Origin: Patescibacteria group bacterium
GTDB lineage: Bacteria > Patescibacteriota > Microgenomatia > UBA1400 > PJMF01
Reading direction: 5' to 3'
Assembly (NCBI GenBank): GCA_041747555.1
Contig: JBGTEY010000013.1
Location: 16,814 to 80,813 of the forward strand
DNA: 64,000 nt
Positions 1-64,000 of this stretch are shown here, in pieces. The position numbers and the translations under genes are program-made. How positions within the stretch are numbered: position 1 is the stretch's first letter; each line of letters begins with the position of its first letter. A model generated the notes under the pieces. It was not told the origin of the DNA, did not search any database, and saw only the letters and a list, made by a program, of their open reading frames with translations.

Positions 1-139
1 TCCTAACCGCTAGACGATGGGGCCATCTAGAATTGACCATTATATCAGTTTCCCTCCCAATTCACTACCAATCCACAATATATGGTACGATAGAGGTACT
101 ATAACGGTAGGAAGAGTACCTCTTCAGATCAAGGACATC

Positions 140-661
140 ATGCCACAGCAAATTCTCGATCGATTGACAGATAAACAAGCGATGGATTTCATTAAATCAA
201 TCGAAAAACCATTCAAAGATTTACCTCACTTACCAGAAGCAATTCCGAGCATTTTGGTAAAAATCTCACCATGGTTGGCGCTTGTTGGCGGTGCGTTTGG
301 GCTGCTTGGTGCGTTGCAATCGATTTCATATGGAATTGGCGGCGGTACCGCGTACCAGCGAATATTTTCTGAGTTTGCTGGGTTACCTGCTTGGTATTTT
401 ATCGTTGTCGGGTTGTTGCAACTTGTATCGTCAGCGCTGCTTTTATTAGCGTTCAAGCACCTCAAGAACAGAACTACGACCGGATGGGTGTACCTATTTT
501 GGAATATGGCCCTTATGGTTGCACAATCACTCATCGGCATACTTGCTGGTTTGGGAGGTGTGGTTGGATTTGTGGTCGTGACCGCAATCAGCTACTATCT
601 CTTGTTTGAAATGAAGCCATTTTATGGAAAAACCTCAAAAGCAACGGAAGCTATGAATTAA
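140..661 (+). CDS. Polytopic membrane protein, unknown function; true start likely the internal ATG at 140
   Basis: Long ORF with 4-5 hydrophobic helices and GxxxG-rich segments. No recognisable catalytic motif. Confidence 0.35.
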   Translation: MPQQILDRLTDKQAMDFIKSIEKPFKDLPHLPEAIPSILVKISPWLALVGGAFGLLGALQSISYGIGGGTAYQRIFSEFAGLPAWYFIVVGLLQLVSSALLLLAFKHLKNRTTTGWVYLFWNMALMVAQSLIGILAGLGGVVGFVVVTAISYYLLFEMKPFYGKTSKATEAMN

Positions 662-663
662 CA

Positions 664-686
664 AACTTGCAAGTTTTTTTGATACG
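664..686 (+). terminator. Weak putative intrinsic terminator: palindrome AACTTGCAAGTT followed by a T7 run
   Basis: Perfect 12-nt palindrome then TTTTTTT directly after the stop of the upstream + ORF. Stem is AT-rich and short. Confidence 0.25.
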
Positions 687-946
687 TTCGTTTAGAAATT
701 GTAAATAAGATGGATACTACAGCTCGTTTCGAACGTAATATTTGATTAGCACCTGGACTTGATCGTTCTGTGCTAAGTTTGGTGGTTCTTGCTCTGCTAA
801 AATAAGGAGCTCATGAAATCCATCTTTAGAGAGAATTGATTCATCCCAATTTATGAGCGGTGTATATTGAACACGTGCAGATATGCCGAGTGCATCAGTC
901 CGCGCACTAACTCTTTGACAGTACCTATATCTTGAGCTACTAAGTT

Positions 947-1345
947 CTACTTTTGATCAAAATACCAAGCTACTTGTAGATCCCTTTTCACCTCACGGTC
1001 ATTGGCGTTTTCAAATAGTCGTACAGAAAGCTCGATAGTTTCATCAGGAGACTGGAGGTCAATTTGGTGGAGTGTATTGCGGGTGGGCTCGTTGAGTGGA
1101 AACGTAGACTCAGAGACCGTGATTGGTGTGCCAAATGCAGCTTCAAAATCTTGAGCGAATTGCTCCATCGTATCGCGTAACACGGTGACATGCTGATTCT
1201 TAGGTGTCGCCATCAAAATTTGCTGCAAATTAGAATCAACCATGAGTTTTTGCGTAAAGAATTCAGTAAAATTTGATCGTTGTTCTGCGCGCGGATGGGC
1301 AGGATTTGGTCGATCCATGCGTGCGAATGAGTCTGGTTCTACCAT
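947..1345 (-). CDS. Hypothetical protein, possible divergent member of the tandem paralog family
   Basis: C-terminal LQVAWYFDQK resembles the Y-x-I-x-F-E-I tail of the three downstream paralogs. Confidence 0.35.
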   Translation of the reverse strand: MVEPDSFARMDRPNPAHPRAEQRSNFTEFFTQKLMVDSNLQQILMATPKNQHVTVLRDTMEQFAQDFEAAFGTPITVSESTFPLNEPTRNTLHQIDLQSPDETIELSVRLFENANDREVKRDLQVAWYFDQK

Positions 1346-1471
1346 AGGGGGATCCTTCTTGAGTCACTGGTACAGTTGTATGTACTGTACAACACTCTTT
1401 GAAGAAAAAAAAGATTTGAGTACAATGAGGCCTGCGGCAAGTCTGTGCAATGCCTCACCTTTCAGTCTGAT

Positions 1472-1990
1472 TTATTGCTCAATAACATCTAGAGAGCGCA
1501 CAAATAGAATTGGCATATCGTCATATTTCAAAAATTCATTTTCATCGAGATCTGGACCAAGTGTATCTCGCAATTCCTGCTCTGTCAGCTCGCGCACGGT
1601 GCCCGTGACTTCAACAATTGCACTATCACCAAGTCCGAGTTGAGCATCAGTTGTATCCTGCGGTGGGCTAAATGGCTGTTCAGAAAAGACGATTATCCCC
1701 TTATTTGCAATCGATAAGTCCTGCACTTCAAGGATAAAGGCTTGTTTGGTCACCCAAGCCTCCACTTCACCAACAACGATAACTTCTGTGTCGTCAAATA
1801 CCTGCGGAGCATCAGCAATATCCCCAACTGATACGATGTCTTCTTTGTCAGTTGTTGTAAGCTTTGCTGTATCAGGCTCTTTGGGTGTAAGGGTTGGCAT
1901 ATTGAACGCCGACACAATCACAAAAACGGTAAAGAAAATACCGGCCAGAGCGAGCAGAATTATAAATGTGTTTTTTACCATACGGTCCAA
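1472..1990 (-). CDS. Hypothetical membrane-anchored or secreted protein
   Basis: N-terminal hydrophobic helix (ILLALAGIFFTVFVIV), then an acidic beta-rich domain. Confidence 0.4.
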   Translation of the reverse strand: MDRMVKNTFIILLALAGIFFTVFVIVSAFNMPTLTPKEPDTAKLTTTDKEDIVSVGDIADAPQVFDDTEVIVVGEVEAWVTKQAFILEVQDLSIANKGIIVFSEQPFSPPQDTTDAQLGLGDSAIVEVTGTVRELTEQELRDTLGPDLDENEFLKYDDMPILFVRSLDVIEQ

Positions 1991-2104
1991 TATACCAATT
2001 GCTATGAAGTAGTGATGATAAGAATATGATAATTCAAGAGACCATACCTTACGTGACAGATTGGTAAGGGTTGTGTAAGAAGAGCGAGGTAGTATGAAAT
2101 CAAA

Positions 2105-2419
2105 TTAGTATTGTTTTTTAAATGCTGCTTCCAACCCAGTTATTGTCTGAACCAATGGCAAAAGCAGATCTTTTTGTGCAGGTGGTGCGACTTTATAAAG
2201 GGTCATAACCTCAATACGAGCTGTTTTAAGGCAATTACCAATATATTTGCCAAGCATCTCTGCGAGTCTTGGCGGGTTATTGGGCTCAGTAATGTCTGCA
2301 TGGAGTTTCGTCACAATCACCATCATCTCAGCCAAACTGTCTTCATCAGTTGGAATAGGTGTTTCTGGGGGTACAAGCTTGACGTAGGCGAGACTCGAGT
2401 GGAGTTCCATCATCAGCAT
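2105..2419 (-). CDS. Hypothetical protein
   Basis: ORF only. The track start at 2494 overlaps the upstream gene, so the internal Met is more likely. Confidence 0.3.
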   Translation of the reverse strand: MLMMELHSSLAYVKLVPPETPIPTDEDSLAEMMVIVTKLHADITEPNNPPRLAEMLGKYIGNCLKTARIEVMTLYKVAPPAQKDLLLPLVQTITGLEAAFKKQY

Positions 2420-2450
2420 TGATATCGCAATCCAGAACGCTGCTTCGGAA

Positions 2451-2966
2451 TTATCGGGGCGTTGGGTTTTGGCTTCGAGCAATTGATTGATCATGGATTT
2501 CGAAGGATATTTGATAAGTTGGAGTAATTTGATCTTGATTTGGAATTAGAGACACATAGAAATACGCTGCGTACTGCGTGCCATCGGGCGTCGGGTGGGA
2601 ATACAGGTAGGGCGGAATGTCTGCAGTATAGTAACAATTTGTATTAGCGAGCGCGGTACCTGGTTCATTCTGTCTGAACTCGATGTTGAATCGTGAGGCT
2701 GACGGCATTTGAGGAACATACGCTTCTAAAAGCTGATCAATTGCTATTGTTTCTTGGGGTGAAAAAAGAAATTGCTGTTGGATACCGTCTGTGTGGACAA
2801 GCGCGAAGAGATCTGCAAGGAGCTGCTGCAGTGTGTGCTCATGACGCAAGAGATGTTCTGGGTGGGCAGCGGGAGGGGCTTTACGGGAAGGATCTGACTC
2901 TGGGGGCTCAGTAGGTTTGAGTCTTAATCGTGATTTCTTGGTGGCTATTTCAAGAGTTTGTATCAT
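2451..2966 (-). CDS. Hypothetical protein, tandem paralog family member 1
   Basis: C-terminal GTQYAAYFYVSLIP...YQISFEIHDQS aligns with the ORFs at 3029-3622 and 3742-4278. Confidence 0.45.
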   Translation of the reverse strand: MIQTLEIATKKSRLRLKPTEPPESDPSRKAPPAAHPEHLLRHEHTLQQLLADLFALVHTDGIQQQFLFSPQETIAIDQLLEAYVPQMPSASRFNIEFRQNEPGTALANTNCYYTADIPPYLYSHPTPDGTQYAAYFYVSLIPNQDQITPTYQISFEIHDQSIARSQNPTPR

Positions 2967-3028
2967 TGACAGTTTTTTGGTGCTGTATTATGAGTGTATC
3001 ATAGGTATTTTGTTATGGGTTGACTGGA

Positions 3029-3622
3029 TTATTTGCTTGGTGGTGCGGGATTTGTTCTCTTGAATCGTTCTCTCATTGTTGGCAAATGTTCGTGGATTTC
3101 AAAGGCGATAGTGTACTTACCTTTGTACTCTGGATCTGTAGTGTCTTTATTCTTAATGTTGCCCGGGGTGTGGATGATGTAAAAACGTGCTTCCCACTGA
3201 TATCCGTTATGATCTCTTGATGTGAGAATCGGGCTGGTGTCAGTAACGAGCACGCCTTCATTCTTCAATGAATTCACTGACCAACTAAACTGAAAATTAA
3301 CAAATTTTTTGTCTTCTCTCAGCTTTGCAACCATAGGCTCAAAGAGATTGTAGACAGGATCGATGTAGTCGGGAGAAAACCAGAGTTTGTGGCTAAATTT
3401 CTCATCGGTACAGAATGCGTCAATAGTGTCGACGAGGTAGTGGACGAATAGTTTGTTGAGTGTAAAGCGTTCTTGAGGACCAGATTCATTTGCAAAGTTA
3501 TCACTTAAAATTTTGAGTAGTGCATCAGGAGAGACGCCCATGGCTGCAGTGGCACGGATGGCTTCTACTTCAGGGTCGAGAATCGGTGTGGGGGTTGCTA
3601 TTGCTTCGTGTGTTTTTGCCAT
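3029..3622 (-). CDS. Hypothetical protein, tandem paralog family member 2
   Basis: GYQWEARFYIIHTP...YTIAFEIHEH tail. N-terminal PEVEAIRATA resembles PELEAIAITA in the next paralog. Confidence 0.45.
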   Translation of the reverse strand: MAKTHEAIATPTPILDPEVEAIRATAAMGVSPDALLKILSDNFANESGPQERFTLNKLFVHYLVDTIDAFCTDEKFSHKLWFSPDYIDPVYNLFEPMVAKLREDKKFVNFQFSWSVNSLKNEGVLVTDTSPILTSRDHNGYQWEARFYIIHTPGNIKNKDTTDPEYKGKYTIAFEIHEHLPTMRERFKRTNPAPPSK

Positions 3623-3741
3623 AGCTTAGATGCTATTTATTGTCTATAGTAATTATTATAGCATATTTATGATGATTGGAAGATTTTTGAACTAATTTGA
3701 CTTGTGTTGGTGTAATTTTATTCGTCAAAAACCGAAGCGAT

Positions 3742-4278
3742 TTACATCACTTCAAAATCGTGATCAAATTCATCGTTGGCATTGGGTTGAACAGTAGCAT
3801 CATCATCTGGTTCAACTTCTACAATAAAATAGGTAATTTCGTACTGAGCTTTTTGTGTAGCAGTGCCACGTTTAAAGACAATGAAAAATTGAGCTCGATA
3901 CTGAAAACCGTCTTTTGGCTTAGATCTAATGCTTATGCGAGTTTCGTTATTGAGAATAGTAAGTGGTGCCGTTTCTAGCTGAAATGCGTTCACTTTTTTG
4001 ACAACTCTTATTTCAAGGTTTTCTTCATCAACGCTGAGACCATGTGCGAGATTAGCCAGAATATTTCCTATTCGATTATCTAAGGTGTTAAATGAGATGA
4101 GATTATCGAAGGGAGTAAGTATTCTAGTTATTGAGTCCTGAATTTGTTCAGCTACCAGATAGTTGGGTGTAGCTCGTTTTTCGAGTTTGACGAGCTCTTT
4201 TAGGGCCGTTATTGCTATTGCTTCAAGTTCGGGAAATCTGGATGTGTCTAGGCCTTCGTGCTGTATTTCTTTGTTCAT
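3742..4278 (-). CDS. Hypothetical protein, tandem paralog family member 3
   Basis: GFQYRAQFFIVFKRG...YEITYFIVEVEP tail. Shared N-terminal motif with 3029-3622. Confidence 0.45.
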   Translation of the reverse strand: MNKEIQHEGLDTSRFPELEAIAITALKELVKLEKRATPNYLVAEQIQDSITRILTPFDNLISFNTLDNRIGNILANLAHGLSVDEENLEIRVVKKVNAFQLETAPLTILNNETRISIRSKPKDGFQYRAQFFIVFKRGTATQKAQYEITYFIVEVEPDDDATVQPNANDEFDHDFEVM

Positions 4279-4346
4279 ATAATTAAGTATGGCTTATAGT
4301 AATATAGTATATCATTAATTTGAATGAAGTGAGATTCAAGAGAAGA

Positions 4347-5927
4347 CTACTCAATTATAATGTCAGGTTGCGTCTTAATCTTATACACCTGCACGCTCTC
4401 ACCCTCCCAAACGACCTCGTGGTCCCAGTTCCAGTATTGTTTGCCTTTCATTTCTCGGGCAAGCCAGTCTGAACCGCGGTTCATGTCGATGATGATCCAG
4501 TCTGCGTAGCGAGCGGGGCGGTCCAATGCTTCATCCCAGTATTTGCCGGCGCCTTCGTGGATGTAGGTGCGGTAGGGGAAACCCATGAGGAACATTTGGT
4601 CTTCGAAGCCGGAGGCGGAGATGAGGATTTTGCCGCCGTTGTAGTTTTGTTGCATGAAGTGGACTAAATCACTATCTGGTTTTGGATAAATTTGTCTAGG
4701 TATTTCATACATTGGAGAGAATTGAGGATTGAAGTGGTTTAACAATTGCACCGAGAACAGCATAAAGAAAAGAATGTTGAGGTATTTTATTTTGAAAACA
4801 TACACAGTAAGGAGAGCCACCCAGGGTAAAAGTAAGATTCCATAGCGAATATTAAAGCCAGTGCTCAAACTTGTATCCACAGAAAGGATATTGATAAAAG
4901 TTAAAAAAGGTTGAACAATCGGTGTATTTCTCTGCAAAGTCAGAACCATGACTAAGAAAATAGAGAGTGGTAAGCCGAGTACCAGAAATGTCAAGCTTTT
5001 CTTGCGAATTGACTCGATGCCTGCAAGAACGAAGCCAATGAGTGCTGTGCCCACGGGGATGATTCCGGACATCCAGGAGATGGAGGTGAAGTATTGCCAG
5101 ACTGCGGCGAGGAAGGGTTTGGCTTGGGAGTATCCTTGCACAACTCCATCACTAGTGACTTTTTCTGTAGCGTAATAGTTTATCCAAAAAAGAGGATCAT
5201 TAAATATTGCCGTCAAATAAAGTGTCCACAATGCAAATCCTAAACCTGCTACAAAAATGTAAAGTATTATATCTCCTTCAATTTTTCTCCAGTTTATCTT
5301 GTAGTGTTGAAAAGTTGATACTATAAGTACCAATAGAATAGACCCTAATAGATATGCTAAAGCTTCATAACGGATTAGGGTCAAAGAGGAGACTGCAAAT
5401 GCAGCATAAACTAAGTATCTACGCATTTTTGTGATTGTCCACTTGAGAAATCCATATGTACTCACAGAAAGAAGTGCAACAAAAATGGCTTCTGACATCG
5501 CTGTAGTTTGAAGGTAGAGCATGTTAATATTTAAAGCATAAACAGTGACAGATAGCAGTGATGCTACCTTATTTTTAGATAATAAAAATGCTGATTTGTA
5601 GAGAAAAAATCCTCCGACAATATATGACAACATAGACATTATTGCGCCAGCCATACCAGTTCTCCACATCCAGTCATTCCATATAAAAGGCAACATCAGT
5701 AGTTGAGGAAGTGGAAGCCAGACCGATCCTAGTTGGGCCATACCTGGGTTGAGGTTATCAATAAGTTTTCGTGATAAGTTGAGACGTGCTACTGCGTCAG
5801 CGTATGGGATATTCAGTCCAGTTTGAAAAAAGTGGTATGTCGCTATCAATGAACATGAAAATAATAATCCAAGAAGAACTATTTCGACAGTTATTACTTG
5901 ATTAAATTTATGAATCTGTCTTTTCAC
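4347..5927 (-). CDS. Putative GT-C fold membrane glycosyltransferase (PMT/ArnT-like), about 12 TM helices plus a C-terminal soluble domain
   Basis: Polytopic topology. N-terminal loop YADAVARLNLSRK...WLPLPQLLMLPF resembles the GT-C acidic loop region. The C-terminal roughly 100-aa domain is hydrophilic. Confidence 0.45.
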   Translation of the reverse strand: MKRQIHKFNQVITVEIVLLGLLFSCSLIATYHFFQTGLNIPYADAVARLNLSRKLIDNLNPGMAQLGSVWLPLPQLLMLPFIWNDWMWRTGMAGAIMSMLSYIVGGFFLYKSAFLLSKNKVASLLSVTVYALNINMLYLQTTAMSEAIFVALLSVSTYGFLKWTITKMRRYLVYAAFAVSSLTLIRYEALAYLLGSILLVLIVSTFQHYKINWRKIEGDIILYIFVAGLGFALWTLYLTAIFNDPLFWINYYATEKVTSDGVVQGYSQAKPFLAAVWQYFTSISWMSGIIPVGTALIGFVLAGIESIRKKSLTFLVLGLPLSIFLVMVLTLQRNTPIVQPFLTFINILSVDTSLSTGFNIRYGILLLPWVALLTVYVFKIKYLNILFFMLFSVQLLNHFNPQFSPMYEIPRQIYPKPDSDLVHFMQQNYNGGKILISASGFEDQMFLMGFPYRTYIHEGAGKYWDEALDRPARYADWIIIDMNRGSDWLAREMKGKQYWNWDHEVVWEGESVQVYKIKTQPDIIIE

Positions 5928-6042
5928 GATATGAATTATTTTTCACTACTATTAAGTCTATATGCGTTCATTGTGACACACCCCGAGGACATTTGAAACA
6001 CTATCAAACAAAAATCTAACTCCTAGAATGATATTGTGAAAA

Positions 6043-7008
6043 CTAGTATGTTTTGTTTCCTAACATTTTTGCGTAATGGCTTTTCTGACTCCATGCTTCA
6101 AAAAACTCTCTATTTTTACCATAATTATTATCAACTACAACATTTTTTTTGTGCAAAATTTCAGCTAAAATGTGTCCATGCAGCCGAGTTGTGAAGGTCG
6201 TATCGTACTTGCACAAAAAATTTACTGCTTCGTCAATTAAGGCTTGCCTATTATGCAATTTGACTAATCCGAACACATCATGCTTCTCTTTCCAATGTAA
6301 ACCAAAAAGTTTCAATACATGTAGTATCGCTATGTTGATAATTAACGCCACATTATGAGCAACTGAGGTTTTCCAATGATTTTCAAAACTAGGCCAATCT
6401 GAAACGTCTACGTGTCTTAATAGCTCCTGCAAGTGAATGTTATCTATGGAGCTCTCTTTGTCAGCTCGCTGGAGCAGAAGAACTTTCTTGGTAGGGGGAT
6501 TGTTGCAGCGTAATTTTCGAATTCCAAACGCAGCATCAGGTAAGCATAAAATTTTATTTTTACTAAAATGTTTCATAAAAATATCTAAGGACCTAAAATC
6601 ACGCGCACATAAGGTAAGGTTGTCATGCTTGGCATAAATGTTCGCACTTATTTCCAGTTGCCTTGCATCTTGGAAATGCACTGTCTGCGGTAACATCACA
6701 ATTTTATTATTTCTAAATTCCTCAGCAATCATTCTTCTAAACTCCTCGTGTTTAGGATATAGATCACCCATGTTCCCCCCCCCATGCATGAGGATGCAAT
6801 CATCTGCTTTTATTTTATTAGCGTTGAAAAAATACCGTGAAGATTCGTATCTAGGATATTTGTTTAGCGCCGCTAATAATTCTAGTTCACCTTGATAAAT
6901 GAGCTGGTCTCCAGAATTTGCGTGATTAGGTAGGTCGAGTAGAACAACTTCTCTATTGCCAATTTCTGTGTGGAGCGAATCTAGTAATAATTGTCGATAT
7001 TTATGCAT
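6043..7008 (-). CDS. Polysaccharide pyruvyl transferase-like protein (CsaB/WcaK family)
   Basis: N-terminal HANSGDQLI (N-x-GD motif) and GGGNMGD. Size about 320 aa. Embedded in a glycosyltransferase cluster. Confidence 0.45.
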   Translation of the reverse strand: MHKYRQLLLDSLHTEIGNREVVLLDLPNHANSGDQLIYQGELELLAALNKYPRYESSRYFFNANKIKADDCILMHGGGNMGDLYPKHEEFRRMIAEEFRNNKIVMLPQTVHFQDARQLEISANIYAKHDNLTLCARDFRSLDIFMKHFSKNKILCLPDAAFGIRKLRCNNPPTKKVLLLQRADKESSIDNIHLQELLRHVDVSDWPSFENHWKTSVAHNVALIINIAILHVLKLFGLHWKEKHDVFGLVKLHNRQALIDEAVNFLCKYDTTFTTRLHGHILAEILHKKNVVVDNNYGKNREFFEAWSQKSHYAKMLGNKTY

Positions 7009-7023
7009 TATTTAATATGTATT

Positions 7024-7845
7024 CTATTTATACCCGCGAATAACTCTTCGATAAAAATTTGATAATTTAGTAGAGACTGTTTTTGGAATAAGTAGTCTTA
7101 GATTCCAGAGGAAAATTCCAATCCACGCTTTTGGGTATTCTGATTTATACTTCAGCACAATTGTTATACTATTTTGAATCTGCTGTTTTTTATTTTTTTG
7201 ACTAATACCTTCATTGGAGTATCTATACTGGACCATGGAAAGTGGAATGTTTGCAATTTTTCCGATTTTCCCCATCCTCAACCAAAGATCGTAGTCTTCA
7301 GCAAATTTTAAATCTTCAGAGTAGGCGCCCAATTCCATTGCAGCTTTCTTACGAAAAAGCACTGAGCTATGAACAAAGCAATTTTCAATGAGAATATATT
7401 TACGGATCTCATCATCATCAGTAGGGTATGTAAGATTATCAATTATTTTTCCAGATTCATCAATTCTTTGTGCAAACGTACCTACAAGTATATGATTCTT
7501 ATTCTTTATTAAAAACTGTACTTGTTTTGATAATTTGTTTTTATCATTCCAGATGTCGTCACCATCTATTCTTGCGATCAAACTACCATTTGCAGATTTT
7601 AATCCAATGTTAAGGGATTTAACGATACCTTGGTTTTCTTTATTCAATATGTATTTAACTTTTGAATTATTTTCTATAGTTTTATTAATAAGCTCATTCG
7701 AGTTATCAGTGGATGCATCATCAATGATTATCAATTCCCAATTTTCATACGATTGCGACAGTACACTTTCGAGTGATTTAACAATATGTGAAGCATCGTT
7801 ATAAGTAGGTAGGAGTATTGAGACTAGAGGTTTTTGCGAGTTCAT
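7024..7845 (-). CDS. Family 2 glycosyltransferase
   Basis: VSILLPTYNDASHIVKSLESVLSQSYENWELIIIDDASTDNS is a canonical GT2 N-terminus, with DGDD further on. Confidence 0.8.
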   Translation of the reverse strand: MNSQKPLVSILLPTYNDASHIVKSLESVLSQSYENWELIIIDDASTDNSNELINKTIENNSKVKYILNKENQGIVKSLNIGLKSANGSLIARIDGDDIWNDKNKLSKQVQFLIKNKNHILVGTFAQRIDESGKIIDNLTYPTDDDEIRKYILIENCFVHSSVLFRKKAAMELGAYSEDLKFAEDYDLWLRMGKIGKIANIPLSMVQYRYSNEGISQKNKKQQIQNSITIVLKYKSEYPKAWIGIFLWNLRLLIPKTVSTKLSNFYRRVIRGYK

Positions 7846-7858
7846 GGCTAGAGTTTTT

Positions 7859-8743
7859 CTAAAATTTCTTTGTTGATTTAGCAATATCCCAAATATACGG
7901 ATTCACTTTTTTCACACGAATATCAAAGCGACCAATGAGATTTACCAGTATTTCCACAGAAATTGCACCAAATAACCAAATAAGTTCCTTAAAGCCTCCT
8001 ATTTGGAAATCAAAAAGTAGCAATCGAACCGTTGATTTGGTCATATTGTCAATTTTAATCTCCTCCTCTTGATGCAACCTACAATGCCCATTAAAAATCC
8101 TCCGCCGCTGCATAACAATATCACCCAAAGACTCCGCCCCTTTATTCCACACCTTCGCCTCATCAACATGCACAATTTTGTATCCCAACTGCACCATCTT
8201 CGCCTGGATAAACGCCTCATCCACCGCCGTGGTCACCGAAATCTCTGGCAACACATTCCGATAGGCAATAATCTCCCCAAATCGGGGAATATTCCGATGA
8301 AACCACCACCACGTGTGCACCACATACCCCAGGAACGTATTCTTATCGTTCACTGGATGCGGCGCACCACCGGTCATACCGATTTTTTTATCTTTTAGGA
8401 ATGGCAAACACAATAATTCAATGGTATCAGGCTCACAAATCGTGTCTGTACTCTGAATCACAACCACTTCATGATCAACCACCTTGAGAAATGAATTGAT
8501 CGCAGAGGCTTTGCCTAACCGTTCCTTTTGCTTGATAAGCGAAATTCTAGAATCCTTGGCAATAAATGACTTAACAATCTCATTGGTCCCATCAGTCGAG
8601 GCAGAGGAGACCACGATAATCTTATCAATCACAATCCTATCAGTCTTCTGGGCCAGGAGACTCTCAAGCAACTTCCCAATATTCGCCTCCTCATTATAGG
8701 CAGGCAAACACAGAGCGACTGAAAGTTTTTGTGTGTTCGGCAT
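7859..8743 (-). CDS. Family 2 glycosyltransferase
   Basis: LCLPAYNEEANIGKLLESLLAQ...VVSSASTDGT GT2 signature. Confidence 0.8.
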   Translation of the reverse strand: MPNTQKLSVALCLPAYNEEANIGKLLESLLAQKTDRIVIDKIIVVSSASTDGTNEIVKSFIAKDSRISLIKQKERLGKASAINSFLKVVDHEVVVIQSTDTICEPDTIELLCLPFLKDKKIGMTGGAPHPVNDKNTFLGYVVHTWWWFHRNIPRFGEIIAYRNVLPEISVTTAVDEAFIQAKMVQLGYKIVHVDEAKVWNKGAESLGDIVMQRRRIFNGHCRLHQEEEIKIDNMTKSTVRLLLFDFQIGGFKELIWLFGAISVEILVNLIGRFDIRVKKVNPYIWDIAKSTKKF

Positions 8744-8758
8744 GAAAAATCCCACTCT

Positions 8759-11263
8759 TTATAAATTCAGTCGCCTCAACACAACCGTCCCATCCTCATC
8801 AATATTCCCATCCAAAGACATTTTCTTCACTGAGTGCCCATAGCCATTTGCCAGGCCATTGTTGCCAGCTCGCTTCAGTTCAAAATCATGACCAGATACC
8901 ATCTCGTGTTCTTCGGTACCTGGGTTTTTCATCGACTTCATACTCAAATCCACCCACTCATCCGCTCCCATCGCCTTGGGGTACCGACTATCCGGCTCAT
9001 CATAATCACTAATATCTCGCGCCACAGCCGGTACATCTCCTACATCCACCACATCCCCACTCACACCATACGAAGTAATTGACCGCCCAACCACGCCACT
9101 CGCATGCGCCAATGCTTTTTCATTATCCAGATGAAATCCATGCTTGGTCTTGGCCCAATAATGCGGCGCCACGATCAAGCTCCACACTGCCTTCCATGCC
9201 GCCACACTCATCATCAGCCAGTAGAACGGCACCAAAAACACATATTTAATAATCTCATCATGCCCCCGTTTGGCACAGCCAATCATGTAGTAGTACATGT
9301 ACAAGAAATTGCCAAAAACCAGACACGTCAGCGCCATATAAAACACCGCCGCCGGAAAGAACGGCTCAATCGCAGGCCCCAATGTAGACCGAAATACAAA
9401 GTACAAAATCGTCGTCGCCCACATAATCGGGTTAATAAACATACTCATCACCTTGCCACCAACCACCAGCTGAAAGGTCAACACATGCGGCTCACTCCAG
9501 CTGCGCAAGAACTCACGAGGGTTTCTCATGTGCACCAAGTAGGTCTGGATATAGCCCTTAATCCAGCGACTTCTCTGACTAAACCAATTAAAGAAATCAC
9601 TATTTGCTTCTTCGTTGGTAATCGAGTCCACAATGGCAGTCCTCAAGCCCCGTTTGACCATCCTGATGCCAAGGTCACAGTCTTCGGTCACGTTAAATGA
9701 ATCCCAGCCGTGCAACTCCTTGAGAATGCTGGTCTTAAAATGATTGCTCGTCCCACCCAACGGGATTGGCGCATGAATTGCCTGTAACCCCGTGAGCACC
9801 AAGTCAAACCACAGCGAATACTCTGCAGTAAAGACTCTGGTTAGCAAATTCTGATGCGGATTATAAAAATTGAGCTTCGCCTGCATGCAGACGACTTCTT
9901 TAGGGACTTTGTCAAATGCGAGGACGACTTTTTTGAGCTGGTCGGGCTCTGGGACATCTTCTGCGTCGTAGATCACCACATAATCGCTCTCAATTCTGTG
10001 CAGGGCGTAGTTACATGCCTTGGGCTTGGTCTTGGGGAAGGAATCGGGCACTACCATCACTTCAAAATGTGAGGGGAGTGCGAATTCTTTGACTTTTTGG
10101 AGCGTTTCGGTGTCGTCTTCCTCGAGCAAAAGATATACCTTGAGCTTGTCCTTGGGGTACTCCATCTGATCCATGCTGGTTACAAATTGGGGGATGACCT
10201 GCCATTCCTTATAGAGCGGGCAGAGAATTGCGTAGGTGGGGAGGTCTTTGTCCTCGAGTGCAGTAACTTTTTTGGGCTCGATCTTGATTTCTGGTGAATG
10301 AATAAAACTTTGGACAATGAGGAGCAAATTAAAGAGTAAGTCTACAAAATACAGGACAGTCAGCACTGCAATAAGTATTAAAAGAGTTGTTCTCCAGCTC
10401 GTGATCAGAAAAAATGCCAAAAACGCAACTAAGGCAACCAAAAAAAACGACTGCTTGCGGCTGAGTCTGGTAAACGCGCTCTCTGCATGAGGAAGCGGCG
10501 TGTGGTGGATGTACTTCTTGGAGCGATGGTGAAACCCGTGTCCGACTGATTCAATTTCTGTGGGATGAAATGGGATAATTCTGCGGTAGTGGGTGAGGAG
10601 CAATAGTGCTTGCCAGCTTAACTGGAGTGAAGCGTGGATGAGGTTGGTTTTGTGTTTACCATATTTTCTGGGCTGGAGTGCCACGTCGATTGATTCAATC
10701 ACGGCGCCCGCGTTGCGTGCATTCACTAGGAATTCAAGGTCAAAGGTCCATTGACTGGGATTGAGTTGAAGTCGCTCATATATGTTTTTGCGAAAAACTT
10801 TCATCCCTGATTGCACATCAACGGTAAAACCGTGCAGCGTTTTGCCAAACAATACCCTAAAGAGTGTTGCCAAGACCTTGCGATGGGCATCAACATTGAG
10901 TTCAAAGCGATTTGCAACCACAATATCGGCGCCCGCATCGAGTTTCTTGACCATTTTTTCAAAATTCTCTGGGGAGTATTGGAGATCCCCGTCAATCATG
11001 CCGATATAGTCGTACTGTGCTGCGGCAAAGCCTTCGATCAGTGACTGACCCTTACCTCGATTACCTGTTTTTTTGAGTAATTTGACTGCAGGAGAAGGAA
11101 AAGCTTTTACTCTATCTGGTGTGCCATCATCTGATCCATCATCGATGACCAAAATTTCAAATGTTGGGGTTATTTTTTCACATACAGCGACCGTACGTTC
11201 AAGCAAAATTGTGATACTTTTTGCTTCATTAAGGGTGGGAATGATGATAGAAATGCCTCTCAT
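8759..11263 (-). CDS. Bifunctional membrane glycosyltransferase: N-terminal Dpm1-like GT2 plus C-terminal processive GT2 synthase domain (QxxRW)
   Basis: Domain 1 is ISIIIPTLNEA...VIDDGSDDGT. A TM block follows. Domain 2 is AILCPLYKE...DAEDVPEPDQL...TEDCDLGIRM...QRSRWIKGY (D, D, TED and QxxRW motifs of cellulose/hyaluronan-synthase-like enzymes). More TM helices and an acidic roughly 130-aa tail follow. Start chosen at MRGISIII (11263). Confidence 0.75.
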   Translation of the reverse strand: MRGISIIIPTLNEAKSITILLERTVAVCEKITPTFEILVIDDGSDDGTPDRVKAFPSPAVKLLKKTGNRGKGQSLIEGFAAAQYDYIGMIDGDLQYSPENFEKMVKKLDAGADIVVANRFELNVDAHRKVLATLFRVLFGKTLHGFTVDVQSGMKVFRKNIYERLQLNPSQWTFDLEFLVNARNAGAVIESIDVALQPRKYGKHKTNLIHASLQLSWQALLLLTHYRRIIPFHPTEIESVGHGFHHRSKKYIHHTPLPHAESAFTRLSRKQSFFLVALVAFLAFFLITSWRTTLLILIAVLTVLYFVDLLFNLLLIVQSFIHSPEIKIEPKKVTALEDKDLPTYAILCPLYKEWQVIPQFVTSMDQMEYPKDKLKVYLLLEEDDTETLQKVKEFALPSHFEVMVVPDSFPKTKPKACNYALHRIESDYVVIYDAEDVPEPDQLKKVVLAFDKVPKEVVCMQAKLNFYNPHQNLLTRVFTAEYSLWFDLVLTGLQAIHAPIPLGGTSNHFKTSILKELHGWDSFNVTEDCDLGIRMVKRGLRTAIVDSITNEEANSDFFNWFSQRSRWIKGYIQTYLVHMRNPREFLRSWSEPHVLTFQLVVGGKVMSMFINPIMWATTILYFVFRSTLGPAIEPFFPAAVFYMALTCLVFGNFLYMYYYMIGCAKRGHDEIIKYVFLVPFYWLMMSVAAWKAVWSLIVAPHYWAKTKHGFHLDNEKALAHASGVVGRSITSYGVSGDVVDVGDVPAVARDISDYDEPDSRYPKAMGADEWVDLSMKSMKNPGTEEHEMVSGHDFELKRAGNNGLANGYGHSVKKMSLDGNIDEDGTVVLRRLNL

Positions 11264-11334
11264 GAACCCTTCATTATAGCAATTATAGTGATGCCTGTCG
11301 CTCGAAATAATTAGGGGTGTTATACTAAATAGAT
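11264..11334. promoter_or_regulatory. Divergent promoter region between the GT fusion gene and sppA, with repeated ATTATAG elements
   Basis: 71-nt AT-rich spacer. TATAAT present on the minus strand (revcomp of ATTATA) twice, 9 nt apart. Confidence 0.25.
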
Positions 11335-12444
11335 ATGCAACAAAAATCACACCTACTTGTCAGGGCCATGAAACATTTTTTTAGAGTATTCCTGAGTGTT
11401 AACGCCGTAATTATTGGTATATTTTCTAGTTTGGCAGTGATTGGAATTATGTCAGCGATGGTTTCTGATGACACAGCCGTTTCTGGCACGAGCTCAATTT
11501 CAGAAGACTATCGTGTCTTGGTTGGTGAAGACGATGCCGAACATCAATTTGCGTCAATTGCACTTGATGGAATTATTTTAGGTGACAGAAGTGAATTTGA
11601 GCAGATTTTTGAGGCATTTGCCTCTGGTGGAGTCACCTTTGGGTATGATGTCAAAGATGAGCTCTATGAACTCGCCGATGCCGATGAAGTCGCAGGAATT
11701 GTCTTAGAAATCAATTCTCCCGGAGGAACAATCTTTGGCACCCAAGCAATTGTTGATGGCGTTACCTATTATCGACAACAGACCAACAAACCTGTGGTTG
11801 CATATATAGGCAGCATTGCCGCATCTGGTGGATACTGGGCTGCGGTGAGTGCTGATGAGATTATTGCTGATGCTGGTACAACCATTGGTAGCATCGGTGT
11901 CATTACTGGACCTATTAAATTTTATGACGGCGTGGTGAGTGAGGATGGCGGCGCATTTATTGGAGGAATCGAAACCACCGGTGGCGTCCAGACAACATTT
12001 TTCACCGCAGGAGAGGGTAAAGATATGGGTAATCCCTACCGACCAATGACCGATCGTGAGCGACAAGTCTTGCAAGGGGCTGTAGATAGTAGTCATAGCA
12101 CGTTTGTCGATTATGTTTCAGAGCGTCGCGCTGTTGATCGAGCGACCGTTACCCAAATGTGGGGTGGATATATTTATAACGACATTCAAGCTACCCAACT
12201 AGGAATGGTTGATAACCGAGGCTCAAAGGATGCCGCCTACAACATCGTTGCAGAGCGTGCAGGTGTTGCTATCGATGACTCCTCCATCATTAGATACAGA
12301 TCAGGTGGTGGATTTTTTGATCAGTTATTTGGTGTGGTGAGTGATGCGCAGACTGAGCTTAAGGCTGGGCGCGTGTCTGGTGGGTGTTTGTATAGCCAAC
12401 ATGTGATGGCGTATCACGGGGATTTGGCTGGGTTGTGTTTTTAG
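11335..12444 (+). CDS. sppA: Signal peptide peptidase SppA (S49 family, 36K type)
   Basis: EINSPGGTIFG and GSIAASGGYWAAVSADEIIADAGTTIGSIGV match the SppA Ser/Lys dyad region. N-terminal TM anchor. Confidence 0.7.
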   Translation: MQQKSHLLVRAMKHFFRVFLSVNAVIIGIFSSLAVIGIMSAMVSDDTAVSGTSSISEDYRVLVGEDDAEHQFASIALDGIILGDRSEFEQIFEAFASGGVTFGYDVKDELYELADADEVAGIVLEINSPGGTIFGTQAIVDGVTYYRQQTNKPVVAYIGSIAASGGYWAAVSADEIIADAGTTIGSIGVITGPIKFYDGVVSEDGGAFIGGIETTGGVQTTFFTAGEGKDMGNPYRPMTDRERQVLQGAVDSSHSTFVDYVSERRAVDRATVTQMWGGYIYNDIQATQLGMVDNRGSKDAAYNIVAERAGVAIDDSSIIRYRSGGGFFDQLFGVVSDAQTELKAGRVSGGCLYSQHVMAYHGDLAGLCF

Positions 12445-12475
12445 GGTAGGATTATTTGTATATAATTGAAATTCT

Positions 12476-12898
12476 ATGATAGAACAAAATGAGCCATCAC
12501 CCAAAGAAGAAAACGGTGAACATCCACTAAAACTTGATGAATTTCAAGGTCTTTTAGATGTTTGGAAAAAGAGTAAAGAGGCAGGAGCTCGGGCCGTATC
12601 AGATTTTCTAGATGAACTAGATGATGCGCTTAAAGAAGTGCATGAGCAAGGTAGGCAATACCTGATAATGGGAACAATAATCAGTACGGCATCGAATTTA
12701 ATGTTTCCTAATCTCATGACCTCAGACTCTAGCTTTGCTACAGTGGCGATGTGGCTGGGGCTCAATGTGGTTGGTTCAGCTGTCGCACTAAAGATTAAAA
12801 ATAAAATAACTCAAGAAATAGCGAGGTACAAAGAAGAAGTTGCTTCGGGCCGAAGTTTTGATTCTACACATCAATATCAATCTGAGGATGAAGTATGA
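12476..12898 (+). CDS. Hypothetical protein
   Basis: ORF with one hydrophobic segment. Translationally coupled (ATGA overlap) to the next ORF. Confidence 0.3.
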   Translation: MIEQNEPSPKEENGEHPLKLDEFQGLLDVWKKSKEAGARAVSDFLDELDDALKEVHEQGRQYLIMGTIISTASNLMFPNLMTSDSSFATVAMWLGLNVVGSAVALKIKNKITQEIARYKEEVASGRSFDSTHQYQSEDEV

Positions 12899-13284
12899 CT
12901 GATCCAATTAAGGAACTATCCAATCTGGAGCATGTAGTCCTCGGTCCCTTACTCATCGCAACTGGCATGAGTGATGATGAGCAAGTCATTGTCAAAAAAC
13001 AGTTATTGCTCGTTATAGTGGCTCAATCAATCCAAAAGGTGGAGCAAGCTCTTTCAGAAGAAGAGAAAGAATCACTTCTCAACGAGTTATCTCAACTGGA
13101 TCCACAAAGTCAATTGGATCACCTTGCGAGCTTTATTTCCCAGAACGAAATTTCTCAACAGCTTTTATCTGAGTATTATCAAAAAGACTTACCCCAACTA
13201 CTAAAACGCTTACTGCTAAAATTCATGAATAGCGCCACCGATGAACAAAAACAGAGATTTCTTAAAGCTTCAGAGGCTGTTTAA
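12895..13284 (+). CDS. Hypothetical acidic helical protein
   Basis: ORF only. Coupled to the upstream ORF. Confidence 0.3.
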   Translation: MTDPIKELSNLEHVVLGPLLIATGMSDDEQVIVKKQLLLVIVAQSIQKVEQALSEEEKESLLNELSQLDPQSQLDHLASFISQNEISQQLLSEYYQKDLPQLLKRLLLKFMNSATDEQKQRFLKASEAV

Positions 13285-13285
13285 G

Positions 13286-14188
13286 CTAAATAATTTTGTG
13301 CTTAGTAAGAAGTTTGAAAATAGAAACAGTCCTCTGCGCAAATTCCTCATCCTCCAGAGGTACCGACCATAATTTATCCAAAAAAGAACTTCGTTGATAC
13401 TCGATGACCACGTATCTTAGTTTGCTATTGAGTACTGATGCAAGCTCACTCCACATGTCTTCGGTTATCATTTCGACTGGCAAAGAATCATGACTGTTGG
13501 TGCCAAGCGAAATATGGACAATGCACGGGCCAAGTGCGTCTAATTTTTGCAGCATTTCATGCCAGTGTTTGGATGGATTGATCAATGAATTTGGTTTTTC
13601 TAGTAAGTAGTGTACGATGTCAAAAACGGGAACGCACGGGATGCCTGCTTTTGTCAGTGTTTCGACTGCTTCACGGGTAACTTCATATGATTCTTCGAAT
13701 GGATTATTTTCTATTGCGAGTGGGCAGGGCAGGGCAGTGGGCAACTGATTGTTCTGAAAAACTGATCGTGCTTCTGTTTCGTGAATAAGAAAATAATGCG
13801 GTTTGCTATCTTGAGCAAGTGACAATCTTTGTAATGCTTTGGGCGTTGATTGCAAAAGTATGGTAAAGCCAATTGTGAGCAATCGAATAGGATTGAACCA
13901 AGAAAGATCGGGATCAATGCCAGTTCTACCGTGAAATCCGGCTACGGGGACAGCGTCTGAACTGCCAAGCTCATCCCATGGAGCGACAAATCTCCAGAGG
14001 AGGACTTCTATACCTGGCATCTGACTCTTTTCTCTTCCCTCGCCAACTTCTTTAAAAATGTATTGCCAAAATTCTCGTGCATCGTACCAATCGCCAAAAA
14101 CTCCCACCACATCGGTGGAAATACCCGATCCGTAGCTATTTTTGAGTGCTGTTATAAATTGTTCCGGATTAAAGTTGGTAGGAGGCAT
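13286..14188 (-). CDS. Hypothetical protein
   Basis: 300-aa ORF with no recognisable motif by eye. Confidence 0.3.
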   Translation of the reverse strand: MPPTNFNPEQFITALKNSYGSGISTDVVGVFGDWYDAREFWQYIFKEVGEGREKSQMPGIEVLLWRFVAPWDELGSSDAVPVAGFHGRTGIDPDLSWFNPIRLLTIGFTILLQSTPKALQRLSLAQDSKPHYFLIHETEARSVFQNNQLPTALPCPLAIENNPFEESYEVTREAVETLTKAGIPCVPVFDIVHYLLEKPNSLINPSKHWHEMLQKLDALGPCIVHISLGTNSHDSLPVEMITEDMWSELASVLNSKLRYVVIEYQRSSFLDKLWSVPLEDEEFAQRTVSIFKLLTKHKII

Positions 14189-14285
14189 AGCTGTATTTTT
14201 AAAAAAAATGACCTGTGTGTAAGCGATTTGTAGGATTTAAAAGGTATTGTAGCAAAAGTAACAGATAATAAAGAAAGGAGACAAG

Positions 14286-14855
14286 ATGTATAGCAAGAAA
14301 AAACTGCTTATCTCTGGTCTTTTTGTACTTCTGCTCGGGCTGACCCTTGGGGCAGGTGCAGTAGTCGCGTATTTTTCTAGTGTCGGTCAGACGGATTTCA
14401 ATACAATTCAAACAGGACGGCTTGACATGCTGGTTGGTCAAACAGATGCACTCCAAGAAGAGCATTGGCTGCCTGGTGAGTCACAAATCATTGAGTGGTC
14501 AGTACTCAATACGGGCAATATAGATTCATATCTCAAGGGAAAACTCGATGTAACCTGGGATGTAGAAGGTCTCGAGACAGAAAAAATTATCATAGATTCA
14601 GTCGAATATATGGATGCTGGTGTGTGGTATCCACTCACGAGTGGCACAATTTCACCCGGTGATGAATTTTTATACAGTGCAGATGGCACAGAAGGTGGTC
14701 TAATCTCATTCCCTCAGGCGAAAGAAGTGCTATTTAGAATGACCGTCACGCTCGATCCCACGGTGGAAAATGAGTATCAAAATGCAGGATTCTCTGGTCA
14801 AGTAAAAATGGCTGGCAGACAACAAACAGAGGGAGCTGTGTGGGGAAGTTTATAG
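14286..14855 (+). CDS. TasA/camelysin-family secreted protein with SipW-cognate-class signal peptide
   Basis: N-terminus MYSKKKLL...LGAGAVVAYFSSVGQTDFNTIQTGRLDM parallels B. cereus CalY/TasA MSLKKKLG...GGGTFAFFSDKEVSNNTFAAGTLDL. Middle LPGESQIIEWSVLNTGNIDS resembles LKPGDSVKKEFLLQNSGSL. C-terminal ...FSGQVKMAGRQ resembles ...LNLEWTFNANQ. Confidence 0.6.
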   Translation: MYSKKKLLISGLFVLLLGLTLGAGAVVAYFSSVGQTDFNTIQTGRLDMLVGQTDALQEEHWLPGESQIIEWSVLNTGNIDSYLKGKLDVTWDVEGLETEKIIIDSVEYMDAGVWYPLTSGTISPGDEFLYSADGTEGGLISFPQAKEVLFRMTVTLDPTVENEYQNAGFSGQVKMAGRQQTEGAVWGSL

Positions 14856-15646
14856 GAATAAGTATTTGTATGGGGCTGTTGATGTTTCACTCAGCAGCCC
14901 CTGCCAGAGCCTTTTTCACAACCATTGGTGAATTTACTCATCACTTTACTATCATTGAGTCAACAATTGTGTCAGTAGAAGCACCGTTTGAAAAAGAAAT
15001 TACTTCAATAAAACCAGACCAGTCTCTTTCACTCTGCTATCAATTCATCAGCGAAAGTGACGACCCTGGATTTGATGAACCAGCTATGACTGTGAAACTA
15101 TCAGAAAAAATCATATATGAGACAAGTTTTTCTGCAGATAAAAAATGTATTCAAATGCAGCTCGATCAAGGATACAACGTAATTCAAATATCGGTGCATG
15201 ACACCATAGATACTCAAAATTCACCTCAGGTGGTACTTTCAGATTTTGAGGTTAGCGCAACCGCTGCGTTGCCTTCACAGATGCTTCTAGTTTTTGATAG
15301 TATCGTGGAGCAAATCACCAGAAGTGATGACTCGACACTAGTAAGTTTTAAACTTGCGGTGCCTATGGATTCTGAATTAGTTGACATCAGTACTAATTAC
15401 TCACTGGCACTCTATGAGATAACATCATCGATTTCAGATGAAACAATCATTACCACAAACGTTCCAATTGGATTGAACATTTCGGCAGAGCCAGATCATC
15501 CTGTATTAATTTCCCCACACCAACCACTCTGGAATACATTTTTAGGCCAAAAATTTGTTGATAGTCGATTTCCAAATCATAGTATTAGTTTTGTGACTGC
15601 TCGAATTCCTCATGGTCACTGGTTTGCTCAAATTCATGAGGAATAA
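14840..15646 (+). CDS. Secreted hypothetical protein, possible second SipW-type substrate or minor subunit
   Basis: Signal peptide followed by ARAFFTTIGEFTHHF (resembles the A-Y-F-S-D...F motif). Overlaps the TasA-like gene by 16 nt. Confidence 0.35.
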   Translation: MGKFIGISICMGLLMFHSAAPARAFFTTIGEFTHHFTIIESTIVSVEAPFEKEITSIKPDQSLSLCYQFISESDDPGFDEPAMTVKLSEKIIYETSFSADKKCIQMQLDQGYNVIQISVHDTIDTQNSPQVVLSDFEVSATAALPSQMLLVFDSIVEQITRSDDSTLVSFKLAVPMDSELVDISTNYSLALYEITSSISDETIITTNVPIGLNISAEPDHPVLISPHQPLWNTFLGQKFVDSRFPNHSISFVTARIPHGHWFAQIHEE

Positions 15647-15791
15647 ACAATTCTCAGCTAGCTAACCCTTGAGTTTACTAGGGTTTGTAGTGCATACTTG
15701 GGACTACATGAAATTATTTGAAACGATCGCGCATCTCTTCCACCCTCGTCGGTCGAATAATCATCGACCCAAAGTCCTGCACCCAGAGGCA

Positions 15792-16760
15792 ATGGCATAC
15801 ATGGTTGGAATAATCGTCGCACTTTCATTTTTTATTCAATTTGCGCCGAGGCAAAACGCACTTTCAAACGTCTTGGGCTACTCATCAGATATAACGGTCG
15901 ATAAAGTGCTGTCTCAAACCAACCAAATCAGAGGACAAGGCAGCCTCAAGTCGTTGCAGTACAGTGATCGATTATCACAAGCAGCGGTCGCCAAAGGTCA
16001 AGACATGTTTGCCAATCAATACTGGGCACACACATCCCCTTCTGGCAGAGAACCATGGGATTTTATTCGCGCTGTTGGATATGGTTATCGAGTTGCGGGT
16101 GAAAATTTAGCTCGAGATTTTGACACCACAGATACCATGATGCAGGCATGGATGGCGTCACCAACGCACCGTGAAAACATCATGCACCCAAGATACCAAG
16201 AAATAGGTATCGCAGTCATCGACGGAACACTCAATGGAGTCGAAACTACACTGGTCGTGCAAATGTTTGGCCTCCCCATAACTACTCAAGTAGCTGAGGT
16301 TCCAGACAGTAACGTCTTTGGTGTTAACCAAGCTCAAGCTGCAGAACCAAGCGAATTCGAGCCAGCAGATCAGGTGGTGATCACTGAAGCAAATTCAGCA
16401 CGGGAAGTTGTTCCAGATGAAGCTGCTGGAAATGAACAACCACAGGCCAGCACCATCCCAGATCCTGAACCAACACTGAGCCCAACATCAGGCGACTCCA
16501 ATCTAGCGACACCAGTAGAACCCCTCATTGCAAGGCCCAGGCACTCTCTGGGAATCTTCCCACAGTTTTCTCCCCTCATGCTCACTAAAGCTGGAGTTAT
16601 TGCAGTCACTTTACTACTCCTTGGAACACTACTATATGATGCTATGATCATTGCTAATAGAAAAACAGAGCGATTTGTGGGTAAAAATTTAGCACATATT
16701 ATCTTGTTTTCCATGGTTTTATTTCTGCTAATTGTTATTAAGGGAGGAGCGATAGCATAA
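15792..16760 (+). CDS. CAP/SCP/PR-1 domain secreted protein with Pro/Glu-rich linker and C-terminal TM anchor
   Basis: YWAHTSPSG...GENLARDF...MQAWMASPTHRENIMHPRYQEIGIAV are the CAP-domain signature blocks. The C-terminal hydrophobic stretch is IAVTLLLLGTLLY. ATG at 15792 is preferred over the TTG at 15669. Confidence 0.6.
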   Translation: MAYMVGIIVALSFFIQFAPRQNALSNVLGYSSDITVDKVLSQTNQIRGQGSLKSLQYSDRLSQAAVAKGQDMFANQYWAHTSPSGREPWDFIRAVGYGYRVAGENLARDFDTTDTMMQAWMASPTHRENIMHPRYQEIGIAVIDGTLNGVETTLVVQMFGLPITTQVAEVPDSNVFGVNQAQAAEPSEFEPADQVVITEANSAREVVPDEAAGNEQPQASTIPDPEPTLSPTSGDSNLATPVEPLIARPRHSLGIFPQFSPLMLTKAGVIAVTLLLLGTLLYDAMIIANRKTERFVGKNLAHIILFSMVLFLLIVIKGGAIA

Positions 16761-17020
16761 TGATCAGAGGAGAACTCAAACGACATCCAGTTGCATATGG
16801 TGCGCTATTTTTGGGCTTGGGGATTTTCGTGTACGGTTTTCTTGGGGCATGGCCAGACCGTTTCACTCAGCGAATTTTGATCATGGGACTTGTTACATTT
16901 TATTTCATTTGGGGTGTGGCAACGCACGTTTCTGCCAAGCATCTTACCTCAAGAATTGTTGGAGAATATTTAGCTGTAGCACTGCTGGCAGGAGCATTAC
17001 TATTAGCTGTGACACTTTGA
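16760..17020 (+). CDS. Small membrane protein (2-3 TM)
   Basis: 86-aa hydrophobic ORF, start overlapping the upstream stop. Confidence 0.3.
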   Translation: MIRGELKRHPVAYGALFLGLGIFVYGFLGAWPDRFTQRILIMGLVTFYFIWGVATHVSAKHLTSRIVGEYLAVALLAGALLLAVTL

Positions 17021-17061
17021 TCTGGTAATGATACACTGGTACGGCAAAAGAAAGGATTTTT

Positions 17062-17784
17062 ATGAAAGGTATTATTTTAGCAGGTGGTTCAGGCTCACGC
17101 CTCAGGCCTTTGACCAAAATCACGAGCAAGCAATTGCTTCCGATTTATAACAAACCAATGATCTTCTTCCCGCTCCAAACGTTGCTCACTGCAGGAATTC
17201 GAGATATTTTGATCATTGTTGCCCCTGATCACGCAGGTGATTTTCTAAAACTACTGGGGAGTGGAAGAGAATTTGGCTGTAAATTTACCTATGAAATTCA
17301 AGACAAGCCAGAAGGATTGGCTCAGGCGTTTGTGATTGGTGAGAACTTTTTAGGCAACGACGATGTGACGCTCATACTAGGCGACAATTTGTATGAAGAC
17401 GATTTTTCAGATCAAATCGCAAGCTTTGAAAAAGGCGGACGAGTATTTCTGAAGAAAGTTTCTGATCCACAGCGATATGGTGTCGCAGAATTTGATGATA
17501 ATCGACAAGTGATCTCAATTGAGGAAAAACCAAAAACACCAAAATCTGACTTTGCCGTTACCGGTCTCTACATCTACGATAATTCAGTAGTGCAGCGCGC
17601 CAAAGCTCTTGAGCCATCAGAGCGCGGTGAGCTTGAAATCACCGATCTCAATAATTTGTACCTCAAAGATGGTCAGCTTGACGTTGCCTTTGTTGAGGGA
17701 CGATGGTTTGATACAGGCACCTTTGAATCACTTCATGACGCAATTCAGTTTGCACGAGAAAAGGAATTAGCTCATACTGCTTAA
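17062..17784 (+). CDS. rmlA: Glucose-1-phosphate thymidylyltransferase-like sugar nucleotidyltransferase (short-form RmlA)
   Basis: MKGIILAGGSGSRLRPLTKITSKQLLPIYNKPMIFFPL is a classic RmlA N-terminus. 240 aa, shorter than typical RfbA. Confidence 0.65.
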   Translation: MKGIILAGGSGSRLRPLTKITSKQLLPIYNKPMIFFPLQTLLTAGIRDILIIVAPDHAGDFLKLLGSGREFGCKFTYEIQDKPEGLAQAFVIGENFLGNDDVTLILGDNLYEDDFSDQIASFEKGGRVFLKKVSDPQRYGVAEFDDNRQVISIEEKPKTPKSDFAVTGLYIYDNSVVQRAKALEPSERGELEITDLNNLYLKDGQLDVAFVEGRWFDTGTFESLHDAIQFAREKELAHTA

Positions 17785-17785
17785 T

Positions 17786-18748
17786 ATGTTGATTACCCGA
17801 TCACAGGAATTTAGATTTGTTCTCACCGTATTGTTTCTGTTGTTTGTGTATGTTTTGATGAGTGGTGCAACGCAAGCATTTGGGAACACGGTCACCACGA
17901 TTGCACAGGCAGAGACTCCCTCAGAATCAGAAACACCCGCGGCAGCTACAGATTCAAGTGATATCGAGAGCATCGAGACTTTAGAAGCTGAGCCAGTTGG
18001 ACAATTCATTTTCAACCGTCAAGTACACGCAGAAGAGCGGGCGCAATTGCAGGCCCTCTATAAAGCTCAAATTGCGAAGTATCGCACCTCTGAACGACAA
18101 TTCACACTTGATAAGCAGCAGTACGCGCAACTCCAAACGCTTGTTTCACTTGAGGTTGCTGTTCGATCGACTAGAGAAGTGTACCTCGATCGATCTAAAG
18201 TGCTGGTTACGTACATTGAGTTGGTTCGTCTCACACTTCAGGACACGCCAGGAATTGAGTTGGGGGCAAAAGATCGAGCGCTCGTCACGCTTGATGAGGC
18301 TCGACAAGATTTGCTCACACATCAAGATGCCATCCTCTTATCAGAGGACAGAATCGCTCTTGGAGCGCGTGCAAGTGAGTTTGCACTGCTGACAGCAACG
18401 ATTAATGATGCAATTTATAGAGGTCTGTTATTAATCAATCTGGGCAAGGTACAAACGCTCTCCGATCAGAGCCAAATTTTATTTGATGATATTTTGCAGT
18501 ATCATACAGATAATCCTGGGTCTGCACTGCAAGAATCTCAACGAACGAGAGCCCGCCAAGAAATTGAACGAAATTTAGAGAGAACCAAGAATAGTCTCAA
18601 AAAGATATCGGACAACTATTCAAGATTAGAAGCAGATAATGACACGATTTCTCGAAATACATTTAATCGATACTCAGGTGATTTGAGCACACCGTATTCT
18701 CAGTTGTCAAACGTTTTGTCATATCTAGCTGAATTTATTACCATTTAA
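17786..18748 (+). CDS. Secreted coiled-coil hypothetical protein
   Basis: Signal peptide, then a long predicted helical region. Confidence 0.3.
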   Translation: MLITRSQEFRFVLTVLFLLFVYVLMSGATQAFGNTVTTIAQAETPSESETPAAATDSSDIESIETLEAEPVGQFIFNRQVHAEERAQLQALYKAQIAKYRTSERQFTLDKQQYAQLQTLVSLEVAVRSTREVYLDRSKVLVTYIELVRLTLQDTPGIELGAKDRALVTLDEARQDLLTHQDAILLSEDRIALGARASEFALLTATINDAIYRGLLLINLGKVQTLSDQSQILFDDILQYHTDNPGSALQESQRTRARQEIERNLERTKNSLKKISDNYSRLEADNDTISRNTFNRYSGDLSTPYSQLSNVLSYLAEFITI

Positions 18749-18752
18749 AACC

Positions 18753-19169
18753 ATGCAAGATTCACTTACTAACCAAACACAATTTTCTCAAGAAGAGCCA
18801 TACCTCGAGCCACATGGTGAGCATGAACCAAAACCACTCGATCCTAAAACTCCAGATCTTAAAGATCAGGCTGCACCTCCACAGAAAGCTCCATTATCGA
18901 TGCAGATGAAAATTTTAATCGGTGCATCCGCAGTTCTTATTGTGCTTGTCCTAGTGCTTTTAATAACTAGCCGCAACGGCTCAACACAACAAACTGTTGA
19001 GCCGGAACCCACTATAACACCATCAACTATCCCCGCCGCCGCAAATCCACTACTAAATCGAGTTGATTCGCTCAAAGCTGCGCACGACACCGCAGACCCA
19101 TCAGAGAATGACCTTAGTTTTCCCCCGGTAAGCATGGATTTACGCCTTGATCCGCCGCCTCGTCGATAG
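18753..19169 (+). CDS. Pro-rich single-pass membrane protein
   Basis: ORF with a central TM (ILIGASAVLIVLVLVLLI) and Pro-rich flanks. Confidence 0.3.
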   Translation: MQDSLTNQTQFSQEEPYLEPHGEHEPKPLDPKTPDLKDQAAPPQKAPLSMQMKILIGASAVLIVLVLVLLITSRNGSTQQTVEPEPTITPSTIPAAANPLLNRVDSLKAAHDTADPSENDLSFPPVSMDLRLDPPPRR

Positions 19170-19171
19170 GA

Positions 19172-20044
19172 TTATTTTTTGTATGTTTTGCTAAGAAACG
19201 CTCTATTTGTATAGACAATGTACACAAAGAGCACCCAGAAACTTACACTCAGGATCGGGAAGGTAAGGGTGGGAAACGCAAATAGTGCAACGGTATGTGC
19301 AATGTGAGCTGGGACAATAATGTGGAGTCCAAGCTGAAACACATCTCGGATGCTCAGTTGATAGCCATAGATTCTAACTAATAAAAATCCAAGTAGTGAC
19401 TCAATTATCAAGATAAAAATAGTGCTGAGAATTGTAATGGTGATCATTGCAATTGCGCCCAATGCAATAAAAATTTCTCGAGTCATGTATATTGCCTCGA
19501 CCAGTGAGTCGACAGAGCTATCAATAGTATCGGTGGTCAGCACAAACGTTTCATCTTTTGGCAGAATACTAGACAGGTTAGTGTCAGACCAGGCATTATT
19601 TGAATCCTGCATGTATACCGTATTGCTGGAAATTACAAACAAACTCTGGGCATCATTGAGTGTCGTATCATCAAGCGTGGTAGAAGACGTCTGAAACTGT
19701 GCTAAATATGGTGGAAGGTTATATTCATCTGGGTCAATTGCTTGGGGGTATGAAACCTGCAAGAGTGGATTGCTGGCAGAAAGTTGATTGCCATCCCATT
19801 CAATAATTAGGTCTTTTGGGTAAGTGACTTTTACTTCAGTTGCGACTTGATGCATGAACTGCTCTGCTTGGGGAACGGTCTTGATGAGAAAATGGGTGGT
19901 CTCAACAACTCCAATTAACGCTAATGAAATCAGAAAAAAGCGAACACTAAACCACAGTGGCGCTCGCAATACGTCTCTGTAGTACTCGGCTGATGAAATA
20001 CTCTGAATAAACGCATACAGGTATGTTTTGGGTCTCATAAGCAT
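19172..20044 (-). CDS. Polytopic membrane protein (DUF1189-like), unknown function
   Basis: TM helices at both ends and an extracellular middle domain. Confidence 0.3.
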   Translation of the reverse strand: MLMRPKTYLYAFIQSISSAEYYRDVLRAPLWFSVRFFLISLALIGVVETTHFLIKTVPQAEQFMHQVATEVKVTYPKDLIIEWDGNQLSASNPLLQVSYPQAIDPDEYNLPPYLAQFQTSSTTLDDTTLNDAQSLFVISSNTVYMQDSNNAWSDTNLSSILPKDETFVLTTDTIDSSVDSLVEAIYMTREIFIALGAIAMITITILSTIFILIIESLLGFLLVRIYGYQLSIRDVFQLGLHIIVPAHIAHTVALFAFPTLTFPILSVSFWVLFVYIVYTNRAFLSKTYKK

Positions 20045-20098
20045 ATATCCTACTACATCAGGACTGTGTTGTCTTTCTAAATCTGGTACAATCAGCTC

Positions 20099-20653
20099 AT
20101 GTCATATTCATTCAACACCTTTAACGACAAAGCTACCTCGACACTTGAGCACATCAAGCGCGATCTATCGAGCCTGAGAACAGGCAGAGCATCAACGCAG
20201 TTGCTTGATCCAGTTGTGGTTGAAGCATACGGCACTAAGATGAAGCTAATTGAAGTAGCGACCGTACAGGCGCCGGATCCTTCGTTACTCACGGTCAGCC
20301 CGTATGACAAATCACTGCTCTCTAATATAGAGCGCGCTATTTCAGATTCTGATCTTCAGCTCAATGCAATTGTTGACGGTGAAATAATTCGCATCCCGAT
20401 TGCCATGCTGACTGAAGAAAAAAGAAAAGAAATGGTCAAATCACTTCATAAGAAAATTGAGCAAGGGAAAGCGCTTGTTAGAGTGCTTCGCACTCAAACA
20501 AAGAAGGAAATTGAAGACCAAGAAGGCGGAGAAGGGGTGAGTGAGGATGATGTGCGTACCGATTTGGAAGATCTTGAGAAAAAAGTGCAAGCCATGCTTA
20601 CTGATTTAGACGAATTGGCAGAGCGTAAAGAGAAAGAACTGCTCACCGTTTAA
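20099..20653 (+). CDS. frr: Ribosome recycling factor
   Basis: 184 aa; LRTGRASTQLLDPVVVEAYGTKMKLIEVATV... is the typical RRF. Confidence 0.9.
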   Translation: MSYSFNTFNDKATSTLEHIKRDLSSLRTGRASTQLLDPVVVEAYGTKMKLIEVATVQAPDPSLLTVSPYDKSLLSNIERAISDSDLQLNAIVDGEIIRIPIAMLTEEKRKEMVKSLHKKIEQGKALVRVLRTQTKKEIEDQEGGEGVSEDDVRTDLEDLEKKVQAMLTDLDELAERKEKELLTV

Positions 20654-20655
20654 TT

Positions 20656-21810
20656 ATGACCGTACTTATTTTCATACTAGTGCTCTCTTTTTTGGTTATT
20701 ATTCATGAACTAGGGCATTTTTTTGCTGCAAAATGGGCAAAAATAAAAATTGAGGAGTTTGGAGTTGGGTATCCGCCCCGAGCCATCAAATTATTTACTT
20801 GGCGTGGGACGGTATTTAGTCTCAACTGGATTCCTTTTGGGGGTTTTGTCAGAATGTCAGGTGAAGACGCCACCCCAGAAGAAAAAACTGCTGCAGAAGA
20901 CTCACCCACCAAAAAATCCAAAGACAAAAGCAAGCCCAAAGAAATAGATTTCTATCAAGCAACCACATTTCAAAAAATGGTGGTTATTTTAGCTGGTGCA
21001 ACGGTCAATTTCTTATTTGGAGCGATCGTATTTGCAGTTATTTTTACGTCAAATGGTATTCCAGAGCCAATCGAAACCGCGCGAATCGGATATGTCTCCC
21101 CCGACTCTCCCGCCGCTACTGCAGGCATACCAGAGAATGTCGAAATTATTGCGATTACCATTGACGATCAGTTGTATTCTATTGCTACGGCACAAGAAGT
21201 AATTGATCTTGTTGAGCAAAATCTCGGTAAAACGATGACCGTCACAACCACTGGCGCCTGCGACGGGCTCAGTTGCCAAGAAAGCGCCGCGACCTACGAC
21301 GTCTATGCCCGAACCCAAGAAGAACAACCAGAAAATCAAGGCGCAATGGGAGTCGCTTTTGATCAAGTTGCAAATGTGTATTACCCCGCATGGGAAATGC
21401 CGTTTCGAAGCATTGCGTTTGGTTTTGAACAAGCGCTTGAGCTGAGCCGACTTATTCTAGTAACGCTTGGTGAGCTTGGAAATGATGTTGTGACAGAAGG
21501 TAAGGTGCCAACAGAATTGGCGGGTCCCGTTGGAATTGCCAAACAAGCCCATGACACAGGACTGCTTTCTCAGGGAATTGGGACAATTGTTTCGTTTGCC
21601 GCATTACTTTCAGTCAATCTAGCAATAATGAATGTATTGCCTATTCCACCACTCGATGGAGGTAGAGCTGTATTAACGATCTTAGGCCTGGTCATGAAGA
21701 AAAAATATATCGATGTGATTGAGTATTATAGTAACTACACAGGATATATTTTCTTGATGGGATTAATTATTCTGGTAACTGCCCGCGATATTTTTCAGCT
21801 CTTTGTGTAA
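20656..21810 (+). CDS. rseP: RIP zinc metalloprotease RseP (site-2 protease, M50)
   Basis: HELGHFFAAK HExxH motif in TM1, a PDZ-like middle domain, and a C-terminal LDGG motif. Confidence 0.85.
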   Translation: MTVLIFILVLSFLVIIHELGHFFAAKWAKIKIEEFGVGYPPRAIKLFTWRGTVFSLNWIPFGGFVRMSGEDATPEEKTAAEDSPTKKSKDKSKPKEIDFYQATTFQKMVVILAGATVNFLFGAIVFAVIFTSNGIPEPIETARIGYVSPDSPAATAGIPENVEIIAITIDDQLYSIATAQEVIDLVEQNLGKTMTVTTTGACDGLSCQESAATYDVYARTQEEQPENQGAMGVAFDQVANVYYPAWEMPFRSIAFGFEQALELSRLILVTLGELGNDVVTEGKVPTELAGPVGIAKQAHDTGLLSQGIGTIVSFAALLSVNLAIMNVLPIPPLDGGRAVLTILGLVMKKKYIDVIEYYSNYTGYIFLMGLIILVTARDIFQLFV

Positions 21811-22068
21811 TATAGCTAGACCAACCGAGTACTATGAAACATTCACGAAATAAACCAAGAAGAATTAAACACAGAATTCGTAGGGAAGCTTCAAGTGACT
21901 CGTCTCTCTCTTTACTTGTACCCGATAGAGATCTAGTATATAAAGACTTACGTAAAACCGCATTTGTAACAGTCATTATTATTGTAATTCTCATTGTCGT
22001 CACGACATTGCCTGCGGTACAATAAGCAGCTGTGGTCAACAGCCTTGAGGTATAAGGAACGCCGAACT

Positions 22069-23262
22069 ATGAAGAAAACATCTGTCTGGGTAACAATTGG
22101 ACTCTATATCGTTTCGAGCGTGGTATCTTTCATGGTTTTTTCAAATACCGGTAGCGTTACCAGTGAAGAAGCTGAGCAGAGATCAGGTTCTACCCCACTT
22201 GGCGATGAAACCGCCCTTGGCGCACTCCTTGAAATTGATCCATCAGAACCCCGTGATCAAGCCTGTCCGCTCAACGGTGCATACTACACACAAACAGAAC
22301 GAGAAGCATGGGAAAAACGAAGACCACTTGCAGTGATGATCGAAAACGCACCCGACGCTCGACCCCATTCAGGTATCACGAGTGCTGACGTCGTCTATGA
22401 AATGGTTGCAGAAGGTGGAGTGACTCGATTTATGGCGATGTACTACTGTGACGCGCAACGGTTTGATACCACGATTGCTCCTGTTCGCTCAGCGCGAACT
22501 TATTTCTTGGATTATGCGTCTGGATATAACTTCCCCATGTACGTCCACGTTGGAGGTGCAAACACTCCAGGACCTGCAGATGCACTTGGTCAAATCAACG
22601 ACTATGGCTGGGCGCTTGAAAATGACATGAATCAGTTTTCTATTGGATATCCGACGTTTGTTCGAAATGCAAATCGGTTGGGACGTCCCGTCGCTACAGA
22701 GCACACCATGGAGACAACAACTGAGCTACTCTGGGATGTCGCTGAAGAACGTGGTTGGACCAATATGTCACCTGCACGAAGAATTGGCAGAACTTCCTAC
22801 GATGCAGAAGATTGGAAAGATGGTTACGAAGGCTGGAGTTTCCAAGATGAAGTACCAAATCCGGGTTCAGTCACCTCCATTACACATGACTTCTGGTCTG
22901 GATATGGACAATACGTCGTCCGCTGGGACTACAATGCTGATTCAAATACCTACGCTCGAACCATGGGTGGCGAACCACACACTGATCTCAACAATGATGA
23001 GCAAGTTGCTGCTAGCAACGTAGTGGTCATTTTGACAGAAGAAAAAGGCCCTATTGATGAGCTTAAACATATTCTGTACACCACCATAGGTACTGGCGAC
23101 GCGCTCATATTTAAGAACGGCGAAGCCATTGAGGCAACTTGGGTCAAACGAGACAGATTAGCTGAACTCACTTTTGTTGACAAAAAAGGTGATGACATCG
23201 AATTTGCACGAGGGCTGACATGGATCGCTGTCGTTGATGAGTCGACGGAAGTTGAGTACTAA
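22069..23262 (+). CDS. Secreted or lipo-protein, DUF3048 (YerB)-like
   Basis: Signal peptide from the internal ATG. RPLAVMIENAPDARPHSGITSADVVYEMVAEGGVTRFMAMYY resembles the DUF3048 N-domain. Confidence 0.45.
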   Translation: MKKTSVWVTIGLYIVSSVVSFMVFSNTGSVTSEEAEQRSGSTPLGDETALGALLEIDPSEPRDQACPLNGAYYTQTEREAWEKRRPLAVMIENAPDARPHSGITSADVVYEMVAEGGVTRFMAMYYCDAQRFDTTIAPVRSARTYFLDYASGYNFPMYVHVGGANTPGPADALGQINDYGWALENDMNQFSIGYPTFVRNANRLGRPVATEHTMETTTELLWDVAEERGWTNMSPARRIGRTSYDAEDWKDGYEGWSFQDEVPNPGSVTSITHDFWSGYGQYVVRWDYNADSNTYARTMGGEPHTDLNNDEQVAASNVVVILTEEKGPIDELKHILYTTIGTGDALIFKNGEAIEATWVKRDRLAELTFVDKKGDDIEFARGLTWIAVVDESTEVEY

Positions 23263-23280
23263 CGAAGGATTACCACGCGT

Positions 23281-23880
23281 ATGAATAGCATGCAAGACTT
23301 CATGATCTCTCGGGTACGGGTCAAGGTAATGGTTTTATTTTTTACTAATATAGAAGAACTATTTTACGTCAGAGAAATTACCAGGCGCACCAAAGAGGAA
23401 ATCAATGCCGTTCGACGTGAGCTTGATAGAATGCTCGGCGCAGGGTTGCTCAAGAGCGAACAACGCGGAAACCGACTCTACTACTACCTTAACCAGCGCT
23501 ATCTCTACTTTCAAGAACTCCAACAAATGGTTGTCAAATCCACAGGGATTGGTGAAAAGATGCGAAAGTTTCGCAGAAAACTTGGGTCTGTTTCATTTGT
23601 GATGTTTTCCGGAAGTTTTATTCGTGGTGCAGCACCCAAACAAGGCGAAGTTGATATTTTGGTAATCGGGGATATCGTACTCCCAGAACTCGCAGCACTC
23701 ATCAAAGAAGAAGAAAAAAAACTAGGTAGAGAAGTTAACTATGCCGTGTTCTCAGATGATGAATTTGAATTTAGAAAAACTAGACGAGATCCGTTTGTCA
23801 TGGATGTCCTGTATGGGTCACGAGCGATGGTCATTGGTGGCGAGGACGCATTCGTTGAGCGAAAAATTCAGGGGCTATGA
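23281..23880 (+). CDS. Winged-HTH plus minimal nucleotidyltransferase (MNT)-like fusion protein
   Basis: N-terminal wHTH-like segment. C-terminal MFSGSFIRGAAPKQGEVDILVIGD matches the GS-x9-D-x-D nucleotidyltransferase motif. Confidence 0.45.
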   Translation: MNSMQDFMISRVRVKVMVLFFTNIEELFYVREITRRTKEEINAVRRELDRMLGAGLLKSEQRGNRLYYYLNQRYLYFQELQQMVVKSTGIGEKMRKFRRKLGSVSFVMFSGSFIRGAAPKQGEVDILVIGDIVLPELAALIKEEEKKLGREVNYAVFSDDEFEFRKTRRDPFVMDVLYGSRAMVIGGEDAFVERKIQGL

Positions 23881-25226
23881 ATCATACCAAACGAAGATTT
23901 ATTTGGCTAATGGGCCTTCTGGTCGTCGCCAGCGTTTTGGCTTTACCGCAAAGCGTTCCGATTAACTTTTCACTTTTTGGGAAACACATTGAAACCACAA
24001 TTGGATCACCCAACATTAACGTTAATTTTTTTGGCACCCAAATTCAAAAATCATTTGAAATCAAACGTGGCCTTGATCTCCAGGGTGGAATGCAGATTGT
24101 GTTGAGAGCAGGCATGGACGAGATACCTGCAGAAGATCGGACTGTTGCCTTGGATTCTGCTCGAGAAGTATTGTTGCGGCGCGTCGATCTCTATGGAATT
24201 GCCGAGCCAGTTGTTCAAACCGCAATTTCTGGAGACGAGTATAGACTTCTCGTCGAGTTGCCCGGCGTTGATAATCCACAAGAAGCCATAGCACTTGTAG
24301 GTCAAACCGCACAGTTAGATTTTAGGCTGCTTTCTCTTGGAGAAGACCCCGTGGCAACCAGCGGCGGCGTAGCAGCTACGGCAATTGGATTAAGTGGAGC
24401 TGATCTCAAGCGAGCAACGGTGCAATTTGACCCCCAAACAGGCGAGCCTGGTGTTGGAATTGAGTTTGGTTCAGATGGTGCGCAGATTTTTTCTGATGTA
24501 ACTACCGAGCACACTGGAGAATTACTTGGCATTTTTCTAGATAATGATTTAATTATGGCGCCGAGAATTACCCAGCCTATTGCTGGCGGGCAAGCGAGCA
24601 TTACTGGCCAGTTTACCCCAGAGGAAGCAAAGCAGCTAAGTATTCAGTTAAATGCAGGGGCGTTACCGGTTCCTATTGAAGTATTAGAGCAGCGAACCAT
24701 CGGTGCGTCACTCGGAGCAGATTCAATTCAGAGAAGTGTTCGGGCAGGTGCGATTGGATTATTGCTCGTGATGGCATTTATGATTATGTATTATGGGAAA
24801 AATGGCATAATTTCGAGCGTTGTATTAGTTATGTATGGAATTTTCACGCTGGCACTCTATAAGCTGACGTCAATTACATTAACACTTCCCGGTATTGCGG
24901 GTTTAATTCTGTCAATTGGGATGGGAGTTGATAGCAACATTTTAATATTTGAGCGAATGAAAGAAGAATTGAGGCTCGGAAAGCCATATGCAGTGGCATT
25001 AGAACTGGGGTTTGGTCGTGCTTGGGATAGTATTAAGGATGCAAATGTCGTTACTATTGTTACAGCGTTGGTTTTGATAAATCCTTTTAATGTTTCCTTT
25101 CTCAATACATCTGGATTGGTGAGAGGGTTTGGTGTCACGCTGCTAGTTGGTGTACTACTATCACTATTTACTGGAGTTTTTGTGACGCGAACGTTGATGA
25201 GACTGTTTTTAAAGGAGCGAGCATGA
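23877..25226 (+). CDS. secD: Protein translocase subunit SecD
   Basis: GLDLQGGMQIVL motif and a C-terminal 6-TM domain. Confidence 0.85.
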   Translation: MNHTKRRFIWLMGLLVVASVLALPQSVPINFSLFGKHIETTIGSPNINVNFFGTQIQKSFEIKRGLDLQGGMQIVLRAGMDEIPAEDRTVALDSAREVLLRRVDLYGIAEPVVQTAISGDEYRLLVELPGVDNPQEAIALVGQTAQLDFRLLSLGEDPVATSGGVAATAIGLSGADLKRATVQFDPQTGEPGVGIEFGSDGAQIFSDVTTEHTGELLGIFLDNDLIMAPRITQPIAGGQASITGQFTPEEAKQLSIQLNAGALPVPIEVLEQRTIGASLGADSIQRSVRAGAIGLLLVMAFMIMYYGKNGIISSVVLVMYGIFTLALYKLTSITLTLPGIAGLILSIGMGVDSNILIFERMKEELRLGKPYAVALELGFGRAWDSIKDANVVTIVTALVLINPFNVSFLNTSGLVRGFGVTLLVGVLLSLFTGVFVTRTLMRLFLKERA

Positions 25227-26101
25227 ATTTCATGAAGTATCGATATTTTTACCTTGTATTTTCTTTTATTCTTATTGTGATAAGCCTGATTTCACTAGCT
25301 GTGCATGGTCTGCGTCCTTCAATTGACTTTGCTGGCGGAAGTTTGGTAGAGATTGTTGTCGAAGATGCAGAGTCGGTAGATGTTGAAGGTCTCACTACTC
25401 AACTTGGAGAGTTTTATGCAGTTGGCACAATTCAACCCGTTGGTGATGCAACGCTACAGATTAGGGGTGCTTCGCTCACCGAAGAATCACAAGCCATGGT
25501 GTTGGATGTAATAGATAGAGAGGTTGGCATCGTGGAAATTTCTTCTCTAGAAACCGTTGGACCGACACTTAGTCGAGAACTTCTTCAGAAAACAGTTTCG
25601 GCGGTAATTCTAGTTGCTGGTTTTATCATGGTCTATATCTGGAAGCAGTTTAATGAATTAAAGTATGGAATTTCTGCGATTATTGCTACCCTTCATGACT
25701 CACTAATTTTGCTTGGTAGTTTTAGTATTTTTGGATGGATGTTTGGGGCAGAAGTTGATGTACTCTTTGTGACAGCGCTCTTGACTACTTTGTCATTTTC
25801 AGTGCATGATACGATTGTTGTTTTCGACAGAATACGCGAGCTTTCAAGACGATTCCCAACTGCTTCATACCAAAAAATTGTTGATACTGCGATCACCGAG
25901 ACTCTTAGTCGCTCGTTGAATAATTCCATCACGATTATTATTATGCTTCTATCGCTCGTACTGATTGGAGGAGACAGCATTCATTGGTTTGCTACCGCGC
26001 TCTTGATAGGAGCTGTAGTGGGAACCTATTCCTCCACATTTACCGCAGTGCCACTCCTACTTATTTGGGATGAGATTTCTTCAAAAAAGTTAAAAAAATA
26101 G
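25223..26101 (+). CDS. secF: Protein translocase subunit SecF
   Basis: SIDFAGGSLVE motif. Coupled to secD. Confidence 0.85.
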   Translation: MNFMKYRYFYLVFSFILIVISLISLAVHGLRPSIDFAGGSLVEIVVEDAESVDVEGLTTQLGEFYAVGTIQPVGDATLQIRGASLTEESQAMVLDVIDREVGIVEISSLETVGPTLSRELLQKTVSAVILVAGFIMVYIWKQFNELKYGISAIIATLHDSLILLGSFSIFGWMFGAEVDVLFVTALLTTLSFSVHDTIVVFDRIRELSRRFPTASYQKIVDTAITETLSRSLNNSITIIIMLLSLVLIGGDSIHWFATALLIGAVVGTYSSTFTAVPLLLIWDEISSKKLKK

Positions 26102-26129
26102 TGTTGATTATTGCCAACTTGTAAATTAT

Positions 26130-27767
26130 TTACTGGTTCTGCTGCTCTATGATTGTAGTAGAGAGCTTGAGTAAATTTTCTCGAGTATTTTGATCTGGAT
26201 CATTGAGTACTACTTGCAACAATTCTGTAAGAATAGTGCCGAGTATCGGGCCAGGTTTGAGTGAAAATTCTTCCATCAAATCGGTTCCATTTATAGCTAA
26301 ATCAGTCACCTCCATTGGCTGATGGAGCTGCTCAATCATGCGTTGCTTCATTTCTTCGAGGCGCCAGCTTGTCTTACGGGCACCACTGCCCAAACGGTCA
26401 GCCTCTCTGACATCAAGAATATCATCCAAGTGTTCCAGCCCAACATTGCGCATAAAACGTCGAATAGACGCATCAGAGTTTTGCTCTTGGTAATGGAACA
26501 TATGAAACCGCACTAAGATAAAAAGACGATCGATGTCTTTCTTTGATAATTTCAGCCGTTGCCCAATTTTTTTGGCAATTCTGGCACCGATCACTTCGTG
26601 ATTGTAGAAGGTAGGCTGACCATTAATGAGCTTCATGGTTTGAGGTTTGGCAATATCATGAATCAGTGTTGCCAGCCGAACAATTGGATCAGTTGCAGGA
26701 GACGCTTCAAGTGCATCGAGACTATGCGTCCAGACGTCTGTGGTGTGATGACCACCTTGTTCGACGTTTTTTGCTTCTAGGAGCTCTGGCAAAACGGTTT
26801 GTAAGAGACCCGTTTCGTCAAGGAGCTCAATTGCTCGCTTTGGTTGCTTGCTCGATATCATTTTCAAAAACTCGGTGCTTATCCGTTCCCAACTAACAAA
26901 TGAGAGGAGATCTGCCTTTTTCTTAATAGCTTGCACCGTGTCTTGATCTATCGTTGCTTCAAGTTGAACAGCGAAACGAATTGCCCTGAGCAGGCGGAGT
27001 GCATCCTCGGTAAAACGGTCCTCGGCAATCCCGACTGTTTTCACAAGCTTGTTTTGTAAATCGGTATAACCATTAAAAGGATCAATAATGGTGTAATCGC
27101 TTGATGAGAGTGTACTATTCAGCTGAGTATCAAGGACTGTGCTGGTCTTTTTGGTTTCTAGTGCGGTCGAAAGTACATCAGAGGATAGTTGAATTGCCAT
27201 GGCGTTGATAGTGAAATCTCTACGTTCAAGGTCATCTTCGATATTTTCTCCCCAGCTCACTTGATCAGGCTTGCGGTGATTCTGATACGCTCCGTCAGAG
27301 CGAAAGGTAGTGATTTCAAAATTTTTAAGTTTAGAAAGAACTTTAGACGCTTTTTGGTCATCAGAAATCACTTCTTGCTGTAGCGATACATGAATTTTTG
27401 TTGCAGCTGAAATATCAATTATGCGATTTTCTCGATTTGTGTCATTTGGGAGGAGCCGTTCTGCCATCTCAAGGTCATCAAGTTTGTGCGGTAGTACTTT
27501 CCAAATTTCGGGTGGAGTTATCATCACTGTTCCATACTCATTTTCATAAAAACTTTCTGGAAACACTTTAAGAATTTGCTCAGGAGTAGCATTTGTAGTG
27601 AAGTCAAAATCAACAATGTGATCACGCCCCTGCAATAGATCACGCACCGCTCCACCCACAAGGTAGCACTCATACCCTGCAGCGTCCAGTTGTTTCATGA
27701 TATATACAACCTCAATTGGAATAGGAAGGCTGGTTGGAGGAGTAGTCGGTGAATCCATAGCCTTCAT
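26130..27767 (-). CDS. cca: CCA tRNA nucleotidyltransferase/poly(A) polymerase family protein with HD domain
   Basis: LVGGAVRDLLQGRDHIVDFDFTT is the head-domain motif. HHTTDVWTHSL and IHDIAKP are HD motifs. The start is trimmed to the ATG at 27767, because the track ORF runs into recJ. Confidence 0.7.
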   Translation of the reverse strand: MKAMDSPTTPPTSLPIPIEVVYIMKQLDAAGYECYLVGGAVRDLLQGRDHIVDFDFTTNATPEQILKVFPESFYENEYGTVMITPPEIWKVLPHKLDDLEMAERLLPNDTNRENRIIDISAATKIHVSLQQEVISDDQKASKVLSKLKNFEITTFRSDGAYQNHRKPDQVSWGENIEDDLERRDFTINAMAIQLSSDVLSTALETKKTSTVLDTQLNSTLSSSDYTIIDPFNGYTDLQNKLVKTVGIAEDRFTEDALRLLRAIRFAVQLEATIDQDTVQAIKKKADLLSFVSWERISTEFLKMISSKQPKRAIELLDETGLLQTVLPELLEAKNVEQGGHHTTDVWTHSLDALEASPATDPIVRLATLIHDIAKPQTMKLINGQPTFYNHEVIGARIAKKIGQRLKLSKKDIDRLFILVRFHMFHYQEQNSDASIRRFMRNVGLEHLDDILDVREADRLGSGARKTSWRLEEMKQRMIEQLHQPMEVTDLAINGTDLMEEFSLKPGPILGTILTELLQVVLNDPDQNTRENLLKLSTTIIEQQNQ

Positions 27768-27789
27768 TATACTGCATTTTGTTGCTACA

Positions 27790-29505
27790 ATGACTGCCAT
27801 GCGCTGGCAGATACAAACATCACACATTCCAAAAAATTTAGACGAGCTCAAAGAAATTTTACTTGCAAATCGAAACATTTCAGAGAGCGATGATTTTTTC
27901 TCGCCTCCTGATCCATTTACTATAACCGCCGAAGAAATTGGATGTAACAAGAAGCAACTCCAGAGCGCGCTGGACAGATTTTTTGTTGCGTTAGAAAAAA
28001 AGCAAGACATCGTGATTTTTGGGGATTATGACGCAGATGGAATTTGTGCTTCTGCAGTGTTATGGCATGTCCTCACTACTCTCAAGGCAACAGTGCGGCC
28101 GTTCATCCCACAGCGTGAGGTTCATGGATATGGCCTCAGCATTCCAGCACTAGAAGAAATAATCACCGAAAAAAAACCAGATCTTATCATCACTGTCGAC
28201 AACGGCATTGTGGCACACGAAGCAGTTGATTTTGCTCGTGAAAATAACGTCGATATCATCATCACCGACCACCATCAGCCAGAAGAAAAAGCAAAAAAAG
28301 AGCATTTACCAAAAGCCAACGCAGTTGTTCACACCACGGCACTCTGTGGAACAACCGTAGCCTGGATGTTTGCTCGTGAAATCATTGCCGCACATAAAAA
28401 AACAGGCCCCGCAGGTGTGCAAAAAAATGCTGAACGAATTCTAAAAGACACCCTCGATCTCTGCGGAATTGCCACCGTAGCCGACCAAGTGCCACTGCTC
28501 GGGTACAACAGGGGTTTCGCTACTGCAGGTATCGCAGCTTTACAAAAAAGCGCTCGCCCCGGCATTAGAGCCCTCTGTGCTCAAGCAAATATTGATCAAG
28601 CGGCAATCACCAGTGACTCAATCGGATTTGGAATTGCTCCCCGAATCAACGCCATGGGTAGGCTTGCACACGGACTTGACGCACTGCGATTGCTCTGTAC
28701 GGGAAACTTTACCAAAGCTACCGAATACGCGCAGGTGCTTGGCAACAAAAATGACCAGCGAAAAGACATGACTGCAGAAATGTTTGCCCACGCCATGCAA
28801 CAAGCTAAGTTGCAAGCGGAAGAGCATGTACTCATTGTTGGCTCTGCTGAATATCATGAAGGAATAATTGGATTGATAGCAGGGAGATTGAGCGAGCGGT
28901 TTTCTAAACCAGCAATCGTGGTAAGTTTTGGCAAAACAGTGGCTAAAGCATCGGCCCGGTCAGTCATTGGAGTGAATATTGTTGAGTTTATTCGAGAAGT
29001 ACAGGCTGATTTGCTTGCAGTTGGCGGGCATCCAATGGCTGCGGGGTTTGGGTTGGCGATGGATAATTTTGAGAAAGTTCAAAAAAAACTCTTTGAGCTT
29101 GGACGCGAAACAATTGGATCTGAGCTACTAACGCCTGGGCTAGAAATTGACTGTGAGATCCCGTGGCAGCTTGTCACAGAAAAACTAGTAACTTTGCAAG
29201 AAGCATTTGCACCATTTGGTTCAGCAAATCCGCGTCCCGTATTCATCCTCACGTGCGAAGTCCAATCCACCAAACGCATTGGCGCAGAAGGCAAGCATCT
29301 CAAATTATTTCTCGGTGAATCAGACGAAACTGGTATGACAAATTCTCTAGAAGCATTAGCCTGGAATAGAGGTGAGTGGGCAGAATCATTAGAGGAGGGA
29401 CAAAAGGTTCGGGTTGCGGTTAAAGTTGAGTTAAATACATGGCAAGGTCGGTCAAAAGTTCAGTTGGTTATCCGCGATATGCAGAATCCTGAAGAAGCAC
29501 CGTAA
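27790..29505 (+). CDS. recJ: Single-stranded-DNA-specific exonuclease RecJ (DHH family)
   Basis: IFGDYDADGICA, IITDHHQP and GGHPMAAG are DHH/DHHA1 motifs. Start set at MTAMRWQ. Confidence 0.85.
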   Translation: MTAMRWQIQTSHIPKNLDELKEILLANRNISESDDFFSPPDPFTITAEEIGCNKKQLQSALDRFFVALEKKQDIVIFGDYDADGICASAVLWHVLTTLKATVRPFIPQREVHGYGLSIPALEEIITEKKPDLIITVDNGIVAHEAVDFARENNVDIIITDHHQPEEKAKKEHLPKANAVVHTTALCGTTVAWMFAREIIAAHKKTGPAGVQKNAERILKDTLDLCGIATVADQVPLLGYNRGFATAGIAALQKSARPGIRALCAQANIDQAAITSDSIGFGIAPRINAMGRLAHGLDALRLLCTGNFTKATEYAQVLGNKNDQRKDMTAEMFAHAMQQAKLQAEEHVLIVGSAEYHEGIIGLIAGRLSERFSKPAIVVSFGKTVAKASARSVIGVNIVEFIREVQADLLAVGGHPMAAGFGLAMDNFEKVQKKLFELGRETIGSELLTPGLEIDCEIPWQLVTEKLVTLQEAFAPFGSANPRPVFILTCEVQSTKRIGAEGKHLKLFLGESDETGMTNSLEALAWNRGEWAESLEEGQKVRVAVKVELNTWQGRSKVQLVIRDMQNPEEAP

Positions 29506-29750
29506 GTCTGATGTCAGAGTTTTAGCCGATATAACTGTCACTATTCACCAATAATCTATGCAGTATAATGAATGACACAAAGACCTTGAGTCTACTGACA
29601 ATAGACGAGATTTGTTTCAATGCTAATCAGGTCGCATAGGGTTGCAACTATGTCGGGTAAGCCCGTAATCGCTGGAATTAAGCAGGTTAGGCAGTGATAT
29701 ATTTCATTGTTTTATCCAAAAGAGGTGGCACCGTTCTTTATTTTTGAGAG

Positions 29751-29795
29751 CCCTCTTGAGCACGTCAATTGTATGGCGTATTCAAGAGGGTTTTT
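29751..29795 (+). terminator. Intrinsic terminator: 9-bp stem CCCTCTTGA/TCAAGAGGG, 22-nt loop, T5 tail
   Basis: Perfect inverted repeat followed by TTTTT, 245 nt downstream of the recJ stop. Confidence 0.6.
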
Positions 29796-29880
29796 CACGT
29801 GGAAATTCATTGAGTACAAAATGACGTCAAGTAATTATTTATAATGTTTCACGTGGAAAGTATATTTCCACGCGTGGAAA
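29791..29880 (+). promoter_or_regulatory. aspS promoter region with three copies of palindromic box TTTC(C)ACG(C)GTGGAAA, a -10 TATAAT at 29840-29845 and a TGACGTCA palindrome
   Basis: Boxes at 29791-29808, 29847-29860 and 29865-29880 (perfect 16-nt palindrome TTTCCACGCGTGGAAA). Boxes 2 and 3 lie between the -10 and the aspS start. Confidence 0.45.
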
Positions 29881-29897
29881 TAAATTTGAAAGGGAAC

Positions 29898-31346
29898 ATG
29901 TCATCAAAAAAGTCACAAGAAGAAACGCCAACAACACAGTTGGAGCGAACAGTAATGATTAGTACACCAGATGCAGTTGGAGCTCGCGTCCGACTCTGCG
30001 GCTGGGTTGAGACAAAGAGAGACCACGGCAAATTGACCTTTATCGATTTTCGCGACCGCACAGGTAGTGTGCAGTGCGTTGGATATCAAAAACTTGGCGA
30101 GGTCAGTGAGCAGTCGGTCTTAGAAATAATTGGTATGGTTAAGGCTCGACCAGAGCGAATGATCAACAAAGACATTCCAACTGGCAGCGTGGAAGTCGAT
30201 GTGGAATCCTACACAGTTCTTAACAAAAGTAAAGAACTTCCAATCCCTGTTGAGGGGCCTGGCTACGAAATTAAAGAAGAGTTGCGGCTTCAGTATCGCT
30301 ATCTTGACCTGAGAAGAAAACGTCTCAGAGACAATATCAAACTTCGTTCAGATTTGGCATTTCAAATGAGACAAAACCTTCACACAGAGGGCTTTACAGA
30401 AGTTGAGACACCGATGCTTACCAAATCCACCAAAGAAGGTTCTCGCGATTTTGTAGTTCCATCACGCCTTCAGCCAGGAAAATTTTATGCGCTTCCCCAG
30501 AGCCCACAACAGTACAAACAGCTGCTTATGACTGCGGGTGTAGAGCGCTACTTCCAGTTTGCACGCTGCATTCGTGATGAAGACTTGAGAGCAGATCGCG
30601 GGTTTGAACACACACAGGTTGACTTGGAAATGAGCTTTGTGACGCAACAGGAGGTAATGGACACCGTTGAGAAAATGGTAACGACTACCATGATTGATAT
30701 TGGTTGCACGCTCAAGGACACGCCATTCCCTGTATATCAGTACGATGATGCAATTAAGCAATTTGGACAAGACAAATTTGATATTCGATCAGAAGAAGAA
30801 AAAAAAGCTGGCGTTTTGGCATTTGCATGGGTTGTTGGATTTCCTTTCTTCAAGCAAGTCGACAAGACTGACATTGCAGAAGTACGAGACGGCAAGAGTG
30901 GATGGACATTTACACATAATCCATTTAGTTCACCCCTTCCTGAAAACGAATCTGATCATGTCGCAGCAAAGAACATAGAAAACATTGTGACCGCACAGTA
31001 CGACCTTGTATGCAACGGCTATGAAGTTGGCGGCGGAAGTATTAGAGCACATAAACCTGAGGTATTGCGCGCAACATTCAAAATAATGGGGTACTCAGAT
31101 GAAGAAATAGAAGCGAGTATCGGGCATATGCTTCAAGCATTTGAGGTCGGTACTCCACCGCATGGCGGAATTGCTCTAGGACTCGATCGTTTGGCAATGC
31201 TTGCGGCAGGCGAAACTTCACTTAGGGAAGTAATCCCGTTCCCGATGACCTCAAGTGGTAGAACTGCTGTCATGGATGCACCCAGTCCTCTAGCAAAAGA
31301 ACAGCTCGAAGAGCTCCAGTTGTCAGTGGTGGCTAAAGATGAGTAG
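29898..31346 (+). CDS. aspS: Aspartyl-tRNA synthetase, short form lacking the large GAD insertion
   Basis: OB-fold N-terminus. LPQSPQQYKQLLM (QSPQ motif), FRDEDLRADR, and GGGSIRAH motif 3. ATG at 29898 is preceded by AAAGGGAA. Confidence 0.85.
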   Translation: MSSKKSQEETPTTQLERTVMISTPDAVGARVRLCGWVETKRDHGKLTFIDFRDRTGSVQCVGYQKLGEVSEQSVLEIIGMVKARPERMINKDIPTGSVEVDVESYTVLNKSKELPIPVEGPGYEIKEELRLQYRYLDLRRKRLRDNIKLRSDLAFQMRQNLHTEGFTEVETPMLTKSTKEGSRDFVVPSRLQPGKFYALPQSPQQYKQLLMTAGVERYFQFARCIRDEDLRADRGFEHTQVDLEMSFVTQQEVMDTVEKMVTTTMIDIGCTLKDTPFPVYQYDDAIKQFGQDKFDIRSEEEKKAGVLAFAWVVGFPFFKQVDKTDIAEVRDGKSGWTFTHNPFSSPLPENESDHVAAKNIENIVTAQYDLVCNGYEVGGGSIRAHKPEVLRATFKIMGYSDEEIEASIGHMLQAFEVGTPPHGGIALGLDRLAMLAAGETSLREVIPFPMTSSGRTAVMDAPSPLAKEQLEELQLSVVAKDE

Positions 31347-31355
31347 AATACACGT

Positions 31356-32441
31356 ATGATTGCAGATACCCGTATTTATTTGACGGTTGGGTTGCCAGTG
31401 TTGGCTGTTTTGGGCGTGGCATTGAGTCTTGGATCGTATACGCCTCTTTCTACTGCAGCCAAACCGCAAACTATTACTGTGCATCAAGCTGCGTTGGGTC
31501 CAATGCCTATTTCTAGAGCACAGTATCAGTTGTTACTTGATGAGGAAAAAGTATCACAAACTGCGTTCGCACCACTTCTTGCGCAGACATTTACAAGTTC
31601 TAATGATGACGATATTTCTGAACTATCAGATTCAGGATCAACGACAGACCAATCGCTTCTTGGCGCTCCCTTAGAGAACCAGCCATCGTTGTCTGCTCAA
31701 GCAGCTCTCGTTCTTGATGAACGTTCGGGTTCGGTGTTGTTTGAGCACAATAGCGCTGCACGGCTGGCTCCGGCTTCGACGACAAAGTTGCTTACAGCTC
31801 TGGTAGCGCTCGATACGTTTCAGTTGTCGGACACGCTAACGGTTAGTAATCTGCAGGGTTTAGATGGCGCGCGGATTGGGTTTTTTGTTGGAGAAGCATT
31901 GACGCTTGATCAACTGTTGTATGCACTGTTGATTCAATCTGGCAATGACGCGGCTCTAGTAATTTCTCGCTCGCACCCCGAAGGAGAGCAAGGTTTTGTA
32001 GCTGATATGAATGAAAAGGCAGTAGCTCTTGGCTTAACTTCCACGCACGTGACCAATGCCATGGGTTTTGATCATCCTGATCATTACTCAACTGCGCGCG
32101 ATTTAGGAATTCTTGCACGCGAGGTAATGAAAGTGCCGCTACTTAGATCAATTGTTGCGCAACCAGAAACTATAATTACAGATGTGACGGGGCAGTTTTC
32201 ACACCGCATTTCTTCAACAAATGTACTACTCAGCGATGCAGCAATCATTGGCATCAAAACTGGCACAACAGACGAAGCGGGCCAGGTACTTATTACGCAG
32301 CGTGAAGAAAATGGCCGATCACTTTTGATGGTCATCATGGGGAGTGAAGATCGATATGCAGATACAACACGACTTCAGCAATGGATCGATCAGGAAATTA
32401 TTTGGATCACTCCAGATGAACTGCTTGCATTGACTCGATAA
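31356..32441 (+). CDS. dacA: D-alanyl-D-alanine carboxypeptidase (S11, PBP5/6-like)
   Basis: SxxK (ASTTK), SGN (QSGNDAA) and KTG (KTGTT) motifs at the expected spacing. N-terminal signal/anchor. Confidence 0.75.
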   Translation: MIADTRIYLTVGLPVLAVLGVALSLGSYTPLSTAAKPQTITVHQAALGPMPISRAQYQLLLDEEKVSQTAFAPLLAQTFTSSNDDDISELSDSGSTTDQSLLGAPLENQPSLSAQAALVLDERSGSVLFEHNSAARLAPASTTKLLTALVALDTFQLSDTLTVSNLQGLDGARIGFFVGEALTLDQLLYALLIQSGNDAALVISRSHPEGEQGFVADMNEKAVALGLTSTHVTNAMGFDHPDHYSTARDLGILAREVMKVPLLRSIVAQPETIITDVTGQFSHRISSTNVLLSDAAIIGIKTGTTDEAGQVLITQREENGRSLLMVIMGSEDRYADTTRLQQWIDQEIIWITPDELLALTR

Positions 32442-32496
32442 CAAAGGAATAGCATCACTCTACTGAGAGTGATATACTCAGGAAATCAAACTACAT

Positions 32497-33813
32497 ATGA
32501 ACATAACAATAATTGGAACTGGTTTTGTGGGCGTTGTATCGGCGGCAGTGTATTCTTCATTTGGCAATACAGTCGTCGGGCTGGACGTTGATGAAAAGAA
32601 AATTGAGAGCTTGAGGCAGTCTAAAGTTCCTTTTTTTGAACCACAACTTGAGGAATTACTTGCTGAACAACAAAGCGCTGGCACTTTATCGTTCACTACA
32701 GAGTATGAAACCGCCATCCCAAACGCTGACGTTATCATCATTGCAGTGGGAACACCTTCTGATGAAAATGGAAACGCAAATTTAACCTATGTGTTTTCTG
32801 CTGTCGAAAGTGCGGCAAAATACCTCAAGGAAAACGCAATTCTAGTGGTTAAATCAACCGTTCCACCTGGCACGCTTATAAAAGTAAAAGATCTTGCGGC
32901 TGCGCAAACAGATGTGACGATTCATTTGGCATCCCTACCAGAGTTTTTACGTGAGGGAAGCGCAGTCCACGACACTCTGCATCCAGACAGGGTTGTAATC
33001 GGTGCTGAAAATGACTTTGTTTTCGAAAAATTAGAAGAGCTTCACAAACCGCTCAAAGCCCCCGTACTCAAAATGTCCCCAGAATCTGCTCAAATGACAA
33101 AGTATGCTGCAAACGCTTACTTGGCGACTCGAATCGCGTTTATCAATCAAATTGCCGACATCTGTGAAACCAACGGTGCTGATATCCAGGAAGTGATAAC
33201 TGGAATTGGATATGATGCTCGCATCGGTGACCATTACTGGTATCCAGGACTTGGCTATGGCGGGTCTTGCTTTCCCAAGGACGTGCGTGAGATTGCACTC
33301 TATTCGAAATCGGTAGGCATGGATGACAATTTATTTGCCAAAATTCATCAACTCAATGTATTTAGAATTTCCGAACGACTCAATCGATATGAGAAATTAG
33401 TAGGTGGTTGGAATGGAAAAACAGTTGCAGTTCTTGGATTATCCTTTAAACCAAACACTGACGACTTGAGGGAAGCGCCAAGTCTTTCGGTCATACCAAG
33501 CTTACTCGAATCAGGTGCTGTTGTACGCGGATTTGATCCTGCAGCACAGTACGTGCTCCCAGAAAGTAATCCAAATGCAGAGCAGTATGATCAAGTTGCC
33601 ACGCTCAATGAGGCAGTTGCTGGCGCAGATGTTGTAATGGTTCTCATCGAGTGGCCGGAGATTTTAAAATTTGACTACAGCACTGCTCGAGATACAAAGA
33701 AGACACAATGGTTTATTGATACTAGAAACCAGATGAATCCTGAGAATTTGAAAAAACAAGGCTTTAACTATCTTGCTACTGGCCGTCCTGAAACAGAAGA
33801 AGGAGCTCAATGA
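32497..33813 (+). CDS. ugd: UDP-glucose 6-dehydrogenase (nucleotide-sugar dehydrogenase family)
   Basis: N-terminal IIGTGFVGVVSAAV Rossmann fold and GGSCFPKD catalytic Cys motif. Confidence 0.8.
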   Translation: MNITIIGTGFVGVVSAAVYSSFGNTVVGLDVDEKKIESLRQSKVPFFEPQLEELLAEQQSAGTLSFTTEYETAIPNADVIIIAVGTPSDENGNANLTYVFSAVESAAKYLKENAILVVKSTVPPGTLIKVKDLAAAQTDVTIHLASLPEFLREGSAVHDTLHPDRVVIGAENDFVFEKLEELHKPLKAPVLKMSPESAQMTKYAANAYLATRIAFINQIADICETNGADIQEVITGIGYDARIGDHYWYPGLGYGGSCFPKDVREIALYSKSVGMDDNLFAKIHQLNVFRISERLNRYEKLVGGWNGKTVAVLGLSFKPNTDDLREAPSLSVIPSLLESGAVVRGFDPAAQYVLPESNPNAEQYDQVATLNEAVAGADVVMVLIEWPEILKFDYSTARDTKKTQWFIDTRNQMNPENLKKQGFNYLATGRPETEEGAQ

Positions 33814-34775
33814 GCGAGGACTCTAAACCAATTTTGATTACTGGTGGAACCGGCTTTGTCGGTGCACATCTAGTACAGTTTCTGAAAGACGCTGGCGAAC
33901 AAAACATCCACGTCACTACATTTGGTGGAGTTCCCGAGTCTTTGAGAGAAACACTCGAAGGTGTGCAAGTCCACGCGGTGGATTTGACAGACCAAACTGC
34001 CACAGCGCAACTATTCGAAACAATTGCTCCTAAACAAATATATCATTTGGCAGCATTTTCATCGGTTGCGGATAGTTTGGGTAATGTCCAGAAAACCCTT
34101 GAAAATAATATTAATCTTCAAGTCTCTGTACTCGAGGCAATTCGTGAAAAAGCACCTGATGCTCGAGTACTGATTGTTGGGTCTGCAGAAGAGTATGGTT
34201 TGAGTAAGCCTGGCGAAGTTCCAATATCCGAAGACCATCCACTCAGGCCAGCTAATCCATACGCTGTTTCTAAAGTTACGCAAGATTTGTTGGCGTACTC
34301 CTATCAAGTCAGTTATGGTCTCTCAATCCTTCGAGTGCGTCCATTTAATCATACTGGTGCTGGTCAACACCCGAACTTTGCAATTCCAAGTTGGGCGCAA
34401 CAAATTGTTGCAATAGAGCGCGGTGCTGAGCCTGTGCTTCGTGTTGGTAATTTAGAAGCGATTCGCGATATTTCACACGTACAAGATGTAGTTAACGCAT
34501 ATTCAATAATCATGGAAAAAGGCACTGTGGGCGAAGTTTATAATGTCGGTACGGGCACTGGGGTAAGTATGAAGCAGGTAGTGGATGCGCTTATAGCAGC
34601 ATCTATCAAAGAAATAGCAGTCGTCGTTGATCAAGAACGCTTACGCCCACTTGATATTCCAGAGATGATAGCCAATAATGAAAAGGTACGAGGACTCGGT
34701 TGGGAACCAACTCACTCTCTAGCAGATATCGTGAACGAAGTATTAGAGTGGTATAGAACGCAGGAGGACGAATGA
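33810..34775 (+). CDS. rmd: GDP-4-keto-6-deoxy-D-mannose reductase-like SDR (Rmd-like; GDP-D-rhamnose forming)
   Basis: [31 protein letters not shown] and VYNVGTG align with Pseudomonas Rmd blocks. Coupled to gmd. Confidence 0.6.
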
Positions 34776-35749
34776 AAAAAGCATTTATAACTGGCATTAC
34801 TGGCCAAGATGGATCGTATTTAGCTGAGTTTTTACTCGAGGAGGGGTACAAGGTCTATGGATTGACCAGAAGAACCAGCACTCAAAATTTTGCTCGAATC
34901 AATCATATTATTCACGATCCCAATCTCGAATTAATATCTGGCGATTTAATTGATCAACATTCCTTGACCTACGCTATCAAAGATATTCAACCTGATGAAG
35001 TTTACAATTTAGCTGCGCAGTCATTTGTACAAGCATCCTGGGAACAACCAGTTTTAACAGGAGAATTTACGGCAATTGGCGTCACGCGCGTACTCGAGGC
35101 AATACGCCTGGCATGCCCATCGGCAAAATTTTATCAAGCAAGCTCAAGTGAAATGTTTGGCAGAGTTCAGGAAGTTCCTCAGAATGAGGATACTCCGTTT
35201 TATCCTCGATCACCCTATGGCGTTGCCAAGGTGTATGGTCACTGGATCACCGTCAATTATCGTGAATCATTCGATATGTTTGCAGTATCAGGGATTTTAT
35301 TTAATCACGAATCACCCCGAAGAGGTCTAGAATTCGTTACCAGAAAAATTGCAAATGCGGTTGCCCGCATTAAACTTGGTAAGCAAGAATTCGTTGAACT
35401 CGGGAATTTAGAGGCAAAACGCGATTGGGGATATGCCAAAGATTATGTGAGAGCGATGTGGCTGATGCTACAACAAGAAGAGCCGCAGGATTATGTCATT
35501 GCAACGGGCGAAACACACTCTGTTAAAGAATTTCTACAATTAGCGTGTAAATCAGCTGGACTCGAGGATTGGGAAGCCGTGTATAAACACAACAAGCAGT
35601 TTGACCGACCTGCAGAGGTGGATTTATTGATAGGCGATCCTTCACAAGCCCAAGCACAATTGGGTTGGGAGCCAACTATTTCATTTGAAGAGCTGGTTGA
35701 TCTCATGGTGCAGGCAGAACTGGAACTCGAATCAAAAACAGAACTATAA
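34772..35749 (+). CDS. gmd: GDP-mannose 4,6-dehydratase
   Basis: [30 protein letters not shown] is a near-invariant Gmd N-terminus. Confidence 0.9.
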
Positions 35750-35752
35750 AGT

Positions 35753-36910
35753 ATGAAACACGCCGTTGTCATCATTCCAACTTATAACGAGCGAGAGAAC
35801 ATTCAGGTAGTTATTCCTGCCCTTCATGACGTTTTTTCAGGCATTTCCAGCTGGAAGATGTCTATATTGGTCGTAGATGATACTTCACCTGATAAAACCT
35901 ATGAGGTGGTGGAAGAACTTTCCAAGAAATACCCCTTCGTTCACCTACTAAAAAATAAGCAAAAGTCAGGTCTTGGTGGCGCGTATCTCAAAGGTATGGC
36001 AGAAGCCTTCGGAGCTCTTGATGCAGACGTTATCTTCGAGTTTGACGCCGATCTCTCACACGACCCAACCAAGATCCCTCAATTTTTAGCAGCTGTTGAT
36101 GCTGGGGCTGATATGGTGCTTGGATCTCGTTATATTCCTGGTGGTAGTATCCCAAAAAATTGGGGGCTCCATCGCAAATTCTTTAGTGTGGTAGGTAATA
36201 TAGTTATCGCACTTGTTTTGACCAACTTCTCAATTAGAGATTGGACTACAGGATTCCGCGCGATCACTAAAAAAGTCTATGACGCAGTGCATCCATCACT
36301 CCATACGGAACAATTTTCTGGGTATACGTTTCAAATTGGTTTTCTCCACGCCGCAGTCAAAAATAAATTTAATATAACAGAGGTGCCATTTCATTTTGCA
36401 GATCGAACCATTGGGCATTCTAAGTTGGGCCCTGAATACATCAAAAATACACTCCTCTACATTATTAGAGTCAGATTGCAGGATGTGTACGCGAGTAGAG
36501 TATTTAAGTTTGCAGTGGTGGGTGGTGTTGGTGCGCTTATTCAACTTTCAAGCTTGCAGCTGTGGAGACTCATCGTGCCATTCCAACTTGCATTTTTTCT
36601 TTCCATAGAAACAGCTATTATTTCTAACTTTATTCTCAATAATACATGGACATTTTCTGATCATCAGTTAGCACTAGCTGATTTTCCTAAGAAGTTTTTG
36701 CAATTTAACTTTACCTCTGGAGGGTCAATCATTATTCAACAATTGGTGGCTATCTTTGGCGAGTTGTTTGTGGGTCTCATCACCTTATTTACCATTCCAT
36801 TTCTCAATTTTCCGTTTGATACTGGCACGCTCTATGCAATTATTGGGATTTTACTTGGCATGACCTGGAATTTCTTTGCTTACACCAAATTTATTTGGAA
36901 GACTGCCTAG
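35753..36910 (+). CDS. Polyprenol-phosphate sugar synthase (GtrB/Dpm1-like GT2) fused to a C-terminal GtrA-like 4-TM domain
   Basis: VVIIPTYNERENI...VVDDTSPDKT GT2 motifs, then 4 C-terminal TM helices typical of GtrA-family proteins. Confidence 0.75.
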   Translation: MKHAVVIIPTYNERENIQVVIPALHDVFSGISSWKMSILVVDDTSPDKTYEVVEELSKKYPFVHLLKNKQKSGLGGAYLKGMAEAFGALDADVIFEFDADLSHDPTKIPQFLAAVDAGADMVLGSRYIPGGSIPKNWGLHRKFFSVVGNIVIALVLTNFSIRDWTTGFRAITKKVYDAVHPSLHTEQFSGYTFQIGFLHAAVKNKFNITEVPFHFADRTIGHSKLGPEYIKNTLLYIIRVRLQDVYASRVFKFAVVGGVGALIQLSSLQLWRLIVPFQLAFFLSIETAIISNFILNNTWTFSDHQLALADFPKKFLQFNFTSGGSIIIQQLVAIFGELFVGLITLFTIPFLNFPFDTGTLYAIIGILLGMTWNFFAYTKFIWKTA

Positions 36911-36914
36911 TATC

Positions 36915-38498
36915 ATGAGAACGTCCAGCACACTGCCCGAGCCACTTAAAAAAATAGTTGCGGCTTCCACAAAGGTGTATACCAGGGTCTATTCCAGAAT
37001 ATCTGGGTTTGGATGGGAAGAGAAGGTTTTAATACTTATTTTTTTTGCTGCCTGTTATTTACGCCTCTATAATATTCCCGATACCGTGCAATTTTTAGGT
37101 GATCAGGGCAGGGATGCGTTGATTGTTTCTCGGATATTTACCGAAGGCGACTTAGCGTTTATTGGGCCGGTTACCAGCGTTGGAAATGTATACCTTGGGC
37201 CGGCATATTACTATTTTATGCTGCCATTTTTGTGGCTGAGTTATCCAAGTCCACTTGGTCCTGTATATGCTGTTGCTGCACTTAGTATCTTTACGACTGC
37301 TTGCATGTATCTGTTTGGCAAGCACATGTTTGGAAAAAGAACTGCGCTGATTGCAACCGCGTTGTTCGCATTTTCAAGTACAGTTGTCACGTATGCGCGA
37401 TTTAGCTGGAATCCAAATCCTGCACCATTTGTTTCCTTGTTTGTTTTGTATGCAACGTGGAGATCGTTTAATGATGCTCGGTGGTTGATTGGCGTTATTG
37501 CGGGGTTAAGTCTTTTGGTCCAGCTTCACTATTTAACGTTGCTGCTGTTTCCTGCAATCGGGCTCATTTGGTTGTACCAATTGTGGCAGCTCCATCAAGC
37601 TACCAAAAAAAATGTGATGGAGGTATTAAAGCCAACAGCGATCGGCATAATTATTTTTGCAGCATCGCTAGTACCATTACTTTTATTTGACATGAAACAT
37701 GACTGGCTCAACTCGAGAGCATTTTATGAAATGTTTTTTGGAAACTCAGAACTCAACGTTGATGATGCCTCACTGGGGAGTAAATTGCTGAGTGCACTTA
37801 CAGAAACTCATGGTCGAAGCATGCACATTCTATTCGAAATAACGATCGGAAAGTTTCGAATGCTCAATTCCGCATTACTTATCGGTTTTTTGGGAGGAAT
37901 GTGGTACTTAGTGCGATCAGATCATAAGCACCAGTTGGGTCTGCGCATACTGCTCATTATTTTCATAACCAGCGTCATCGGAATTAGTTTTTATCAACAC
38001 TCAGTTTTTGATCACTACATTGCATATTTGTTTCCAGTAACCATGTATTTGCTTGCTATCGCGATTAATGAACTTCTTACTATTAAATATATAGGACCGG
38101 TTGCTGCATTTGCTTTTGCATTTTACTTTGTTGGATTCAATCTACGAACGTATCCACTTGATTCGCTTGGGTGGACGATGTCTGATATGCAAAAAACTAC
38201 TATGACAATTTTAGAACGTATTGATGACAATGAGAAATATAACCTTGTGCTCTTATCACCAACTGGCGATATTGAGGCACTGAGCTATCGATACTTTTTA
38301 CACGCAAGTGACAAACCACCGTTGCGAACAGAAGAACGACTTGAAGCAGAAACCCTTTTTATAATCGATGAAGATCGAACGCTGCAAAAATCAACAGACT
38401 CACCTGTGTATGAAATAGTTGTGTTTCCAAATAAAGAGCCTGATGAGATCTATGAAATTCAGGGTGGTCCAAGGATAACAGTACTGAGAAGAGAATAG
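36915..38498 (+). CDS. Putative GT-C fold membrane glycosyltransferase (GtrC-like partner)
   Basis: About 12 TM helices plus a roughly 120-aa C-terminal soluble domain. Directly follows the GtrA/GtrB fusion gene. Confidence 0.45.
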   Translation: MRTSSTLPEPLKKIVAASTKVYTRVYSRISGFGWEEKVLILIFFAACYLRLYNIPDTVQFLGDQGRDALIVSRIFTEGDLAFIGPVTSVGNVYLGPAYYYFMLPFLWLSYPSPLGPVYAVAALSIFTTACMYLFGKHMFGKRTALIATALFAFSSTVVTYARFSWNPNPAPFVSLFVLYATWRSFNDARWLIGVIAGLSLLVQLHYLTLLLFPAIGLIWLYQLWQLHQATKKNVMEVLKPTAIGIIIFAASLVPLLLFDMKHDWLNSRAFYEMFFGNSELNVDDASLGSKLLSALTETHGRSMHILFEITIGKFRMLNSALLIGFLGGMWYLVRSDHKHQLGLRILLIIFITSVIGISFYQHSVFDHYIAYLFPVTMYLLAIAINELLTIKYIGPVAAFAFAFYFVGFNLRTYPLDSLGWTMSDMQKTTMTILERIDDNEKYNLVLLSPTGDIEALSYRYFLHASDKPPLRTEERLEAETLFIIDEDRTLQKSTDSPVYEIVVFPNKEPDEIYEIQGGPRITVLRRE

Positions 38499-38531
38499 AG
38501 ACAACCTATCGAGCTTGAGGTAATATAGTGT

Positions 38532-39317
38532 ATGATAGTCACCATGAAACCTTTTGTATCTGTCGTTATTCCATCATTTAATGAAATGAATAATATCAAG
38601 AAACGAGTTCTTGATGACGTGTACCTATTCATGAGCTCGCAATCTTATGCTTTTGAAATTATCCTCAGTGACGATGGTTCAACAGATGGCACAGTAGACG
38701 CACTCATTGCATTCGCCTCAGATAAAAAAGAAGTGCGGGTACTAGAAAATGCTCATGCTGGAAAAGCACCAACGGTGAAAAGCGGCATGCTCGAAGCCAA
38801 GGGAGAATGGAGACTCTACACCGACTTTGATCAATCAACGCCCATTTCCGAGCTCACGAACCTTCTTGAAACTGCAAACAAAGGTCATGACATCGTCATC
38901 GGCTCAAGAGAGATGGTTGGAGCTAAGCGAGAGAAAGAACCTTGGTATCGGCGATTGATGGGGAGAGGATTTAATATTTTGGTGCAAATAATTGCTGTGC
39001 CTGGCATTCTTGATACACAGTGCGGATTTAAACTTTTTTCTGATACAGCTACAGATCAGCTGTTTAATCAACTTATCGTATATGGTTCTCAGAAGGAGCG
39101 TGCAGACGCCTATACCGGCGCATTTGATGTTGAGTTACTTTTCTTGGCATATAAGCAGGGGTACTCAATTAGAGAAGTGCCCATACAATGGAATCATGCA
39201 GAGACCAATAGAGTCAGTCCAATCAAAGACTCGATTAGAATGTTGTGGGACATTATCAAAATTAAAGCACAGTATGTCTTCGGAAATTACTCATTAGAGC
39301 AGTCATTGAAAGCATGA
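38532..39317 (+). CDS. Family 2 glycosyltransferase (Dpm1/GtrB-like, soluble)
   Basis: VSVVIPSFNEMNNI...ILSDDGSTDGT GT2 motifs. Confidence 0.75.
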   Translation: MIVTMKPFVSVVIPSFNEMNNIKKRVLDDVYLFMSSQSYAFEIILSDDGSTDGTVDALIAFASDKKEVRVLENAHAGKAPTVKSGMLEAKGEWRLYTDFDQSTPISELTNLLETANKGHDIVIGSREMVGAKREKEPWYRRLMGRGFNILVQIIAVPGILDTQCGFKLFSDTATDQLFNQLIVYGSQKERADAYTGAFDVELLFLAYKQGYSIREVPIQWNHAETNRVSPIKDSIRMLWDIIKIKAQYVFGNYSLEQSLKA

Positions 39318-40615
39318 AGTTTTTTACTTCACTCCCCAAACCAATTCCGTTACTATTGGTTGTTTATTCAGTATTGTTCTGGGTTTTTTCGATCTTTTCA
39401 TATGCGCTTACCGATCCTAACTTGGTATTGATTAGCTGGGCGCCATATCAAACTTTCCAGAATTGGATGTGGAGCTCAATTGGGAGCAATCAACAATACT
39501 TATCATCTTTGTATGGGATTATTGTGGCTGGAATGGCGCTTCTCTATGTGTTGATTATTCTTCACCTATTCAAAGCTAAGAAAGAATTTTCAAAGTTGCC
39601 GCTTTCATACTTGGCACTACTTTGGTTGGTTCTTTTTGTGGCCCCACTCATGGTATCAATGAATGCGTTGTCTCATGATGTTTTTAACTACATCTTTAAT
39701 GCCAAAATGGCAGTTGTATACGGCGCAAATCCTCATGTGAGTGTTGCGTTGGACTTTCCTCAAGATTTATGGACTCGATTTATGCACAACACGCATACAG
39801 CGGCACCCTATGGATACGGATGGACGGCACTTTCACTTATTCCATTTGGCTTGGGTTTTGGTGTGTTTAGCATAACTTGGGTAATGTTTAGGCTGTTTAT
39901 GATTGGTGGGATTTTTGTGCTTTACTTTGGATTGCAAAGACTTTCAAGGGCTTTGCGGGATGTTACTGTGCCATTGTCACACTTGGCAGTTCTATTTTTA
40001 AATCCTCTTTTTTTGATCGAAACTATTAGTTCTATGCATAATGATGTTTGGATGATGGCGCTGGCGGTATGGGCAATTGCATTGATTCTACCCCTCAAAA
40101 TAAGTATGAAGCAGGTCTTGGCCTCAGCACTTTTACTGATCATGTCGATCTCAATTAAATATGTGACAGTTGTGCTTGTTCCCATCTGGTTATTTTTTGC
40201 GGCCAGCACTATTCTTGAATCAAAAGTTGCAACATTGATGCAGAATAAACTTAGAATTCCTGCCCGAATAGTTGAGATGTTGTTGCAAAAAGTAGTGTCT
40301 CTAGCAACTAATTTTCTACCCTTACTCATCTCAGTGCTATTTATTCTCCCACTCTTCACCGCAAGATCACAGCAGTTTCACCCTTGGTATTTGATATGGG
40401 CACTAGTCTGGATCCCAGAGATTAAAAGCGCGTGGTGGAGGTGGTCGCTTATCGCACTCTCAATAAGTAGTCTCTTTCGCTATCTCCCGTGGTTGTTTCA
40501 TGGAGGATACTCAAGTGAAATTTTGCTACAACAAAAAAGCATTACGTGGTTACCATTTTTCTTGATTTTGGTTCTGCAAGTGATGTGGTGGCATGCAAAG
40601 AGAGAGAAGGCATGA
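39314..40615 (+). CDS. Polytopic membrane protein, possible GT-C (GT87/DUF2029-like) mannosyltransferase
   Basis: More than 10 TM helices. Loop SHDVFNYIFNAK...TAAPYGYGWT is weakly reminiscent of the GT87 family. Coupled to neighbouring GT genes. Confidence 0.35.
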   Translation: MKFFTSLPKPIPLLLVVYSVLFWVFSIFSYALTDPNLVLISWAPYQTFQNWMWSSIGSNQQYLSSLYGIIVAGMALLYVLIILHLFKAKKEFSKLPLSYLALLWLVLFVAPLMVSMNALSHDVFNYIFNAKMAVVYGANPHVSVALDFPQDLWTRFMHNTHTAAPYGYGWTALSLIPFGLGFGVFSITWVMFRLFMIGGIFVLYFGLQRLSRALRDVTVPLSHLAVLFLNPLFLIETISSMHNDVWMMALAVWAIALILPLKISMKQVLASALLLIMSISIKYVTVVLVPIWLFFAASTILESKVATLMQNKLRIPARIVEMLLQKVVSLATNFLPLLISVLFILPLFTARSQQFHPWYLIWALVWIPEIKSAWWRWSLIALSISSLFRYLPWLFHGGYSSEILLQQKSITWLPFFLILVLQVMWWHAKREKA

Positions 40616-42186
40616 AAACTAAATTAGCGATTATGATCTTGGTTCTTGCATATCTATGCACTAGATTGATTGGTCTTGGCGCATTTCCTGTCTTTGCTGA
40701 CGAGGCAATTTACATTCGCTGGACGCAACTGATGATCGATTCGTTAAGTGAGTACGCGTTTTTTCCTCTTAATGATGGCAAGACCCCGCTCTTTATGTGG
40801 ATGATGATTCCATTTCAGTATTTGTTTCAAGATCAATTGGTTGCAGGCAGGTTCGTTTCAGTCGTTATTGGTGGTTTGCAGGTTATTGTTACCGGGCTAA
40901 TACTGAGTGGACTTGGGGTTGGGAAAAGAGCGGCATATATTGCAAGTGGATTAGTTGTACTGTTGCCATTTTGGGTGCTTCATCACCGGTTGGCACTGAT
41001 AGATGGAACGTTGACATTCTTCTTGACACTATCTGTGTATTTTCTACTTAAAGCAGTTACTCTTGATCAATCGCGCAGCATCTGGAAGTGGCGAATATTG
41101 TCTGGATTCAGTCTAGGAGCAGCGCTACTTACAAAGATTCCTGCGGTGTTGGCAGTTCCTTCACTTGGAGTTCTGGCGCTGTTTCTCATGAAAAATGAGC
41201 AAAAAAAGTTCAGACTGAGTCGATTTGAATTTATGCACCGTAGTGTTACGTTTGCGAGTATCTGCACAGTAGCGCTCATCGTCTTTTTATCACTCAAAAT
41301 TCACCCTGCATTTGGTCAGTTATTCAGAAGGGGCGGAGATTTTTTACACCCATTTTCTGATGTATTCTTCCAAGGAATGTGGAAAGACACGATCGGTAGT
41401 ATTCCAAATTATATACGCTATTTTCTCCAGTATCTGACACCAGCAGTATCTGCAGTGATGCTAATTGGCTTATTCCTAAAGAAACATCAGCAGCGAACGC
41501 ATCTCTTTTTTTGGTGTGGAGTCCTATTTATTTTGCCAATCGCGCTTCTGGGAAAGGTCGTGTATCCTCGTTATCTCTTTCCCGCCACTCTCTTTTTTAC
41601 TGTTGCTGCCGCACTGAGTTTTGATGCACTTATAGATCTCACGAGTCGCCTCAAAGGGGTAAGGCAGATTGCAGTTGGGGCAATTCTGGCGCTTTTGATC
41701 GCGAATACAGTCACTCAGTCAATGGCTTTTGCTATTCCGCTAATGAGTGATTACAACATGACGCCCTTTGTCTCATCTGATAGAGAGCAGTATTTGACAG
41801 AATGGTCATCTGGGCATGGAGTGCATGAAGTTGTTCAACGTATTACCCAAGAATCTCAAGACAAAACGATTGCAGTTGCTACAGAAGGGCATTTTGGAAC
41901 GCTTCCTGACGGGATATTGCTCTATTTGCATCGCAGGCCCGTTGACTCACTGTATATTGAGGGAATTGGTCAGCCCGTACACTCTATTCCAGAGAAATTC
42001 TTGGAGCGAGCAAGAGGATTTGATGAAATATTTCTAGTCGTAAATAGTCATCGAATGATGATTCCACTTGATCAATCTTTATTGCGTGTTGAGTATTGCA
42101 GGCCTTTTGACGCGCCGTGTTTGCAGGTCTGGGATATAACTGACATTGAGACAATTCAACCGCAAACAGACGCTGTAAGTCAATAA
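40612..42186 (+). CDS. ArnT/PMT-like GT-C membrane glycosyltransferase
   Basis: FADEAIYIRW...FFPLNDGKTPLFMWMM matches the ArnT/PMT first-loop DE motif and KPPL-like segment. 11+ TM helices and a C-terminal soluble domain. Confidence 0.55.
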   Translation: MKTKLAIMILVLAYLCTRLIGLGAFPVFADEAIYIRWTQLMIDSLSEYAFFPLNDGKTPLFMWMMIPFQYLFQDQLVAGRFVSVVIGGLQVIVTGLILSGLGVGKRAAYIASGLVVLLPFWVLHHRLALIDGTLTFFLTLSVYFLLKAVTLDQSRSIWKWRILSGFSLGAALLTKIPAVLAVPSLGVLALFLMKNEQKKFRLSRFEFMHRSVTFASICTVALIVFLSLKIHPAFGQLFRRGGDFLHPFSDVFFQGMWKDTIGSIPNYIRYFLQYLTPAVSAVMLIGLFLKKHQQRTHLFFWCGVLFILPIALLGKVVYPRYLFPATLFFTVAAALSFDALIDLTSRLKGVRQIAVGAILALLIANTVTQSMAFAIPLMSDYNMTPFVSSDREQYLTEWSSGHGVHEVVQRITQESQDKTIAVATEGHFGTLPDGILLYLHRRPVDSLYIEGIGQPVHSIPEKFLERARGFDEIFLVVNSHRMMIPLDQSLLRVEYCRPFDAPCLQVWDITDIETIQPQTDAVSQ

Positions 42187-42256
42187 GTACATCATACTTA
42201 TTGCGACTCACAAACATAGCGTATATGATCGCGATCTTAGCTGCCCCATACCATTT

Positions 42257-42988
42257 ATGCGGCAGTTTATTTCACAACTCTCTAGTGCATTCAAAGGAGA
42301 TTCCTTTACCAAAAAGAATCTACGAGTGCTAGTTGAAAAAACTGATACAAACTCTAATGACCACGCACTTTTTTCTAACCCAAAAACCCTCGCACATGCT
42401 TGTGCAACGCCACTTACCGTTATTAAATGCTGTGTTCAACAAAGTTTGGAAAAATCAAATCTGTCTGAGCAACAAATGTTGCTTAACTCATCATTGGTAG
42501 CGATTGATCGCATGAAAAACATCTTGAATAGCGTGTTGGACAATCAGACTCCAAGAAGTGGACCAGTAGATCTCAATGTGCTTTTAACTGAGGCTATTAA
42601 GTTAGTGCAAAATTCAAATCAAAGTCAAATATCTTACATTACTGCGAGAACTATAGATGCACAAATACTGGGCAGTTCTACTTTAGTTAGTGAGATGCTA
42701 ATTTGCATACTCAAAAATGCAATCGAAGCCTCACGCAACGAGAAAATCATCGTGCATCTCTCAGCTCGAAAGGCTTGGGTTAGGATTGACATTACAGATT
42801 TCGGCCATGGTATGAGCGAGCGGCAGCTAAAACTAGCCTCAAAGACGTCTTTCAGTACAAAATCGACTGGCAATGGAATTGGGCTACCATTTGTACGCGA
42901 AACGATTCATCAATATGGGGGCACACTCTCAATTATGAGCAGAGTAGGTGTAGGAACCTGGATTTCAATCAGATTACCAAAGGCCTAG
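42257..42988 (+). CDS. Histidine kinase, cytoplasmic, no TM or sensor domain
   Basis: H-box LAHACATPLTVIK. HATPase_c N/G boxes (NAIEAS, DFGHGM, GNGIGL, GGTLSI). Confidence 0.7.
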   Translation: MRQFISQLSSAFKGDSFTKKNLRVLVEKTDTNSNDHALFSNPKTLAHACATPLTVIKCCVQQSLEKSNLSEQQMLLNSSLVAIDRMKNILNSVLDNQTPRSGPVDLNVLLTEAIKLVQNSNQSQISYITARTIDAQILGSSTLVSEMLICILKNAIEASRNEKIIVHLSARKAWVRIDITDFGHGMSERQLKLASKTSFSTKSTGNGIGLPFVRETIHQYGGTLSIMSRVGVGTWISIRLPKA

Positions 42989-43000
42989 CGAGCAATAATA

Positions 43001-43669
43001 TCACTCGCATCGGTATCCAAATCCACGAACAGTTTGCAAATACCTTGAGTAGTCACCGAGCGATATCCTCAGCCTTCGAATATAGACATCAATAGAGGCG
43101 TAACTCGGTGCATCATCGGCTGCGTGCCACACAGCATCAATTATCTTTTCTCGTGAAACGGTAGATGGGCGTGATCGTAGTAGGCAGGTTAGAATTGCAG
43201 CTTCTTTTCTGCGAAGCTGCTTCTCACCTTGTGGGGTAATTAACACACCACTCCCTGCAATAAATCTGGCTGCACCTATTTCATAGTCTTCTAGCGGTGG
43301 GTGCTTTACAACCTGAAGCAATTTATTAGATTTAATGAGAAGCTCTGGTAGTGAAAAAGGCTTGGGCACATAATCGTCTGCACCGTCTTCAAGTCCGCGA
43401 ATTCGTTCATCGAGGTGATGTTGTCTAGAAAGTACAATAATTTTCGTTTGAAAATGGCAATCACGTAAATACCGAGCGACTTCAAGCCCGTCGCCATCGG
43501 GTAGCATTCTATCCAAAAGCACCAAGTCAAACTGTTTGGACTCAAGCTGCGCATAGGCGTCAAAAATAGTATGAGACGTGTGACAACTATGTGACTTCTT
43601 CTCAATCTGTGCGCGGAGTAGATTAGCGAGTTGCCAATCGTCTTCAACAATCAGGACATTTTTTTTCAT
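43001..43669 (-). CDS. OmpR-family response regulator
   Basis: REC domain (LIVEDD...LVLLDRMLPDGDG...K) plus a C-terminal winged-helix (RRLRISL...VRGFGYRCE). Confidence 0.85.
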   Translation of the reverse strand: MKKNVLIVEDDWQLANLLRAQIEKKSHSCHTSHTIFDAYAQLESKQFDLVLLDRMLPDGDGLEVARYLRDCHFQTKIIVLSRQHHLDERIRGLEDGADDYVPKPFSLPELLIKSNKLLQVVKHPPLEDYEIGAARFIAGSGVLITPQGEKQLRRKEAAILTCLLRSRPSTVSREKIIDAVWHAADDAPSYASIDVYIRRLRISLGDYSRYLQTVRGFGYRCE

Positions 43670-43733
43670 GAAATCATCGTATGATAGACTTGTATCATAG
43701 ACAATGAAGCGGTCTTACTCATTGACACTCATG

Positions 43734-43804
43734 ATCCCGGACTAGGATTCGAACCTAGGATAACAGAGTCAGAATCTGTTGTGATGCCACTTCACTATCC
43801 GGGA
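43734..43804 (-). tRNA. tRNA-Gln (anticodon CUG)
   Basis: Minus-strand cloverleaf folded by hand. Acceptor stem UCCCGGA/UCCGGGA, D-stem GUGA/UCAC, anticodon stem ACAGA/UCUGU, loop UUCUGAC, T-arm CUAGG-UUCGAAU-CCUAG. U1-A72 is typical of bacterial tRNA-Gln. CCA not encoded. Confidence 0.8.
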
Positions 43805-43928
43805 TTGGCGCTTGAATTACGCTCTTATCAAAGCGATATTCTCGAGGTATAGCCTACCACAAAATGAATGCGTTTGCTATATAAATGCCTACTTCCACAC
43901 ACCTCATCACATATTGTACAATGAAAAT

Positions 43929-44519
43929 ATGGCATATAGTAACCAGTCTGAATTTAGTTCATTACGACGACATCATCACAAGTGGCCGTATATTGTTGCC
44001 GCCTTACTGCTTACTATTGTTATCTATCAATCAATCCGTGCTAGAGAAGCAGTCGCTCCCACAGATGAAGTGTCAGATATTGAAGTTCAGCAAGTAATTC
44101 AGTCAGAGGATCAGCAAGTTATAGAGAAAATTACTCCCGTGGATGGCTCATACACTGTTGGTGTTCAAGAATCTGATTTAAATTACTTACTAGCTCGAGA
44201 ACTAGACAATCAAGCTCCCAGTGACAACCCTGTTGTTGATGCGACCATAACCCTCAATCAAGGCGTAGGCGTCTTACTTCTGACCTGGAAACAGGGTCAA
44301 ATCCTTACGGCAGAGGTCGTTGTGGATGACACTAAAATTAACTTAGAAATTCAGAACACAACAGTTACGGGAGCAGGTCTCCTGAACAGCGTTATGGAAG
44401 TAGCGGCCACTAAATACCTCGAGCAAGCCATGGATACACTCACTCAGTCTGAGGACTTTCAAGATATTGCTCAAATCGATATCGTACCTGGTGAGCTACG
44501 GGTCTATTATGCGTTTTAG
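43929..44519 (+). CDS. Membrane-anchored hypothetical protein
   Basis: Internal ATG start, one TM (IVAALLLTIVIY), acidic ectodomain. Confidence 0.3.
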   Translation: MAYSNQSEFSSLRRHHHKWPYIVAALLLTIVIYQSIRAREAVAPTDEVSDIEVQQVIQSEDQQVIEKITPVDGSYTVGVQESDLNYLLARELDNQAPSDNPVVDATITLNQGVGVLLLTWKQGQILTAEVVVDDTKINLEIQNTTVTGAGLLNSVMEVAATKYLEQAMDTLTQSEDFQDIAQIDIVPGELRVYYAF

Positions 44520-44557
44520 CTACGACTAAAAAACTTACTTTTATAACAGTAATTATA

Positions 44558-46213
44558 TTACTGATTTACTTGATATAACTTGTGTAAATACTCATCAAGC
44601 ATTCGCTTTGAGCTAAATTTTTCTGATAGTTCAATTGATTTTTGCATCATGGTTATCCAGCGATCTGGTAACCCATCGGCATTGCAGGCATAAAAAAGCG
44701 GCACTATTTCTTCTTCTAGTGTCTGGTAGATACTTGTAGAAAGATCCTCATGATTAAGCTTCCAACCCACCTCAGACCAATCAACTTCCGCAGCCCAACC
44801 GTCTGCAACGGTGCATTGCAAAACTCCATTAGAAATTGCCTTCATACCAGAAGTTCCACTCGCTTCTCGACCAAACTCAGGGGTATTCAGCCACACGTCA
44901 GAGCCTCTCGTGAGCTGTTGTGCTACTTCAATTGAGTAATTAGGCACAAAGAGAGCGTGACCAGATAACTCATTTTGAAAAATTTTAATAATTGATTGCA
45001 ATTCGTGCTTTCCAGTCGTGTCCCCAATATGCGCTTTTCCAGAAACCAAGAGTTGAATGGGATGTTTTGAATTCTTGATCAGTTGTGTCAGTCTCTCTAA
45101 ATCACGAAAGAGTAGTGGAAGCTGCTTGTAACCCGCAATTCTTCGAGCCCAACTAATGACAAGACGATTGTGATCATACGTATATCCGGTGACACTTTGT
45201 ACGTATCGCGCCAAATCCTCTTTAAGCTGATGATGGCGGTTCCATAGTGCTGCAGGTGCATCCTTTTGTGAGTGGAGTTCTTGATCTTGCCATGTAGGAA
45301 GATGCACGCCATTCGTTACGTTTACCCAATCATATCGCGACCAGGTGCCCTGAGAAAGCTTGGTATGAAGTTCACTGACGCCATTGGCGCGGTGCGAAGT
45401 ATTGAGCGCATAGTTGGTGATCGAGAATACTTCTGGATCAAGATCTATGCCGTCTGCAAGGAGTTGCTCGGTACTTATTCCCATTTTTTGCGCATAATAC
45501 CGTGCAAATACTTTTAACAAATCCATAGAATACCCTTGATTTCCAGCTGCGACCAAGGTGTGGTTCGTATACACAGTTTTTTCAATTGCCAGTGTACGAG
45601 CACTCTGATAGTTCATCCCATGCGTATCCATGAACATTCTAATTAATTGCCAATGCAAGAAAGCAGGTCGTCCCTCATTCACGTGGTATAAATATGGTCT
45701 CACATCGAGTTCTCTGAGAAGTTTAATCCCACCTATGCCCAGTATAAGTTGCTGCTTCAGTTGCTGTTCTTGAGTTCCTGAGTAGAGAATTTGGGTAATG
45801 CTGCGTTCACTTAACTGATTTTGATCAGTTTCTGTATCAAGGAGGTAGAGTACAACGTTATTATTAAATGTCTTTTTCCAAACTCTGACCCAAACATCAA
45901 CCTCCGTTAGGTGAATTTTTAAAAATAAGGGATCATTATCAACATATACATGCTCAAGACCAACTGATAACGGATCAAAAAGATTGTCATGCTCAATCTG
46001 CATACCATCCTGAGTAAGACTCTGAATCGCCCCGTATCCTCTGTAAAGTAGTCCAATGCCAATGAAGGGGGTGCCATTGTCTGCAGCTTGCTTTATGGTG
46101 TCACCGGCTAAGATACCAAGTCCACCTGCATATATTGGGATAGAAGTATCAAATCCAAACTCTGCACAGAAGTAAGCGATAGGGTTTTGTGGGCTCAGGG
46201 CAGGAGTCGGCAT
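44558..46213 (-). CDS. glgP: Alpha-glucan phosphorylase (GT35, short archaeal/maltodextrin type)
   Basis: YAGGLGILAGDTIKQAADNGTPFIGIGLLY N-terminus and the PLP-lysine motif EASGTSGMK. Confidence 0.75.
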   Translation of the reverse strand: MPTPALSPQNPIAYFCAEFGFDTSIPIYAGGLGILAGDTIKQAADNGTPFIGIGLLYRGYGAIQSLTQDGMQIEHDNLFDPLSVGLEHVYVDNDPLFLKIHLTEVDVWVRVWKKTFNNNVVLYLLDTETDQNQLSERSITQILYSGTQEQQLKQQLILGIGGIKLLRELDVRPYLYHVNEGRPAFLHWQLIRMFMDTHGMNYQSARTLAIEKTVYTNHTLVAAGNQGYSMDLLKVFARYYAQKMGISTEQLLADGIDLDPEVFSITNYALNTSHRANGVSELHTKLSQGTWSRYDWVNVTNGVHLPTWQDQELHSQKDAPAALWNRHHQLKEDLARYVQSVTGYTYDHNRLVISWARRIAGYKQLPLLFRDLERLTQLIKNSKHPIQLLVSGKAHIGDTTGKHELQSIIKIFQNELSGHALFVPNYSIEVAQQLTRGSDVWLNTPEFGREASGTSGMKAISNGVLQCTVADGWAAEVDWSEVGWKLNHEDLSTSIYQTLEEEIVPLFYACNADGLPDRWITMMQKSIELSEKFSSKRMLDEYLHKLYQVNQ

Positions 46214-46287
46214 GGCGTTTTATGGTTAATCTGGTAAAGTAATAACAGTAACCATAGTACCAGAATTCATACTCGAAAGTACAGCCT

Positions 46288-47346
46288 ATGTCGATTCAAG
46301 AAATTGAAACCATCCTCGGTGAAGAAGTAGAAACACTCCTTCATCACACCTGCACCAAGATTCCAAAAGAAAGTATTGTGATTCCAGGCGGTGATCATGT
46401 CACTCGAGTTTTTTCTGACAGTAATCGATCCGAAGCAGTAATTTCAAATCTGAAGCGTCTGTACAATCACGGCTCGCTATCTGGAACGGGATACATGTCC
46501 ATTTTCCCGGTTGATCAGGGAATGGAGCATACTGCGGCATACTCGTTTTATTCAAATCCCCAGTATTTTGATCCAGAAGTTATAGTCAAAATGGCAATTG
46601 AAGGCGGATGCAATGGCGTTGCCTCAACATCAGGTATTTTGGGCTTGGTATCAAAAAAATACGCTGACCAAATTCCATTTATTGTTAAAGCAAATCACAG
46701 TGAGCATCTGACATACCCTGAACAAACAAATCAATTGCTTTTTACGTCTGCCCAACAAATAGCTGATATGGGTGCTGCAGGCGTTGGAGCAACAATTTAT
46801 TTTGGTTCAGAGCAATCACATCGTCAAATACAAGAAATTGCAGCACTCTTCGAAGATGCCCACCAGAGGGGATTATTTACAATATTGTGGTGCTACCCAA
46901 GAAACGATGGGTATGAAAAAGATGGCACTGATTTCACTTCCTCCGCTGACATTACTGCACAAGCTATACACATCGGTGTGACACTTGGCGCTGACATTAT
47001 TAAGCAAAAAATGCCAACCTCCACAAGAGGATTTAGTAGTTTGGGTTTCAGCAAGTATGCTGAAGGTATGTACGATCAACTTCTCTCAGATCATCCAATC
47101 GATTTGGTCAGATATCAAGTTGCCCACAGTTATATGGGAAAAATCAGCATGATTAATTCCGGGGGCGAGTCCAAAGGAGACGATGACTTGCGTGCTGCGG
47201 TCAGAGCTGCAGTAATCAATAAACGAGGTGGCGGTGCTGGCTTAATTATGGGCAGAAAAGTCTTCAAGCGACCATTTGAGGAGGGCATCAAAATCCTCCA
47301 AGCAGTACAAAATGTGTATCACATGCCAGAAATTACTGTTGCGTAA
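46288..47346 (+). CDS. fbaB: Fructose-bisphosphate aldolase class I (FbaB/DhnA type)
   Basis: Collinear with E. coli FbaB: HHTCTKIPKESIVIPGGDHVTRV, GTGYMSIFPVDQGMEH, GATIYFGSE, ADIIKQKM, INSGG and KRGGGAGLIMGRK blocks. Confidence 0.85.
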   Translation: MSIQEIETILGEEVETLLHHTCTKIPKESIVIPGGDHVTRVFSDSNRSEAVISNLKRLYNHGSLSGTGYMSIFPVDQGMEHTAAYSFYSNPQYFDPEVIVKMAIEGGCNGVASTSGILGLVSKKYADQIPFIVKANHSEHLTYPEQTNQLLFTSAQQIADMGAAGVGATIYFGSEQSHRQIQEIAALFEDAHQRGLFTILWCYPRNDGYEKDGTDFTSSADITAQAIHIGVTLGADIIKQKMPTSTRGFSSLGFSKYAEGMYDQLLSDHPIDLVRYQVAHSYMGKISMINSGGESKGDDDLRAAVRAAVINKRGGGAGLIMGRKVFKRPFEEGIKILQAVQNVYHMPEITVA

Positions 47347-47406
47347 GGTCCAGGTTCGAAAAAAAATACTCACAAAAATGGTGCGATTAATGCTGGCAAA
47401 AGCTCG

Positions 47407-48636
47407 CTAGACCTGAAATGTACCGTCTTTATAGATAATTCGAGTACTTCCATCGCTCAATGTAGCCGTTACAGTTCTGTCGGTTGTTGAGACTATATCT
47501 GTATGTTCTGATGAGTCATTGAACCCCATTTTTTCCCATTCTGATTTTGAAACTGTCGCAGGGTCACCTCGGTAGCAATCTCGATACGCCATTCCAATGG
47601 CAACATGCGTGTTACCGTAGGGTCCTCCCACGTTTTCATCAAACAAAGTCTCAGCCATGGGATGTGTAATGCGCGACATTCTGGCATCGGTTAGTGAAAA
47701 TTCTCCCAATTTGTCTGCATTTTTCGTATTGAGCATTTCTTCTAGCAGTTTTTGCCCAGTACGAGCAGTTGCGCTTGTCACCAATCCTTTTTTAAACTCT
47801 AGTCGTGCGCCATCAATAACTGCGCCGTATCGATACACTGGTTGATTGAATTGAATCCAGCCTTCTGTCCCTCGCCAGTCAGGTGATGTAAATAGTTCAA
47901 AACTAGGTATGTTTCTACCCCGACCACCACTCCAAACTCTATTTGTACCCAGCTGAACATGGAGATCTGCATCTGCTCCAACCATATGGATTTTTTCTAT
48001 ACTCATTTTATTGAGACGATCCTTTATTTTCTTTTGCAGTCTATAGAGCGACTCCCATTCAGCAATTGGGTTTTGACTATCCAAGAAACATGCTTGAATG
48101 ATTTGTTTCCAGTAATCCTCAAGCGAGAGGCCAACAATTTTTGCTTTTGCCTCAGTACCCCAAAGAGCAAGTGTCCAGGTGTATTTACCGCTATTTTCTT
48201 TATCAATCAGTAAATCTCGAAATGGTTTTTTTGCGTTGCGCGCAAGCATAATTTTGGCAGGATCGGTACTAGAAAGTTCTGTAGGATCAACATCAGCAAT
48301 AATACCGATAGTATGATCAATCAATTTAGCACGTTCTTTTAGAAATTCTTCAGGAAAAAATGTCAATTGTTTGTCAGATGCCAATGCATAAAAGGTACGA
48401 TCAAAACCGGTTGGTAGTAATTTGATGAGAGGTTGTGCACCAGCTTCAAGAAGCACATTTTGTAAATGAAATGCTAATGGCTTGGCGACATCAGGCACCA
48501 AACATTGAACTACATCACCTTTTTTCACCCCTTTTCCGCTGTTAAGTGCAAAAAGTACCAGAACGCGAGCATATTTTTCGAGTAACTCATCTGGTGGTAC
48601 ATACTGTTGCATCACGGTTCGGTGATAATTAGACAT
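47407..48636 (-). CDS. Aminopeptidase, M29 (AmpS/PepS) family-like
   Basis: 409 aa. N-terminal EKYARVLV..ALN..KGD and C-terminal GNTHVAIG pattern consistent with thermophilic-type aminopeptidases. Confidence 0.55.
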   Translation of the reverse strand: MSNYHRTVMQQYVPPDELLEKYARVLVLFALNSGKGVKKGDVVQCLVPDVAKPLAFHLQNVLLEAGAQPLIKLLPTGFDRTFYALASDKQLTFFPEEFLKERAKLIDHTIGIIADVDPTELSSTDPAKIMLARNAKKPFRDLLIDKENSGKYTWTLALWGTEAKAKIVGLSLEDYWKQIIQACFLDSQNPIAEWESLYRLQKKIKDRLNKMSIEKIHMVGADADLHVQLGTNRVWSGGRGRNIPSFELFTSPDWRGTEGWIQFNQPVYRYGAVIDGARLEFKKGLVTSATARTGQKLLEEMLNTKNADKLGEFSLTDARMSRITHPMAETLFDENVGGPYGNTHVAIGMAYRDCYRGDPATVSKSEWEKMGFNDSSEHTDIVSTTDRTVTATLSDGSTRIIYKDGTFQV

Positions 48637-48645
48637 ATATCCTTT

Positions 48646-49251
48646 CTAGTTTTTTGGTGATTTATTCAAAGAGGTAGTTGTCACGAGGTGATCTTTTACT
48701 TTCATGAATGCACGTGCGCGGTGAGAGTATTTGGCTTTATATTCAGAGCCCAATTGCGCAAAGGTATCTGTCTCCCCATCTGGGGTAAAAATAGGATCGT
48801 AACCAAAACCAGCAGATCCTGAAGGCTGCTCTGCAATTTTCCCTGTTATAACTCCTTCAAAATAAAGTGGTTCAGCACCCTCTTGCAAGAGGCATGCAAC
48901 TGTAACAAAACGGGCCGAGCGATCTCCAGCGGTAGCAATTCGATTGAGGAGCGCTTGATTCTTTTCGCCGTCGGTACCAGGATGCCAACGATTACTCGCC
49001 ACCCCAGGTTCGTTATTGAGAGCTGTGACTTCTAAACCTGAGTCATCAGCAACACAGAGTTTGTGCGTTACATTTGAATAAAATGCAGCCTTAATGTAGG
49101 CATTTTCTGCGAACGTGGTACCTGTTTCTTCAACATCCACATCTTGCATACTAACGTCTGCCAGTGAAAATATGGTCAACGGTAGATCTTGAAAAATTTC
49201 TTTGATCTCGGATAATTTATTTGAATTTGTTGTCGCTACGACGAGGTCCAT
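48646..49251 (-). CDS. rdgB: Non-canonical purine NTP pyrophosphatase (RdgB/Ham1)
   Basis: LVVATTNSNKLSEIKEIF... and GFGYDPIF motifs. Start set at MDLVV. Confidence 0.8.
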   Translation of the reverse strand: MDLVVATTNSNKLSEIKEIFQDLPLTIFSLADVSMQDVDVEETGTTFAENAYIKAAFYSNVTHKLCVADDSGLEVTALNNEPGVASNRWHPGTDGEKNQALLNRIATAGDRSARFVTVACLLQEGAEPLYFEGVITGKIAEQPSGSAGFGYDPIFTPDGETDTFAQLGSEYKAKYSHRARAFMKVKDHLVTTTSLNKSPKN

Positions 49252-49255
49252 GCTA

Positions 49256-49540
49256 TTAGTTTCCACCCCCAAGCATACCTGACAATCCACCAGTCATGCT
49301 TTGTAGTTTCTTGGCTGCAAGCTCTTGAGATTGCTTGATTGCTTTATTAAGAACATCAATGACTTCACTGCTTGAAACGCCCTGAACTGATAGTTTATGA
49401 ATTGTTTGATCCCCACCAATTACAACAACCACATCACCTTCTTCTAGAGTGATTCGCTCATTTGCAAGCTCATCTTGCATTTGCTTTGCTTGCTTTCTGA
49501 GATTATTGAGGTCTCCAAGTGCTTTAAACGGATTTGCCAT
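49256..49540 (-). CDS. ybaB: Nucleoid-associated protein YbaB/EbfC
   Basis: 94 aa: FKALGDLNNLRKQAKQMQDEL...GGDQTIHKLSV. Immediately downstream of dnaX. Confidence 0.85.
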   Translation of the reverse strand: MANPFKALGDLNNLRKQAKQMQDELANERITLEEGDVVVVIGGDQTIHKLSVQGVSSSEVIDVLNKAIKQSQELAAKKLQSMTGGLSGMLGGGN

Positions 49541-49638
49541 AGTTCCTTTCGAGGTAAGTCTTTTCTATTTGTGAGTCACACTATTGTAGCAAATAATCAG
49601 CGGAACACGATAGTTATTTTCTTAGCACGAGCAACAGT

Positions 49639-51210
49639 TTAAAGAAGTGCTTTCGCGGCGAGTGTTTCAAGTGAGGTAGAGTCACTAACCTCAATTACGT
49701 CTGCTGTTTCTGGTACATCTGCTTTGATAAATGTTAACGAAACATGTCCTCCACAGAGCATTGCGATAGGTTTACTCAAAATCGCTGCTATCTTTGGGCC
49801 CTGCAGTTGTTCTTGATGAAAAGAATAGTAGACCCGAATCGTCGCCGATCCGTGTTCACCAGAAATTGGCTTCGCAGATCGAATAAGCGCCGCAACGGTA
49901 GAATTTTCATTAGCCACAAGTTCGGCAAACTGTTCCCATTTTGTGCAAAGGATATGGCCGTCACCAGCTGCAGTACTCACCGTATCAGCAAATTTTTGTG
50001 TCACGGGCATTTCATAATCTAAATCTAATGCAGGCTCCAAAGCCTCGATAAGTGCTTTTTTTGATACTGGCGCATGTTTTTTTGTGCTACTACTGGACTT
50101 GCGAACAGGTTCCCCATCTGCTCCGCCTCCTCCAGATTTTTTCTGAGAGCGTGCAATAATCTCTAAAGCTTTTAGCTCAAGTGGTAGGAGTGGAATTGGA
50201 CTCGAGTATGTCAGTACTTCATCAGAAAACTCTTGTAATAAAAATGTGCACACTCGAACATTTAGTGATGATGAATTGTCATCATTCTCGATGGCCAATG
50301 TCATCGAATCATGTAAGTATTCGAGCAACTGTTGATGAAGATATTGTTGTTGTACCTTATTGTCCCTTAATTTTGAAAATAGCGTGACTACTTCCTTAGC
50401 ATCTTTATTTAAAATTGATGTCACAATCGATTGTACCTGTTCGACTAATGAACCTGACGAAACAGACCGTACAGATTCTGTGGAGATTGCACCGGATCGT
50501 GATGCATGCTCTGCCAACTTGATTGCATCACGAAAACTACCATCTGATTGAAGTATAATTTCAGTCAATCCCGCTTCATCAAACGGTATTTTTTCAGATT
50601 CAAGCACATTCGAAATTGCTTCAGAAAGTTCCTCGGGCGAAGCCTTGTGAAATTGAATAACCTGACATCGTGAAAGAACTGTAGCAGGAATTTTATGCAT
50701 TTCAGTTGTAGCAAGGATGAAAATCGCATGACTTGGTGGTTCTTCAAGAACTTTAAGTAACGCATTAAATGCCTCGGTAGTTAGCATGTGTGCTTCATCT
50801 AAAATATAGACCGACACACTTCCTTCTTGAGGTGGGAGGGCGACGCGTTCTTTTAGTTGTCGAACGTCATCAATTCCACGATTGCTGGCAGCATCCATTT
50901 CATTCACTACATACGATTCACCGCGAAATATCTTTGACACGAGCGGCTCTGTTAAATCTGGACTAGAAAATGACGTTGATTTGCCTGAACCACTTCGAAT
51001 ACTTTCGAGAGATTTTGCATTATTTGGATCGTTCAATGTAGCACCAATAATTCGTGATGCGGAAGTCTTTCCCGTACCCTTTGGGCCCGCAAACAATAAC
51101 GCTTGAGGAAAAATTCCACTGGTAAAAAGTGACTGCAGTTGTTCCCGAACGGATTTCAAATGTAGCTCGTCAACAGACGTTGGACGATATTTTCGATTCC
51201 AATTACTCAT
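49639..51210 (-). CDS. dnaX: DNA polymerase III subunit gamma/tau
   Basis: KYRPTSVDEL...LLFAGPKGTGKTS Walker A, DEAHML, SR-C motif. Confidence 0.9.
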   Translation of the reverse strand: MSNWNRKYRPTSVDELHLKSVREQLQSLFTSGIFPQALLFAGPKGTGKTSASRIIGATLNDPNNAKSLESIRSGSGKSTSFSSPDLTEPLVSKIFRGESYVVNEMDAASNRGIDDVRQLKERVALPPQEGSVSVYILDEAHMLTTEAFNALLKVLEEPPSHAIFILATTEMHKIPATVLSRCQVIQFHKASPEELSEAISNVLESEKIPFDEAGLTEIILQSDGSFRDAIKLAEHASRSGAISTESVRSVSSGSLVEQVQSIVTSILNKDAKEVVTLFSKLRDNKVQQQYLHQQLLEYLHDSMTLAIENDDNSSSLNVRVCTFLLQEFSDEVLTYSSPIPLLPLELKALEIIARSQKKSGGGGADGEPVRKSSSSTKKHAPVSKKALIEALEPALDLDYEMPVTQKFADTVSTAAGDGHILCTKWEQFAELVANENSTVAALIRSAKPISGEHGSATIRVYYSFHQEQLQGPKIAAILSKPIAMLCGGHVSLTFIKADVPETADVIEVSDSTSLETLAAKALL

Positions 51211-51592
51211 GGTGGTACCCTAACAAATGCATAATTCCATGCTGCAAATAAAAGCACAGCTGATCATCAACTAGTTTACCGTAACGTTTTGCCGAAGCAA
51301 CCGCTTCAGGAAAACTAATGACAATATCTCCTAAATGTGGAGCCACACCTTCTGGAAGGGGAAAATCGTCAAGCTGATTCTTTTCATGCTGAGGAAACGA
51401 CAGCACATCTGTTGAACCAGCATGACCAAGTTTGGATTCATTTAATGTCTTTATTTTCCTTGATCCGACAATTGAAATATCAATTTGAGCATCTTCAACT
51501 CCCTGATCTTGCAATGATTTTTTTGCACATGCACGAAGCTTTTTGCGATCAACCGGATATCTCGAGCCAATAAATAGGTGAATGGTAATCAT
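51203..51592 (-). CDS. ybeY: Endoribonuclease YbeY
   Basis: TDVLSFP and HGIMHLLGYHHE (H-x3-H-x5-H). Confidence 0.85.
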   Translation of the reverse strand: MITIHLFIGSRYPVDRKKLRACAKKSLQDQGVEDAQIDISIVGSRKIKTLNESKLGHAGSTDVLSFPQHEKNQLDDFPLPEGVAPHLGDIVISFPEAVASAKRYGKLVDDQLCFYLQHGIMHLLGYHHE

Positions 51593-51927
51593 GGCGTTTC
51601 ACCATCAGACAATATGCTGAGGAGTGTTCTTTCTATTTTTTCAACAATTATGGGTAGCACATCAGTATGCTGCTCTTTAAACGTATCAAAAAAATCAGTG
51701 TCAGTATACCTGAAGATAAACGAATTCATAAATTGTTGGCGCCCCTGAACCGTTGAAAGGCTTTCTAATATGATTGAAAGTGTTGTGTAGTTAATAAACG
51801 TAATCAGTTCTTGCAACACACTTGAAAAATTATCATTACTTTGTGTAGATAGAAAAGCATCAATCTGCTCAGATGGCAAGAGCGGTGAAAAAAATATATT
51901 GGAGAGTGCAGGATGAAGCTTCGTCAT
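51589..51927 (-). CDS. Hypothetical protein
   Basis: ORF only, coupled within the gltX-ybeY operon. Confidence 0.3.
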   Translation of the reverse strand: MTKLHPALSNIFFSPLLPSEQIDAFLSTQSNDNFSSVLQELITFINYTTLSIILESLSTVQGRQQFMNSFIFRYTDTDFFDTFKEQHTDVLPIIVEKIERTLLSILSDGETP

Positions 51928-52805
51928 GAGAGGGTTGGATGATGGAGTGGAATTATTCCAAGCGGTACTTCATTTTTTGGATCATCGACTAAGTAGAGAA
52001 TACATTTACCATTCGCTTTTGGACTCCAAAATAACCCGTCACGAATAAGTGCTGGGGAGCCAGTGCATTGAAATAATGTGTCGAGCGTTGGTGCAATATC
52101 ACCAACAACTGCAATTACCGCTCTCGCATCAGCAGGATTAATGACCACAATTTTGATATTCTTATAGGCACCCCTTAGATCATGAGATTCTTGCGACCAT
52201 TCGGGTAGGTTTTGAAGTGGCAGACCAAGTACGTATGTGGCCACATTAGAGTTCACAACATCAGTGTGCGGATAGCCAAATGCCGATCTGTAGCGCCTAA
52301 CGCCAGCCTCCCTAATGCGGCCAGAAGTTGTAGCTCTCTCATTATTTAGTGGCAAATGCTGATCAGCATAGATGGTGCCGGACATGGTTGGTAAGGTGAG
52401 CGATTTTAGACGAGAGCAAACGGTAAATCCAAAAATATCGCTCAATTGTTGTTCTAAGTAGAGTGCGGTCTCATCTGGTGGTGAACCTGGCGGCAGCTGG
52501 GAAAGCGCTTTGAGCTTATCAAGTACTATCTGAAACTCTTCGAGTGAGATATCCCATGCTATTTCTGGGGCATGACTCGATTCATTTGACAATGCTTGCG
52601 ATACTTGGCTCTCTACTGACAACGTAGCAGGGTAGGAAACCGACCCATATTCATGTATGACAATATCAGCGAGTTGTTCGACAGCGTCTTCTTTAATGGA
52701 GTCTTGTAGTTCGGGATACGTATTCAAAACTTTTGAGCGCAGTTCTTTGTTCAGTGACTTTAACTTGATTAAATGGGCAGATTGAGTTGTCATAATATGT
52801 TTCAA
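51924..52805 (-). CDS. Hypothetical protein; C-terminal region weakly resembles a 3D/MltA-like double-psi barrel
   Basis: ...IVVINPADARAVIAVVGD...QCTGSPALIRDGLFW is loosely reminiscent of the 3D-domain DTGGAIKGNRIDLF block. Weak. Confidence 0.3.
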   Translation of the reverse strand: MKHIMTTQSAHLIKLKSLNKELRSKVLNTYPELQDSIKEDAVEQLADIVIHEYGSVSYPATLSVESQVSQALSNESSHAPEIAWDISLEEFQIVLDKLKALSQLPPGSPPDETALYLEQQLSDIFGFTVCSRLKSLTLPTMSGTIYADQHLPLNNERATTSGRIREAGVRRYRSAFGYPHTDVVNSNVATYVLGLPLQNLPEWSQESHDLRGAYKNIKIVVINPADARAVIAVVGDIAPTLDTLFQCTGSPALIRDGLFWSPKANGKCILYLVDDPKNEVPLGIIPLHHPTLS

Positions 52806-54241
52806 ACTGAAAGCGCATCACTTTGAATCAGTAATCGACTCAATACCTTTTCTTTTCCGAGCACCTCCATAGTTTCAAAAAGTGGGGGGGTGGCAGTTTT
52901 GCCGGTAATCGCAACACGGAGCATCATGAAGTACTGACGCTTGTGCCAGCTGCGCTCCTCCTGTAGATCTCGGATGTGACGTTCAATTTCTTCCACGGTC
53001 CAATCATCTATCCGAGAAAGTACATCCTTGGTTTCTGCAAGTTGATTTGTGACTTCTGTGGCAGTTGATTTTTTGGTAAGAAGTTGAGGATCAATAGTAA
53101 TTGAACGGTAAAAAAAGGTGGTATGCTCCTCAATATCGCGCAAGGTTACTAAGCGGTCAGCAACAAGTGGAAGAATTTTATGAAGTGCATCATTTGGAAA
53201 ATCATCCGGTAAAAAAGGGTGAATTCTTCGCTCAAGTTCTGCTGAAGGAAGCAATCTAATATATTGTCCGTTTATCCACTCTAATTTTTTGACATCAAAA
53301 ACTACCGACTTAGGGCTAATATCTTTTGGATCAAATTCTTGAATGTACTCATGCAACGTCAACATTTCTCGCTGATCTTGCGGTGTCCATCCTAGAATCA
53401 TAAAAAAATTAAGAAGTGCCTCTGGAAGATAACCAGCGTCAAGGAAAGATTGAGCAGAAACTGTACCTTTTCGCTTACTCATTTTACCTTTTCCATCTGG
53501 ATTGAGAAAAACGGGTATATGGCCATATACGGGAGGCTCCCATCCGAAAGCTCGATATAAAAGTACGTGTTTCGGTGTAGAACTTATCCATTCTTCACCG
53601 CGCAGAACATGGGTAATTTCCATTTCATGGTCATCAGCAACGACCGCGAGATGATAGGTCGGGAAACCGTCAGATTTTAGCAATACCTGATCATCAACAC
53701 TTGCTGAAGGAGTTGTAATCTCGCCACGAATCATATCGTCAAATGATACTGGTTCATCATCTGGAACTAGTAGTCGAATGACATATTCTTCACCAGCGTC
53801 AATTTGTTTTTTAATTTCTGATTGCTTACTAACACAGTGGCGATCATATTTTGGTGGTTGTTTGTCCTTTTGCTGTTGTTCACGTAGGGCAGACAGTCTG
53901 TCCGGGGAGCAGGTGCAGTAATACGCAGCGCCATCTTCAACAAGTTTAAGTGCATAGTCTTTGTACCTACTCAATCTTTGAGATTGCACGTACGGCTCAT
54001 GAGGACCTCCTTTTTCGGGACCTTCATCCCAATCGAGACCATATGCCTTAATCACGCTCAAAATCTTTTCTACAGCACCTGGAACAAGTCGAAATTGATC
54101 GGTATCCTCAATTCTCAAAATAAATGCACCATCGTGCTTTTTGGCAAACGCGTAGTTTTTGAGTAACGTAGCAATATGACCGACGTGATACTCACCAGTC
54201 GGACTTGGAGCCATTCGGGTTCGAATGATTTGTGTATTCAT
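52802..54241 (-). CDS. gltX: Glutamyl-tRNA synthetase
   Basis: RMAPSPTGEYHVGH (HIGH) and KMSKRKG (KMSKS). Start set at the ATG giving MNTQIIRTRMAPSPTG. Confidence 0.85.
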   Translation of the reverse strand: MNTQIIRTRMAPSPTGEYHVGHIATLLKNYAFAKKHDGAFILRIEDTDQFRLVPGAVEKILSVIKAYGLDWDEGPEKGGPHEPYVQSQRLSRYKDYALKLVEDGAAYYCTCSPDRLSALREQQQKDKQPPKYDRHCVSKQSEIKKQIDAGEEYVIRLLVPDDEPVSFDDMIRGEITTPSASVDDQVLLKSDGFPTYHLAVVADDHEMEITHVLRGEEWISSTPKHVLLYRAFGWEPPVYGHIPVFLNPDGKGKMSKRKGTVSAQSFLDAGYLPEALLNFFMILGWTPQDQREMLTLHEYIQEFDPKDISPKSVVFDVKKLEWINGQYIRLLPSAELERRIHPFLPDDFPNDALHKILPLVADRLVTLRDIEEHTTFFYRSITIDPQLLTKKSTATEVTNQLAETKDVLSRIDDWTVEEIERHIRDLQEERSWHKRQYFMMLRVAITGKTATPPLFETMEVLGKEKVLSRLLIQSDALSV

Positions 54242-54260
54242 AGTGACATTATACAGGTAC

Positions 54261-55346
54261 TTATCGAGTGCTTTGGATGAACTCTGGATCAACTGCACTC
54301 ACAAACCCTAAGAACCCATCTTCTGGATTTGAAAATACATAAATTGGTTGGAGATACTCCTGTTCTTCGAAGTCGTCGTAATAGCCAAGAGAGACTGATC
54401 TGATAACTGCGGTTTCATTTGCGGCGGGATGAGCAATATACCCTTCCCCAGCCTGCAACACCTGCCATGCTTCTTGAGAGGTTCGTATTGGATACGTATG
54501 AACCTGAGAGTAATCAACGGGAGAATAATAAGAGGCAATTTCAACGATAGAATCATCAGCGCGAAATGAACCACTGATGACTGCAGAAATAACGCCCGTC
54601 AACCCTTCTGGGCTATACATCCTGTACCTATTGTCAATTGGTGTGCGAAACAAATCAACCTGAAGATAATCGGCGTCAGATGGGGAAACTGCCTCCTCAA
54701 GCTCGCCGCCAATCGCCTTCATATATACAACCTCACCTGAAGCAGTCGCAACGTCGGATGGTAACAACCTTGCACCCTTCATCCAGTTTTTTACGGTGTC
54801 TACTGCTTTAAAGGTAGTTGGCACGCTGCTTCCCAAAAGTAACTCTGGCCGTGACAAATAATCAGTTGTCATTTCAAAATGATGATTTCGCGTGTTGAGC
54901 TCAAGCGTTGATTGAAGCGGCTCAGATTTTGTCCATCGATACCGCTCATTGCTTAAAATTTCTGGGTCAAATAGAAACCCAAATTCACTCGCAATGGAAC
55001 GTGCGCGCTGGTCGTCGAGTAAACTCGACGCAGCCTTTGGCATAAAGAACACTTTAGCGCGATCACCAAATTCTGGCAAGCGACCGTCTGCAGTTTCTAG
55101 TCGATATGAAATCGGGTTATCCTCTGATCCATCTGGAAATTGCAGCGTTGGCAAAGCCCCAAAACCAACAGTTGGCGGGGGCGGAGGAGGCGGATGCGTG
55201 GCTTTCCAGTATGCTATAAATGCGTTTATCGATACCCTACCAACCATGAGCACAACCAATCCCACTAGACCAAATTTGACAACTTGTCGACCCATTTGAG
55301 TTACATTAGTGAGTGTTGGTCCAACTGATTGTGGTGTGGTTGGCAT
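54261..55346 (-). CDS. Membrane-anchored extracytoplasmic hypothetical protein with a poly-Pro linker
   Basis: N-terminal TM (FGLVGLVVLMVG), PPPPPPP, then a roughly 300-aa hydrophilic domain. Confidence 0.35.
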   Translation of the reverse strand: MPTTPQSVGPTLTNVTQMGRQVVKFGLVGLVVLMVGRVSINAFIAYWKATHPPPPPPPTVGFGALPTLQFPDGSEDNPISYRLETADGRLPEFGDRAKVFFMPKAASSLLDDQRARSIASEFGFLFDPEILSNERYRWTKSEPLQSTLELNTRNHHFEMTTDYLSRPELLLGSSVPTTFKAVDTVKNWMKGARLLPSDVATASGEVVYMKAIGGELEEAVSPSDADYLQVDLFRTPIDNRYRMYSPEGLTGVISAVISGSFRADDSIVEIASYYSPVDYSQVHTYPIRTSQEAWQVLQAGEGYIAHPAANETAVIRSVSLGYYDDFEEQEYLQPIYVFSNPEDGFLGFVSAVDPEFIQSTR

Positions 55347-55405
55347 AAGCTAGGAGAATGATAGCAGGTAATGACGCTCTAATAAATAGGACGTATAATG
55401 GTTGT

Positions 55406-56062
55406 ATGCTGTTTGACATTTTAACTTTATTCCCAGAATTTTTTACTGGGCCACTTCATCAATCAATGCTCAAAAGAGCTGCCGTTACTCCCACGGTTGA
55501 ATACAATGTGGTTGATATCCGCACGTTTGCTGATCTTCCTCACAAACTTACTGATGATCGCCCATTTGGCGGTGGACCTGGTATGGTTATGAAAATCGAA
55601 CCCATTGCTCGCGCGCTCAAGCATCTAGATGCAAAAAAAGGCACTGCTCACCAGAAAATACTTCTAACTTCCGCAAAAGGAGAAATGTACACCCAAACTG
55701 TTGCGCGTGAGTGGTCTGAACTTGAGAGAATTGTGATTATTTGCGGTCATTATGAAGGTGTTGATGAGCGCGTAGCCGAGCATTTAATAGATGCAGAGGT
55801 AAGGATTGGAGACTATGTGCTCACTGGTGGTGAGCCAGCTGCACTCGTTATGATCGATTCACTCGTCCGCCTCCAACCTACTGTGCTCGGTAACCAAGAA
55901 AGCTTGGAAGGTGAGTCTCATGACACTCCCGGGAAACTCGGTTATCCACAGTATACGAGACCAAGGGAGTATCAAACATGGGCGGTTCCAGATGTATTGC
56001 TATCAGGAGATCACGAAAAAATTATCAAGTGGCGTCAGTTGCAAGAGCGTCAAGATCAATAA
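55406..56062 (+). CDS. trmD: tRNA (guanine37-N1)-methyltransferase
   Basis: MLFDILTLFPEFF N-terminus and the GGGPGMVM motif. Confidence 0.85.
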   Translation: MLFDILTLFPEFFTGPLHQSMLKRAAVTPTVEYNVVDIRTFADLPHKLTDDRPFGGGPGMVMKIEPIARALKHLDAKKGTAHQKILLTSAKGEMYTQTVAREWSELERIVIICGHYEGVDERVAEHLIDAEVRIGDYVLTGGEPAALVMIDSLVRLQPTVLGNQESLEGESHDTPGKLGYPQYTRPREYQTWAVPDVLLSGDHEKIIKWRQLQERQDQ

Positions 56063-56942
56063 CTACGCTTGCGAGTGCCTCGGGCAAAGAGAGTAACTGC
56101 AATTGAGAGTCTCGAAGAAGTTTATCTGAATTGAGCGCAGTGTTTTGTTGATAGGGTCTTACGGTCGTTTTGAGGTATTCAACTAGCGTCGTTTTTTTTA
56201 TTGCATACTCAATTTCTAGTTGTTGCTGAATATGGGTTGCAAATTCAAAGTCACTGACTTTAGTATTGGTTGTACAGTGGTAGATACCAGCTTTTTTTTC
56301 AGTAATTGCCCAACGAAGCACTGTTGCAAAATCATCGATATATGTCGCCGCAAAGAAATGATCAGTAAATTGTGGATACAGTGAGTCTGTGAGCATTCCA
56401 CGAACAGTTCTTCGTACAACATCGTGACGAGCAAAATCATCAGATCTAAATGGCTGATCAATGCGAAAAACAGTATTCAAACAAGTACTATTTAGCACAG
56501 CCTCTTCTGCAATTGCTTTGGTTTTGCCATACCACTCGATAGGGTTTGGCGAATCCGATTCTATATACATTTCATTTTTTGTGCCATCAAATACATACGC
56601 TGTTGAAATATGAATTAAATGAACTCCATATTGTTCACAAGCGGCAATAATGTTTTGAGTACCAACGACATTAACCAGGAATGCGGGACCATTTTTATCT
56701 TCTGACTGCTCCCAAGCTGCTGTTACGTTCGTAAATGCTGCAAAATGGACAAGTGCCACTGGTTGTGTTTTTTCAATCAGTTCGAACACTTGCGATTTGT
56801 TGGTAATATCAACTGGATTAGTCTCACTGTTAATATCGGCAGGAATTATCTCAAAATCATCTGCAGCCTCTGAAACAAATTTTGACCCAATGAGACCATT
56901 GCTCCCTGTAACAATAACTGAAACTTTTTCTGTATTATCCAC
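56025..56942 (-). CDS. rmlD: dTDP-4-dehydrorhamnose reductase
   Basis: RmlD-type SDR (VIVTGSNGLIGS; YGKTK). Coupled to rmlC and rmlB. Confidence 0.65.
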   Translation of the reverse strand: MDNTEKVSVIVTGSNGLIGSKFVSEAADDFEIIPADINSETNPVDITNKSQVFELIEKTQPVALVHFAAFTNVTAAWEQSEDKNGPAFLVNVVGTQNIIAACEQYGVHLIHISTAYVFDGTKNEMYIESDSPNPIEWYGKTKAIAEEAVLNSTCLNTVFRIDQPFRSDDFARHDVVRRTVRGMLTDSLYPQFTDHFFAATYIDDFATVLRWAITEKKAGIYHCTTNTKVSDFEFATHIQQQLEIEYAIKKTTLVEYLKTTVRPYQQNTALNSDKLLRDSQLQLLSLPEALASVVIDLDALATDAT

Positions 56943-57477
56943 GAGTTAGTTCCCATACTTCAGATCCGAACACATCCCATGGCAGGCGCTGCTCGTCAGG
57001 ATCTTTCGCATTAAACTGTTGTGAAGTCGCATAAAACAAGGTCATATCACGATGATACGGATTAGAGACGCCATGAGCGACACCCTTTGGTATTCTCACC
57101 TGTACGGCGCTACCTGCGCCAAGGACGAGCCGCATATGGGTATCAAATGTCGGTGAGTCCTGACGTACGTCGTGTAAATTTACGAGGAGACGGTCATAGG
57201 GAGAAACAAACCATAAATCATCTTGCTCGTAATGTAAATGATATGCTTTGATAGTGCCTGGCACTACGACAGACATGCTTAACTGCCGAACTTCAAAAGA
57301 GTCTACCAAGCCCTCTACACGTCCTTCTGTGAGTCGAAATATTTCTGTAAAATTGCCACCGTCATCTTTGTGAAACGGACTCTTCATAAATTCAACACCA
57401 GTAATTGAAGGTGCTTTTGAGCCATACTCCTGAACTGTTACTTTTTTGTGGTATTTAGTGTGGATATCCATGATCAC
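56935..57477 (-). CDS. rmlC: dTDP-4-dehydrorhamnose 3,5-epimerase
   Basis: 180-aa cupin with AYHLHYEQDDLWFV and SPTF blocks. Operon context. Confidence 0.7.
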   Translation of the reverse strand: MIMDIHTKYHKKVTVQEYGSKAPSITGVEFMKSPFHKDDGGNFTEIFRLTEGRVEGLVDSFEVRQLSMSVVVPGTIKAYHLHYEQDDLWFVSPYDRLLVNLHDVRQDSPTFDTHMRLVLGAGSAVQVRIPKGVAHGVSNPYHRDMTLFYATSQQFNAKDPDEQRLPWDVFGSEVWELTRG

Positions 57478-58517
57478 TCCTGACTAATTGGTTGGTAGTT
57501 TTTCTCGTAAAAGTCTTTATTTGCTATTTTTAGTGGCTTCCACCAGGATTCATTGGCCTCATACCACTCAATTGTCTTTTGCAACCCTTCTTTGAGGCTA
57601 ACGGCTGGCTTCCACCCAAGATTTGTGGTAATTTTTGACCAGTTTACACTGTATCGCTCATCATGGCCAGCGCGGTCTTTTACGAATTCTAGCTGATCGC
57701 TTGGGGCATTCATGAGTTCAAGAATCATCGAAACAACGTCTATATTAGGAATATCTTGCGAAAGTCCACCAACCACATATGTTTCACCAAACTTTTTATT
57801 CTTGATTACTAAGTCGATTGCAGAGCAGTGATCTTGAACATACAGCCAATCCCTAACCTGTTTTCCATTTCCATAGATAGGTACTTTTTTGCCTTCAAGA
57901 ATGTTCGTAATCGCAAGTGGTACTAATTTTTCTGGAAACTGATACTCACCGTAGTTATTTGAACAATTGGTGATGGTGTATGGCAAACCATAGGTTTCAC
58001 CATATGCACGGACGAGATGATCTGATGCAGCTTTGCTGGCAGAATAAGGACTTCTGGGGTCATAATGAGTGTCCTCTGAAAATTGAGTATCTGCTTCTAG
58101 AGCTAGTGTGCCAAAAACTTCATCAGTAGAGATATGATGAAAATGCTGAATGTCATGACGAAGTGCCGCATCGAGCAACACTTGCGTTCCAAGAACATTT
58201 GTTTCTAGAAAAAGAGCTGGCTCGAGAATGGATCGATCAACGTGTGTTTCTGCAGCAAAGTGAACGATACGATTCACACTCTTAACTAATGAATCAACGA
58301 GAGCTGCGTCGCAAATTGAGCCTTTAACAAATGTGTATCGTGGGTCATCGGCAATCTGTACGTGATTTTCATTATTTCCCGCATAGGTCAGCGCGTCTAG
58401 ATTGATGATTGCATCATCTTGGTACGTTTTGAGCCAGTAGTGAATAAAATTTGATCCAATAAAACCAGACCCTCCTGTTACCAGGATCGTGCGTTGAGAT
58501 GTGCTTGCTGAGTTCAT
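57474..58517 (-). CDS. rmlB: dTDP-glucose 4,6-dehydratase
   Basis: ILVTGGSGFIGSNFIHYWLKTY...INLDALTYAGN and YSASKAASD (YxxxK). Confidence 0.9.
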   Translation of the reverse strand: MNSASTSQRTILVTGGSGFIGSNFIHYWLKTYQDDAIINLDALTYAGNNENHVQIADDPRYTFVKGSICDAALVDSLVKSVNRIVHFAAETHVDRSILEPALFLETNVLGTQVLLDAALRHDIQHFHHISTDEVFGTLALEADTQFSEDTHYDPRSPYSASKAASDHLVRAYGETYGLPYTITNCSNNYGEYQFPEKLVPLAITNILEGKKVPIYGNGKQVRDWLYVQDHCSAIDLVIKNKKFGETYVVGGLSQDIPNIDVVSMILELMNAPSDQLEFVKDRAGHDERYSVNWSKITTNLGWKPAVSLKEGLQKTIEWYEANESWWKPLKIANKDFYEKNYQPISQE

Positions 58518-58561
58518 ATGTCTATTATACGGTCTATTGTGGATGTTGGGAGTATCGGATT

Positions 58562-59704
58562 TTATGGAGTAGATACTTGCATGCCAAGTAATGACCTGAC
58601 AGTTGAGCTAAATTTCTCTGGATCGATGATGCGATACACCCACTGATTATTATACTCACTAACCGGTGGATGCTCAATTACCCCATTTTCATCTTCAGGA
58701 AAAATAGGAAGATTGTGGGCTATCATCTCAGGTTGCGCATCGTTTTCCACCAAGGTAAACCCAGTAGATAGCACTTCAGAAATAGGCAATTGTTTTTCAA
58801 ACGTTTCTTGATAGAGCACATACAACTTCGCTACAATCTCTGGATTAAACAAAACATCTCGCGATGTTATTTTTTGTATAAGTGACGTCAACACTACCTG
58901 TTGACGACGATTGCGTGCAACATCAGTAGCCTCCTCTGCAGTGTCACTATTTCGACTACGAATGTACTGGAGAGCTCGCTCGCCCGACATTTGTTGAGGG
59001 CCTTTTTCAAATGTGATGGCTTGATAGAGCTGCTCAGGATCAGTGACAGTAGTAACATCGACATCTGGTTTGGGAAAAGTAGAATCACTAAATCCAACCG
59101 GTACATCTACTTCAATTCCGTCGACTGCATCAATAATTCCCTCCAACGAACTGAGTGATATTAGAACCGTGTGATGAATGGGAACACCAGTTAATTCTGA
59201 AATAACTTCTTCTGAAAATTGCTCAGGACGGTCTGGGTATCGTTCAGCACCATAGACATAGAGCGCATTTATTTTCGTTTGATACGCTTCACTCCAGATG
59301 TCCCGTGGCAGCGGCAATGAGTTGACTTTTCCTGTCTGCAGATCTACAGAAATCAAAAGAATAGTATCTGAAAGTGCGGGACTTCCCGGTCTTGATTCTA
59401 AACTATCTAGTCCAAGTACCAGGAAATTTTTCTTTCCATTTGTGGCTGTTGGAGAAGTCTCATACGCTGTTCTCACCATTTGGATGAACTCGGGCGGAGT
59501 GGTGTTGCTGGCGTCAGTAAATTTGACAAATTGACGATACATAAAACCAGCCGCAACTATGCCAGTTATAAACAGCATAACAAAGGTAAAAACTAGCGAA
59601 AGTAGGGTAGTTTTAATCAAAATTCCTGCCAAAGATACAGTTTTTTCTGGGCGTACCTCAGTATCCGGGGCAATCTGGTCGAGATGTTCCTTCTTTTTCA
59701 CCAC
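58562..59704 (-). CDS. LytR-CpsA-Psr (LCP) family cell-wall glycopolymer ligase
   Basis: N-terminal TM, then NFLVLGLDSLESRPGSPALSDTILLISVD...SLPLPRDIW (LCP core). Confidence 0.7.
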   Translation of the reverse strand: MVKKKEHLDQIAPDTEVRPEKTVSLAGILIKTTLLSLVFTFVMLFITGIVAAGFMYRQFVKFTDASNTTPPEFIQMVRTAYETSPTATNGKKNFLVLGLDSLESRPGSPALSDTILLISVDLQTGKVNSLPLPRDIWSEAYQTKINALYVYGAERYPDRPEQFSEEVISELTGVPIHHTVLISLSSLEGIIDAVDGIEVDVPVGFSDSTFPKPDVDVTTVTDPEQLYQAITFEKGPQQMSGERALQYIRSRNSDTAEEATDVARNRRQQVVLTSLIQKITSRDVLFNPEIVAKLYVLYQETFEKQLPISEVLSTGFTLVENDAQPEMIAHNLPIFPEDENGVIEHPPVSEYNNQWVYRIIDPEKFSSTVRSLLGMQVSTP

Positions 59705-59728
59705 TTTATAGTATCACGAATACCAATG

Positions 59729-61450
59729 ATCATGGCTCTGGGTTACAATAGGTGGATGGTGAAGAAGATCTTATTCAGTCTCGTAATACTTGTAGTTATA
59801 GTTGGGTCATCGTGGTCTCTCTTTCGACCAGAATTTTTCCGGGTACATGATTATATTCACGCTGCTCGAATTTCTGAATTCAGTCGTGCATGGGCTGATG
59901 GCCATGTACCAGTTCGTTGGAGCGAAAATTTTGGGTATGGATACGGAATGCCATTGTTCGAGTTCTATGCGCCGTTACCATATGCAGTGGGCGCACTACT
60001 TTGGAGTGCAGGACTTTCAATTGTTTTGACCATAAAAACGCTTTATGTTTTATCTTCAGTAATAATGGTGGTTGGAAGTTTAAAACTTGGACGAGCGCTG
60101 TACGGCGGAGCGGGCGCTGTCATTCTTGCAACGCTCACAACGCTCGCTCCTTATCGAGCTGTAAACCTGTTTGTGCGCGGAGCAGTGAGTGAAGCCTGGG
60201 CAATGAGTTTTTTTCCTTGGATGTTGCTCGGAATTCTGCAGGTCTATCGAGGACAGCGATTTGGGTGGGTTACGCTGACGGTTTCGGTAGCTGGTGTTTT
60301 CCTTTCTCACAATCTTTCTGTTCTGATGGTATTGCCATTTGTACTTCTTTTTGCCGTGTACATTCTGTTAAAAGACCTACTTTCAAAAGAAAAAAAGATG
60401 GTATTTGCAGATATCCAAAGACCAATTTCAACTTGGATTTTGGCAATTGGATTGGCAGTTGGGATTGCAAGTTTTTATAGTATCCCTTCTTATTTCGAAA
60501 AAGACTTAACGCAAGTAGACTCAACCATACTTGGGGGATATTTTGATTTTAATCTTCACTTCTTATATGTTCGCCAATTGATTACACCTCTTTGGTCATA
60601 TGGTGGATCACAGTGGGGTCCCGAAGATGGTATTTCATTCTTTCTTGGTTACGCAACGCTACTTGGTATATTGGTGATCGGTGTGACAACCGCAAAAAAA
60701 TATGCGTTTAGTATTAGTAGCTTGATCAAAGAGCAAAAAGATCTTTTATTTTGGTCTGGTTGTGCAGGTATCGCACTTTTGCTGACGACATTTAAAGCGC
60801 AAACTCTCTGGCAAGCGATTCCTCTATTTGAATATCTGCAATTTCCATGGAGGTTTTTATCCCCAGCAGTTGTACTTTTAGGTTTAGCAATTGCGAGTGG
60901 AGTTCGATTATTTTCTTCAACCCGCGAAAGAGTGTATTTTGCTTTTGTAATTACACTGGTGGCACTATTTACACAAACGCCATATTTTCAACCAGAATCG
61001 TACCTTGATGATCCCGATTCACTCTATTACACCGATCCAGAGCGAATTCAATCTCAAATGAGTCAGATACTTCCTGACTTTATTCCAAAATCAATGAGCT
61101 TAGAAGTTCCTCCTACTTCACTAATACGTCCTGACATTGAGCATGAGCTTCTTATTGATAGAGTTCATCAGAAATTAATTTCATACTCACTGCTTGAGCA
61201 AAAAACAATCACTATAGCAATAGCCTCATATCCTGGATGGATTACAGAAATTGATGGCGAATTAGTTGATCATACAACCAGTGAAACAGGTTTGATTCAG
61301 GTAGCATTGCCAGAAGGAAATCACACTCTTGCCGTATCTCTTTCGAGAACATCCGTTCGTGCATTGGCAGACTCAATCTCAGGGATATCTATTCTCATTT
61401 TTATTGCGTTCCTCTATCGTGAGCATCACTCAATAGGAAAAAAATCATGA
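59729..61450 (+). CDS. Large polytopic membrane protein, possibly a GT-C type transferase/polymerase
   Basis: More than 12 TM helices. Conserved-looking loop RWSENFGYGYGMPLFEFYAPLPY. Located between the LCP and Wzx-like genes. Confidence 0.35.
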   Translation: MMALGYNRWMVKKILFSLVILVVIVGSSWSLFRPEFFRVHDYIHAARISEFSRAWADGHVPVRWSENFGYGYGMPLFEFYAPLPYAVGALLWSAGLSIVLTIKTLYVLSSVIMVVGSLKLGRALYGGAGAVILATLTTLAPYRAVNLFVRGAVSEAWAMSFFPWMLLGILQVYRGQRFGWVTLTVSVAGVFLSHNLSVLMVLPFVLLFAVYILLKDLLSKEKKMVFADIQRPISTWILAIGLAVGIASFYSIPSYFEKDLTQVDSTILGGYFDFNLHFLYVRQLITPLWSYGGSQWGPEDGISFFLGYATLLGILVIGVTTAKKYAFSISSLIKEQKDLLFWSGCAGIALLLTTFKAQTLWQAIPLFEYLQFPWRFLSPAVVLLGLAIASGVRLFSSTRERVYFAFVITLVALFTQTPYFQPESYLDDPDSLYYTDPERIQSQMSQILPDFIPKSMSLEVPPTSLIRPDIEHELLIDRVHQKLISYSLLEQKTITIAIASYPGWITEIDGELVDHTTSETGLIQVALPEGNHTLAVSLSRTSVRALADSISGISILIFIAFLYREHHSIGKKS

Positions 61451-62943
61451 CCGATGTCGCAACTACTCTTCCACTTGAAGCGGAGACTCAACTCGATACT
61501 GATGATCTCGATACGATTAAGAAAAAGTCAGTCAAAGGTGCAGTTTCTTACTTTGTTCGCACCATCTTGCTCAATATCATTGGTCTTGCAGCTGCTGTGC
61601 TTCTCAGTTTATTTTTTGAACCTGAAGATTTTGGAATCTATGGATTTGTGATTCAAATCATAGGCATACTTACTTTTTTCTCTGACATTGGGCTTGCTGC
61701 AGCATTAGTACAGAAAAAATTGGAACCAAGCACTAACGAGTATCGGACTGCATTTACAGTTCAACAAGTTTTATCTTGGGTGATTGTTTTGATCACCATT
61801 GCAATCATTTCAACAGGATGGGTAGAAGCAAAAACAGGGAGCGCTGGCGTCTGGATATTGATTGCGCTCGCGATTTCATTTCCCCTCGCAAGTCTTAAGA
61901 CTATTTCTTCTGTCATTCTAGAAAGAAAACTTGATTTTTCAAAACTTGTAATTCCAAGCATCGCTGAACAAATTGCATTTTATGGAATACTAGTATATCT
62001 GGCCTGGCAGGGATATGGTGCTATCGCTTATGCGTACGCAATAATTGTGCGGTCGGTATTGGGAAGCATTGTCATGCTTTTCATTCAGCCTTGGTCGTTT
62101 GGTGTAGCACTTCATAAAGAATCATTTAAATCACTTTTTTCATATGGTTTTAAATTTCAACTCAATGACTTTCTTGCTCGTATTAAGGATCAACTGTTTT
62201 ATCTAGCACTTGGTGCATTTTTACCTCTCAGAGAATTCGGAATGATAAGCTGGGCCAAGCAATGGTCTCTATATCCGTACAATTTAACAGTCCAAAATGT
62301 GATGGCAATAACCTTTCCAACATTTTCTCGCCTTCAGCACAATAAAGAAGCACTTAAGCGCGCAATCGAGAAAACCTTATTTTTTATCACACTCGTTATT
62401 TTTCCCATCATAACTGGCATGAGCGTCTTTATTGTCCCCCTGATTGCAACGTTTCCAGAGTATGCGAAATGGACTCCGGCTGTTATGAGTTTAATTCTTT
62501 TTAGCCTCAGCGTGGGATGGAGTGCGATATCTAGCCCACTCACGAATACACTGAATGCGATTGGAGAAATTTCCACTACACTTAAATTAATGCTCTTTTG
62601 GACAGCTGCAACCTGGTTTCTGACACCGCTTTTGGTCTGGCAATGGGGTTATAATGGTGTTGCAGCTGCGGCATTAATAATTAGTTTTTCATCATATTTA
62701 CCTGTTCACTATGTTCAAAAGCACATTCCGTTCTCGTTTTTTGATCAAATTTGGCGACAGTTGCTTGCAAGCATTGTGATGGCTGCGGTTGCTCTGATTG
62801 GACAGGATATTTGGTCCACCAACATGGTTCTACTCGCCACAGGCATGATTGTTTCGGGGTTAGTATATGGCGCTACAGTTTTACTACTGGGAAAAGATAA
62901 AACTTTAGGCGAAATCCGTGCTATTCTTAGGATGAGGAAATAA
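61447..62943 (+). CDS. Wzx-like polysaccharide flippase (MOP/PST family)
   Basis: About 498 aa with 12-14 TM, N-terminal cytoplasmic KKKSVKGA then helices. Coupled to GT2 genes. Confidence 0.6.
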   Translation: MTDVATTLPLEAETQLDTDDLDTIKKKSVKGAVSYFVRTILLNIIGLAAAVLLSLFFEPEDFGIYGFVIQIIGILTFFSDIGLAAALVQKKLEPSTNEYRTAFTVQQVLSWVIVLITIAIISTGWVEAKTGSAGVWILIALAISFPLASLKTISSVILERKLDFSKLVIPSIAEQIAFYGILVYLAWQGYGAIAYAYAIIVRSVLGSIVMLFIQPWSFGVALHKESFKSLFSYGFKFQLNDFLARIKDQLFYLALGAFLPLREFGMISWAKQWSLYPYNLTVQNVMAITFPTFSRLQHNKEALKRAIEKTLFFITLVIFPIITGMSVFIVPLIATFPEYAKWTPAVMSLILFSLSVGWSAISSPLTNTLNAIGEISTTLKLMLFWTAATWFLTPLLVWQWGYNGVAAAALIISFSSYLPVHYVQKHIPFSFFDQIWRQLLASIVMAAVALIGQDIWSTNMVLLATGMIVSGLVYGATVLLLGKDKTLGEIRAILRMRK

Positions 62944-62945
62944 CC

Positions 62946-63848
62946 ATGTCACTATCTGTTGTTATCAATACCAGAAATGCAGCCGAAACGCTCGAAGAGG
63001 CGCTAGAATCGGTCAAGTTTGCTGATGAAATAGTGATCATGGATATGGAAAGCAATGACGACACTGTAAAAATTGCATCTCAGTACACCGATAAAATCTT
63101 TACCCACCCCAAAGTAGGATTCGTTGAACCAGCTAGAAATGCTGCCATCGCGAAATCCACAAAGGAGTGGATCCTCATTCTAGATGCAGACGAAGTTGTG
63201 CCAGAAACCCTAGCTACCATTCTGGTACTAATCTCACGAAATGAACATCCAGATTTTCAGTCTATTGATTGCCTTAAAATTTCTCGAAAAAATATAATTT
63301 TTGGCGACTGGGTGCAATCAGCAGGATGGTGGCCTGATTACTTAATTCGTTTTTTTAAGAGACATGCGGTAACTTGGCCTGAAACGATTCATGCAGTTCC
63401 TGAAGTTTCAGGCACTATCTCTCAACTACCTGCAGAAGAAAAATACGCACTCATTCACAATAACTACACCTCGGTCAGTCAATTTGTCCAACGCCTCAAT
63501 AAATACACAAGCATTCAAGCGACACAAGGTGAGAGCACGACACTACCAGCGACCCCAGTTGATGTGTTATCAGATGAATTACTGCGACGATTATTTGTCT
63601 GGAATGGCATATCTGGAAGTTACCGTGGTTTATGTCTCTCAATTCTTCAAAGCTTAGCAGAGGTGGTGACCTACACTAAGATTCTAGAATCGAGATCTTT
63701 TGATGGTATTTTAGGTGAAAAAGAAAGTGTTGAGTCCTTGGAGCGACTCCAAAAATCATTAAGCTACTGGACTGCTGACTGGCATGTTCGGAACTCTATC
63801 GGAGTCGAAAAACTCTTCTGGATGATCCGCAGACGATTTGCGGTATAA
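62946..63848 (+). CDS. Family 2 glycosyltransferase-like protein
   Basis: LSVVINTRNAAETLEEALESVKFADEIVIMD, and ILDADE (DxD). Confidence 0.6.
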   Translation: MSLSVVINTRNAAETLEEALESVKFADEIVIMDMESNDDTVKIASQYTDKIFTHPKVGFVEPARNAAIAKSTKEWILILDADEVVPETLATILVLISRNEHPDFQSIDCLKISRKNIIFGDWVQSAGWWPDYLIRFFKRHAVTWPETIHAVPEVSGTISQLPAEEKYALIHNNYTSVSQFVQRLNKYTSIQATQGESTTLPATPVDVLSDELLRRLFVWNGISGSYRGLCLSILQSLAEVVTYTKILESRSFDGILGEKESVESLERLQKSLSYWTADWHVRNSIGVEKLFWMIRRRFAV

Positions 63849-63855
63849 TATCCCT

Positions 63856-64000
63856 GTGACACACATTTCTATAATTATAGTCAATTATAATACCCCTGAG
63901 GATACGACAGAATGTCTGCAGTCGTTACTCGATCTCCAGTTGGCCAAGATAACGCTGTCTGTTGTGGTGGTCGACAATGGTTCTCAGACACCGTATGCAT
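63856..64000 (+). CDS. Family 2 glycosyltransferase, 5' partial (runs off the window; GTG start)
   Basis: Translation VTHISIIIVNYNTPEDTTECLQSLLDLQL...VVVVDNGS is a canonical GT2 N-terminus. Not in the ORF track because it is truncated. Confidence 0.55.
   Translation, partial: MTHISIIIVNYNTPEDTTECLQSLLDLQLAKITLSVVVVDNGSQTPYA

Follow-up and report, generated by a model that had tools for sequence, protein, structure and literature searches.

A conserved operon in Patescibacteria of the Microgenomates group with a probable role in glycosylating an envelope polymer outside the membrane

The window, i.e. the whole stretch of 64,000 nucleotides analysed, contains an eight-gene operon with the order (5' to 3') ugd-rmd-gmd-DPMS-GTC1-GT2b-MptAB-PMT, which probably constitutes a self-contained pathway by which an envelope polymer is glycosylated on the outer side of the membrane. 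In our best reading, two polyprenyl-phosphate sugars are used outside the cytoplasm to elaborate a rhamnose-containing wall glycan. The component proteins belong to known enzyme families, and the operon has no earlier description in Patescibacteria. A preliminary description had placed a lipid-linked glycosylation module at 35753–42186, downstream of GDP-D-rhamnose genes, and the ORFs, their domains, and the upstream ugd, rmd, and gmd genes were all found. Five translationally coupled genes lie in that interval in one direction (+ strand), each where it had been placed, but the functional unit is larger (32497–43669), comprising the genes from ugd to PMT (32497–42186) and an adjacent two-component system.

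Operon structure and conservation

The junctions from ugd through PMT are -4, -4, +3, +4, +33, -4, and -4 bases, respectively; because all fall between -4 and +33 bases, these genes are regarded as one operon. At least 80 ultra-small Patescibacteria species of the Microgenomates group have the same gene order. The full eight-gene order is present in 50 of 83 related loci, each from a different species, and most of the remaining loci are cut by contig ends; the arrangement is therefore far from chance. The order has been kept while the operon proteins diverged to 43–81% identity between loci, gmd being the most conserved gene (median identity, 81%). The gmd gene is located directly 5' of the DPMS-like synthase gene in all 67 informative loci, the GT2b gene adjoins the MptAB gene in 81 loci, and ugd was found in 63 related loci. 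These approximately 80 loci were drawn from one bacterial class and are therefore not independent, and synteny by descent, rather than functional coupling, may account for part of the conservation. In three loci, the GT-C half occurs with no ugd-rmd-gmd-DPMS half nearby, which counts against the main reading.

Genes for a histidine kinase (42257–42988, + strand; HisKA and HATPase_c) and an OmpR-type response regulator (43001–43669, - strand; Response_reg and Trans_reg_C) were identified by Pfam next to the operon. The kinase contains no hydrophobic or membrane segment and is classed as cytoplasmic. Both are conserved neighbours, with the kinase gene lying 3' of the operon in 28–32 related loci and the regulator gene adjoining it in 56, and this two-component system probably controls the operon.

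Nucleotide-sugar genes and predicted polyprenyl-phosphate sugar synthases

The first operon gene, ugd (32497–33813, + strand), encodes a UDP-glucose 6-dehydrogenase, which makes UDP-glucuronate. Its product matches TIGR03026 (424 bits), contains all three UDPG_MGDP_dh Pfam domains, and is closer to the UDP-glucose dehydrogenases in PDB (341 bits) than to GDP-mannose dehydrogenase (214 bits). As a counterpoint to the main reading, UDP-glucuronate has no consumer allotted to it. The second gene, rmd (33810–34775, + strand), shares 4-base overlaps with both ugd and gmd and encodes a GDP-4-keto-6-deoxy-D-mannose reductase (GDP-D-rhamnose synthase). Among solved structures, its product is closest to 2PK3, the characterised Rmd from Aneurinibacillus thermoaerophilus, with a match along the full length (residues 7–316, 223 bits, 40.5% identity), the next-best solved match scoring 125 bits and the P. 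aeruginosa Rmd 124 bits. The distinction between Rmd and Fcl/WcaG had been set beforehand as a check, and it came out in favour of Rmd; GDP-fucose synthase (Fcl, 68 bits) and UDP-xylose synthase (UXS, 69 bits) were both rejected as identities of this protein. The third gene, gmd (34772–35749, + strand), encodes a GDP-mannose 4,6-dehydratase (TIGR01472, 440 bits; cut-off, 415). In the cytoplasm, Gmd and Rmd would convert GDP-mannose to GDP-D-rhamnose, and Ugd would provide UDP-glucuronate.

The fourth gene (35753–36910, + strand) encodes a type-III-DPMS-like polyprenyl-phosphate glycosyltransferase, composed of a GT2 domain (Glycos_transf_2, 94 bits) and a four-helix GtrA-like membrane domain (GtrA_DPMS_TM, 52 bits). 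It had been called a GtrA/GtrB fusion, and the GT2 with a C-terminal GtrA-like 4-TM domain is indeed present, but the protein scores 169.5 bits against the Pyrococcus enzyme PfDPMS (5MLZ; residues 5–345, 34% identity) and 26 bits against the GtrB sll0501. Judged from its sequence, it is a full-length homologue of archaeal type-III dolichyl-phosphate-mannose synthase in which all catalytic residues are kept. Residues E12, D39, D89, D91, H94, R117, and R131 of PfDPMS and likewise S135, F177, R202, and K208 are unchanged in 120 orthologues; the roles of the PfDPMS residues with respect to donor, metal, and acceptor phosphate have been described (PMC5526996). Two changes relative to PfDPMS were found in the donor site, namely Q93 to S and K178 to Q. 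These changes give no pointer to a 6-deoxy sugar, which counts against D-rhamnose as the donor sugar, and human DPM1 presumably has the same two residues. The GtrA-like domain in type-III DPMS has been proposed to act as a flippase, on the basis of a crystal structure with inverted Dol-P-Man (PMC12992685). The enzyme would transfer a GDP-borne sugar, either mannose or its 6-deoxy form D-rhamnose, to polyprenyl phosphate, and the lipid-linked monosaccharides would be flipped, possibly via its four-helix domain.

Two analogies had been drawn for the module, and that with the actinobacterial Ppm1/Mpt/Pmt system fits, whereas that with phage Gtr serotype conversion does not. A mobile, phage-acquired cassette, in which a GtrA flippase, a GtrB synthase, and a GtrC transferase would change the surface antigen, has the same three-component logic, and a GtrA-family membrane domain is present; gmd/rmd auxiliary genes have also been reported in Patescibacteria phages (PMC12911398). 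However, the GT2 protein is far nearer to DPMS than to GtrB, no separate small GtrA gene was found, and phage homologues share <37% identity, full-length ones occurring only in Sulfolobales viruses. Furthermore, the locus is flanked by housekeeping genes (aspS, dac, recJ, dnaX, and gltX), the G+C content is uniform (0.40–0.46), and the order and neighbours are shared by 80 species. The phage cassette is thus refuted for practical purposes, and the locus belongs to the core chromosome as a vertically inherited operon.

The second synthase of our reading, GT2b (38532–39317, + strand), is a soluble DPM1/GtrB/ArnC-like GT2, as had been described. It matches Pfam GT2 (76 bits), contains no hydrophobic segment and no membrane anchor, and has PfDPMS (60 bits) and ArnC (47 bits) as its best PDB matches. 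Sequence comparison places it within the DPM1/ArnC/GtrB clade; in NCBIfam, it matches PgfS, ArnC, and dolichyl-phosphate hexose transferase, each with a score under cut-off, it shares 27% identity with the catalytic domain of the neighbouring DPMS-like protein, and it has no equivalent of S135 of PfDPMS. Presumably, GT2b would load a second sugar, probably a UDP-borne hexose or hexuronate, onto polyprenyl phosphate; alternatively, it could be a conventional cytoplasmic GT2 with a lipid-linked oligosaccharide as its substrate.

Three GT-C proteins

Several GT-C transferases had been proposed, and in a check set beforehand against permeases, the polytopic ORFs matched GT-C glycosyltransferases. 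One ORF that had been listed simply as a polytopic protein is real but represents a further GT-C of the MptA/B family, bringing their number to three.

GTC1 (36915–38498, + strand) starts at ATG 36915 rather than TTG 36876, and the exact 527-aa product is recorded as P0124. It is an ArnT-like GT-C (PMT_2 superfamily) with a C-terminal extracytoplasmic alpha/beta domain. Its PMT_2 score is 22 bits, under the cut-off; most orthologues pass PF13231 and are named GT39/ArnT-like. The fold of the AlphaFold model (pLDDT 91.5) is GT-C of the ArnT type, the top Foldseek match being ArnT (5F15; E 2e-7, TM 0.58), followed by OSTs, ALG9/12, Pmt4, and AftA/B. D63 and D67 in the first loop (FLGDQGRD) are unchanged.

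The co-location of ugd, an ArnC-like GT2 (47–52 bits), and an ArnT-fold GT-C beside an OmpR-type two-component system would agree with an Arn-like modification of envelope charge, in which GT2b transfers a Ugd-derived sugar to undecaprenyl phosphate and the ArnT-like GT-C passes it to a membrane lipid, under two-component control and with resistance to cationic peptides as the outcome. This is highly unlikely: no ArnA, ArnB, ArnD, or ArnE/F homologues were found in the window, and gmd-rmd, the DPMS-like enzyme, and two GT-Cs would be left unexplained. The Patescibacteria envelope is of the Gram-positive type and is not known to contain lipid A, which also counts against such a function.

The second GT-C, MptAB (39314–40615, + strand), contains about 10–13 hydrophobic helices and has no match in the local Pfam copy. 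In precomputed annotation, PF26314 (MptA_B_family) is assigned to an identical protein (P0001) and to all homologues among the at least 120 matches listed; the score against TIGR03459 (MptA) is 32 bits (E 6e-8), well under the cut-off. The GT-C fold is assigned mainly from this profile annotation: the Foldseek matches of the model (pLDDT 93.8) are not significant (E > 0.1), and those with probability >0.5 are all GT-C proteins (AglB, PimE, STT3, EmbB, ALG3, and GPI-MT-I). No link between MptAB and GTC1 was detected by hhalign. Unchanged residues in MptAB include D122 (SHDVFNY), D151, E236, and H242-N243-D244.

In the MptA/B and PMT families, the donor of characterised enzymes is polyprenyl-phosphate mannose (PMC2440535, PMC5882110), and every DPMS signature residue is kept in the DPMS-like enzyme, both of which would suit an actinobacterial-style mannose system. 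The enzyme would then make polyprenyl-phosphate mannose only, the MptA/B-like GT-C would polymerise a membrane-anchored lipomannan-type lipoglycan as a lipoteichoic acid substitute, and GDP-D-rhamnose and UDP-glucuronate would be used by cytoplasmic GT2s elsewhere, e.g. at 6–11 kb or 63 kb, where the window contains further GT2 genes (7024–11350 and 62946–63848). We regard this account as unlikely. It does not account for the link between the synthase gene and gmd-rmd, which drain GDP-mannose, at all informative loci, nor for the position of the GT-C half inside LCP/Wzx clusters of several genomes, and the window lacks PimA/PimB-type GT4s and other primer enzymes.

The third GT-C, PMT (40612–42186, + strand), has a PMT/ArnT-like N-terminal module and a C-terminal soluble domain, its most likely start being ATG 40612 in an ATGA overlap with the MptAB stop. 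The earlier assignment as an ArnT/PMT-like GT-C with a FADEAIYIRW loop is borne out by matches to Pfam PMT (72 bits), PMT_2 (51 bits), and the PDB entry for Pmt4 (38 bits). The loop directly follows TM1, and at least 95% of 72 orthologues retain its D30-E31 (window positions ~40699–40704) as well as D55, D243, and R320-Y321.

The PMT domain, the invariant DE motif in the first outer loop, and the presence of a DPMS-like donor synthase in the same operon would be consistent with protein O-glycosylation, in which this GT-C, and perhaps the ArnT-like one, would load mannose or D-rhamnose onto Ser/Thr of secreted, S-layer, or pilus proteins, like Ppm1/Pmt of Actinobacteria; R320-Y321 also resembles the RxxY of M. 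tuberculosis PMT (PMC12331936). However, the PMT core is defined by PMT_4TMC together with PF02366 (PMC12331936), and no Pfam match to the PMT_4TMC module of true GT39 enzymes was found in this protein, so protein O-mannosylation is not implied. The C-terminal soluble domain is like that of ArnT-type enzymes acting on lipids or glycans, protein O-mannosylation would not need as many as three different GT-Cs and two synthases, and the genes are associated with LCP/Wzx. Protein O-glycosylation is accordingly judged unlikely.

L-rhamnose genes and a probable wall-polysaccharide cluster

The co-occurrence with a dTDP-L-rhamnose pathway, also pointed out in the preliminary description, is real and conserved. 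The window encodes a short RmlA, glucose-1-phosphate thymidylyltransferase (17062–17784, + strand; TIGR01207, 320 bits), which ends 50 residues short of the model at the C-terminus, and, on the - strand, RmlB (57474–58517; TIGR01181, 470 bits), a divergent RmlC-like cupin (56935–57477; Pfam dTDP_sugar_isom, 49 bits), and RmlD (56025–56942; TIGR01214, 169 bits). In about 25–30 related loci (approximately one-third), the genes immediately upstream of ugd are rmlB-(C)-D. A glycan containing both D- and L-rhamnose, which the preliminary description had proposed from this co-occurrence, is putative.

Pfam matches at 58562–63848 identified genes for an LCP ligase (- strand), a PTPS_related polytopic protein, a Wzx flippase, and a GT2 (all + strand), which probably form a wall-polysaccharide assembly cluster served by the operon. 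Loading of sugars onto polyprenyl phosphate inside and their transfer by GT-Cs outside, as originally proposed, is what the homologies imply. In the favoured pathway, the ArnT-like, MptA/B-like, and PMT-like GT-Cs (one each) would pass the sugars to an acceptor, most likely an L-rhamnose-containing polysaccharide; this polymer would be built on polyprenyl diphosphate and flipped by Wzx, and the LCP ligase with its gene nearby would then attach it to peptidoglycan. For cytoplasmic D-rhamnan synthesis of the Pseudomonas type, a GT4 glycosyltransferase and an ABC exporter would be expected; the window contains neither, which supports the lipid-linked reading. The distance between the LCP/Wzx cluster and the operon within the window (14 kb) counts against the main reading. 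In loci L026, L029, and L062, the GT-C half adjoins PTPSrel/wzx/LCP genes, and the order in L055 is LCP-GTC1-GT2b-MptAB-PMT-PTPSrel-wzx-GT2x4, with similar arrangements in L033 and L067.

Organization and conservation of the eight-gene operon

Eight genes on the forward strand, ugd-rmd-gmd-DPMS-GTC1-GT2b-MptAB-PMT, occupy positions 32497-42186. They encode three nucleotide-sugar enzymes, a GT2 protein with a GtrA-like domain (DPMS-like), a soluble GT2 protein (GT2b), two GT-C proteins, and a probable third one. The junctions between the genes measure -4, -4, +3, +4, +33, -4, and -4 bases, respectively, and the eight genes therefore form one translationally coupled operon. The span of 35753-42186 given in the preliminary description covers the last five genes but not the whole unit. 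Promoter and terminator scans yielded site numbers no higher than those in shuffled sequence, and the ends of the operon are therefore not defined by them. A cytoplasmic histidine kinase gene (42257-42988) lies directly after the operon and is followed by a gene for an OmpR-type regulator (43001-43669, reverse strand); the response regulator was found in 56 related loci.

House-keeping genes (frr, rseP, secDF, cca, recJ, aspS, dnaX, gltX, and trmD) are distributed throughout the window, which is part of the chromosome of a Patescibacteria member of the Microgenomates group, and the G+C content is even (0.40-0.47) except for one dip. The closest relatives are labelled Microgenomates, Pacebacteria/Paceibacterota, or Woesebacteria. 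A mobile or prophage context was rejected on the basis of the house-keeping neighbours, the even G+C content, and a gene order that is conserved in 80 species. Two of the house-keeping loci have unusual features. The aspartyl-tRNA synthetase (29844-31346, forward strand; 500 aa) aligns with the bacterial model of 590 aa in two segments and seems to be devoid of the usual insertion domain; its orthologues in related loci are 470 aa in length. The longest ORFs of the gene similar to those for CCA-adding enzyme/poly(A) polymerase (26130-28010, reverse strand) and of recJ (27697-29505, forward strand) overlap by ~300 bases on opposite strands, and the start of recJ is probably located further downstream than in the longest ORF.

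One genome per species was scanned with an alignment of the MptA/B-like protein, and all of the 80 loci thus obtained are from Patescibacteria. The ORFs of these loci and of five metagenome loci were each assigned to the best match among the window proteins. The complete colinear run from ugd to PMT is present in 50 of 83 loci, and most of the others end at contig ends. In 67 loci, the gmd gene lies immediately 5' of the DPMS-like gene, and none of the loci with available sequence departs from this order; GT2b and MptAB adjoin in 81 loci. Median identities to the window proteins are 81% for Gmd and 62% for the DPMS-like protein, the lowest value being 43% (GTC1 and MptAB); the gene order has therefore outlived long divergence. 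Dozens of the third-party MAG records that carry these loci (e.g. L006, L007, and L010, and many others among L006-L085) are titled 'uncultured Pseudomonadales bacterium', and other operon-bearing records are titled Limisphaerales, Methylococcaceae, or Vitreimonas. These records contain the Patescibacteria operon with Patescibacteria neighbours; the Pseudomonadales label is evidently wrong, and the other odd titles likewise look like mislabelled taxonomy.

To the left of the operon, related loci contain either aspS-dac or rmlB-(rmlC)-rmlD and then trmD in the opposite orientation. In three related loci (L033, L055, and L067), GTC1-GT2b-MptAB-PMT occurs alone, flanked on one side by an LCP ligase gene and on the other by PTPS_related-wzx-GT2 genes, and in three others (L026, L029, and L062), the operon adjoins the same LCP/PTPS_related/wzx/GT2 genes. 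In the window, the corresponding LCP/PTPS_related/Wzx/GT2 cluster and rmlDCB are located at 56-64 kb. These arrangements indicate that the operon is composed of two modules, ugd-rmd-gmd-DPMS and GTC1-GT2b-MptAB-PMT, the latter of which is repeatedly linked to genes for wall-polysaccharide assembly and L-rhamnose synthesis. The PTPS_related gene of the window (59684-61450, forward strand) encodes a fourth large polytopic protein, with ~10 hydrophobic segments and a PTPS_related score of 38 bits. It is divergent from the LCP ligase gene and is followed by wzx and GT2 genes; in several related genomes, it lies directly 3' of the PMT-like gene.

Nucleotide-sugar enzymes and the DPMS-like synthase

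The first gene, ugd (32497-33813, forward strand), encodes a UDP-glucose 6-dehydrogenase (TIGR03026, 424 bits). Its assignment as a GDP-mannose dehydrogenase was rejected, as solved UDP-glucose dehydrogenases score 341 bits and GDP-mannose dehydrogenase 214 bits. The second gene (33810-34775, forward strand) encodes an SDR protein, which was at first suspected to be a UDP-xylose synthase (UDP-glucuronate decarboxylase) because its best NCBIfam match is a dTDP-glucose dehydratase. In a PDB comparison, however, its best match is 2PK3, the characterized GDP-6-deoxy-D-lyxo-4-hexulose reductase (Rmd) of Aneurinibacillus thermoaerophilus, which aligns over the full length with 223 bits and 40.5% identity; the second-best match has 125 bits, Pseudomonas Rmd (6X3B) has 124 bits, and Fcl and UXS reach 68 and 69 bits, respectively. 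UDP-xylose synthase was thus rejected, and the identification as Rmd rather than Fcl, already proposed in the preliminary description, was confirmed. When Fcl, UXS, GalE, and RmlB were considered as alternatives, the characterized Rmd remained the closest, and gmd (34772-35749, forward strand; 440 bits against the Gmd equivalog cut-off of 415) is adjacent with a 4-base overlap. The product of the rmd protein may instead be the 4-epimeric 6-deoxy-D-talose.

The Gmd and Rmd pair is shared with the GDP-D-rhamnose pathways for the common polysaccharide antigen (CPA) of P. aeruginosa and the S-layer glycan of A. thermoaerophilus. Those pathways employ GT4 rhamnosyltransferases of the WbpX/Y/Z type and a Wzm/Wzt ABC exporter, whereas neither was found among the Pfam-scanned ORFs of the window, and the transferases of the operon are solely polyprenyl-phosphate-type GT2s and GT-Cs. 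A cytoplasmic D-rhamnan route of the Pseudomonas type is therefore unlikely for this operon. The L-rhamnose genes include one for an RmlC-like cupin (56935-57477, reverse strand), which is flanked by rmlB and rmlD and is very divergent: it scores 38 bits with TIGR01221, for which the cut-off is 156, and 49 bits with Pfam. The best-match screen recognized it in only six related loci, even though rmlB and rmlD occur frequently. Directly upstream of a short rmlA, an ORF of 86 aa (16760-17020, forward strand) contains three hydrophobic segments and yielded no family match.

The fourth gene (35753-36910, forward strand) encodes the DPMS-like synthase, in which Pfam identifies a GT2 domain and a GtrA_DPMS_TM domain (PF04138, 52 bits, residues 252-382). 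It is a full-length homologue of PfDPMS, the type-III DPMS of Pyrococcus furiosus (PDB 5MLZ), with 169.5 bits over residues 5-345 and 34% identity over 322 positions; the scores are 48 bits for ArnC and 26 bits for the GtrB protein sll0501. Both proteins combine a GT2 domain, interface helices, and a four-helix GtrA-like domain in one polypeptide. The residues of PfDPMS that bind guanine, the metal, mannose, and the acceptor phosphate have been assigned from crystal structures (PMC5526996), and we mapped them onto 120 orthologues of the DPMS-like protein. E12, D39, L69, D89, D91, H94, R117, R131, S135, F177, R202, and K208 are invariant; the protein thus has the DAD motif for metal and donor as well as the triad for the acceptor phosphate (Arg117/Arg131/Ser135). 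The donor site was inspected for lost contacts to O6, and the only differences from PfDPMS among the donor, metal, and acceptor-phosphate residues are Q93S (117 of 120 orthologues) and K178Q (all 120); the lysine at the latter position contacts O4/O6 in PfDPMS. The same two residues are also carried by human DPM1, and the donor-site comparison therefore provides no evidence for D-rhamnose. In the membrane, the polar-pocket residue N248 is replaced by Q in all 120 orthologues.

Under the strict definition of Gandini et al. 2026 (PMC12992685), type III is found only in archaea, being limited to hyperthermophilic archaea, at least ~40% identity, and the polar-pocket Asn248. The DPMS-like protein lies outside this definition: it is bacterial, shares 34% identity, and has an invariant Q in place of N248. 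As judged from the alignments, the bacterial family retains the type-III architecture and catalytic residues at this level of identity. The protein further differs from PfDPMS in its presumed carrier, a bacterial polyprenyl phosphate, and in the location of its gene in the same operon as those for GDP-D-rhamnose synthesis. In the phage collection, full-length viral homologues were detected only in Sulfolobales viruses (e.g. matches H1/H2, Sulfolobales Virus YNP2, KP282680.1:20850-21954, with 32% identity over 95% of the query), which fits the archaeal affinity of the synthase architecture. A phage origin of the gene was rejected, given that the phage homologues are distant and, where full-length, confined to these viruses.

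The resemblance to a serotype-converting Gtr system suggested in the preliminary description was not upheld by these data: the synthase is not GtrB-like (26 bits against 169 for DPMS), the locus belongs to the core chromosome, the homologues in phages are only remotely related, and the window contains no small gene or ORF for a separate GtrA flippase.

The second GT2 protein, two GT-C proteins, and a probable third GT-C protein

GTC1 (36915-38498, forward strand; start taken from an identical database record, P0124) is an ArnT-like protein. Its PF13231 (PMT_2) score, 22.1 bits, is below the cut-off of 26.1, whereas most orthologues carry this domain above the cut-off. The AlphaFold model (pLDDT 91.5) retrieved ArnT (5F15) in a Foldseek search (E 2e-7, probability 1.00, TM 0.58), followed only by other GT-Cs, and the first outer loop contains two invariant residues, D63 and D67. 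The predicted structure thus has a GT-C fold with conserved acidic first-loop residues.

GT2b (38532-39317, forward strand) encodes a 261-residue GT2 protein without a hydrophobic segment, sharing 27% identity with the catalytic domain of the DPMS-like protein. Its best matches, none of which reaches its family cut-off, are PfDPMS, ArnC, PgfS, and a dolichyl-phosphate hexose transferase from haloarchaea, and the DDGS, DFDQS, GSR, and FDVE motifs are kept in 80 orthologues. The Arn-like parts of the operon are limited to ugd, an ArnC-like GT2 (under the cut-off), and an ArnT-fold GT-C; the Arn (L-Ara4N) pathway was rejected because ArnA, ArnB, ArnD, and ArnE/F are absent from the window.

The MptAB gene (39314-40615, forward strand) encodes the polytopic protein of the preliminary description. 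Precomputed annotation assigns PF26314 (MptA_B_family) to the identical protein P0001 and to all of at least 120 homologues among the matches listed; the local Pfam copy, in which the protein has no match, does not include this model. The match to TIGR03459 (MptA) is weak but specific (32 bits, E 6e-8) and far below the equivalog cut-off of 439, and by this score the protein is not an MptA equivalog. With the predicted structure (pLDDT 93.8), the best Foldseek E-value was not significant (0.26), and the matches with a probability of >0.5 are all GT-Cs, including PimE, ALG3, AglB, and EmbB. PDB sequence searches with GTC1, MptAB, and the MptAB profile gave nothing useful. We consider MptAB to be a member of the MptA/B family and probably a third GT-C; it would be of a class different from the other two, as an hhalign comparison of the GTC1 and MptAB profiles detected no relationship.

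The last gene (40612-42186, forward strand) encodes the PMT-like protein (PF02366, 72 bits; PMT_2, 51 bits). The FADEAIYIRW loop noticed in the preliminary description is located directly after the first helix, and its acidic D30-E31 motif, in the first outer loop, is conserved; D30-E31, D55, D243, and R320-Y321 are kept in at least 95% of 72 orthologues. In true protein O-mannosyltransferases, the defining core consists of PF02366 and the C-terminal module PMT_4TMC (PF16192) (PMC12331936); the latter was not detected at E <= 0.01 in two scans, and the orthologues are annotated with PMT/PMT_2 alone. By its domain content, the protein thus lacks PMT_4TMC, one defining feature of GT39, and its C-terminus is a soluble domain, as in ArnT-type enzymes.

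Proposed pathway and comparison with known systems

At the level of homology, the operon specifies a GDP-D-rhamnose branch (Gmd and Rmd) with a UDP-glucuronate source (Ugd), two enzymes of the polyprenyl-phosphate-glycosylating clade (DPMS-like and GT2b), and three membrane transferases belonging to the superfamily for which polyprenyl-phosphate sugars are the donors at the outer face. In the proposed pathway, the DPMS-like enzyme would load mannose or D-rhamnose from a GDP-sugar, and GT2b would load a second sugar, probably UDP-borne. The lipid-linked sugars would then be flipped, possibly by the GtrA-like domain of the synthase itself, as was proposed for type III from the inverted Dol-P-Man in the crystal (PMC12992685), and the three GT-Cs may extend or decorate an acceptor. 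The genomic links to the LCP/Wzx cluster and to L-rhamnose genes point to a Wzx-flipped, LCP-attached, L-rhamnose-containing polysaccharide as this acceptor, with a membrane-anchored lipoglycan or proteins as alternatives. Each component falls into a known family, and the mechanism is the one to be expected of such components; literature searches returned no description of the operon in Patescibacteria.

Two observations bear on the sugar that is loaded. The linkage of gmd-rmd to the DPMS-like gene in every informative genome argues for D-rhamnose, whereas the full retention of the active site of a mannose synthase is either an argument for mannose or neutral. It appears rather improbable that the enzyme converts GDP-D-rhamnose to polyprenyl-phosphate-D-rhamnose, which it would flip by itself and from which the three GT-Cs would build a D-rhamnose-containing polymer outside the membrane. 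A text search of the literature for lipid-phosphate rhamnose gave no precedent. A supposed dolichyl-phosphate-rhamnose intermediate of Haloferax was rejected as a precedent because, as the paper shows, the rhamnose is instead transferred to a DolP-linked trisaccharide. If true, D-rhamnose loading would be surprising: in Patescibacteria, a bacterial type-III synthase that flips its own product would then supply a D-rhamnan pathway outside the cytoplasm. If the operon supplies only polyprenyl-phosphate mannose for a mannan, it would be an ordinary, neatly organized relative of the actinobacterial system.

The closest functional analogue of the operon is this actinobacterial Ppm1/MptA-MptB/Pmt network, in which a lipid-linked monosaccharide is made inside and used outside for lipomannan synthesis and protein O-mannosylation, whereas the closest structural relative of the synthase is the archaeal type-III DPMS. 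The parallel with Ppm1/Pmt drawn in the preliminary description holds, as a polyprenyl-phosphate mannose synthase homologue, an MptA/B GT-C, and a PMT-domain GT-C are all present. Unlike the actinobacterial network, the operon holds all genes together and includes gmd-rmd and ugd; its synthase has the archaeal type-III form, in which a GtrA-like domain is fused, instead of the Ppm1/Ppm2 form; its MptAB protein scores far below the MptA equivalog level; its PMT-like protein is devoid of PMT_4TMC; and no PIM-type primer genes were seen in the window.

In its general logic, the operon follows the three-component glycosylation systems. Those for wall polymers of Gram-positive bacteria (GacI/J/L, SccN/M, CsbB/YfhO, and GtlA/B) proceed from a GT2 synthase through a flippase to a GT-C. 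The operon shares this order with them and with enterobacterial phage GtrABC, together with the links to rhamnose synthesis, Wzx, and LCP ligase. It differs in having two synthases and three GT-Cs from three families, a GtrA element that is fused rather than separate, and a donor synthase of the GDP-sugar type by homology, and in being core and conserved rather than strain-variable.

Patescibacteria account for much of bacterial diversity, and most of them are attached to other cells; to our knowledge, hardly anything of their surface chemistry has been described. For the Microgenomates lineage, this compact and conserved operon is a candidate, amenable to testing, for a major, perhaps the main, pathway of envelope glycan synthesis. 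It provides a widespread bacterial counterpart of a synthase architecture for which a flippase within the same protein has been suggested and whose descriptions to date are confined to hyperthermophilic archaea, and is a natural case for asking whether a DPMS-type enzyme loads a 6-deoxy sugar. If the glycan contains both D- and L-rhamnose, it could be used as a marker of, and a handle on, these uncultured cells (lectins, antibodies, and phage receptors).

A second glycan cluster is present at 4347-11350 on the reverse strand. It encodes a 526-aa polytopic protein with ~8 hydrophobic segments and no Pfam match, a polysaccharide pyruvyl transferase (6043-7008), two GT2 proteins (7024-7884 and 7859-8755), and, at 8759-11350, a protein of 863 aa that combines two GT2 domains with membrane segments. 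This cluster is possibly a cytoplasmic assembly line and may be a consumer of GDP-D-rhamnose or dTDP-L-rhamnose.
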